Origin: Phoronis australis
Lineage: Eukaryota > Animalia > Phoronida
NCBI GenBank assembly: GCA_002633005.1
Contig: NMRA01000981.1
Coordinates: 16,486 to 80,485, forward strand
Length of the DNA: 64,000 bases
Direction: 5' to 3'
Part shown: positions 1-64,000 of the stretch, in pieces
How positions within the stretch are numbered: position 1 is the stretch's first letter
How the letters are laid out: each line of letters begins with the position of its first letter
The notes under the pieces: generated by a model
Database searches by the model: none
What the model saw: only the letters and a program-made list of their open reading frames with translations
Told to the model about the DNA's origin: nothing
Made by a program: the position numbers and the translations under genes

Positions 1-89
1 TTAACATGCATGACTTTCACTTAAAGGAGTCCTGAAATGTTATGTTTTTACGAATTTTTAATTTTGGTATGGCTTTAGTTTTAACTTAC

Positions 90-3000
90 TGGTTCAGATT
101 CAGACGATGGAAAGTCTGGTGGTTGTGAAGATAGCTGCAAACAGAAAAGCATTTAATTTGGTGAGAGACAGTTTAGTACATCTTCATGTGTCGTGTTACA
201 ATTTGTATGACATTTTAGTAACTTTAAACGTAACTTTTCGTAGTCTGAAATGTAACATTTCAAGTATTATTGTATTGAAGGGAGGTAGCTTTTTCGTAAA
301 GTGTTAATTTGATCCAGATGATACATTTCACTAAATCCAAATGTTTCTGAGAAAAGACTGACTGCTTTACAAATATTTCCATCAATTGTTTCATTAATAA
401 TAAAAAAGTATTAGATTGAGATCAATAAATTGTTTCTGTTTTTTTTGTGATATTGGTGTTATGTCTTTGAATTTTTCTAATGAACCCCATTTCAACTTTT
501 TTATTTCTGTCTTACCTCATTTGAGTCTGGGATGTATTCATCGCCTGACGAGCAAATTTCGGGGCTTGATCTTGATGGGCACCACTAGAATTTAAAGAGA
601 TGTGGTTCTTCAAAAATGTGTAAACCAACTTGCAATGTTTTAAGTTTGCAAAATAAACACACTTACATAGATTTTATGTCTAATATTAAAACTGGCATTT
701 AATTTGGAATGTGTCAACTATAATCAATGTCTGGTTTAGACATGGCCGTGGTATATGGGACTCGGAATCACAACTAAATTAGTTGTAAGGACTACATAAA
801 TTGTGTTTGATAATTTCGATGATATATATCTGTGTGTTTAGTTACACCAAGATGGCATAATGAGATTCAACAAGCTGAAAACCATACATCTTGAACGACT
901 GGTTTCCAAGCCAGAGGAGACAAGGTACTTGGTCCAGCGGCAGGTGATGGCTCGTGGACTGGAGGGTCCTCACTGTGTGGCTAAAATGAAAACACAATAT
1001 ATGTTAGCCATATCATTACAAAGAACCTCACAACTTGGTGAAGCACAAAATAGTGACCATTGGACACTTGATTTTGCTCTTTTAATTGTTGGCAAATTAG
1101 TATAGCAACTAATGTTTCTTACTCAATTAGGAGAAAAGGAGTGAAGTAACATAGGAGTTCCTAATCTATCCACATTACCTGGCTGGACTCTTCAAGAGTG
1201 GTGTCCACTCCTAGCAACCATTGGTCAGTCTCATAGCTGTCAATATGTGGCTGAAATGATTAAACGGTTTGCTAGTTATTAAATAGTGTGGTGGCAGGCT
1301 TGTCCAAATCATGTATTCCTAAACACCATCCTGTTGTTAATGAATGCCCCTTGATTTTGGAGATATTGATCTCAGAGCGAAACTTTTTTTCTGACAGCAA
1401 TGTCAAAAATCTTAAATGTGCAACTTACCACATTTGTCAGGTCCTTGTCCAAATACTCTTCCTCTCTAAATTCGTAGACATCCACGTCTGCATTCTAAAA
1501 TATATTTTCACTTTTCAGTTACTCTAGAGTGTAACATGGTTTATTGTAATACCAAATGGAAATCTTAATATCCAGCTTTGGTCGTTATGTTTCCTCCATT
1601 ATGTTACCTAAATTTGAAACAGATTTGTTTTGTTCAACTGGATGATCACAAAGTTTAGAAACCAATTGGACTGCACGCATTTTCGTATGCAAAAACAGGC
1701 TTTGAAATGTTTGTGTTTTCCACTAATAATATCTATTTGAACTTAATGGTGTAAAGCATCTCAATTTAAAAAAGTCTCTTGCTTCACTTCTGTCTCTTCT
1801 TCATACATTGTGTCTCCTTTGGTTTCTCTCTGATGTAAATATAAAAGATTATTAATCTGATCCTCTTAACATGGAAGTTACATCATCGTATTAATCATTA
1901 TCATGCTGGAAACTAAGCTACTTATTTTTAATTACTAACATTAATTTAAGAGTTTAAATGATAATAATTCATGCAGTGTAATATTAGTGTTGTTGTCAAT
2001 CAATGTATTTTTAATAAATGCAAGCAATATTAAATAAATACTACAAATTGGTGTTTTCTTCACGATTATTAGTGTACAATAACATTCACCCCTACCTCAG
2101 GCATAGCCCTTGAACTTGCATTGAATATGTATGGAGTCTGAAAAACAGACAAAACCACGAATTATGTATCTAAATGTCGTTGGAACGACAGATGCATTAA
2201 TCTGTGCACAAATATTTGAGTTGTTTGAATTGCTTTAAATAATTGTAATCAATTAAAAATGTGGAATGCAAAAGTCTGAATGTATAGTTGTCGAAATTCA
2301 CACTTTTACCACAGGTAATAACTTACCTTTCTTTTGTCCGAAATTTGTTCGACTTCAGGCTGAAATGGGTGCAATGCGAAATTGTTAATTTGTATATTTT
2401 ATAATATAATCGAAATCTTGAGTCATCCAGTAAAAACATATAGGAACAGCTTTAAACAAAAATTAAGCCTGGTATACAAATTTGGAAACTACAAAATTAA
2501 TTTATAATGAATGTGCACAAAACAAACACAAATCTGCTGTTATGGAAATTTAGATATAAGATTCTTGAAGGGCTCTTGTCTCCTTCAAAGGGTGTTGTAA
2601 ATGGTTGTTTGCTGGACATCTGGTCAAAAATGATCTTGATCATATCAGGGCTTGGAATTTTCCGCGGAAACGCGGATTTCCGCTTTTTTCAAATGTGTTT
2701 TCCGCTTTTTTTATAATATTTCCGCGTAAAAAAATAGGATTTGATATAAAATTTCTGCGGGAAATTCCTTTCTTACCGCGGGGTTGCAGACGACGTTCAC
2801 ATCGAAAAGCGGAAGTTGCTCTTCATGTTTCGGAGGAACGTAAATTGTCATCATTGCCGGGGCATCTGGGACAGCGTGGTGGGAGATTTTCAATGGCGTC
2901 TCGTGTTATTGTTAAGCGCGGCGACAAATACTACCGCTCTGCAGCCAAAAATGTGTGGGTTGGGAGTGGACGGGCGGGTTAAAAGGACGCAGATGCATGC

Positions 3001-6000
3001 TACTGATGGTGGTAACGTTTTTTTTTTCTTTTTTTAGTCCTCCCGATTTTTGTCGGGGAAAGGTTCACACTGACCATTTCAAGGCTGGTTTCCGCGTTTT
3101 TTGTCATTGGTCATTCCAAGCCCTGTCATATGCTTTATGTAATTAGTGGTATCGTCCCATTTCCAGGAATATGCTCAATTTTGAGATACCATGCAGAGAG
3201 AAGAACAGGTACCACAGAGGAGTTCAAGAGACTATCTACATTAAAACCTTGAAGCCATCCTTCAACAAACTATGTGGCGTTAAGTTGAAGCTGGCCTTGA
3301 TGATGGCATGGAGTACCAAAACAACATGAAGAAGACAATCCATTACTTGAGTTCCCATTATTCACAATCATTCTTTTGAAGAAGGCAAGATATCTCAGAG
3401 GATCTAGCAGGTTTTAAAGGTAAAAAATGTCCAAGTCAGCAGATTTTGTTTCTATAGTGCACGTTCAGGATAATTTAATTTTGTGTCCAAACATATATAC
3501 CAGGGCTAAATGTAGTTAAAATGTGCAATATTACTGTGTTCCAAAAAGTTGAGCAAACATGTATTGTGACATTGTGAACATTAGCCTTATAATTCAAATG
3601 GGGCTTATTTTTCGTTAGTAAAGGCAATGCACATTTAAGTTTAACTAGGACCTTATCAACTGTTTCTGAGATGTGCTCCCCAAAGTTAGTCACATATACT
3701 TTTAAGTTAAACTAATTTAAACATCGCAGCGTTTTCAAGTGTAAAGACGATAGCAGATTAATTGTGAAGTTACTCGTATATGAAAGACAAATACTTACAT
3801 AGCCCCCGTCTGTTTTTCTCTTTCGCTTTTTGGATTTGGAATTTTTTACTTCCATCTGAAACACGCAAGAATGCATCTCAGCAAGTTGACCCAAGCTGTT
3901 CTCAAATTGAAGTTACTAACCCTCTCAGTATATGAATATCACCGGTTATTTTCAGTGTACTATTTTTTCCTGGAATTGTATGCAGGAGCTTCAATCGGTT
4001 TTATATTTCTCTTAAAAATCCAACTCAATACATATGCAATTGGAAAGTATGTATGTGCTGACAAATTTAAAATAGCGATTTTAAGCAAAGTAAGTTTTTC
4101 ACAGGTAATGGAAATCGACTTTCAAACAGAGTGGTTCAGACAAGGTCACGTTTCGAGCATAGCAGCAATATCATCTTAAATCAAATAATGCTTGTATACT
4201 CCTAGTACATGCAACAACTTACCACTTCGTTGTCCTTCTTTTGATCTGCTGCAGTCTGAAATGCATATGAAATACTGACTGACTCGAAAACCACATGTGA
4301 TTTCTGATATGTATCATAATCCCATTGAAGGTGAATGCCACCCAATTTAGTTAGTCTCTTTTACAGTCTTAATCAGTCTATTTGGTTCACTAGTATAGTG
4401 TTTTCTTGGCTGGAAGTTTTTAACTTTGGCGGGTTTATGTTGGTGGTGTCTTTAGTTTGGTGGTGACGGGTCTGATTGGTTTCTAAGCCACTGGCTGGGA
4501 TAACTAGTGTGTTGTGTGTTTAGAACTGAAAAATCACAAATCTAATTATTACAACACTTAGCTATGTTATCCGCCCTGCCTGTACTTCATGGAAGAATAA
4601 TTCGACTTTATCACGGAACTGACCCCAAACTCCTGCAACCGAACTCTGTAAGGTTACGGTACTATCATATACTTAAAAATCAGTGACAGTGAAATAATAC
4701 AACACGTTTGTTCAAGAACTCAATGTTTTTGTAAATGTTTTACCTCATTAAGCATGTTGTCAACTGCTGACCGACTGCATTAGACGCTCTGACGTCATTG
4801 GTTAATTTGAAAACATCTGTTTGCCATCAGGTGCCGGGTAAAAGAACTGAACTCATTGTTATCCAGTTGAACTACTCTATCTAAATTGATACAAAACTGG
4901 TTGTTTTTCGGTGGCATTCTCCCTTAAGGAAATACTTAAATTGCAGTTTAGCTGAAACTAGAATGTGTGTACTTTTATTTTTTCTTCCAAACTTGTATAA
5001 CGGAGCTCAATTGATGTCCAAGAGATTTATAAATTCTACTACAAGTTCTTCAGTCTGAAGGTAAGGATATGTGTAGTGCGAAATTGTGAATGCGCTGTTA
5101 ATTTTAACCAAGAAAGTCGATTTGAACTACTGTAAACAGAGCATCAGAATAATTATTTTATTACAGGCAAATAGTACTTACATTTTCCGTGTCCAATTTT
5201 CTCTTGGAACCTTTGGCTTTGGTCTGAAACACACAAATATGCTATTCGAGATGCCAATCAAACCTATTCAGAATAGAGTTGCGAACTGTATTTCAGTTCT
5301 TAATTAATTTTATCAAAGATTATTTTCAACAAATCATTATTTTTTCTCCAAACTCGAACTAGGAAGCAAGACAAAATACTGTTCTTAGGGTCATCTTAAA
5401 AACTTCAGTTTTTTACACATGCATTGCAAATTGAAAATGGGGTGAAAACTCTAAGTAACTTAATTTAAATGAGGTTAATTTTAGTCACACCTTTTGTTTT
5501 CTCCACCAGAGTGAACCAGGATCTCCACGGTAATCATAATGGAGCTCCTCTCCTTTGTCGATATCCCTGCTCGCATACAGGACCAGGCGAGGAGTGTCAG
5601 ACACTACTTTCAATTTCATAGTGCTATTGCACTCAGCTGTGCACTCCTCTGCATCATTCACGAGATGCGCAAGTCTTCCAACAGTGTCTTTGGCATCAAT
5701 GCTACAGAACAAAAAGAGGAAGTGTGTGAGTATTAAAGTGGAATGGTTGAGTGTTGTGTTACATGTCGATTGTATGATGCACGAACACCATGTGGGTGAG
5801 TGTTTGCACTTACCACATTTGTTTTCCACTGTATTTGAAGTAATACTGGTAAAATCTAGGGAAAGGTGTATCTGGAGGCACCGATACTTTGACGTCTCTT
5901 GCCAGTAACAGTTCCCCAACATATTCCAGAAGGAAGTCGCCCTTGCTGAAGGTTTTTGTTGTAAAGACACCACGGCCTGAAATATTTTTAAGAACAAAAA

Positions 6001-9000
6001 CGTTGAAACCTCTTTCACACACGCGCACCCCCACTTCCACCGCCTTTATGTGGCTTGTCTGTCATGTCATGTGCCGCCCCAACCCTGAGTTGTCACCCAC
6101 TGTCTTCGTCAATTTTGTACCAATTCTTTTTTGTTAGTGCCGTCCTCTTCCATACTTACTGCTGTCTACCTGTGGCTTCAACATTCCCCTAGCATCATTC
6201 ACAGTAGATGTTCACATTGCTCTATAGTTAAATTTGAACTTCAATTTCACCTAAATATCATTTTGTAAAACTATCCAAGTCATGACATCACGCAAACAGT
6301 TATTAATTTTTCCAATAATCATGCATTGTACCAATGTAAAGTTTAATTGCATCCTCTTACATGTATGCTCAAAAACAATTCATGTGAATTAATAAGTTAC
6401 CTAAGTCTGAAAACAATTATACCTCTAGCACAAAAGTAGTGCATGACATCAGTGGCTCGTGTGAGCACTGCAACTATTCTGAGACTGTTCCAACAAATCC
6501 TCGGGCTGTAAGTGTGATGATCACTGTAATAGTTTACTTAAGATTTAAAAGTGCATTACCCTTTTCTTCGGAGACGTATCGGACATCAAAGCCTTCTTGG
6601 TCATAACCCGCATTGCAGAAAAATTGAGCATTCTGCAAACCAAATTGAATTAGTGTAAAGACATTGCCATGTTTAGTTAAGATGTTATATTGTCATCACA
6701 TGCTGACATGGAAGCATTGTTGAGTGCAAAGCAATAACAGATCAGTTCCAGAAGTTGTCGTTTTATCATTGACCAATAAGGGGATAGCATATAAACCCGC
6801 TTTCTACCTGAAACATGCAATATTATGTGCAGAATGGTAGTCAGTAACATCAAAGGCTTATTTAAGAGGACTAAAGGTCACGGTGTTAATGTTTTGTTTT
6901 TCTCCGAATTGGTTGGGAAGAGATGATTTTATAATTAGAATTTTTACTGCCTCCAAGAAACTTGCAGTTTAGAACTTCATACCATATTGTAGGGTGCTGA
7001 AAATGATATACTAACAAAAGTCCCTCCAGTGCAAAAGTAGTAGCTGTAGTAGTAAAGTGTATTCTGGATCCATTAACAACATATCTATTTTGTCTCAAGC
7101 AAACGTAGTAGCATTCCAAGTGTTGGGATGATAACAGATTAGCTTTTATAACAGGCAATTAAGGTATTATTTTGATTGCTAAGGCGATAGATCAAGTGAA
7201 AAGGTTGTTTTTTATGACTTACATGCTCCCTGTCTGTTTCTCTCGTCCTTCGTTTTTTTGTTTGAGAAGTAACGGGTTCCACCTGAAACGTGCATTAATT
7301 TGTGTAGGCTTCAAGACCACAAAACTCGTTTTAGGAGGTGTATCTCATTTCTTAGTAGCCAAATGTCAAAGATCTCATTCATCTAGTAACATTATTTCTT
7401 CCAAACTTGTATAGAGGAGCTTATTTTGCAAATAGTGATTTTTCAACCCTATTATTTTTTTAATTTTATTATACGTGCGTTGTGAAATGGGAGCAGGCTG
7501 AACAGTTCCCACTTACAAAATTGAAGTTTTGAGAGCAGATAATTCAAGTTATCATTTTATGGGCAATTTTTACCTCTCTCTTCTCCACATTTTGAATCTG
7601 TGTTTTCCTTTTCGTGTCCTTTTTTTCAGATGCCATCTGAAACATGCAAGAATGTGTATAGAGACAGTAACCAAAGTTGAATTCAGACTAGACTTGTGAA
7701 TTACCTTTCATCTTGAACAGTCCCACTATTATTTTTTCAAACAGGTGCTCTCTTGTTCTAGATAAAACAGTTTTCACAGTTTTCTTAAAAGCTTGGTAGA
7801 TATGCAATACAAAATTGTGAATCTGCTGACAATTTTGAAACTAATAACTTTAAACAAAATGTGCGTATTAAATCATGCATTGGCAACTGCATACATGTAT
7901 ATGTTCTGTCTCAGTCTGTAATTTCTAAGAGCATTTATGACTAACAAGTTGTAACAAGGTTATATTTTCATTTGCTAAGCCAATGGACTTATAATTCAGT
8001 CTCATTATAACATGGAAGCATTTTCAAATGTAAAGGCAATGTTAGTTCGATTCTAAAATTGAAACACAGAAGCTACTTCATATACCTCTCCAGTCTCCGC
8101 TTTTTCATGTACCTCTCCCTTCTCTGCTTTTCTCCGCTTTTTCTTTTTCTTTTTCTTTTTTTCGGAATCCATCTGAAACACGTTGGAATATGTGTTGAGA
8201 TGTAAAGATGAAATCAGAATTCAGACTAGAAGTATGAATAGTATCTCAGTAATATTAAATAGTTATTTAACAAATTAAGTTTTAGGTTTTCTTCAAATTT
8301 GTGCTTACTACATTGAATTTTGTGCTTTGATCACAGGCAACAACTTACTGCTCTCTTATCCTTTTGCTTGTTTTGAAACTGAAATGCCTAGGGAAATTTA
8401 CAGACTAACTGAAAACTCACTGGAATCATGTATCGTGGCCACAGTGAAAAAATATTAAAATCACACTTTTGCTGCTTGGACTGTTTTGCGTGTTCTTTGA
8501 TATTGAGCTTCCGAACTTGTACAGTTGAGTTAAATTGTTCAAGAAGAATGCGATTCCAGAGCAAGTTCGTGAACTGGAGACACCATACCCTGCTAGGGAT
8601 TGTATTAAAGAGAACTTCATAACTCTGCTAATCTACAAGGTAGTGACCATCATGAACACCATAATTTATTGTTTTAATCGTTTATAAAATAAAAAAGCTT
8701 CAAATGTTTTTTTCAATTGGGATCAAATGATTAAACATAGAAATTCCTCATCTGTTGATATTACCTGTCTGAACTCCTCAACTGGCTCAAACGTGGTGTT
8801 CTGTACCGGCAACCGAGGTTCCTTATCGAAGCTGTCAATGGGCCGCTGAAAGTATCACAGGCTTCCTTGATATTAAAGGGGCGTTATTAGTTATGATCTT
8901 TACCTTCGCTCAGTCATGGTGATATGTAAAGTAGTTTAAGATTAAATGGTGTAGTAGCAGGCTTGTCAGGAATACAAGGTAGGCTTGAAAATGCTACAGT

Positions 9001-12000
9001 TTTGGTAGAAAGCATCTTCACAATAAGGAAATTCACTTGGTTTTCTTGCATATTGGCTAAATAGTGAAACAACATTTTTCTGGAAAATATTAAATGTCCA
9101 ACTTACCACTTTCTTTAACTCCTTATCCAAATACTTTGTTTTCTGTGTTGTGAACAGTGACTTGTCTGTTGTTTTTTCCTCCCTTAGTTCGCACACATCC
9201 ACATCTGTGTTCTAAAATATATTTTGCACATTTCATTAATTTTGGTAAAACATACCTTTCCTTACCAAATTGAAGTCTTAGCATGAAAATGTGGTCATCA
9301 TGTCACCAACTTTTAAAAGGGATTCAGTGCTTTAAACTTCGTGATCAAAACAGAAACTTTAAAAGTTTAAAAACCAATTGATTTTAGGCGAGAACATTAA
9401 ACAAATACTGGTACAAATTGAGGTTTTCCTCACGATTGTTGATCCACAGTGACGTTTCCTTTATCTCAGAAGTAACACTTCCACTCACTTTGATTGTTTT
9501 AGGTGGGTGAAACACAAAGTTCACCAAAACACCAATTATGCAGCAGTGACCTCATATGAATACGAGATAGCCATAGGAAAAAGTTTTCTGAATGGCAAAT
9601 GTGTTTACATTTGTACTGATTATTGCGCCATTTGCATTGCCTTAAAAAATAGTGATTACAATATAAATATTTGAATTAAGTGGAATGTGAAATCTTGAAT
9701 ATATTGAATGTTTTAACCAAAAAATGTGACATTTCTTTTTTCCTGTGTAAAGGAATTTGTTTAAGTATAGTGGCAACAGCGGTTTAACTCAAGTAATTCG
9801 TGCTTTTTTCACAAGCAGTACGTTACTTTTACATTGTTGTCATTTGCTTTATTTAAAGCTGAAAGGTGGGCAATGAGAAATTGTGAATGTATGTATGTAA
9901 TAGTATTATGGAGATGTTGAGCCATGCGGTGAAAACATATTCTTGGAACAACTTTTAGCAAAAATCAACTCTGCAGTTTAAGTTTGGAAACAATGTTTAA
10001 GTTCATGAAATTTAGGCAAAAGAAACACAAATCTGCTCTTTTGGACAGTTTCATAATTAGGTTCTTGGTTAATTGCCGAAATTACAGTCACATGTGATCT
10101 TGTTCATGTTACTTAAGTCATCGGTGCTATCATACCATTTGCAGGAGTTTGAGATCAACAATCAAAATGTCGAGATACCATGCAGAGAGAAGAAACTGGT
10201 TCCTTAGGAGAGTTCAAGAGATCATCTACATTAAAGCCTGAAGCCATCCTTCAATGAACAAAGTGGTGTTAGGTTTAAGCTGCTGTCTGCTTGAGATGGT
10301 TGCATGGAGTACATAGCAACATGAAGAACACTACCCATTACTGGAGTCTCACTGCTCACAGTCATTCCTTTAAAGGTCTTGGAGGTTCTGGGCGTTTTTA
10401 AAGGTAAATTTCCAGAACAACAGATTTGTGTTCTTATAGTGCGCATTGGGTGTAATTATTTTTCTGCGAACTTGATGGGAAGAGCTGATTTTATAATTAG
10501 CATTTTTACTACCTTCTTGAAAATTGCAGTTTAGTATGTTACGGGATACTGTAAAATGCTGAGTGTTATACCGAATTTGCCGCAATAACCGCCTAAGCCC
10601 CTATAAGTGCCCCCAACGAGTTTTTAGACTTTGCTAAAATAAGCGACAATCCATGAACGTGTACATGCGAAAAATAAATTACCTACAGTCATAAAATTCT
10701 ACAGTAACATCTTCAATTTTTTAAATAATGTCTGACAGTCCTGAAAAAATCATGGTGCGCAGAATTTGTTTACGAGGCTCGCCGCTATCTCGGTATTTAG
10801 CCATAACTTTACACTTCAATCTTCCGCCATGCCTCAAAACCAACACAAAAGTTTTGCTGATCTTATGAGGACCAATGTTCTGGCCTTTCTGAACAGACGT
10901 AGTTATAAATGGTTTATAATAAGTGCCCCCCTGAAACGAACTTTTCTTAGCTTACTGGGCCGTTATTACGGCAAATACGGTTCTACCAAAAGTCCAACCA
11001 GTGCAAAAGTAGTAACTTTTTCAAATATAAAGTGTATACCGCATCCATTAACAGTATATCTATTTGATCTCAAGCAAATGTGGTAGCATTTCATGTGTTA
11101 AGATGATAACAGATTAACTCAACAAGTTATCTTTTTGTCATGGACAATCAAGGTATTATTTTGAGTGCTAAGGCGATAGCAGATCAAGTGAAAAGGTTAT
11201 CTTTTGAGGACTTACATGCTCCCTGCCCCTTTCTGTCATCCTTTGTTTTTTTGTTTGAGAGATTTCGCCCTCCACCTGAAACGTGCATCAATTTGTGTAG
11301 GCTTCAAGACCACAAAACTCGGTTTAAGAGGTGTATCTCATTTCTTAGTAGCCAAATGTCAAAGATCTCATTCATCTAGTAACATTATTTCTTCCAAACT
11401 TGTACAGAGGAGCTTATTTTGCAAATAGTGATTTCTTAACCCTATTAAGAATTGCAGTTTAGTATATGTTCTATATCAAATGTGAACGACTGAAAATTTA
11501 TGTCGCAGAGGATTCTCAAAAGCCCGAAGTCTTTTATCGACCACTTTACTGAGTGTGAGTTGGCGTCCAGCCATTGTTGGCCAGCCTTTACGAAGGACTA
11601 TCTCAAACAAAGTTCTCAGAATCCTTGCGGAGTTCTAAAAAAACAGAAAAAATGAACTTTTGCAAATACAGTAGCCTATTCTAGTGAACAAATGAGAGCA
11701 GTTTAATTCAGAAGGTTATCATTTTATGGGCACTCTTTACCTCTCTCTTCTCCACATTTTGACTCTGTGTTTTCTTTTTCATTTTCTTTTTATCAGATTC
11801 CACCTGAAACATGCAAGAATATGTATAGAGATAGTAACCAAAGTTGGAATTCAGACTAGACTTGTGAATTATCTTTCATCTTGTACAGTCCACTATTATT
11901 TTTTGCAAGCACGTGCTCTTTAAAGTTTATTAGATATGCAATACAAAATTGTGAATTAGCTGACAATTTTGAAGCTAATGAATTTACACAAAATGTGCGT

Positions 12001-15000
12001 ATTAAATCATACATTGGCAACTGCATACTTGTATGTTCTGTCTTAATCTGTAATTTCTAAGAGCATTTATTACTAACAAATTGTAAAAACGGTTATATTT
12101 TCACTTTCTTAGCCAATGGACTTATAATTCAGTCTCATTATAACATGGAAGCGTTTGCAAATGTAAAGGCAATGTTAGTTTGATTCTAAAATTGAAACAC
12201 AGAAGCTACTTCATATACCTCTCCAGTCTCGGCTTTTTCAAGTACCTCTCCCTTTTCTGTTTTTTTCTGCTTTTTCTTTTTCTTTTTTTCGGAATCCATC
12301 TGAAACATGTTGAAATATCCGTTGACATGTAAAGATGAAATCAGAATTCAGACTAGAAGTATGAATAGTATCTCAGTAATATTAAATAGTTATTTAACAA
12401 ATTAACTTAGGTTTTCTTCAAATTTGTGCAGATGATACATTTCAAGACAAAATGATGTTTGTACAGTTTTTTTTAAACCTGCAGCTTACTACATTGAATT
12501 TTGTGCTTTGATCACAGGCGACAACTTACTGCTCTCTTATCCTTTTGCTTGTTTTGAAACTGAAATGCCTAGGGAAATTTACAGACTAACTGAAAACTCA
12601 CTGGAATGATGTATCATGGCCACAGTGATGAAATATTAAAATCACATTTTGCTGCTTGGACTGTTTTGCGTGTTCTTTGATATTGAGCTTCCAAACTTGT
12701 ACAATTGAGTTAAAGTGATCAAGAAGAATGGGATTCCAGACCAAGTTCGTGAACTGGAGACGCCATAAACTGCTAGGGATTGCATTAAATAGAACTTCAT
12801 AACTCTTCTAATATGCAAGTTAGTGACCATCATGAACACCATATTTTGTTGTTTTAGTCGTTGACTAATTAACAAAGCTTCAAATGTGTTTTTCAATAAG
12901 GAGAACATGATTAAACATGGAAGTTTTTCATTTATTCATATTACCTGTCTGAACTTCTCAGCTGACTTAAATGTGGTGTCCTGTCCTGGCAACCGCGGCT
13001 CCTTATCGAAGCTGTCAATGGGCCGCTGAAACGATCAAATGGCTTTCTTGAAATTAAAGGGGGCGTTATTAGTTATGATCCTTACCTTCGCTCAGACATG
13101 GTGATATGTAAAGTAGTTTAAGATTAAATGGTGTAGTAGCAGGCTTGTCAGGAATACAAGCTAGGCTTGAAAATGCTACAGTTTTAATGTACTGTTTGGC
13201 AAGTCTCGAGGATTGCGTAGAATGTGTATTGCCAATAAGGAAATTCACTTGATTTTTAGCATATTGGCTAAATAGCAAAACGACATTTTTCTGGAAAATA
13301 TCAAATGTCCAACTTACCCCTTTCTTTAACTCCTTATCCAAATATTCTGTAGTCTGTGTTGTGAACAGTGACTTGTCTGTTGTTTTTTCCTCCCTTAATT
13401 CGCACACATCCACCTCTGCATTCTAAAATATATTTTATACCTTTCATTAATTTTAGTAAAAACAAACATTGCAATACCAAATGGAAATATTAGCCTGAAA
13501 GTGTTATCATGTCTCCATGCATTATGTTACCAACTTTTAAAAGGGATTCAGTGCTTTAAACTTCGTGATAACAACAGAAACCTTAAAAATTTATAAACCA
13601 ATTGATTTTAGACGAGAACATTAAACAAATACTGGAACAAATTGAGGTTTTCCTTGTGATTATTGATGGAGAGGGACGTTTTTCTTACATGAGAGGTCCC
13701 ACTTTGACTCCCTTTGATTACTTTAGGTGGGTGAAACAAAAAGTTAACCAAAACACCAATCATCCAGTAGGGTACCTCATATAAATATGCGAGCCATAGG
13801 AAAATATTTTCTGAATTACAAATGTGTTTACATTTGTTCTGATATTTTTGCCATTGGCGTTGTGTTAAATAATAGTGATCCAGTAAAAATATTTGAATAA
13901 TGTGAAATGCAAAATTTTGAAATGTTTTTAACCAAAAAAATATGGACATTACTTTTTCGTGTGTACTTGTTTAAGTATAATGGCAATAGCTGTTTAATTC
14001 AAGTAATTCATGGTTTTTCCAAAGCAATCAATTACTTTTCCATTGTCGTCATTTGCTTTACCTAAAGCTGAAAGGTGTGCAATGAGACCTTGTGAATGTA
14101 TGTATTCAATAGTATTATGGAGATGTTGAGCCATGCGGTGAAAACATTCTTGGAACAACTTTTAGCAAAAATCAACTCTGCAGTTCAAATTTGGGAACAA
14201 CAAAATTATGTTACATTCCCAAATTAAATTACATACCCAAAAGAAACACAAATCTGCTCTATTGAACATTTGCATATGAGATCCTTGGAGAGCTCTCATC
14301 TCCTTTCAAAGGTGATGGTTAATTGCCGGAATTACAGTCACATGTGATATTGTTCTTGTTACTTAAGTCATTGGTGCTATCATACCATTTGCAGGAGTCT
14401 GAGTTATCAATCAAATGTTGATATACCATGCAGAAAGAAGAAACTGGTTCCTTAGAGGAGTTCAAGAGATCATCTACATTAAAGCCCAGAAGCCACCCTT
14501 CAATGAACTTGGCGGTGTTAGGTTTAAGCTGCTGTCTGCTTGAGATGATTACATAGAGTACATAGCAACATGAAGAACACTACCCATTACTGGAGTTCCC
14601 GCCATTCACAATCATCCTTTGAAGGTCTTGGAGGTTCTGGGAGTTTTTAAAGGTAAATTTCCAGAACAATGGATTTGTGTTTTAATAGTGCGCATTGGGT
14701 GTAATTTAATTGCTGTGTCCAAACTTGTACAGTATGGTTAAGTTTTGTTAAAAGTTAGCGATTCTACAGCTTTCCTAAAAAGTGAAGCTTAGGATGCATG
14801 TGATGTGACATTGTGAACTCACTATTAGTCTTCTAGTTTGAATGAGGTTACTTTTTCGCTTGTAAAAGCCCGCAGCATTTAAGGCTATTTAGGATCTTAT
14901 TGATAAGTATGTGCATGAAGTCAAATATCTAGAAAATTATAGAATATAAGTACAAAATTTCCTAGAAGTAAAAAGTCTGCGGAAATTATACTTTTACTTG

Positions 15001-17763
15001 ATGCCATTCAACAATTAAATCGGTCAGTTGTATTCCATGTATTTTAAGAAAAACGACCGAAAATGAAAAGTACTTTCACAGCAAAACAGCGGTATCACTA
15101 CAATGTCCACATATTGTTTAATTGAATTGTTCAAGACAAAATCGTCAAAGCACTTTGTTTTTGTTGTAAACCAGTTCTGATTTTTCATGAAAATCCCGAA
15201 AGTTATAATTTTTGATAGCCCCACAACAGTGGATTATTTTGAAAACAAACCTGAACGGCATTTTGAGAACAGGGCATAAAGAATCAGATCTGAAAGTTTC
15301 ATATCAGTTCCATCAGCTGTTTCAGAGATATGCTTTTCCAAATTGTACCAAATTTGGCCACTTTTCCTTCCATCTCCCAGATATCGTTAAGTTGAACTAA
15401 TCCCAACATGGTATCATTTTCAAATGTAAATAAGGCAATTGCTGATTGATTCTAAATTGATCAGTACATGACAGGCATATACTTACATATTCCCTTTTTC
15501 TCTTCTTGCGTTTTTTAGTTTTGGATTGTTTTGGTTCTGTCTGAAACACACAAAATTTGTATTTAAGCTGTTTTCAGATATATAATTAATTTTGATATGC
15601 CATTGATTCAATTTTTGTCTAAATTATATGGAGATGCTTAAATTCTGTTTCCACTCCTCTTTAAAATGCAACTCTGTACATATGCAAGGGAAACTGAACA
15701 AGTTGACAAATTTAAAATAACAATTTTAAATAAAATTAGTTATTCAAGTGTCAAGGAAATCGACATTTAATCAGAGTAATTCACACAAGGTCTTCTTGCA
15801 AGAACAGCTATTATCGCCTCTTAATATGAATAATTCATGTTTTTATCAACAGGCAACAACTTACCACTCCATTGTCCTCCTTTTGACCAGCTTCAGTCTG
15901 AAATATGTATGACAACATAGACTGACTCGAAAACCGCAATTGAATTATAATTGGAAGTATGCATCATAGCCTCTGTTACAAAATATTTAAATTGCATTTT
16001 AGTTGTGTTCTTTTATTTTGTGCCTCTTAATATGTATAGTGGAGTTCAATTTATGTTAAAAAAAATTAGTGATTCTTCTGGAAGTTGGACGGCTGAAGTT
16101 TAGGATATGTATAAAGCAAAATTGTGAACAGGCTGTTAAATTTAATTTGAAGAACTCTAATGCTAGAAAAGGCAATAGGCATTTGATTGGAACTAATGTA
16201 AACATAGATTCATTTCCAAGTATAAAGGCAGATTTATTCAAAAAGTTTCATTGCAAGTAATTACACACCTCTCCTGTGTCTGATATTCTCCCCTTCTTTT
16301 TCTTTTTTTTCTTTTTTTGGGACTCCATCTGAAACACACAAGAATATGTATGGGCTTAAATATGAAAGGTGACATCAGACTGCTGTACTAAGTCATACCC
16401 TGTGTATAGTGGGAGGAGATTAAATTAAGTTAAAGGCAAAATATTTTACAGTACTTTTAGTGTTTGAAGTTTCTTATATGTGCCTCGCGAAGTTGTGATT
16501 GTGCGGCAGCCATTTAATTGAAATAGTTCACATTTTTATCACTGACAACAACTTACTGCTGCCTTGTGTTGTTTTTGCACGGCTTCAGTCTGAAACATGT
16601 AAGAATATAAGAGTGACTCAAAAAACACATTTGGATTGGAACACTAATAATGAATCACACGTGAGCTCACAATGGAATAATAAACCATAGTGCCAGTGTA
16701 CTAATTTTGGTGAGTAAATATGCAAATTATATTTTAGCTGAGACAATCTGACTTGCATTCGGTCAACTAAAATGTGACCTAAAGCCAAAGGTCACCAAAA
16801 ACGACAATGAGGTTATAAGCATGGTCAATGCATTTTCACTTTCTGTGTCCAAACCTGTTCACCAGAGCTTAAGTGATGTTCAAGAAAAACTAGTAATTCT
16901 ACAACTCTTTAAAAACTTTAGTTTAGGATTTGTTCAGTGCAAAAATGTAAACATGCCGCACATGTTACACTAACAATCAAACAAGGCTATGTTTTTGCCT
17001 GCAAAAGTAAAGGCCTTTTAATTTGAGCAAATGCAAACATGTTAGCATTTTCAAATGCGAAGACAATGACAAATGGATTCAACAAGTTATCTTTGTATCT
17101 CATCTGGGGGAATTCCTTACTTTTTTCTCGTCTGGTTTTTGCATCCACTTTTTTTTCTTTTTCTCAGAGTCCACCTGAAACATGCAACAAAATTTGTAGA
17201 CTTAAAAACAATAGGTGAATTCACTCTGGAATGATTACTTATTTCCCCATGATACAAATTTTGGTGAAAAATATGGCGATTAGGTTTAAGTTGAAACGGT
17301 TTGGCTTGACTTGTCTCATAAGAACTAATGATTAAATTCACAATTGTAAGGTTGCAAAAATCTCGAGCGTATTAATGCTATTTCAGGTGAAAGGGCATCT
17401 GTTTAATTCAAGCAAATGCACATGTGATAGCCTTTCCAGTGTTACGGCAATTACTCGATTTCAAGAAAAAATACATCCATGAAATTGGCAGCTCGGTAGT
17501 GGCTGTTCATTTAAGTCTAATAAATTCAATCAGTGACATTTAAGCAATAATTATATGAGGAACGGTCATCCTGATCTCATTTAATGATATAAGCTGTTTA
17601 ATTTCTTACATGCAAATTTACAAAAACCTTGGTGCAATTGTCTTGGAAAAAAAAGTCAGAAATTAACATGTCAGTAGTTCAGAACAATTACCTTTTGGGC
17701 ATCATCCTGATGCGCTGAAAAGGGCTTCAAGCTGCTGTAGTCGAATTCAAAGTTCATCTGGAA
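90..17763 (-). CDS. Multi-micro-exon gene or partial pseudogene: low-complexity K/R-rich, acidic and Pro/Ser-rich protein with an internal SET domain; probably continues beyond the left edge
   Basis: Stop-free phase-0 minus-strand exons with (T)nYAG acceptors, GT donors and lengths divisible by 3: 17692-17763 FQMNFEFDYSSLKPFSAHQDDAQK; 17121-17174 VDSEKKKKKWMQKPDEKK; 16557-16589; 16269-16328; 15865-15897; 15487-15540 TEPKQSKTKKRKKRKREY; 13318-13422; 12945-13025; 11216-11275; 9107-9211; 8765-8845; 8349-8378; 8113-8172; 7574-7636; 7223-7282; SET exons; 5182-5223; 4223-4255; 3799-3855; 2327-2359; 2096-2137; 1429-1494; 1179-1250; 888-980; 516-584 WCPSRSSPEICSSGDEYIPDSNE; 90-134. Some paralogous exons (8904-9056, 13086-13267, 9827-9858, 14036-14067) have stops or lengths not divisible by 3. 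Joining into one transcript is inferred. Confidence 0.72.
2646..3125. mobile_element. Non-autonomous hAT-like MITE with 6-bp TSD
   Basis: 13-bp TIR CAGGGCTTGGAAT...ATTCCAAGCCCTG. TCATAT duplicated at 2640-2645 and 3126-3131. Empty paralogous sites near 10100 and 14350. Confidence 0.9.
3132..3330 (+). mobile_element. Penelope-like element relic, GIY-YIG endonuclease C-terminus (copy 1)
   Basis: Translates CREKNRYHRGVQETIYIKTLKPSFNKLCGVKLKL, matching the typical PLE tail RExxWFxRGVKEAIYIxxxxPSLNRDGG. Confidence 0.72.
5491..6632 (-). CDS. SET domain, PR-Set7/KMT5A(SETD8)-like lysine methyltransferase, three exons (6560-6632, 5814-5976, 5491-5701)
   Basis: GT-AG splicing with matching phases (1 then 2) gives an open frame: NAQFFCNAGYDQEGFDVRYVSEEKGRGVFTTKTFSKGDFLLEYVGELL...FYQYYFKYSGKQMCIDAKDTVGRLAHLVNDAEECTAECNSTMKLKVVSDTPRLVLYASRDIDKGEELHYDYRGDPGSLWWRKQK. 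Contains the GRGV, EYxGEL, CIDA and GEELxYDY motifs. Confidence 0.92.
10115..10300 (+). mobile_element. Penelope-like GIY-YIG relic (copy 2)
   Basis: Frameshifted NWFLRRVQEIIYIKA...PSFNEQSGVRFKL; paralog of copy 1. Confidence 0.72.
10571..10980. mobile_element. Tc1/pogo-like MITE
   Basis: Imperfect TIRs CCGAATTTGCCGCAATAA...TTATTACGGCAAATACGG. TA on the left, mutated on the right. Absent from the paralogous site near 7010. Confidence 0.75.
14365..14550 (+). mobile_element. Penelope-like GIY-YIG relic (copy 3)
   Basis: RNWFLRGVQEIIYIKAQKPPFNELGGVRFKLLSA, preceded by YHLQES. Confidence 0.78.
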
Positions 17764-20699
17764 CTAAATAAAGAAAACATGACATCAGAGTGTATTCATC
17801 AAAATGTTTTGAGTCACTGAGAAAAACGTGCCTTGGAAAAATTTAAAAATGTACCTTGTTACATCTTGTACATTTAGTAACAAAGTACCAGCTTTGCACT
17901 TTGGCTGGCATTTCATGTAGCATTTCACCACCGTAAAAGTAGTATTTTCTGGCCTCCACTTGTAAGTGTTACATGTTCTGCTGACTGCTAAAGTTTTTAA
18001 ACTGGCAATTACTTTTCTGGCTAAAATTAGTGTTAAGACATATATTCTCATTCGCAAACATTGTATTGTTGTGCAATTTGACTTAGGTTGAATAACCTAT
18101 TCAAATCAATTGTGTATTTTGCATAATAACTATTGACTGCGTTTGAAAACCAAAAAGTTCGACGAAGCGCCTGCAGCCACGTTTTTGGGTTTTTTCTTCA
18201 TTTTTAAATGTAATACTTTTTGCCAACATGAAAGTAAAAGGAAAACTTTCATGCCCGCATACATAGGAACATACACATTTACATCTTAAAAATAAAATGC
18301 CTCAAAATAAACATACTATAGGGGCCCATATGTTAACAAAATCTCAGTGAATTTTAGATTATTTTAAAAGAAGTATTGTTGAGTTTTTAAATATTTAAAG
18401 GAATCGTGTTTCTTATGGTTATCTCTAAACCTATTCACAAAATTTTACAATATTTCACACGTGTCTAGAAAAATACCTTACTTCATTCTCGGGGAACTTC
18501 AAATACAAAATATATACTGTGTAGTGAGAAAAACAAATAACAAAACCAGCTTGGAACCGCACAACCTCGTGGATATTTGTTTACTACTTGTCTGAGGTCA
18601 AAGGTTAAAGGACCTTCAATCAAATCGAATCTTATGCCAGGTACAGATCAGCTTTGCATACCCTCAGTCCTTTCATTCACAAAATTTTCATAACATTGAG
18701 TCAACGAGGTGTATTTATAGTAGAATGGTGCCGGGGAAAATGAAGGCAAAACGTAGTTTTGATTGTAAGATAGTTGTGCGTCTACATGCATACGACCGTT
18801 GGCGTTGAGAACGAATGCTACGGTCGCCTCTGTGGTCGTGAACACAGCAAGTTGTGAAAAGAAACAATTCCTTCATCCAATTAATTGAAATTGACATTTC
18901 AATGTTTTGATCTCATGCTAACGACATGCTTTAACCACCGACACATGACGTGTACAGGCTATGTGTATAACAATGAACTGTGACCTATTTATATAAAAGT
19001 AGGTCAAAGGTCACAAACAATAGTAAAAATTACCTGGGAACGGTACTGTAGTGAGATGTTTTAGTGATAATTAAGTTAATTACGCACTGCACCGTTGAAA
19101 TAGCGAACATATTTAAGGCTTGTATAGATTATGTGTACCGAGTTTCCATCGAATAATTAACCGAATACTTTTAGAAACTTAGGAACACGAGTTTTGCTGA
19201 AACTTTCCAGATTTAATGTTTAGTCATTAGTCTCAAAAACGATAGTAGGATTTTTGTTATAAAGGCCTATTTTTGCCTAATGTAACGAAGACGAATACGA
19301 CTTCCGTTTTTTACAAAGATACCTTACGTTTTGCGAGTTGATTTGTCATAGAAACCAAACGAAAAGACTAATCGAAAATTCCTAAGAGCGTTTTTAGGTA
19401 ACTAGCAAAGTTTTTATTTAAAAAGTTTCATTAAAATCGACTGAGGGGTTATTTTGCTATGGATGTACCTTTCTTAAAAATAAAATTTTGACTTAAAAAG
19501 GTTTATACGTAAAAATAATAATGGTATATTAATACAAATGTATTTTCATATTCCCTAATCTTTTTTCTTTCAGAAAATGTATACTTTTACTAGTTGTTGA
19601 TTTACGAGTTAGGTATTGTCATCTGGCACTTTTTACATAATGTGCATACATGTGTACCTTTAACTCCAATCTTATGTAAAAAAAGTTTGTTGGTGTGAAA
19701 CTAATGAGAAATCATCTCAACCTAATATCACTAGTAAGAGCAGAGATTTTAAGACAGCAATTTTGTTGAGAGTTAGTGCTTTTCTGGACCAGATCGCAGT
19801 CTTTTTGAATTTCTTTTATCTTCCAAGTGTAATTTAAACCAGCATTGTCGGATACATTGAAAATGAAGTCTATTTCCAAAAAACCTGAATTGACCTAGAG
19901 GCATTCCATGGGAGGACATTAAGGGTGTTACGTTTGAAGCTTTTCTACCTAACCAGACAGTGCTCTTGAATGGTCTGAGAAATATTAGTAAGCAGTGTGT
20001 CGATTCGCACCAGATCACAGGCACTTGAGCAAAAAGCCTGAATTGTTTTTCCTGTCATGAATTGTGTATTTCGGGTAATGACAATTGATGATGCATGATG
20101 AGGCAATGTGTCTGCCTGCAGACTTTTTGAACTTCTTTCAAATTTTAAGTTATCATAAAATCAATATTTTTTCAAGTATTGGTTGGCGTTTTTTTAAGAC
20201 ACTGTGTATCAATATGAAATTTTCCTAGATTAATTGCATCTTGTCCTTCATTCTTTCCAAAATATATCTAAATTTGAAAGTCCCAACAAGCTTCCGGTTT
20301 TGTTTTCATCAGCTGAAATCCCAAAAGATCTTGCTAAATCACAGTTCAATTACAAATAGGTTTTGTGCTCTGGCTATTTTTTACAAAATGTACATGCATC
20401 TGTAACTTTAACTCCAATGTTATCTCAAAATAAATTTGAAGTATAATTTGAGGATTAGATCTGAATGTAGCAGTAGCGTTGTGTCATGTGTATCTGTCCG
20501 TCAATGAGATAATTGTATTTTGCAGCTATGTGTAGAACACTCAATTACTCTAGTAATATAGCTATTGGCAGTAGCAAAGCGAGGACTGTCTTAATTAGAC
20601 AAGTGAAAGGTTTATATGGAAGTTAAAAATGTGTGTGTTGCATACACTAAACTTCATGATTCAAGGTTCTACAGGAAATAACAGGAAACAACTGTAGGA

Positions 20700-22402
20700 A
20701 TTTTCACAACAATCACAACTACTCATTGTCTTTGCCATATATGGTAATGGTCAGCTGTCTCAAGGCAATGATTCTGTGAATGACCATTACATAATCTAGT
20801 TTACTTAGAGTTCATCAAAAGGTGTGTGGATGCACTGGGTGGACCACAAGTTACTATAAACATCAGTATTCTGCTTATAAAGCAATAATATTAATAAAAC
20901 TTTCATACCAAAATATTATGTGAAATATATCATGAAGATATTGAAAAATATACGTCCTACAACATAATCTCCTTTCCTTGATGATGATGGTAGAGCCATA
21001 AGACGATGAATTAATTTAAGTAACAGCAGTGAGAATTCAAAGAATGATGCTGAAACTTCAATCATACTCATTCAATTTGGTGTTCAAAAAGGTACTACTA
21101 TTGGTTTAGCTGATTGTTTGAGTAGATTACCTCACAATGGTGATGACAATTATGCTGTCATGGATGATGAACTGATTTTTGTAAGGTTGATTCTCCAGCA
21201 AAATGTATGCATGATAAGATTGCTATGGCAACATGCGATGATGATGAACTGCATTGTGTAGTGTAGTTAATTTTCAATGGTTGGCCAGAACATAGGTCCC
21301 AAGTATTACTGGAATTGCAGTGATCAATTGGCTACTTACAATGATATTGATTTCAGAGCAGGTAGGGTATGTCTTCCCAATGTGCTCCTTTGGCACAATC
21401 ACATACAACTTTACCTCTGTCTCCGGTAGAAGAAATGCTGTTGTAGATTATATTTTACTGTAACTGACTAAAATTATCTGAAGAATTGTGTATCCCCTTC
21501 TATTACTAAGACTTCTGCTATTATTGTTATTATTGGCTATTCTATTCTTGTTTTAAGGTTTAAAGTTTAAAATTTCCATCGCCTGGTGTATGTTTATCAG
21601 GTATCGACACACCTAGTCTTTGCAAGATTTGAGAAATATGCCAAGTGATGGCATCATTGGGCCCCCAGTTCAATGACTAATGGGTAGACTTACCAAGGCA
21701 TTATTGCCTACTTCATGTGCATTGCTAAAATCTGAAGCAGTTAACCTTGATGAAGTGTGCTCACTACTTTCCAATTTATCAAATGTGACAAAAGAAGTAA
21801 AACAGGAATACTAAACCATTGTCAGCGTTTAACAGTTCTGAATCTGAACAAGCTGTGCATATAAAAAATTAAGAGTGGTTGGGAATCAGCAGAATTGGTT
21901 AAACAGCATTCTGATTCATCTTACTGCATCAAATCAGGTGATGAAGTGTGAGAGTATCGACAGAATCGCCAAATGTAACTGTCCACTACAGAATTTGCAC
22001 ATTCAGTAAAGCCTTATTTGCCCAGCTCATTGCACCATCAAGCTAACAGACAACTATCTTACTCAACCAACAAGTGGCATTGGTAATGATTCACCAGAGG
22101 TTAACTAAAAACAAGGACAGGAAGGGAAATCAAAAAACCCTCTAGATTTAAGGATTATATAACTTCTTTGCAGTCAATAAGTTTGTATTGCTGAATATTG
22201 GTTTACAAGGATAGCAACGTTTTTAATTAGATTAGTCTGTTATGGTATGGTTAGATACTATTTGTTTACTGTCTTTGCATTTAGCTGACAATCTTGTTTA
22301 GTGAAACATTTGTTATGATGGTAAATTGTTTATTGTGGATAGCAGTTGTTAATTTAGGTTTCATAGTGCTGCTTAATTGTTTCTGTTTTCAAAGAAAAGG
22401 GC
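20700..22402 (+). pseudogene. Old, heavily deleted Ty3/Gypsy pol remnant (RNase H to integrase end)
   Basis: RIQRMMLKLQSYSFNLVF.KGTTIGLADCLSRLP at about 21030-21130; DDDELH...IFNGWPEHRSQ..YWNCSDQLATYND at about 21240-21350; RTGREIKKPSRFKDY at about 22115-22157. Left boundary approximate. Confidence 0.85.
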
Positions 22403-22631
22403 TGTAGTAGTATTTTGGTTTGTACTGGAACTACACTTGCCTTATATGGCACAATTAGTTGGAGTAGTTTGTTACACAACTCTTGCCAAACAGTTCTATG
22501 AAATGTTAGTCATATGCATGTGGACTTGTGTATTGCCAAAACCTGTTGCTGTACAATAGATAATCATTCCAAAATAAAGTAGTGTTTGAGTAAAGACTTC
22601 TTCTTCACGCCTCGCTCCACGGGACATTACA
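22403..22631 (+). mobile_element. Probable 3' LTR of the old Gypsy remnant
   Basis: Follows the purine tract AAAGAAAAGGG; bounded by TGTAGT...ATTACA; internal AATAAA near 22573. No matching 5' LTR recognised. Confidence 0.65.
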
Positions 22632-24739
22632 ACTGTGTTTCCAGAAATTAAAAACGCACAAAAAGCGCCTGCCAGAAGACTTTTTGAAATTGCTTAACCC
22701 AGATACTGCTGTTAAACCCATTCTCAATTGCACTAGTTACAATTCGGTTTGTCCACTTTTAACAGCCCAAGGTTGTCAATGTAAAAAAAAATCGTATGGT
22801 GACTAAGAACATCACGTATGACAATTCAGGGTTCAGAAGTAAAACAACCCTAGAGTTTTCTAAAAGCGCGTGTGGCGATCAGAAAACTGGAAAATTAAGA
22901 TAAGTTGATTTTTAAGGTAACGCCAAACTTCAATCGTAGCACTGCACATTTAGCTAACTAACAACATAATCATATAATTTTACTCCCTAAAGGTATTAGA
23001 TTTTCTTACAGAAACTCTTTAGATTCTGATTTTTATAATATCTGTCTGCCATTAATCGGGACACACGACCGTGTTTTTATTCAATTTAGCCAAAAAAAAC
23101 GAAGTTACATCCGTAGCAAGCAAGTTACGATCATTAACGTGATATGAATGTCCGAAGTTAGTCAAATTTGGACATTTTTGTAGGGTTCGACATAACCTTA
23201 AATAAATCATAAAGAAAACTTACCAGTATGTTGGTTCTGTAGTAAACGATTTGTGAAATCTCATAAGCTGTGTGTCGATTTGGATGATCTCTCGCTCTTT
23301 TAAAGCAAAAGCCCGAAACAACGCTACCAACTTTCAACCAATAGCAGTTTCCACAGAGTAAATTACGTTGTCACCCTCCAGTTGGTAGGCGTGGCTTATT
23401 GTGATGACGAGTACCTCTTCTTGACATTTTGGTGCTGCCTGTCGAGCTAGAGTTTATTCACGGACGTAAACCGAGAACGAGAAATTGGTCAAAAAACGCG
23501 TAGTTTGAATCTTTGGATGGCATCATATGAAATAGTTTGAAAAAATCCGTTTTCTTTTGGATCGAGGTGCAGGACCCTTTTATCGGGTGGTCAAAAACAT
23601 ATTCAATGTGAAATTTCATATCTCCGCAACCATGAATATCGAACAAATAGCGACTGCCCTAAAAATCAAAAGTGCACTGAAAAACTGCAATGCCAAAATG
23701 ACAGGAAGCCTCAATATATGTTGTGCAACTTACTGCAGACAAAAAGTGACCTTATCATTCTTATAAGTTTTGTGACATCTAGTACTTTATCATTTATGTC
23801 ATTTATTTAACATATATCATTTAGATTATGATACAGATACATTTCTTGGGTTAACTGTGCACATGCAAATAATACTGTATGAGAAATATTAATAGAATTG
23901 TGTAGTGGCTGTTGGGTAATGAGTTCAATCGTATGCTGGCAAGGTATTCCCCACGTAGCAGATATAAACACTTTGTTGGAAACACGTCGTGCAAAAAGTG
24001 TAAAATTGTGGTTGACCATCATGAAAATGGGAGCTTTAGAATTTGGACACGTTTTTGGCCACCCAACACGTGTGTTCAGGGGACCGTTTTACTAGCAGCA
24101 ATTTGTGTACATCCTCGCCTCATCATTGTACACGTATCATGGGTATTTTAATCTCTTGTCTTCCGCGAAACTAGCGAGCAGGTGACGGGCCAAATAAATA
24201 TCAAACAACAAAAAATGCACAAAAAGTTACACAAAATTTTCACCCGCTTAAGCATGATTTCTGACGAGGATATCAAGTTGTCAGTTTGGCAAAAGTATTT
24301 AATTAACTGCTTCACAAGCAGTGGCGCTATTGACCGGCGCTGTTGCGAAAAAAAGAAGATTCTATACCGAAAGTTTAAGTAAGCTGCCAAGTTCAAGCTG
24401 GTTCTGATTTCTCGTTCTTTGAATTTGAATATGAAAACCTGGAATGTGGAATATGACAATGATTATTTAAATAATGCATACGTAAATAAAGATTCCCCTA
24501 ACACCTGGCCGTGGGATAGAAAATTGCGTTATTGTTTCACAACAGTTTCTGTCAGAAACGACTGAATTAGCGTGCGATCACACGGCCTCGGTGTCCGGTC
24601 AATAAGTTTTATTGCACCTAAAGCCGGTTACGCAGTGATTTATTCATTGCTGGCTTTGTCTCAAATCATTTGCACGCACGAACACTCCAAAGGCATTACA
24701 ACTTGCATCTAATGAGATGGACTTTGGTTCGCTTTTTCA

Positions 24740-26800
24740 ATTTTCAACGGGTCCTAATTTGACAGCTGTGATAAGATTAAACCTTTTGATCAAGGAATAG
24801 GAACATTCGATGTAGCATTTTCAAGAAGACGGGCCTGTAACTTTTTCAAACCCTAAGTTTTTCGCGAAAATGAAAAGGGAAACGATGTCTTTAAGATAAA
24901 GCAATAGAATCCTGAATTTATCAGGACACTTTTTACTCTTTATAGTTGAGAAAATATTGTATATATAAGTTATCACCATCCTTCGATTTTAATGCGACGA
25001 GCAAAAGTTGTCGAGGCCACCTTACGAACGGTTTCCCGATGACGTCAGATTTCAAAATGGCTGCCTACACGAACGAGCTAGTTGATGGTTGTAGGTTGTC
25101 AAATCAAAATCTGCCTCAAATACGTGGATTACAGCGAGAAGTTTTGGCCATATAAGAAATTTCACAAGGTAGAACAAGTATGTATGATTTGATTGCATTT
25201 ACCTTCCTTATTTTTTGAGTTATTTGCGAGAGTACGTTCACTTCCGGGTTCACATCAGCTCATCGGCACCGCTTCTTCAGTAGACCAAGTATTAAATTAA
25301 ATTACAAATGTTTGGCAGCTGGGCTCGTTTTAGTGGGGGGAGGGGGAGAAGATGTGACAAAGATGAATGTAGGTTATGCGTGGGTCGTCAGATTTCTAAT
25401 TGATTTGCCAAATTTCGTTGAATTAAGCCATTTTGCCTTCACTGTCTGACCCTGTCAGTAACAATGCTGGTTGTGACATACAGCACACATCACGAATTTT
25501 TGTCCGACCAGTCGGAAATTGGTGGACGACTGGTCATCTAGCCGACCAACAACGGTCGGCTGGGAGTCGTCTGCTGAGTCGCCTCTGTGGTCAGCACTTG
25601 GGTCGGCTAAGTGGTCGCCTAGCGTAGACGACCAATTCGGATTAAGCGTGTCCTTGGTCGGCAAGTACCATTTGATGACTTAGCAGGTGAACTTTGGCCA
25701 AACAAACATTTAGCTGTTCGCAGTTCTTTCACTTTGGAAAAACGTGAACGACCAACTGATAAGGGCCTATTTGTACATGTAACTAGCCCAGATTTTAACG
25801 TCACCAATGCATGAAAACGGAATACGCAAAGCTACAATTGGCTGTAGCCTCAACAGTGGTCATTCCCTGTTTGATGTCACTGTCTAAGTTCGTGGAAATC
25901 GTAACCATAGTATGATTTCGAAGTTAGAGCCATCGAAGTCCGTGGGTTTAGGGCATACTGGACCGTGAATTTTGAGTCTGTACTGCAAGGGTCAATACTA
26001 TGAAAATAAAATCTCCTTTAGTGAGAGCTCTTCGTGGTGTAACAACTCACTCACTATCATCATGGGCGCGTGATAGGATACCCGTGAATAACTTTAAAAA
26101 CGCAAAGAGATGCAGTTTGCGTTACAGAAACAAAATCAATTGTGGGCAAAGACTGTCAAAAATAGCTGCGTTTATAAAATGACTACAACATTGTATTGAC
26201 CGGGAAGCAGCCAATCTAATGCAATTTTTTAATGTCACGAGTCAAATTAAAGAACAAATGTAAAGAAAACTTTCACGTTTTTATCCAAAACTTGTTGCAT
26301 TGTCCATAATCCAAGGTTTACTATTACCGCTTACCTTCAACCTTCGAATTAGTGGTGTTACACAACCGATGTGAACTCATGTAACCGAGACAGTAAAACT
26401 AGGTTAATTTATTTGACCCTGTGCTAAGACGAATATGCATCGACACGCAAAGTGGTATCAGCAAGTGCTACAATAGCCGACCAGCTGGTCGGCTGATGGC
26501 CTGTCGGCTGGGGGAGTCGCCTTATGAGTCAGCACTGTGGGACTAATTTTTTGCCGAACAGTCGGCTAATTTGACGACCGGTCGACAGCCAGTCGTCGAC
26601 CAATTTCCGACCGGTCGGACAAAAATTCGTGATGTGTGCTGTAAAAGCCTAAAGTCGCAATTGAGCTATTTTTAAACGCTCTAGTTCTTCACAATTTTTT
26701 TCTGAATACTAAGTCACCGATATGCACTGATGCATTTCCATGTCTGTGATCAGGTTGATCTCTCATGTCCACATATAGTTACGCAGTGTGGTAGTTTAAG
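24740..26800 (+). repeat. Dispersed repeat family X, copy 1 (interrupted by a TIR element)
   Basis: Colinear with 28580-29985 and with 40465-41278 plus 43108-43263; shared text includes GACGTCAGATTTCAAAATGGCTGCC and CAAGTATGTATGATTT. Confidence 0.85.
25481..26641. mobile_element. 1.16-kb non-autonomous TIR transposon with TA TSD; superfamily unresolved
   Basis: Near-perfect TIR of about 50 bp, CAGCACACATCACGAATTTTTGTCCGACC...; TA on both sides; empty site GACATAAAAG near 29600. Confidence 0.9.
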
Positions 26801-27354
26801 AGATTGTTCTGAAACCCTCTCAACCCCCACACCCCTCGACCCCCACACCCCTCGACCCACGACGCCCTCAAAACCAGGTTTGGCTCCGTCGGGTAATCGA
26901 CTCAGAATCAGCTTCGCTTGGTCTGTACAGCTGCACAAACCAGTACTCAACTAGCAGAAGCCACACATTTCAAATGCACTATAAACAATGCGTATATACC
27001 GTACTACGCTAAAGCCAGTTTCAAAAATTATTAGTCAAACAAACACTTTCTCCCTATGCCCGAGTTATGGTGGGGGTATGCCGGCCACCTGGCGATTTCA
27101 TTGATGTTGACCCCAAAATTTTGCCCCTATCCCGGGTTACGCATTTCATTGATTTCGACCTAAAAATTGGTAGGGATTCTCACCCCTTCCCATGTGCCGG
27201 CTTCGTGGGCATTTTGTTGAGCAAGACCTTTTGGTAAAAATATTAACATAACTTGTAGCTTGTGGGTCAAGGGGGGTATGGGTCAAGGGGAGTTGTGAGT
27301 CAAGGTGGTCGTGGATCGAGGGCTGTGGGGGCCAAGCGGGTTTCAGAGCAATCC
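26801..27354. mobile_element. MULE/Foldback-like non-autonomous element with 9-bp TSD
   Basis: TIR RGATTGYTCTGAAACC followed by about 16-bp tandem subrepeats (CTCGACCCCCACACCC), mirrored at the right end. TAGTTTAAG at 26792-26800 and 27355-27363. A truncated second copy begins near 29764. Confidence 0.85.
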
Positions 27355-27407
27355 TAGTTTAAGTTTATTATTTCGGTGTTGTTGATGTTTCTTGTTTGTA
27401 CTCTTGA

Positions 27408-27660
27408 GGCCCTTTCATATTCACAAGGACGCGTCAATGTTTTGGGGAGTTGCAGTCAGTATGAATGGTTAACTTCCTTCTTGGACCGAAGTTAACAGTG
27501 CTAGTTAACTTCGCAATAAAGAAGTGGATTTAATTGCAGAGCGTCGGCGTTACGCTGCTGTATGAATGGTCAACTTCGGTCCCATCAAAGTTATGGCCCA
27601 GAGCCATTGTTATTGTCAACAATTAATGTGATTGATTCCTCATTTACAATATTCTTTAAC
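27408..27660. mobile_element. Harbinger-like MITE fragment; relatives at about 31003-31490 and about 32858-33045
   Basis: Shared terminus AGGMCCTTTCATA and repeated internal motifs GTTCATACTG/CAGTATGAA and GAAGTTAA. Superfamily assignment is inference. Confidence 0.55.
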
Positions 27661-28579
27661 ATACATAGACAGATGGACAGTTTATTTAGCCAGTCGCAAT
27701 GCAAATATTTATGCATCCGCAAAAGTCATTCCTGCTTATAGTAGCCAAAGGTAAACAACTAGACTAACATGTTACTGAGACTATTGGCATAATAGCTATG
27801 ATTACTTGCGGATATCAAAACATGGAGTCTCTTGCAGGAAAGCCACATACAACTAGTTAGTCAAAAATAAAAAGTAAGCGTTGGTTTCAGCAATTTATCT
27901 CACTACGTGAGCAAAGCAACAACCTGTTGCTTCTATCAGCAAAATGATTATCTATCTTCGTACAATGTGTATACTGTAAACTTGCGGGTTAACACCCTGG
28001 GCGCTTAAATTAGGAAACCCTGAGACAGGGGCTGGGCAGTTACCCAAGCAGCGGTTGCTTAAACAGAAAAATTGGCAAAAAGTAGAGGGTAGGTGATTAC
28101 TCAAGCAGTTGCTGACCTTCCATTTATTCAAATTGATGAAATACTCTTGTGTTTCCCAGGGTAAGAAATGTTGTTGCCATGGTGCCCTTATTACTTACAT
28201 CCACAATTTATTGGAGTGTGAAACCTCCTAAGTGAACAGTTATTCTGCAGTTTTTGAGATGCTATTTGAGATCTTATTTGGGGTCATCAATAAGAAAAAT
28301 GTTGTAGTTGGCAATTTATAAACCTCTAAAAAGAAAATGACAATTTAAACATATCAACATTTCTAGATAATATAAATTTGTTGAATAGAAAAATTGGGCA
28401 AACCAACTCTGGATGAGAGGCCCTTGTCCGGAGAATTCTACAACTCTTGTCTTCAAATAGTTTTCTCCAACTCTTACTTTCGCCACTCATTTCTCTTTAG
28501 TCTTCACTTATTGACAACAGTTTCTACTAATTTAATTAAACAAATTCGGCACTGTCAACAATTGATGCGAGTGTTTCGG

Positions 28580-29985
28580 AACAAACAACATTTTATATTA
28601 CAAATTACGATATCGAATCCTCTAACTGATTAAATAATGTTGTTCAACATAGCTTTTTAACTGTAAGATTCTGAATTGATTGGCTTGATATCATGTAAGC
28701 ATAAGCCTTAATTTCTGATTATTGAAATCACAAAACGTATAAACGATAACTTTGGTTAATTTATATCCGGAGTTTTTTAGACGTGGCTGCCATGGAACTG
28801 TTATCTGCATACATCTTTATGCGACATTCATATGTACGACAAATTCCATTTTCAACGGGTCCTAAATTGACAGTTGTGATAAGATTAAGCCTTTTGATCA
28901 AGGAATAGGAACATTCAATGTAGCATTTTCAAGAAGACGGGCGTGTAACTTTTTCAAACCCTAAGCTTCTCCCAAAATTGAAAAGGGAAACGATGTCTTT
29001 AAGATAAAGCAATAAAATCCTGAATTTATCACGGCACTTTTTACTCGTTATAGTTGATTAAATAATGTGTATATAAGTTAATCACCGTCCTTTCATTTTA
29101 ATACGAGGAGCAAGAGTTGTGAATGGATTCCATTCTCCAAAAGTTGTTGCTTACGGATGGTTTGCCGTTGACGTCAGATTTCAAAATGGCTGCCTTTAAC
29201 ATGGACGAGTTGGTTTTCCTAGTTTGACTACTCAAAATCTGTCCCAAATACGTGGTTTGCAGGCAGAAGTTTTGGCCAGATAAGAAAATGGTCAAGGTAG
29301 AACAAGTATGTATGATTTGATTGCATTTACCTTCTTTATTTTTTGAGTTGTTTTCGAGAGTACGTTCACTTTTAGGTTCACATCAGGTCATTGGCATCAC
29401 CTCTTCAGTGGACTGAGTTGCCGCTGCATTAAATTACGAATATTTCCAAATGTACGCCAGCTGGGGTCGTTTTGGTGGTGGGGTAGATGTGGCAAAGATG
29501 CATGTAAATTATGCGTGGACCGTCAGATTTTTATTTGATTTGCCAAAGTTCATTGAATTAAACCATTTTGCCTTCACTTTCAGTAAAAATGCCAGCTGGG
29601 ACATAAAAGACAAGTCGCAATTGAGCTCTTTTTATACGCTCTAGACTTCTTCGCAAATTTGCTTCTAAATATTAAGTCACTGATATGCACTGATGCATTT
29701 CCGTGTCTGGGATCAGGTTGTTCTCTCGTGTCCACATATAATTACACGCAGTGTGATAGTTAAGGGATTGTTCTGAAACCCTCTCGACCCCCACAGCCCT
29801 CCACCCACGACGCCCTCAAAGCCGGTTTCGGCTCCCATCAGGTTATCAACTCGCAATCAGCTTCGCTGGGTCTGTACAGCTGTACAAACCAGCACTCAAC
29901 TAGCAGAAGCCACATGTTTCAAATGCACCATAAACAATGCGGTGTTTCATTGATTTTGACCCAAAAATTTTTGCCCCTATCCCGG
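28580..29985 (+). repeat. Dispersed repeat family X, copy 2
   Basis: Colinear with copies 1 and 3; lacks the 1.16-kb insert but shares the MULE-like left end. Confidence 0.85.
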
Positions 29986-30632
29986 TGTATGAAAACCTCT
30001 TTCAAACACAATTCTGTGTTACGGTTTTACATGGGTTTATTCTAGAAATCTACAAGATACATCTATTCACTACCTCTCAACTAAAAACTTGTTTGTCAGA
30101 ACTAGAGATCATATGGTTGTGAGTCATAATCAGATTTCAGAGAATTGGTTTGCACAACTTTTGCAATCTATGATTGTAGCTACCCGTGCCATATAAGGTT
30201 ATGTTTTGAACTCTGCAATTCTAGTGAAAACCATAAACATAATATCCTCCTTTCTCTGAAAGTTCTTGCTCATGGTCCAGTCAGCCACAGTACATGTCAT
30301 CCAGTGGTGCCCTGATTAATTAATTAAAATATATGTCTTTAGTTTATCATGAGACACAAATTACAGCATACTAACAAATTAGTGTAAACAATCTGTTGAG
30401 TTCCATTAGGGGATAGCCTCAGTGTTCTGGAATCAAAACAAACAAAAGCTACTAGTGGATCATCCTAGTAAACAGTAGAAACTAGCTTCTAAATGTCATC
30501 CAGTCAACTCTGGGTATACTATCAGAGTTACAAAAAAACAGTAATTGGTATTATTCTGACCAATTTCCTCACTGTGTGTATCTCACTGGTGGTTTAATCA
30601 CTCTCCCAAATCTGGTTGTCACAGGCAGGTTA

Positions 30633-30878
30633 TAAAATAAAAAAAAAATAATTGCAGGTGGTCTGATACACGTTGTACCAGACGTGCGCAGGCCTCGCAT
30701 GTGGGCCCATTGCACTGATCACCTGGAAATATTTTTATGCTTTATTAATATATGGTTAAAACCGAGCTGAGGAGCTAGAAACCTGGCTCAAGGGTTTAGC
30801 AGTGTGACCTGGTGGGACTCGAACCCACGACCTCGAGTAAAGAAAGTGGGCACTTATCAACCAGGCCACACTGCCTCC
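30633..30878 (-). mobile_element. Full-length tRNA-derived SINE (246 bp)
   Basis: Minus-strand head GGAGGCAGTGTGGCCTGGTTG (A box) ... GGTTCGAGTCCC (B box); structured 3' part; T-rich tail; perfect 14-bp TSD TCACAGGCAGGTTA at 30619-30632 and 30879-30892. Confidence 0.9.
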
Positions 30879-31002
30879 TCACAGGCAGGTTAGGTATTAC
30901 TTCACTTTTGATGGTGGTGTGTGGGTTGCAGTTTTCTTTGATGGACGTTTCATCAACAATGAAAAACTGTCATCAATACATTCCCATAGCAATTAGTTCT
31001 AA

Positions 31003-31490
31003 AGGCCCTTTCATATTGACTTAACTCCGGTCTGAGGGGAGCGTCGACGTAAACAGCGCAGTTAACTGGACCGTTCATACTGCTTTCGGAAGTTAATGAA
31101 CATCGAAGTAAACGGGAGGTGACGTTGTCGTCATCGAAGTTATTGCAAGGTAGCGCTGCACGCTAAGATTTTTTTCAGTGTGACAATTTGGGAACATTTA
31201 CATGTGCTCACTGACATTAAACTTATTTCTAAATCGATTGGTTATTATAAGAGCAAAATATAAGCAGCTATTAGTGATGGCACTACCCTGTAATTGTTGA
31301 CAATATCAGTGGCACCTGGCGATAACTTTGATTGGACCGAAGTTAAGCGTTCATACTGCACCGCAGCGTCGACGCTGCAGTCTTAAATCCACCTTTTAAC
31401 TGCGATGTTAACTGGAGCTGTTAACTGCTGTCCAGGATCAGGAGTTAAGCGTTCATACTGACCGCAACTCCTCAAACCATCGACATGTCA
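31003..31490. mobile_element. Harbinger-like MITE, longest local copy
   Basis: Starts AGGCCCTTTCATATTG; its right part is the reverse complement of the 27430-27660 and 32880-33045 fragments. Confidence 0.55.
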
Positions 31491-32209
31491 AAATTAGCAT
31501 CAAAGGCTCACCAATCATTAACTTGCCTGAGCAGCAGGGAAACTAATAAATGATCATAAGCTGCCATAAAAACAGTGCAATATCACTTGCAAGTTATATG
31601 TTATATCTTTGTACTATCACACCAGAAGCTTTTGATACATCATATCGAACACATGTATTTTTCTCTACTTTGGGGATCGACAATTACTCATGAAGTGGGC
31701 ACTTAAACCGAAAATTGACAACAGAGGGGAAAAAGATCAGCAAGGCAATGTTGGTTACATGTTGGTAGAAGTTGGTCATCCACTGCTCAATCAGAACGCG
31801 TTTCTACAACCAACATTGACCAAAATTTGCCAACATTCGAAGCAAATGTCATGTGGGTTACCAATATTCGTCACGTGAACGACCAACATTGACCAAAATT
31901 CCCACCAGCTGGTAACTTTTGATGAGTGTTTACCGCTAGGTGTCAGCAGGGGAAAAATTAATGTCGGCTGCGTTTTGTAGACCAGGAAAGACTGACAGAC
32001 TGATTTTCCTGTATTTACGGAAATTAATTGACTTTTGTGACAGGAATTCTTTGCAGATCGCCGACACAGTTTGTTCAAGACAATGGCTAGATCGGCGCTT
32101 CGCCAGCTCGGCCCACCTTGGCCCGTGAAACTGACCCAGCAGTCAATGAAGGTAGGCCTAATCATTCATATGTTCGTAACTTGTTGATTTTCTAACTGAG
32201 AACCACTTT

Positions 32210-32690
32210 TTTTATTAACCCCAGCATCGTTCCGTATACCCTTTGTTGCATTCTAAGGACAGTTAGACCATTCTGCCACCACGTTTGCAGAACATGTTTG
32301 AATGTTTGTATTTCAGTGAAGGGAGCAATTAAAGTTGTCAGGTATCATATCTTGAGTCCTTGTAAGTTGTTTGGTTTCTGTCATCACCACAAAATTAACC
32401 TTAAACAGTCTGAGTTCATGTCCTGGTCACTTTAGAGAGCAACTTTTTATTAACCCCAGCATCCTTCCTTATACCCTTTGTAGCATTCTAAGGACAATGC
32501 TCTATGTTTTGTTCATTTACGTCAATCGGTTAGACCATTCTGCCACCACGTTTGCAGAACATGTGGTTGAATGTTTGTATTTCAGTGGAGGGCAGAAATT
32601 TTGCTTTTCCTGAAAGTTACCTTTTTAGCAATTAAAGTTGTCACTATCATATCTTGAGTCGTGTAAGTTGTTTGGTTTCTGTCATCACCA
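32210..32690 (+). repeat. Local tandem duplication with an offset of about 240-300 bp
   Basis: TTTATTAACCCCAGCATC, GTTAGACCATTCTGCCACCACGTTTGCAGAACATG and GTTTGGTTTCTGTCATCACCACAAAATTAACC each occur twice. Confidence 0.8.
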
Positions 32691-33045
32691 CAAAATTAAC
32701 CTTAAACAGTGTGAGTTCATGTCCTGGTCACTTTACACAAGCGTATCCTGGGCATATGCAAACCATTTTAAGTACAAATTCGGGTGATTCCTTTAAATAT
32801 CGGTTTTCTACCAAACTCTTATTTTAATACTATTTCATTTTTGTCCATAATTCATTAAAGGACCTTTCATACTAACGTTGACACGTCGATGTTTTTGGGA
32901 GTTGCGGTCAGTATGAACAGTGAACTACAGTTTGGTCCTGGATTGAAGTTAACAGCTTCAGTTAACTTAAGTAAACATATGGTTTTCACAGTGGAGCATT
33001 CATGCTGCAATATGCGGTATGAACGGTGAACTTTGGTTCCATCAA

Positions 33046-33330
33046 CGCTTCTTTCAGTCTGTACTTTGGTAGTGGTAGATCCATGGGGATCGCATAGGGT
33101 CGGCCATTGACTCGTAGGCACTGAACGCATTTTCGTAGCTCAGACTTGACAATCTGTCGAATTCTTGGTATCCAGTATTGTTGTCTGACTTGAGTAATTG
33201 TAGACGCAGTTCCAGCATGTTTTAACAAATCGTGTGCATGTTTGATGATGGGAATAGAGAATCTGTCGTCAGGAGGAAGTAACATCGGATGGGATATTTG
33301 CATTCTCAGTTGGATTCTATGAAAGATTAA
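33046..33330 (-). pseudogene. BEL/Pao integrase zinc-binding (HHCC) fragment
   Basis: PMLLP...IIKHAHDLLKHAGTASTITQVRQQYWIPRIRQIVKSELRKCVQCLRVNGRPY...PLPKYRL. Confidence 0.9.
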
Positions 33331-33354
33331 TCGGTATAACGAAATCAGCAATGA

Positions 33355-33530
33355 AGTAAGTGCTCGGGAAATCATGTGTAACGCTGGACGAACGTGTCAC
33401 TGTCCTGACAGAAATAGAATCTGTCATCAACAACAGACCATTAACATATGTATCAAGTGATAATGACGACCCAACCCCGCTTACTCCATCGCATCTGATC
33501 CATGGACTACAACACTACCCCGCCAGTTTA
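33355..33530 (+). pseudogene. BEL/Pao integrase core C-terminal fragment
   Basis: LGKSCVTLDERVTVLTEIESVINNRPLTYVSSDNDDPTPLTPSHLIHG, with the EIExxxNxRPLT and PLTPxHL motifs. Confidence 0.9.
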
Positions 33531-34059
33531 CAGACGAAATTAACTTCATGCGAATTCATGACACATTTTCCTATCTACAACTTGTGTCACATAAGTCCCC
33601 TCCACACACAGCCTACTCTAAAACAACTTTCACTAGTGCAACTTACCTCACTTTTGCAATAGAAAACCTGTCTACATGTAATCGCAGGTGATAATTACTT
33701 CCGCCCTACCCCACTTTTCCAGCCACGCTGCAGTTACAAGTGGTGCATTAGTTGCCCTAAAACAAGTAACCTCACTTCAATAATGTGGAGTACCCAAAAG
33801 TTCTTGTTCCTGGAGTAACTTTTTCTAGGATAAGTCTGTATGTGAACAGCACTATAGACAATTACCTGTGTTGTTATTTGGCATTGCTCAATATTTTTGT
33901 TGCTGTATACACTTTATTTCACTACATGGATATATATTGAATAACTTGATTCATTTGCTTTGTGATGAAAATGATGATAATGGGTCTGGTGCTCTCAAGT
34001 CCTCTCCCTATTATGATAGTGATTCATTTAGAGCTTATGCTGCTGACCTTCCATTATAA

Positions 34060-34215
34060 TTTCAAATTGATAAAACACTTGTGTTTCCCAGGGTAAGAAA
34101 TGTTGTTGCCATGGTGCCTTTATTACTTACATCCACTATTTATTGAATTGTGAAACCTCCAAAGTGAACAGTTATTCTGCAGTTTTTGAGATGCTATTTG
34201 AGATCTTATTTGGAT
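34060..34215 (+). repeat. Dispersed duplicate of 28125-28280
   Basis: Shared TTGTGTTTCCCAGGGTAAGAAATGTTGTTGCCATGGTGCC...GAGATCTTATTTGG. Confidence 0.8.
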
Positions 34216-35079
34216 CTATTTTTAAATATGTCTGATCATTTACCTAATATTCCCTTTTGTTTTTTGAGAACATTACAAAAAGCAAAAGCACCCGAAATTG
34301 TTTACAAAAATTTCATTACAGTTTAGCCCTACAATTAAGCGCATGCGCCTGTATGCGAATCACTGCGTATTTTTGCAAGATTTTTTACTGAAATGTCAGG
34401 CATATAGGCGCATGCGCCTAAGGTGGCACTGAACATTTAGGCTGTTAGGCTGCAGGCATTTTCTAGTCCTTAGAATTTAAATACAGGATGTTTGTCACAT
34501 TTGGCTGGAGGTTTGAGGAATTTGTAGAATAAAATTGCCAGGTAACGGATTTACTTGTGTTGTTGAATAAGAAAAGCCAATTTTTTGTAGCCATGACCTA
34601 CTTTCCATGCAAAATAGTGGCTTGCTTTCAACCCCTGTGCGATTTCAGGTGGCTGTCAGACGGATCAAAATTGCGAAAAAAAGTAGCTGGAAAGGGGCGT
34701 ACTATGACCGCATTTTTAGAATTTAAAGAAAACGAGCATTCTGAATCTGTTGTCAGATTTTTTTATCACTGGCAGGGAGGTAGAAAATTTGAGGAGAAAC
34801 TGTAAAAATTGGGGGTTTTGTCCAATTTTTGTGTGCCGGTAATTTTTCCTGATGTGAATTAGTCGATTAAAAATCTGTAGCAGAATTAAGTTTCAGTTAT
34901 CATGAGCAGTGCTTTTGAGTTGGGAATGCCAAAAGTCTTTTGTTGTTTTCAGAATCTCGAAAAGGACGTGAGATAAGGACTCGTCTCCACTTGGGTGTGT
35001 GTGTCGGCGGCCAAAATCCTGTTGTAACTGTAGTGTGCCTTTTAAACCAGATTGCATAATTGCATCTTCCTCGCTTCAG

Positions 35080-35850
35080 GACCATGACAAGACTGTGCGT
35101 AGCTTCAGCAAGGAGTACGAGTCCAAGTGAGGCTACACTCGCTTTGGAAGATGTCTGGGCCAGAGTTTCCAAGGAAGTCATAAAAGAATTGTTGACCGCA
35201 TAAGGGATGACCCGGTACTCTGCTCTATCGACATTCCACTGCCTATCATCAACTCCTTGTCCATCACAATATATTTGAGGAAGTTGGAAAAGTAGGCAAA
35301 TTGTAGTCAAAAGTGGTTCCTCACCGAAAGGTATTTTCCAGTCAGGCCCATGCCAGATGCCCCTAGCCTCCCCACTTTGTTACAATTGCCAGATCGACCA
35401 GAGGTCTACTATGCAGCGCATTTCTGGGAATAGATATCTGGTTAAGGAGATCATGGGTGTGGATGAACCAAGGGTCTGTTGCTGTGGCTCCATGTGCTCC
35501 AGTTCTGGTCGTGGTTCCTGCTCAGCCACAGGCACCTTTTGTAAGATTGGAGCAGCAGTCATAGAACCAAAGGAGCTAAAGTACACCTCCGCAACCACTT
35601 CCCTCAAATTCAGTCATGCGTAAAAAGTCCAAGGATCACTGCGCTGCCTGCAAGCAACCAAAGTGTGGTGGGTTACCTAAGCGGTGCACCACCTCAAAGG
35701 ACAAGACATCTGGCAGTCCACAGAAGATGTTCACATTCTGTTTCACCACTGGGAGATCGACTACACCAGGTTGGATGGAGTCTATAAAAGCTTCCAGTGT
35801 TTCAAAGAGTGTGGATGCAGGTCTCCTGAAAAGAAATAATGCCTGTTGAT
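35080..35850 (+). pseudogene. Degenerate coding remnant, probably the C-terminal part of a DNA-transposon-encoded protein
   Basis: GC-richer segment with interrupted peptides HDKTVRSFSKEYESK*GYTRFGRCLG, KRIVDRIRDDPVLCSIDIPLPIINS and CAACKQPKCGG...TFCFTTG. From memory it resembles multicopy DUF6729-associated proteins; not verified. Confidence 0.45.
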
Positions 35851-36314
35851 AGGTTTAAACTAAGTCTGATTACAAAGGTTGGAGCTGCAACTATGAACTG
35901 AATATTTTTGGTGTAGTTGAGGTGATTTTAAAGGCAGTTATTAAAGTAGTAAAAGTGGCGATTTAAGAGAATTTTTGTTTATTTTTAGTTCACAATGGAA
36001 ATGATTTGCTGCATGATATGTAAGTTCATATGTTGTGCGTATTTGTGTACCAAATGCTGCTTTACTGCCCATATGTGTGAAGCTTTGTCTTTTCCGCTGC
36101 TTTCAAAACATTTTATGCCATACTTGGTGTGTGGTTTTTCCTGGGAGCTTTCCTGTAGCTTTTGTCATGGCTGTTGTTGTTTAACCAAACTGACTTTGTT
36201 GTTAACACTTGTTGGGAGTATTGTGTCTGTGTGACCTGAGTTCTGCTTAGCAGTGCAGATTTGTTTGTTTTTCAAATTGGTCGTAAGCAGCTTGGCAGAC
36301 TCAAAACAGCTACT

Positions 36315-36412
36315 TTTATTTATTTATTATTTATTTATTTATTTATTATTGTGATATTTAAAATGAGGGTGGCCTCTTCAGTGATAGCACTGCTTTCCAA
36401 GAGGGCTACGCT
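36315..36412 (-). mobile_element. 3' tail of a CR1/L2-type LINE or partner SINE
   Basis: Minus strand reads CCTCTT-GGAAAGCAGTG...CACTG-AAGAGG stem-loop followed by an (AAAT/AAT)n tail. Confidence 0.5.
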
Positions 36413-36439
36413 AGCTGAATGTTCACATTTCTAAAGTTT

Positions 36440-36812
36440 TTGTGTAACCCTGGTTTATCTTATATGTGTTTTCAACTGCTTTTTTGTTTGTTATTTACAG
36501 AATGCCTGTCTGGCATGTACGTTTAATCTTTGTGTTGTAAATAAGGGCTGAGATAACACAGTCATATTGAACGATAATGTTCACTTTTTAGAAAGGCACA
36601 ACGTGATGTTATGGATCGAATCCTGGTGGCTGACCGTGCCTGTTATCTCAGCGTCTAGTTTGTTCATTAATTATATGGCGTTCTGGAAGGAGAATCAATT
36701 ATTTTCTGAAACGACTATGAAATAATAAATCTTTACTACTATGAAATAACGAGACAGTGTAAAGAGATGGCCCAAAATTCAAGCACGTGCGAGGTAAGAT
36801 AACTAAGGTCTC
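36440..36812 (+). repeat. Dispersed repeat of about 370 bp with a palindromic core; second copy at 51222-51598
   Basis: Two copies with 104/106 identity in the core bounded by GCTGAGATAACA...TGTTATCTCAGC. Confidence 0.9.
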
Positions 36813-37099
36813 GTTTTGTTACTAAATTCCCTTTTTGGTGTTTTTTGTGCTTTTAGCCCCTCAGTGATTGCAGGAAAACAGGATAATCACTTAGGTGGGG
36901 GAGTCATGGCCCGGGAATGGGCAATGACCAAGTCAAGTGCATAAGCGTCGTGGTTTAGTGCACATAACAGGAGTGTCTACACAATTAGCACCAGATGAGA
37001 AAACGCTTTAAGCAATTTTGTACAAAGATTTTGGATTTACTATGTATGCCAATATTGAAATACTAATCAACTCTGGCACGTCACATACTGGCAATGAAT

Positions 37100-40000
37100 G
37101 TTGAAAGGGTCTCCAGTTTGTTTTAGGGTTGGTAACATTTTCAACTTAAGCCGGTCTTTCCGAAACATCTACCTATCTAATAACGACATCACATCCCCTG
37201 ATTTAGTGATTTGCTCTGAATATTTTTTTTTAAAGTATGACACATGTGACGTTTATACAATAAAGGTGTATCAAAAGAAATATCCTGAGCGTGATGAATG
37301 AAGATTTAGGTAAATTTGACCGTTGTTTAATTGCCGCTAAGAATCAACATAAGCAGACTGTCAGAACATGGTTGAAGCCCGGCGCGCTAGAATGGGTGAT
37401 TATAGCACCCAACACCAACTCCAGCACCGTTGCTTGTCTTCACCTATGAAAGCTAAAATGGCCAAGGGAACTCCCTATACTTTTCTATGTAGGAAACATT
37501 TTCAAATTAAGCCGGTCTTTCCGATAAACCTATCTTTTAAAGTGGAGTACCAAAAACGTCTATATGATATAGGGGATTTGTTCAAAATAACTTTCAACTG
37601 GAATCATTTTCCATCCCATATGTGCAAGTTTTAAAACGAACTAATGCAACGCGAAAAGATGAAATATCGTAAATCGTGGAATCGGATATTTTTGTATTCG
37701 GAATTTTGTGTATGTCACAGGCATGTGTTTTCTAAAAACTAGCATACAATAAAAGTAAATTCCTAACCTAAATAGCAAAACAACTGCATCAATACATTGA
37801 TAAGATATTGTTTACCTTAAATATTCACGATGAATTTATAAAAAAGGCTCTTACGTTTTCTAAGTTTGCACTTTGCTTTTCCTTTGTGAAAAAACTTCAA
37901 TTCTGTCATCAAATCCCGAGTCTTAATTTTTGATAGCCCTCACACAAAAGTGGAACATTATAAAATAATGCCTATTAATGTAGAGAACAGTACATAAAGA
38001 ATATTATGTTATTTTTTCCAAATCCCGTAAGCCGTTTCCCAGATATGCTGTTCCAATTTTACCCGAATTTGACTATTTCCATAAGGTCTTGGAGACCATT
38101 AAGATTGCCAAATGACGAAGCAAAAAGTTTCCGCCGGGCATGGTCACCTGTCGGGAACTATGAAAGATAAATGGTCAACAGCATTCCCTACATGTTTCTC
38201 TGTTGGTAACATTTTCAAGTTAAGCCCGTCTTTGCGAAAAACCTACCTTCTAAAGCGTGATATTAAAGCCTTATTGTGATTTGGTCAATTCATACAAGCT
38301 TTAAACTGTGGGATGTTGAATGGTGTCACGAAATCCGTGAGATTCATGATATATTATTTAGTGTGATAGTTTGGCAAAATTATTGACATTTGGTGTTTGC
38401 TAGCAAATTGTTTGTGTTTATAGTAACTTGTTTTAGCTGTCAGCTGAGTCAGAGACCAACCCATCCGGCGTGTCCACACATGTCATTCACAGAATCATAG
38501 CCTAAAGACAGCTGACCATTACCATACATGGCAAACACAACAGAATGGTTCTGATTATTGTTTGTGAAGTCTCTTAGAGTTGCTTCCTGTTATTTCCTGT
38601 GGAATCTTGACTCATGATCATGTTTAGTGCATGCAACCCACATATTTGTAACTTGTAAATAAATCCGTTCACTTGTCTAATAAAGACAGTCCTCACCTTG
38701 CCATTGCCAGTTGCTTTACTATTGAGTGTTCCACACTTAGTTACTGAATACAACCATCTCATTGACGGACCGAGACAGTCCAGCCACAACACAACAATGC
38801 TACTAAGTCAAGTTATTCTACTGCCACTGCCACTTGTGTTATACTACATTGTGAATGGATTCCTTTTCTATCACCTATCTGCAAGCTTTCTCATTATTGA
38901 ATATGTAAAAATTAATACAACGCTAAAATAACATATCGATAATCGTTGAATCAGCTGTTTTTCTATGTGGGATTTCGCACATGTCACTGGTATGTATTTT
39001 CACAAAAATAACATAAAGGAAAGGCAATTCCTACCGTAAATAGCAAACCAAGTGTATCAATACATTGATCAGATATTCTTTTACTGAAATGTTCACGATG
39101 AATTTTTTTAAAAGGGATTTTACATTTTAATAAGTTAGGTCTTTGCTTTTGCATTATGCAAAAACCTCATGTTTTCACAAAATCCTAAGTCATCATTTTT
39201 GACAGTCTCTAACACTAAAGTGGAACATTACAAAATAATACCTAACACAATTTGGAGAACAATACATAAAGAATATTATGTCAGTTGTTCATCAATTCCA
39301 TAAGCCGTTCGGTTTCCCAGAGTATGCTGTTCCAATTTTAGCCGAATTTGACCATTTCCAAAAGGACCGAGAGATCCTTAAGATGGCCAAATAACCGAGA
39401 AAAAAGATTCCAGGACTGCCACCTAACGGGAATTATGAAAGAGAAAGGGTCAATGGCATTGCGTACACAACGGTTTCTCTGCTGGTAACATTTTCAACCT
39501 AAGGCCGGTCTTTCTGAAAAACCTACATTCTAATGTAAAATATGAAACCGTCTTGGTGATTTAATGGTTCAGGTCAAAATGACTTTCATATGGAGATATT
39601 TGATGGATTCATTTTATATCACGTATGTGCAACTTTTCTCATTATTGAAATTGAAACAATCCACCGCTAAAAGATAAGGTATCCTTAATCTTTAAATCAG
39701 CTATTTTTGTATTTGGGATTTTGCATATGTCACTGGCATGTACTTTCAAAACCCTACCATAAAAGGAAGGTAGATTCCTACCGTAAGTAGGAAAACAACT
39801 GTATCCATACATTGATCAGATATTTTTGACTGAAAGGTTCACGATAAAGTTTTTAAAGCTTGTTAGGGCTTTCAAATTTAGAGATATTTCTGAAAGATTG
39901 AAGGACAACATGCAATTAATCTAGATAAATTTCATATTAATGGCCTCTAAGACCATGTGGAAAGGGCTAAATCTGACTAAAATCGGATTAACATATCTGA

Positions 40001-40330
40001 GAAGAGATTCATAAAATATTTGAAATATTATTCTTTCTTTAAAGTGTTCCAAATTGTTAGACAATATTTCATAATGTTCCACTTTTGTGTGAGTGGCTAT
40101 TAAACATTAAGACTCAGTCGAGATTTCATGAAAAATCTGATATTTTTGCATAAAGCAAAGGCAAAACACTAGCTGATCGTGCATTTGTTTAGTTTTTTAA
40201 TGAGCTTTAAACAGAAGAGTAACAGTTTGTAAGAGGCGACAATATTCACGCTTCTGTCTTGGTAACATTTTCAGCTTAGCCGGTCTTTTTGAAAAAGCTA
40301 CGCTTTAATGGAGGTATAAAATTTCTGTGA
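37100..40330. repeat. Diverged nested duplications carrying GGTAACATTTTCA-N-AGCCGGTCTTT
   Basis: Motif at about 37131, 37493, 38205, 39484 and 40261. Blocks 37620-38300 and 38880-39600 align; related sequence at 15150-15380 and 51600-52130; an inverted piece at 40060-40170. Confidence 0.7.
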
Positions 40331-40464
40331 TTGATTCGTTTGATTCAAATTAATTTTAAAAACTACACCGAACACAAAGCTTAGGCTTATCGTAAATCGG
40401 AAAAGTATTGCCCATTTTTGTGAATGGGTTATTCAAATCCGGCACCGCAACTAATTATTGTGAG

Positions 40465-41278
40465 TGATTCGGAACAAACAACATTTTATATTACGATATC
40501 GAATCCTCTAACTGATTAAATAATTTGATTCAACTTAGCTTTTTAACTTTAAGATTGTGAATTGATTCGCTTGATACCATGTATGCATAAGCTTTAATTT
40601 CTCATTATTGAATCGCAAAACGTATAACGATAACCTCGGTTAATTTGTATCCGGAGGTTTGCAGATGTCACTGCCATACAACTGTTATCTGCATACATCT
40701 TCATGCGCCTTTCATATGTTCGACAAATTCAATTTTCAAAGTTTCCACAATTGATAGCTGTGATAAGATTAAATCTTTTAAACAAGGAATAGGAATACAG
40801 TAGCATTTTCAAGAAGACGGGCGTGTAACTTTTTCAAAGCCTAAGTTTTCCCAAGAATGAAAAGGGAAGGGATGTCTTTAAGATATTATCACGACACTTT
40901 TTACTCTTTATAGTTGGGAAAATAATGTATATTTAAGTTAATCATCGTCCCTCGTTTTTAATGAGACTAGTGAAGAGTGCTGAACCGATTCACCAAAAGT
41001 TGTCCAGGGCCACCTTACGGACGGTTTTGCCGATGACGTCAGATCTCAAAATGGCTGCCTACACGGACGAGTTGATGATCCTAGTTTGTCAAATCAAAAC
41101 CTGTCTCAAATACGTGGTTTGCAGCCAGAACTTTCGGCCAGATAAGAAAATGTTCAAGGTACAACAAGTATGTATGATTTCATCGCATTTACCTTCGTTG
41201 TTTTTTGAGTTATTTGCGAGAGTACGTTCACTTCCGTGTTCACATCAGCTCATCGGCACCGCTCCTTCAATAGACCGA
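40465..41278 (+). repeat. Dispersed repeat family X, copy 3 (resumes at 43108-43263)
   Basis: Colinear with 28580-29520; interrupted by a 1.8-kb insert. Confidence 0.85.
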
Positions 41279-42206
41279 GGAACACCTTAGGAGGTTGTCG
41301 ATGTGTTTAATTCCTTCCAACTCAAACAAATACTCCCGTTATGAAACTTTTTCTTCGAGCAGACTACCGTTTCTGGTTGTGCTGGCCAGCTGGAGACGGT
41401 GGTCACTGTCTACATAAAACCCAAAGTGTTTTAGTGCCTGGGCGTTGTTTTCGGTATAGGTGCATCTAATAGCCGAAATATCGCTTATTTTAGCATGTAA
41501 AAGTTAAAAAATTACATCTGAGTCTGAAAGTTTAGATATTTTGGAGCGGTGAATCTTCGGAGTGGTGAATTGTTGAAGTAGTGAACCTTCGGAATTAGTC
41601 AGTGAACCTTCCGAGTAGTAAACTTTCAAAATAGTGGGATGTCCCCATTTCCAGCGATGTAAGCAACCAGATAAACAATTTTGTTAAGTCATTCGCCAAC
41701 TAGACTTCATATTTCCGTCGGAGTATGCAATGAGGTGTAATCACTCATTTAAGTATGGCTGATTTGAAACTTCGGCAGGAAATAACGCGAGAATGTTCTC
41801 TTTTTGGACTACATTACATCCTAATTTGTGTCTTGTTCTTTTCGAGCAACCATCACAGCATCCTCGTTTCTGGTATTACAAATTCCGTCTCATCTCATGA
41901 ACATGAGTTGTCATCATGTATACAAATTTGCCTTCCCCCTAATTAAGCTGCGTCAAAGGCATCACCGAAAGCTCTACAGTGTCGACGTTTGCAAAATACC
42001 AAGATCCACCGTTCTTGAAATTCGAACCACCCCCCGCTCAATGCTGGCTACGGGCCTGAATATATATGCATTTGAGTAGAGAGATAGGGGCGTCTAAAAA
42101 AGTCGCCCCTACATCGACCAAACCTCTGCACGCTACTGCCCCACCGCTAAAAATGTCTGTAAAGCATCTTTTGTTGCATGCAGAATGTTGCTCGACATTA
42201 TGCAAA

Positions 42207-43010
42207 TGGTTTCAAGCGGTTACCTGGCGAGTTGATCTAGCTCAACTCAGGTACTTGGGTGTGTCTGACGAAGATAACCCACCACTATATTTGCCTGGCA
42301 GTATTTATTCTTAATACCTGGGCTTACGGCGAATATTTTGCAACTGGTTTTATGTGGTTGCCTCAGGGTTGATCTAGCTCAATTATGTATTTGGGCATGT
42401 CTGGCGGGGCTAACCCACCACTAGATTTGTCTGGCAGTATTTATTAGTGATACCTGGGCTTATGGTGAATATTTTGGAACTAGTTTTAGGCGGTTACCTC
42501 TCAGGTTGATCTAGCTCAATTTTTAACCCTTTTTGATAATCATCTGGCAGGGGCACCCCACCAGTGAAATTGTCTGGCATCTAACTGTTGTTCCATGTCA
42601 AGTGATGCTGAACATCGTGCAATTGGTTTCAAACGGTTACCTGATGGGTTGATCTAGCTCAATTCTGGTATCTGGGCGTGTCTGGCGGGGGTAACCCACC
42701 ACTAGATTTGTCTGGCATTCTTCATTTCGTGATACCTGGGCTTACAGTGAATATTTTGCGACTGGTTTCAAGCGGTTACCTCTTGGATTGATCTAGCTCA
42801 ATTTTTGTACCCTGTATATATATGTTCGTCTGGCGGGTACTCCCCACCACTGAAATTGTCTGGCAGTGACCAATTTTGATACAATGAATGACGTAGCAGG
42901 TATTGATGGCAGTTTTAAGTGGTTACCAGAAAAGTTTATCTAGCTCAATTTGTTAGTGTAATTCTCTTGGCTCCCCTGACCACACCCACCAGAGCGAACC
43001 TGCCAGACGG
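42207..43010. repeat. Tandem array of about 6 units of 137-146 bp
   Basis: Conserved GGTTACC-N-GATCTAGCTCAA and CTGGCGGG-N-CCCACCA-N-TTGTCTGGCA blocks recur near 42217, 42354, 42491, 42634, 42773 and 42919. Confidence 0.92.
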
Positions 43011-43717
43011 CCATTTCCAAGCATCAGGATACCCATAGAGCACTGTGGCACCAAAGAAAATTGGTTACCCTTTTCATGCACAAAAAAGCTCTGGGATCCC
43101 GGTCTAACATCGGCACCGTTTCGTCATTTCAGTAGTCAGTAGACCAAGTTGTCGCTGTAATAAATTACGAATATTTCCAAATATACGCCAGCTGGGCTCG
43201 TTTTTTTGGGGAGGGGGGTGGTAGATGTGACAAAGAATAAAGATGCGTGTAAATTATGCGTGCGCAGTGGCAGGTCTACGATTTCAGTAAGGGGGGGGGG
43301 TTAGGATTCGTGCAAAGGTCGAATCCGAGGCGCGTGGGGCCGAGTGGGGGGAGACAATTTTTTTGTTTTTGTAGCCAAGTAGTGAAGTTTCCATGCATCC
43401 TGGTAAGTTTCTAGCACTTAACAGGTCTCGGGAATTTTTTCCCAAGATAATTTAAAACCCTTCTTGATTTTCGTCGCATAAGTTTCGTTGTAGTCGGCAA
43501 CATCATTGGCCTTTTGTTTTTCTGTGGCGTCTTGTGATTGGTCCATTTTGGTGTGTTCCCTGTATGTTCATTACAAAAGAGGTTGGCGCTTCTGGTGATT
43601 GTTTTTTTCTTGGAAAACCGGCAAGGTCTTCCATGCTTGATCTGCTCTCGGCATAAAAGTGAGTATAAAAGTGAGTACTCTTTTGCCTAGCTAGTGAACC
43701 TGCAGTAATGCAACATT

Positions 43718-43730
43718 TGGCGTAGTCGGC
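43718..43730 (+). promoter_or_regulatory. Primer-binding site complementary to the tRNA-Ser 3' end
   Basis: TGGCGTAGTCGGC lies 2 nt after the CA LTR end and complements ...GCCGACTACGCCA of animal tRNA-Ser. Confidence 0.85.
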
Positions 43731-45123
43731 GCTAGTTAGGGATATCATAAGAGTTCAAAAGGCTTTTACCTGTCCAGGGTTTTTCGTTAGTCCGGGGGGA
43801 AAGTTGGAAAGCTTAGTCGGTGCTCTGCTAACAAGTGGTTAGTGCAGTGACCAAGGGGTTCTTGGTCTTTAGGTGTAGTTTGTTTTAGGTTATCTGGGCC
43901 TCATTTTTTGCAGGGTTTTTTTGTGGTTTATTTTTGGGTCTTTTGTTAATTTCGGGGTATTTGCCAGTTAGAATTGGGTGTGGTTCCATTGACTTAGTCA
44001 CGTAGTAGGTAGTGTTTTGGTTATGAATGCCAATTCATTCCCTAACCTTTAGTCCTTATATAAAATATATATATATGTATATATATATATTGCCTTTTGA
44101 TAGCCAACCATGTCAGTAGGTTTACGAATCCCCATAAGCTACTGTCGTGAGTCAGACTAGTTAGATTTGCCGGGAGTTGACGAAGATATCGTCGAACAAA
44201 TAGTTGACTTCCGGGAAAGGTGTTCTATCGATCACCGTAATATTTGTCACATAGCGGATGATTGGATAGTAACTCCCTTGGTGACTGACCGGGTGGATTA
44301 TTCTTTAACCCCCAGTTCAGATTCCCGCACATATAATTTGCCGGCGAGGTTAGCTCGAGTGGCTGACGCTTGCGATATGCTAAATAGGTCCCTTAGTCCT
44401 CGTTTAGGTAGAACTACTAAGTACCAAGGGGGGTCCCAATACCAGGTAGAGGAGGGTAGGCGCAACAGTGGCATAAGTCCCGGCGATAATACGCCTCCTG
44501 TTCGACGCAGGGGGTATTCGGAAAATGTAGGAGGTAGGCGTGACAGTGGTCTGGATCCCGACGCTTTTATTTCTCCTGTTCGCCCAATGGGGTACTGGGA
44601 AAATAGAGAGGGAACGCGTGACAGAGGCGGAAGTCCTGGCGCGAGGAATGCCAGGGGTTATAAAGTTGATTCCCAATGCTCCCAATAATTTAGTTTTCAA
44701 GGGCTTGCGAAAGATTTCCACTGGAAGTTTAGTCGTTTTGCTAAAGAAAACTTCTGGTCTGGTGATAAATGTTTAGCAGAGCTAAGTCTTTGCTGTGAAG
44801 GTGATGCACTCCGCTTCCTCTGTAATTTTACAGAAAGTCGGCCAGAGGCATTGTATGATGAAGTTGTTGATGCAATGAGAAAACGTTTTGGAGTTGCTTC
44901 GGGGGTGCCAGAAGTAGACCAATTACAATTTCACTCCACATCCCAAAAACAAGCCGAGTCCTTACATCAGTGGGCTGACAGGCTTAATCATCTGTATTTT
45001 TTGGCCTTTCCAAATCCTTCAGATGGTGACCGCCATCGGGCCATACTCAGGTTTTGTTTGGGGTTAATGGATCAGGATATAGGCAAGCAGTTGTTGAATT
45101 GTCGTCCCCAATCCATAGACCAG

Positions 45124-47068
45124 GGCCCGGTCTCCAATCTCCGTACTCAGACTCGAATCATGCTCAAACTCACACTTCATACTCAACTCGAGTACAGACT
45201 CCGCTTTGGTGTATTCAATGTCATACTCGAAAAATCTGTACTCGAAATTTCGAGCACGTACTCAGTTTTCGAGTGTACTCGAACTGAAGTGTATCTTATC
45301 TATATTTCGAGTACGATTTTGAGTAAAAATTCCGAGTCTATGCTCAAATTTCAAGTTTGGTATGGCAGTGTGCTTGAAATCGTACTCGAAAATAAATACG
45401 AGCCAGAGAACAATATATCGAAAGGGAACCAAGAAACACAGCAAATCTATAAAAACAAGTCCTCTTACCGTATTTCAGCACTTCAATTTCAGTTCAGAGA
45501 TAATAGTTTTCATCTTAAATCTTCTTATTCTTCACCTTATTAACCCGCCGTATCACTGTATGTTATGGCCGCCATTCTACCTCTACAATTCCTGGCAACA
45601 AGCGCATTGTAATCCCTTGTCGGCGAGTCATAACAAGCGTCGAAAGCAGTTGTGGGAAAACTTGCGTGAGAAGTTTGTGCTGCCCTTATTTCGGTATGTG
45701 TGCCTACGTTTTGTAGGGATTCCAAAAGACGAGGGGAGGGAAATTAAAAAAAGTTCGCTTCCCTGTCAGGTACATTTCTCATCATAACGTAATCATCTAT
45801 AATTCCTCAATCTCCAAGTGGAATTCCAGATTTTGTTTGCCGATTTCTAAGTAGACGTCTCGTCCCGTTCACTGCCACTGGTGAACTCTGAATGCCTGCA
45901 CAAGTATTGTTTTTTAATTCACGTGCCATATGTCAACTCACTTGATACATCCCGGTAAAATACAAAGATACGGTATCAAAGTTTGACATCAGCGTAGGCC
46001 TACACAGCAATGGGTTTTATGTCAAGACTAAATCAGCAACAGAGATGTGNCCACTGGTGAACTCTGAATGCCTGCACAAGTATTGTTTTTTAACTCACGT
46101 GCCAAATGTCAACTCACTTGATACATCTCGGTAAAATACAAAGATAAAGTATCAAAGTTTGACATCAGCGTAGGCCTACACAGCAATGGGTTTTATGTCA
46201 AGACTAAATCAGCAACAGAGATGTGATGTGATAAGCTGTTACATATTTCCTAAGACATTTTCGGGACTGGGTGAGGAACTCAAGAAGTAAAGCTTAATAA
46301 TTGCCAAATGTATCAAAGAAATGGCATAAGAATATTTATTGAAACTAAAAAATGAATAACAGTTACAGAACACTCAGAATTCCATGTTATAGACATACTC
46401 TTGTAGTTGTAGCGACAGCAGACGATAATGTAGGCCTAGTTCTTGGGGTGGTCTATTCCAATAGCTAGGGAGCGATGAATCAGCGTGGCTTTGCGTGATT
46501 TTGCATTTCACATCATAAAGAGTTCCATACCAACTCGAGTATGAGTGTCAGATTTGAGTACGTTTGGAGTCTACTCGAAATACGACATTAGATACGCTTT
46601 TTTGAGTACGACTCCAGTGAGCACGATTTTGAGTATGAAATCTCGAGTATGAGTCTGAGTACGGAGATTGGAGACCGGGCCCAGAACTACCCTGGCTCTG
46701 GGCAATTTCGGGTTCTACGGAAGAAATACACACAGTGGTACCTTGCTGTACTTTGTCTTTGACGACAGTCTTCATACAGCTAGCTGGCTGGCTACTACTG
46801 CATGCTCTTCCAACACTGGCTGAGTGAGGCACAAGCAAGTTGCTGGCNGGGAGCGATGAATCAGCGCGGCTTTGCGTGATTTTGCATTTCACATCATAAA
46901 GAGTTCCATAGCAACTCGAGTATGTGTGTCAGATTTGAGTACGTTTGGAGTCTACTCGAAATACGACATTAGATACGCTTTTTTGAGTTCGACTCCAGTG
47001 AGCACGATTTTGAGTATGAAATCTCGAGTATGAGTATGAGTCTGAGTACGGAGATTGGAGACCGGGCC
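45124..47068. mobile_element. Young non-autonomous PIF/Harbinger-like element with CAG TSD
   Basis: 31-bp perfect TIR GGCCCGGTCTCCAATCTCCGTACTCAGACTC; CAG at 45121-45123 and 47069-47071; many subterminal TACTCGA/TCGAGTA motifs; an extra right end at 46681. Confidence 0.88.
46050..46848. other. Probable scaffolding artefact: a contig from another locus of the same element placed between single-N gaps
   Basis: N at 46050 and 46848. 45875-46049 repeats after the first N and 46469-46684 repeats after the second. 46685-46847 is unrelated flank. Confidence 0.8.
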
Positions 47069-47837
47069 CAGGCACTGGATCTAGCCGTGTGGTTCTCCAT
47101 GACGAGTGTTAGTCACGGGTAGATTTTTTGACAGAGGATATCAAAGCTCTGCATAAACAAATGGACAATCTATCTAGGGAGATGAACCAAAATGTCTCTA
47201 ACTTTCAAGGTCGTTTTTATAAAATAGACACCAATTTAGAGAAAATGCTGGGTTTGTTAGCTTCGGGTCGGGTGTCCCCTAGAAAATCCCCATCCAGATA
47301 CCCGGTAATTCTCCGCGGAGAATCGGAGAGTGTTTCACTTGTGGGGAGACTGGCCATTTCAAATATTCGTGCCCCAATAAACCATCGGCCAATGTAAAAC
47401 TAGCCTCAACGTCTCCTGATTGTTTAAACTGGACCGGACTGAAGGACTAGGTCTAAATTCAGTCCAGAATTCCCAATCAGGCCTACCCAAAGACTATTCA
47501 ACTCTGATAGGTTTGGTGGGAGGGATCAAAAAACAGTTAAAACGTGCTAATAAAAAATCTAAGAAAACGGTTCGTTCCACTGGGGTTGGGACAGATTCCG
47601 AAGATTCTTTCTCACTAGCAGATTCCGACAGGGATTCCAATCCGGGTTCTCTTGCTAGTAGAGATACGTGTACTGTAGATCCACCTATCAAATCAGATAC
47701 AGATACAGATCGAGCGACTCTGGACGTAGTACAGACTGACTCTGATTCAATGAAATCGTCACCGAAGGTAGTAAACGTATGTAAAGTATCTTCAGTATTA
47801 TATACCCATGGAGTTGAAGGGTTTGAGGCTAAATAGT

Positions 47838-48945
47838 ATCCTCGATAGTTGTGCTGATAGTACTGTAATTTCTACCAGGTTTTTTAATTTCCTCTCGGGT
47901 GTCCAAGCCATGCATGATGTAAAAGTGACAACGGCCGCAAAACATATCAAACCTCAGTGGTAGTTTTGTATATTCAGGACAATTGCCTCTTGGGGTTAGA
48001 TATCATGAAACAAATGGGATGTGCTCTGAACATGAAAGAGGATAAACTTACTATTGAGGGTTAAGTAATTCCAATGGAATACGGCATCCCATCCAAATAT
48101 CTCCCTCCCGTGGTAGTGAATTCAAATGTTTTAATTCCTGCCGATTCGGTGAAGAGATTAAGTGGGATTGAATTTCCAAAGGTTTCTCCCCTGGTTATGT
48201 TTGATCTGTCTCAATCTTTAGATCCCCGTATTTCGATCCCACGCTCAGTACATGACCCCCAATCCTGTTCTTCCCTTTTCGTTTCAATTCATCGGAACAT
48301 GGGGTAAGATTAACAGGAGGTACTATCTTGGGAGTAGTGGAACCCGTGGAATCTGAAGTGGTAAAAGATACTCAGGTTCAGGAACACTGCTCAGTTAAGC
48401 TAACTAAAGCACAGGTTACTCCTGGGGGTGTTGAGACACTGTCGGGGAGATTACCGAGGCGAACTCCTGGGGATGTTAATGCATTGTCGGGAGGTTTACC
48501 AGAAAAGCTAACTTCGCTGTTTGACCAATCTTCATTTCATTTAAGTGAGGGGGGGAAGTAAGAGTTTGGAGATGTGTTCGCTGCCAGTGATTTGGATCTA
48601 GGAAAATTTACGGCATGTAATAGACACCGCGACAGCAAAATCTATTAAGACGGGTATGCGCCGGACTCCACCCTGTTTTGTGCAGGAAGAGGAGGATAAT
48701 TTAAAGAAATTGTTAAATGCTAGAGTAATTGTCCCCTCTATGAGTGACTGGGCCACAGCTCCTGTGTTAATCCGCAAGGCTGATGGGACAGTGTGTTACT
48801 GTATTGACTACAGGGTGTTAAATAGTGTTACCCAAAAAGATGCATGGCCTTTACCATTGATTGAAGAATGTATAGATCTCCTTGCTGGCAATGTTTGGTT
48901 TAGTTAGATGCAAACTCTACTTATTGGCAAATCGAAATCCGTGAA
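47838..48945 (+). pseudogene. pol: Gypsy pol: aspartic protease and N-terminal reverse transcriptase
   Basis: ILDSCADSTVIS; CLLGLDIMKQMG; MRRTPP...SDWATAPVLIRKADGTVCYCIDYRVLNSVTQKDAWPLPLIEECIDLLAGNVWFS.LDANSTYWQIEI. The rest of RT, RNase H and the integrase core are deleted. Confidence 0.93.
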
Positions 48946-49046
48946 AAATCTGTAACGATAGGTTCCAAGACCTACCTATCTGGCTGAAAAGAATGATTCA
49001 GGTAAATTCCACAGTGAACCGGGACAGTCTAACAGAAGACGTCGAA

Positions 49047-49191
49047 GTATACTGTTTTTGTAGGAGACCTGATCATGGCGGGTTCATGATTGCTTGTGAC
49101 ATGTGATGAGTGGTATCATGGAGAATGTGTAAGCATTACCACTGATGACGCACTGCACATTGACAGGTACATCTGTTCCAGTTGTGAATAA
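49047..49191 (+). pseudogene. PHD finger (C4HC3) at the pol/integrase C-terminus
   Basis: VYCFCRRPDHGGFMIACD/CDEWYHGECVSITTDDALHIDRYICSSCE* with one frameshift near 49100. Confidence 0.9.
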
Positions 49192-49216
49192 TATTTGCTT
49201 TTTGGCAATATTTCAG

Positions 49217-50318
49217 ATGTTTCGATGTACAGATGTTCGGCTTAAAACGAATCCGGACTTTCCTTGCATTACCGATGTCCCAAGTGAGCGGGAGGACTCT
49301 ACCCAACCACCAATTCAACCCAGGGAACAAGACCAGCCACCGGTGCAAGAGGTGTCCACAAAATTGGTAAATAATGGGGAATCAGACGTCGACGAGTAGG
49401 TCTTAGACGACGACCCGATCGAAATAGTCTCACCCTCTTGTCCTGTTAAAATCAATATCCCCCTGACAACACCCGCTGACTTTCTACCCAGTCCTCCCTC
49501 CCCTATGATGGTAGATTCTGCGGTGGTGTCAACAGGTTCCCCAACTGTGCCGCTGTCCTTGGTTGGAGAGTGTATTTGGGCCCTTCCTGATTACTCCCGA
49601 GGGGTACAGATGGCGGAAGCCCTATTACAGCCCACTGACAAATATCAGTGCTCTCTTTGCCCTTTCAACGTTCCTCTCGGTGAAGATGAGCTTTTGTGTA
49701 AACACATTTTTACTTGTCATCTTCATCCTTTGTTTTCAACAAATCTAGCTGATGTGGTTGCCAGCCCTCACCTTCATTGAGGGAGATAATATTTCTTAGC
49801 TTATCTTTTTTTTCCTTTTGGAGGGACGTAGCATGAAGGACTCCCTGGATCTTGTGGATAGATGTAACCTGGTATGCCGGGTCTTGAGCCAGCTGCCACG
49901 GGTACTCCCCCTTGATCAAAAAGCGATGTCTGTAATGACTACCACATTTGGCTAGGACAGAGTTCCGAGTTTTACATTAACACCCCGACTCAACTCGCCA
50001 GCCGCTTGCTTCCACCGGTATGTTATTACTCTGTTACTTCAAACATTACGCGAGAGTGACCATGCCCGATGGTTTGTAAGTGCCCATGGTGTGCAGCTCC
50101 CTCAGTCCTTTCTTGAATCTTCGTTCGGAGAGGTCGGGCCATTGTCCTTGAAAACCCCCAGGTCCCAGACATCAACTTTGGCCCCCTCACCATCAAAAAG
50201 ACCAAAAACCTATGCTCAGATTGCCTCCTGCCCTGAGGCTAAATCTTTGCCCCCTCCTGTACCGCTTAAGCCCCTGGTTGAGCGAGAACAGGTTTGTCCA
50301 AAGCGATCGGTGCCATAA
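49217..50318 (+). pseudogene. Additional 3' ORF: Pro/Ser/acidic-rich with a C2H2-like finger
   Basis: ATG directly after TATTTCAG. One frame runs 49217-49780 with a single stop at 49397 and includes YQCSLC-X12-CKHIFTCHL. A further coding-like piece extends to 50318. Confidence 0.6.
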
Positions 50319-51221
50319 CTTGTTAGAGTGCATCTTCAAACGGATTTGCGACAAGACCACGGCCTCCACCACAATAGCAAATCTCGGGAAAACGATTTTT
50401 TTTCCAAAATATTACATGTACACTGTATGATATTGCGCAAGACAACTTTACTATACACCACTAAATTCGAGTTACAAACATGTGGAGTGTAATAGCATGA
50501 CACAACATGACAGATGAGGTAAAAATGTTGCACGTCAATTCGCCTGAATATCAGGGTTGCAGCACCACAGTATTTCCCCTAATCAACCTAAAGAAAACAG
50601 CTATGGAGCTGCTCTTTCAGGGGCGGATTCATCTAAAATACGATGAGCCACGAAGACTCGACATGTGTTGATTTTCATAGCAGCAATTCACAATGCAAAA
50701 AATTAGATTTTCAGAGTGAACCCCTCCCTCATCTTTTTTGAAGTATTAGGGTTAAGACATGCTATTGTGTGCAAGGCTCGACACTATTAAAATCGCCAGG
50801 TTGCATTTTGCGAGGTAGCCAAAATCCCAGGTTGCATTTTCAAAATCCAGCTCACTTCAGACTTTCAAGCGTTCCTACTTTTCCTACTTTTTCCTACTTT
50901 TTGGCTTGTTCCTGCTTTATCCTACTTTTTCTGAAATTCCTAATATTTCCTACTTTTTCCTACTTTTTTTCTCATTCGGAGCATAGCCAGCAGTGGAAGA
51001 AACTTTGACAACCATGCTAGAAAAATGTTGTGGATACTCAATGCTATCAACCAAGTGTGAACATAGCAACAATGTATTTACTTTGTATATATACTTTGTA
51101 TATATACTTTGTATATACATTGTATATTTCCTTCTGCTTTGAAAAAAGAGCCCACAATGTGAGCTCACTTCTCCCTTCACCTGTGTGCCTAGGCTTCCTA
51201 GTAATCACTAACAACGTTTTT

Positions 51222-51598
51222 ATGTAACCCTGGTTTATTTTGTATGGGTTTTCAATTTCATTTTATTTTTGTTTGTGATTTACACAATTCCTGCCTGGCA
51301 CATACGTTTAATCTTTGTGTTGTAAATAAGGGCTGAGATAACACAGTCATATTGAACGATTATGTTCACTTTTTAGAAAGGCACAACGTGATGTTATGGA
51401 TCGAATCCTGGAGGCTGACCGTGCCTGTTATCTCAGCGTCTAGTTTGTTCATTAATTATATGGTGTTCTGGAAGGAGAATCAATTATTTTCTGAAACAGC
51501 TTTGAAATAAGAAATCTTTCTTATACTGGAATCATGAGACAGTGTAAAAAGACACCCCAAAATTCAAGCACATGCGAGGTAAGATAATTAAGGTCTCT
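51222..51598 (+). repeat. Second copy of the 370-bp palindromic-core repeat
   Basis: Matches 36440-36812. Confidence 0.9.
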
Positions 51599-52499
51599 TA
51601 AAAAATGCTCAACAGTTTGGAGAACAGTAAATAAAGGATATTATGTTGACCTTTTTGATCAATCACAATGGCCGTTTCCAAAATATGTTGTTGCGAATTA
51701 AGCCAAATTTGGCTCTTTCCATAGACTTAGAGACCATAAAAATGGACAAGCGTAGCAAAAATCCTCGGCAGGGTCATGTATTGGCAACTAAGAAAGTCAA
51801 AAGGTCAAAAGCATTTTCTTTGCGTTTTTTTGTTTGCAACATTTTCAACTTCAGCCGGTTTTTCCGACAAAAAATAGAAATTTAAGTAGGATATCGAAAC
51901 ATCTGGATCAGTTCGAAATAGATTTTAAGTGCGAGATTTTTATAGGAATCATTTTACACAGCACACAAAGCTTGCACGTATATCAGAAAATAAGCTTTGG
52001 TGTGTTGAACTTAATCTTTTTGTTGATGTGGAGATTTCTAAGCAAATACCTTCTTTAATTTTAACACTTGCAAGATTGCAAATGGTTTCGTATTACATCA
52101 CGTATGCACGTGCTTTCTCATTATTGAAATTGCTAGAATGAAATTATAGATTGAGATAAAAGTTACCGTTTGCTAATTTCTATCTAGATATTGTATATGC
52201 CTCTGTCACAGGATTTTAATCTGCCCAAACTTGTCCGCAGCTTTTAATGTGAGTCCCTTTTGATGTTTTTCAATTTGGTAGTTATAATAGTTTGACTTTC
52301 AGAAAAAACATATGAGTACTTCTTCGTAACGCAAGATCTTCGCAAAAATTAAAGAAAACTGCCTTTACAGTCATCTCCGTACTTGTAAACCAGTCAGAAT
52401 ATATAGGAAAAGGTAATTTTTAACCCATTTTTATATTTTGAAAGTAGTTTTTAATTCTTGAATTTAATTCCCTTTCTTCAAAAGTAACTTAATGTACAC

Positions 52500-64000: not shown

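What the first reader, a model, noticed from the sequence alone, without database searches (positions are those of the whole stretch)
90..17763. Hidden gene of 20+ symmetric phase-0 micro-exons wrapped around a SET methyltransferase domain
Seen: more than 20 short minus-strand segments with canonical splice sites, all stop-free, phase 0 and divisible by 3 (30, 33, 42, 45, 54, 57, 60, 63, 66, 69, 72, 81, 93, 105 nt), which is unlikely by chance. Two classes often alternate: 54-63 nt K/R-rich NLS-like or nucleic-acid-binding-like exons and 30-33 nt linkers with GTAAGTTGTTG donors. The SET block also starts and ends in phase 0, so it could be skipped as a module. Established: symmetric micro-exon arrays generate protein variation by skipping in schistosome MEGs. 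Inference: a combinatorially spliced chromatin enzyme with tunable basic tails, an architecture I do not recall for KMT5A-like genes.
Basis: partly seen in the sequence, partly recalled or inferred. Interest (0 to 1): 0.8.

Follow-up and report, generated by a model that had tools for sequence, protein, structure and literature searches.

The report
Duplicated small exons around SET methyltransferase
This is an animal gene in which repeated local DNA duplications stacked up 28 small frame-preserving exons around a histone-methyltransferase-like domain; it belongs to a known but little-studied multi-copy family whose full-length relatives also carry a DNA-recombinase domain, so it is likely derived from a jumping element, and mix-and-match splicing was not shown.

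Summary
A model of 31 minus-strand exons (17763 to 90) reads as 699 codons without a stop: 28 are phase 0-0 (30-105 nt) and three encode a SET domain. The symmetry is mostly inherited: 23 of the 28 are copies in three families made by tandem duplications of 3.5-4 kb blocks. Frames and splice sites were kept by selection; amino acids only weakly. The SET domain is not canonical KMT5A. It belongs to the expanded KMT5A-like family reported in cnidarians and sea urchin (PMC10368294). Eight of 19 named relatives continue into a tyrosine-recombinase-fold domain; any such domain here would lie beyond the window's left edge. RNA-seq (three runs, about 19% read) shows mainly antisense transcription with one spliced antisense joint. 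Sense reads are few and match exon sizes, and no listed joint is a sense joint. MEG-like combinatorial splicing is untested; schistosome MEG membership fails. Verdict: new member of a known kind, interest 0.35.

The parts
17692..17763 (-). Exon E0, 72 nt, phase 0-0, holds a possible start ATG; unique
   Evidence: sense footprint 149 nt in this bin in X1 and X2, about 2 x 72
17121..17174 (-). Exon A1, 54 nt, K-rich
   Evidence: sense footprint 91-104 nt
16557..16589 (-). Exon B1, 33 nt linker, GTAAGTTGTTG donor
   Evidence: 2 sense reads cover 16561 with only 68 nt in the bin
16269..16328 (-). Exon A2, 60 nt, K-rich (donor read by hand)
15865..15897 (-). Exon B2, 33 nt linker
   Evidence: sense footprint 72 nt in X1
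15487..15540 (-). Exon A3, 54 nt, K/R-rich
   Evidence: no sense coverage seen
14036..14067 (-). Dead copy of exon C, 32 nt, in-frame TAG, splice ends intact
13318..13422 (-). Exon D1, 105 nt, mixed charge
12945..13025 (-). Exon F1, 81 nt
12530..12559 (-). Exon B3, 30 nt
12246..12299 (-). Exon A4, 54 nt, K-rich; alternative in-frame donor at 12219 gives 81 nt
11741..11803 (-). Exon A5, 63 nt, K-rich
11216..11275 (-). Exon A6, 60 nt
9827..9858 (-). Dead copy of exon C, 32 nt, in-frame TAA
9107..9211 (-). Exon D2, 105 nt (copy of D1)
8765..8845 (-). Exon F2, 81 nt (copy of F1)
8349..8378 (-). Exon B4, 30 nt (copy of B3)
8113..8172 (-). Exon A7, 60 nt (copy of A4 with a 6-nt indel); alternative in-frame donor at 8086 gives 87 nt
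7574..7636 (-). Exon A8, 63 nt (copy of A5)
7223..7282 (-). Exon A9, 60 nt (copy of A6)
6560..6632 (-). SET exon 1, 73 nt, phase 0-1; pre-SET segment shared with relatives
   Evidence: joined SET 50% identical to P0004 over 147 aa
5814..5976 (-). SET exon 2, 163 nt, phase 1-2
   Evidence: Pfam SET E=7e-4; sense footprint 248 nt vs 2 x 125 in X2
5491..5701 (-). SET exon 3, 211 nt, phase 2-0; GTGTGA donor, read-through hits TGA at 5485-5487
   Evidence: Pfam SET E=2.5e-7; SETD8 E=5e-6
5182..5223 (-). Exon G, 42 nt, basic
4223..4255 (-). Exon B5, 33 nt (copy of B2)
3799..3855 (-). Exon A10, 57 nt, K/R-rich (copy of A3)
2327..2359 (-). Exon C, 33 nt (live form of the two dead copies)
2096..2137 (-). 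Exon H, 42 nt, unique (donor read by hand)
1429..1494 (-). Exon D3, 66 nt, acidic
   Evidence: sense footprint 127 nt vs 2 x 66 in X2
1179..1250 (-). Exon F3, 72 nt
888..980 (-). Exon I, 93 nt, Pro/Ser-rich
516..584 (-). Exon J, 69 nt, acidic Ser-rich
90..134 (-). Exon K, 45 nt; last exon seen, its donor points out of the window
7011..14706 (.). Younger tandem duplication: 10983-14706 vs 7011-10457, six exons each, 88% identical in aligned columns
1014..5107 (.). Older duplicated block after SET, collinear with 12783-16145 before SET, pieces 68-73% identical
5510..5725 (+). Exon of a spliced antisense RNA overlapping SET exon 3
   Evidence: joint 5725->10145 GT..AG, 6 reads; loose end at 5508, 6 reads, matching the stretch from 3388
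10145..10403 (+). Antisense exon inside a Penelope-like GIY-YIG tail remnant (motif recalled); 3' end inferred from the paralogous donor
3135..3419 (+). Paralogous Penelope-like remnant giving the upstream antisense donor near 3419 (third copy at about 14396-14652)
2646..3125 (.). MITE-like insertion in an intron, 13-bp inverted ends, 6-bp flanking direct repeat

Best explanation
This is one spliced gene of the expanded animal KMT5A-like SET family, whose charged, predicted-disordered arms were built by tandem duplication of phase-0 exon blocks, and which likely continues beyond the window into the zinc-finger and tyrosine-recombinase part that full-length relatives carry, as a likely transposon-derived chromatin enzyme. 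Steps. (1) Shown: exon anatomy, SET identity, duplication history. An older duplication put the block B-A-[Penelope-like remnant]-C-D-F on both sides of SET; a younger one doubled six exons before SET. (2) Shown statistically: selection kept frames and splice sites. Amino acids drift almost as fast as introns, as expected if length and charge matter rather than sequence. (3) Inferred: because every junction is phase 0, any whole-exon duplication, loss or skip keeps the frame, so the array can grow; two copies that became 32 nt with a stop must be skipped. (4) Inferred: the basic tracts bring the protein to the nucleus and to DNA or nucleosomes, and the SET domain transfers a methyl group to a lysine, most likely histone H4K20 by likeness to SETD8; the family-wide His-to-Asp change in the NH motif leaves activity open. 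(5) Inferred, about 55%: a recombinase part lies left of base 1. (6) Shown for three runs: sense mRNA is rare there and an antisense spliced RNA dominates; by analogy with relatives the sense gene would peak at embryonic genome activation.
For: Blind scan 19 of 29 vs 2 of 57. Self-BLAST blocks. 23 of 28 exons in three families. Younger duplicate: 1 exon indel of 6 nt vs 39 intron indels of which 9 are multiples of 3; dN 0.105, dS 0.214, Fisher p=0.042. Neutral simulation expects 2.8 stops, 3.1 splice-site hits and 4.0 frameshifts; none is seen, and 0 of 20,000 runs had none. SET exon 3 scores 80.8 bits on family member P0003 vs 29.9 on human SETD8. The window SET sits in a 38-row clade (100/99) with the recombinase-bearing rows, apart from three other SET proteins. 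Of 19 hand-picked named relatives, 10 have the Cys/His and helical region and 8 the recombinase region. The oyster relative's C-terminal domain folds like XerH (Z 8.2, rmsd 4.4, 137 aligned); the first 16 rows are all tyrosine recombinases, type IB topoisomerases or recombinase-fold phage proteins. The Atlas lists a PF00589 cluster (29% of members, score 0.91, 107 shared features: a lead only). SET-to-zinc-finger spacers in 9 relatives are 141-638 aa; the window holds 184 aa. PMC10368294 reports up to 65 such genes in Hydractinia and 61 in sea urchin, activated at genome activation; its S8 table lists DNA_BRE_C in 3 Hydractinia genes. 8 of 18 relatives in alignment A1 show Val three residues after the WR motif, which I read as an unspliced GT donor at nearly the same place.
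Against: No zinc-finger or recombinase exon is in the window (best HMM E=0.18 and 3), no genome is held, and 11 of 19 relatives' models lack the recombinase part. One of these may be a split model: P0072 and P0189 both list a 560,261-bp longest contig. The relatives came from length-filtered searches, one was found by its recombinase part, and the two HMMs were built from an alignment holding many of them, so 8 of 19 is not a prevalence. No microsatellite or clear terminal repeat marks an element end upstream. No canonical KMT5A was in the tree. No listed joint is a sense joint, and 18 of 33 joints were not shown. pN (0.098) is not significantly below intron divergence (p=0.35). Foldseek alone gave no recombinase match at E<=0.001 (best 0.048); sequence searches of PDB, PHROGs and NCBIfam gave none. 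16 of 19 relatives start SET within 140 aa, so a 366-aa N-terminal array is atypical.
Confidence: 0.68

Rival explanations
1. One reading: a host chromatin enzyme whose symmetric exons are skipped in many combinations, MEG-style, to tune basic tails, with SET as a skippable module.
For: All 28 small exons and the SET block are phase 0-0. Two exons have in-frame alternative donors 27 nt apart. RefSeq models of the oyster relative differ by whole 20-aa and 10-aa units (X2 vs X4, X8), though these are predictions and some come from different copies. One reading of the X1 footprints (B1 and B2 covered, A2 and A3 not) allows skipping.
Against: Duplication explains the symmetry without any splicing function. 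The same footprints fit plain inclusion, since low-complexity exons were masked. Exon sequences are mildly conserved (omega 0.49 and 0.30), not diversifying. No skipping joint was listed.
Confidence: 0.14
2. A decaying, now mostly silenced copy of a SET-recombinase element. The exon array is a recent relic, and the main product is an antisense non-coding RNA that may help silence the family.
For: Antisense depth exceeds sense about 15-20 fold at 17578-18028 (6.7 and 5.5 vs 0.33). The only listed joint in 4950-18450 is antisense and covers SET exon 3. X3 holds antisense reads of a diverged paralogous SET copy with an in-frame stop (loose ends at 5665 and 5709). Two dead exons and several inserted repeats.
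Against: No stop, frameshift or splice-site loss in 12 exons over about 12% divergence. The SET frame is intact over 149 codons. Sense reads with exon-sized footprints exist. The tissue or stage of the runs is not known.
Confidence: 0.12
3. Two or three separate genes: a short SET protein ending at the TGA at 5485-5487, with the other exons on different transcripts.
For: The donor after SET exon 3 (GTGTGA) is weak and overlaps an in-frame stop. No read joining SET to its neighbours was listed. Many relatives' models end just after SET.
Against: No AATAAA or ATTAAA in 5484-5224. The post-SET exons are paralogues of pre-SET exons and have no start or conserved domain of their own. Long relatives run on from SET into low-complexity repeats. 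The short models are mostly from short or unannotated contigs.
Confidence: 0.06

Closest known systems
Expanded KMT5A/SETD8-like genes of Hydractinia, Hydra and sea urchin (Ayers et al. 2023, PMC10368294; seen: passages, section 9, S8 table)
   Same: SETD8-like SET that is not the canonical C-terminal form; low-complexity sequence after SET; several copies per genome (a diverged paralogue appears in X3 reads). Relatives found here in molluscs, cnidarians, echinoderms and a fish share the VND motif and post-SET repeats.
   Different: SET is internal here, behind a 366-aa duplicated array; most members have SET near the N terminus (16 of 19; exceptions also in the S8 table). The passages I saw do not discuss exon structure or call the genes mobile, although the S8 table lists DNA_BRE_C for three of them.
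Canonical KMT5A/SETD8/PR-Set7 (H4K20 monomethyltransferase)
   Same: Best solved match of the SET domain; GRG, EY and YDY motifs kept.
   Different: NH motif is ND; 29.9 bits vs 80.8 for family members; SET is not C-terminal; multi-copy.
Crypton DNA transposons, incl. CryptonV (PMC3212892, PMC8869645, PMC5753468; passages seen; the Repbase report itself not seen)
   Same: Relatives carry a tyrosine-recombinase-fold domain with R, K, R-K-H and H...Y motifs.
   Different: The animal Cryptons described in PMC3212892 have the recombinase as their only recognisable domain. No recombinase, element end or microsatellite target is visible in this window.
Schistosome micro-exon genes (MEGs; PMC4350168 passages, PMC10526429 listing)
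   Same: Most of the coding region is small symmetric exons.
   Different: No signal peptide or hydrophobic N terminus; a conserved catalytic domain; dN/dS below 1; variable skipping not shown.
Disordered proteins built from symmetric exons by internal tandem duplication (Schad et al. 2013, PMC3632108; abstract and outline seen)
   Same: The same route: symmetric exons, tandem duplication, charged low-complexity product.
   Different: Here the array flanks a likely transposon-derived SET domain on both sides.

Membership tests
Expanded KMT5A-like SET family (PMC10368294) | SET domain closest to SETD8 among solved structures but far weaker than a canonical orthologue | tested here: met
   SETD8 is the top PDB hit at 29.9 bits; family hits reach 80.8 bits
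Expanded KMT5A-like SET family (PMC10368294) | Groups with other family members by phylogeny | tested here: inconclusive
   Inside a 38-row clade at 100/99, but no canonical KMT5A row was in the tree and the inner place is unresolved
Expanded KMT5A-like SET family (PMC10368294) | SET not at the C terminus; followed by further sequence | tested here: met
   At least 184 aa of in-frame exons follow SET in the model; the joining splice itself was not seen
Expanded KMT5A-like SET family (PMC10368294) | SET near the N terminus (most members) | tested here: not met
   366 aa precede SET; 3 of 19 relatives and some S8-table genes are also exceptions, so this is typical, not strict
Expanded KMT5A-like SET family (PMC10368294) | Many dispersed copies per genome | tested here: inconclusive
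   No genome held; one diverged paralogue seen in X3 reads
Expanded KMT5A-like SET family (PMC10368294) | Activation at embryonic genome activation | not testable with these tools
   Stage and tissue of X1-X3 are not given
SET-tyrosine recombinase (Crypton-like) elements | Tyrosine recombinase domain in the same gene | tested here: inconclusive
   Absent inside the window, which ends within the spacer range of relatives; present in 8 of 19 relatives
SET-tyrosine recombinase (Crypton-like) elements | Element ends: short direct repeats or a microsatellite target | tested here: inconclusive
   No microsatellite or clear terminal repeat in 17.7-24.5 kb; the other end is outside the window
Canonical KMT5A orthologue | C-terminal SET with the NH cofactor motif and high identity to SETD8 | tested here: not met
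   Internal SET, ND motif, weak score
Schistosome MEG | Coding region mostly very small symmetric exons | tested here: met
   28 of 31 exons symmetric, 30-105 nt; MEG range 3-81 bp (PMC10526429 listing); none here under 30 nt
Schistosome MEG | Signal peptide; secreted or membrane-anchored | tested here: not met
   Highest 11-residue hydropathy among the first 40 windows is -0.14; an unseen coding 5' exon is not excluded
Schistosome MEG | Pool of isoforms by exon skipping | tested here: inconclusive
   No sense joint was listed in 4950-18450
Schistosome MEG | High dN/dS of the mature protein | tested here: not met
   omega 0.49 and 0.30 between paralogous exons; a paralogue test on 131 and 39 codons, not an orthologue test

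The most novel reading that the evidence does not exclude
A domesticated SET-tyrosine-recombinase transposon gene that has evolved a MEG-like switchboard: 28 or more symmetric exons skipped in combinations to tune the charge of the arms around a chromatin methyltransferase, kept quiet in most tissues by a spliced antisense RNA that covers the catalytic exon.
Probability: 0.1. Interest if true: 0.8.

Novelty: new member of a known kind. Interest (0 to 1): 0.35.

Why it matters
The exon array itself is ordinary in origin. The value lies in the family. Animal genomes hold tens of 'extra' KMT5A-like genes that switch on at genome activation (PMC10368294). Relatives examined here join that SET domain to a tyrosine-recombinase fold, which suggests they are mobile elements carrying their own chromatin writer. 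My searches (open-access library only) found no paper making that link in its main text, only DNA_BRE_C rows in one supplement. This locus adds a case where the linker grew by exon-block duplication on both sides of SET while staying in frame, and where antisense RNA overlaps the catalytic exon. It is a usable test locus for whether such genes are active, domesticated or silenced.

Tried and rejected
No whole genome is held, so the gene could not be extended left or its copies counted. No RNA holder was listed by index; three raw-read runs and one contig set came by species label. X4 contigs showed only repeats in the pieces listed. Word-indexed search with exon 3 alone found nothing. Locus searches: alignment A1 had no usable conserved stretch; viral contigs gave no relative for P0004 or the recombinase alignment; metagenome contigs gave one 11-residue match (L001), not followed. 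The full-length model of the oyster relative (mean pLDDT 56) returned only SET matches in the rows shown, so the C-terminal domain was folded alone. PHROGs, NCBIfam and PDB sequence searches did not detect the recombinase. Pre- and post-SET regions had no BLASTP match among the fetched proteins at E<=0.01. Rfam: 0 matches. The antisense exons joined give no long frame (longest stop-free stretch 93 codons), so a protein-coding antisense gene was rejected. A K-rich-type acceptor at 6807 leads into stops and was left out. A 5' exon is hinted by 34 sense nt in 18029-18450 but could not be placed. Sense signal of 72 nt in 14872-15322 may come from a repeat there or from a 39-nt candidate starting at 15289 that has an in-frame stop; unresolved. 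Repetitive false hits (P0006, P0047, P0051, P0129) were dropped after Pfam showed no SET. Crypton, Dada, Repbase and meeting-report passages did not describe a SET-bearing element. The zebrafish Chr4R paper mentions SET genes silenced in ovary but no recombinase; no link was tested. bioRxiv supplements were not available and could bear on the claim that the link is not in print.
Full report
Observation. The minus strand of 90-17763 holds a run of short segments with canonical splice ends. My model has 31 exons. Twenty-eight are phase 0-0, 30-105 nt and open in frame 0. Three (73, 163 and 211 nt) encode a 149-codon SET domain and together also start and end in phase 0. Joined, they give 699 codons without a stop. 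A blind scan recovered 19 symmetric open segments among 29 candidates on this strand and region, against 2 of 57 in the other strand and the rest of the window. The other nine I read by hand. The exons are small rather than micro: none is under 30 nt.

Where the symmetry comes from. Self-BLAST shows two rounds of block duplication. An older one (pieces 68-73% identical) put the same ordered block, introns included, before SET (12783-16145) and after it (1014-5107). A younger one doubled six exons (10983-14706 vs 7011-10457). Clustering with flanks puts 23 of the 28 small exons into three families and leaves five singles; the largest family links the K-rich and linker exons partly through weak scores, so the number of independent origins is about 8-10, not 28. 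A duplicated exon keeps its phase, so the array needs no special design. Disordered proteins built this way from symmetric exons are described in the abstract of PMC3632108.

Is it under selection? In the younger duplicate, exons and introns are equally alike (88.8% and 88.3%). Exons have one indel, of 6 nt; introns have 39, of which 9 are multiples of three. dN is 0.105 and dS 0.214 (Fisher p=0.042). pN does not differ from intron divergence (p=0.35). A neutral simulation with the intron rates expects 2.8 stops, 3.1 splice-site changes and 4.0 frameshifts in these 12 exons. None is seen, and 0 of 20,000 simulations had none. Selection therefore keeps the frame and the splice sites, and cares little about the residues. 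Two 32-nt copies of exon C carry stops but keep AG/GT ends; a full-length product must skip them.

What the protein is. SET exon 3 matches Pfam SET and human SETD8 best among solved structures, at only 29.9 bits. It matches a large set of animal and unnamed proteins far better (218 representatives at E<=0.001, up to 80.8 bits for a single-domain hit). These share a VND motif where SETD8 has NH. Named relatives come from oysters, scallop, clams, coral, Hydra, sea stars and a seadragon. In a tree of 41 SET rows the window falls in a 38-row clade at 100/99; I left out near-identical isoforms and rows without near-full SET cover, and no canonical KMT5A was available. Long relatives read: short basic N terminus, SET, low-complexity repeats, a CxFC zinc-finger region, a helical region and a last domain with R, K, R-K-H and H...Y motifs. 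Folded alone, that domain of the oyster relative matches XerH at Z 8.2, and the first 16 rows are all recombinase- or topoisomerase-IB-fold chains. Foldseek put the same class first but without significance. Among 19 hand-picked named relatives, 10 have the zinc-finger region and 8 the recombinase region; this sample is biased towards long proteins and the profiles were built from many of the same rows. The window has neither region, but it ends 184 aa after SET, within the 141-638 aa spacer range.

Literature. Ayers et al. 2023 (PMC10368294; passages, section 9 and S8 table read) report up to 65 KMT5A-like genes in Hydractinia, 24 in Hydra and 61 in sea urchin. [quoted passage not shown] Three Hydractinia genes have a DNA_BRE_C hit in the supplement. 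Seven searches of the open-access library found no paper that describes these as mobile elements. An unreviewed note of this scan on another genome (e1-8792193) describes a SET-recombinase element in microsatellites. It agrees with the reading I had logged before seeing it and is not independent evidence. I found no microsatellite or terminal repeat upstream here.

RNA. Three raw-read runs with the same species label were laid, 18-19% of each. The only joint listed in 4950-18450 is 5725->10145 with GT..AG on the plus strand, 6 reads with the first mate on minus. This fixes the library orientation and shows that the bulk of the signal is antisense to the SET gene. A loose end at 5508 (6 reads) matches the stretch from 3388, giving an antisense RNA with exons ending near 3419, 5510-5725 and from 10145. 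Its outer splice sites lie in duplicated remnants that look like Penelope GIY-YIG tails (motif recalled). It has no long frame. Sense reads are very few. Their per-bin totals fit exon sizes: 149 nt vs 2 x 72, 104 vs 2 x 54, 68 vs 2 x 33, 248 vs 2 x 125, 127 vs 2 x 66. At 16561 two sense reads add up to only 68 nt in the bin, so each aligns over one 33-nt exon and is most likely spliced. Two bins (14872-15322, 18029-18450) have sense signal without a modelled exon. No sense signal was seen on the exons between 13422 and 6560, apart from repeat-derived signal in 10362-11714. No sense joint is listed, so exon connectivity and skipping remain untested. X3 also holds antisense reads of a diverged SET paralogue with an in-frame stop, so the genome has at least one decayed copy.

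How it most likely works. One gene encodes a long basic and acidic arm, a SETD8-like domain and an acidic spacer that likely leads to zinc-finger and recombinase parts. All-phase-0 junctions let the arms grow by block duplication. The basic tracts likely serve nuclear import and DNA or nucleosome binding, and the SET domain likely methylates a histone lysine; both are inferred. I put 0.68 on this, with about 0.55 for the recombinase lying just outside the window. MEG-like combinatorial splicing gets 0.14: oyster models differ by whole repeat units, but nothing here shows it, and the MEG tests for signal peptide and high dN/dS fail. A decaying copy silenced by antisense RNA gets 0.12. Separate genes split at the TGA get 0.06; no poly(A) signal follows that stop.

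Verdict. Real, well-formed and less exotic than proposed: a new member of a reported but poorly understood family, with an unusually long duplicated N-terminal array and an antisense partner. Interest 0.35.

Noticed in passing
window 3135-3419, 5510-5725, 10145-10403 (+): Spliced antisense RNA overlapping SET exon 3; its outer splice sites lie in duplicated Penelope-like remnants; antisense signal also covers much of 14-18.4 kb unspliced.
   Followed up: partly
window 5665-5709 (reads of run X3): Loose ends of 4-6 antisense reads come from a diverged paralogous SET exon with an in-frame stop elsewhere in the genome.
   Followed up: partly
window 2646-3125: MITE-like element with 13-bp inverted ends and a 6-bp flanking direct repeat; by far the most abundant sequence in the RNA laid on 1-20000.
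   Followed up: no
window 52681-62298: About 9.6 kb of higher-order tandem repeat with a unit near 500 bp (65-92% identity between copies) and almost no long frames.
   Followed up: no
window 44689-45543 and 48602-48907 (+): Broken Gypsy-like retroelement remnants: PNMA/gag-like Pfam hit and a reverse-transcriptase-like fragment judged by eye.
   Followed up: no
window 32986-33662: Retroelement integrase remnant (Integrase_H2C2, E=3e-13), with a neighbouring piece on the opposite strand.
   Followed up: no
window 18010-20000: Repeat-derived RNA on both strands just upstream of the gene; a possible non-coding first exon with a GTAAGG donor near 18482 could not be confirmed.
   Followed up: partly
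window 24736-29941, 37128-41279: Several dispersed repeats copied two to four times inside the window (72-96% identity).
   Followed up: no
P0002, P0001 (relatives): Relatives also expand by tandem duplication: five SET copies in a seadragon model and eight partial ones in a sea cucumber model.
   Followed up: no
P0042, P0160, P0159 (relatives): Some family members carry extra Ulp1/C48 protease or FHA domains after SET; C48 proteases are also cargo of some Cryptons (PMC3212892).
   Followed up: no
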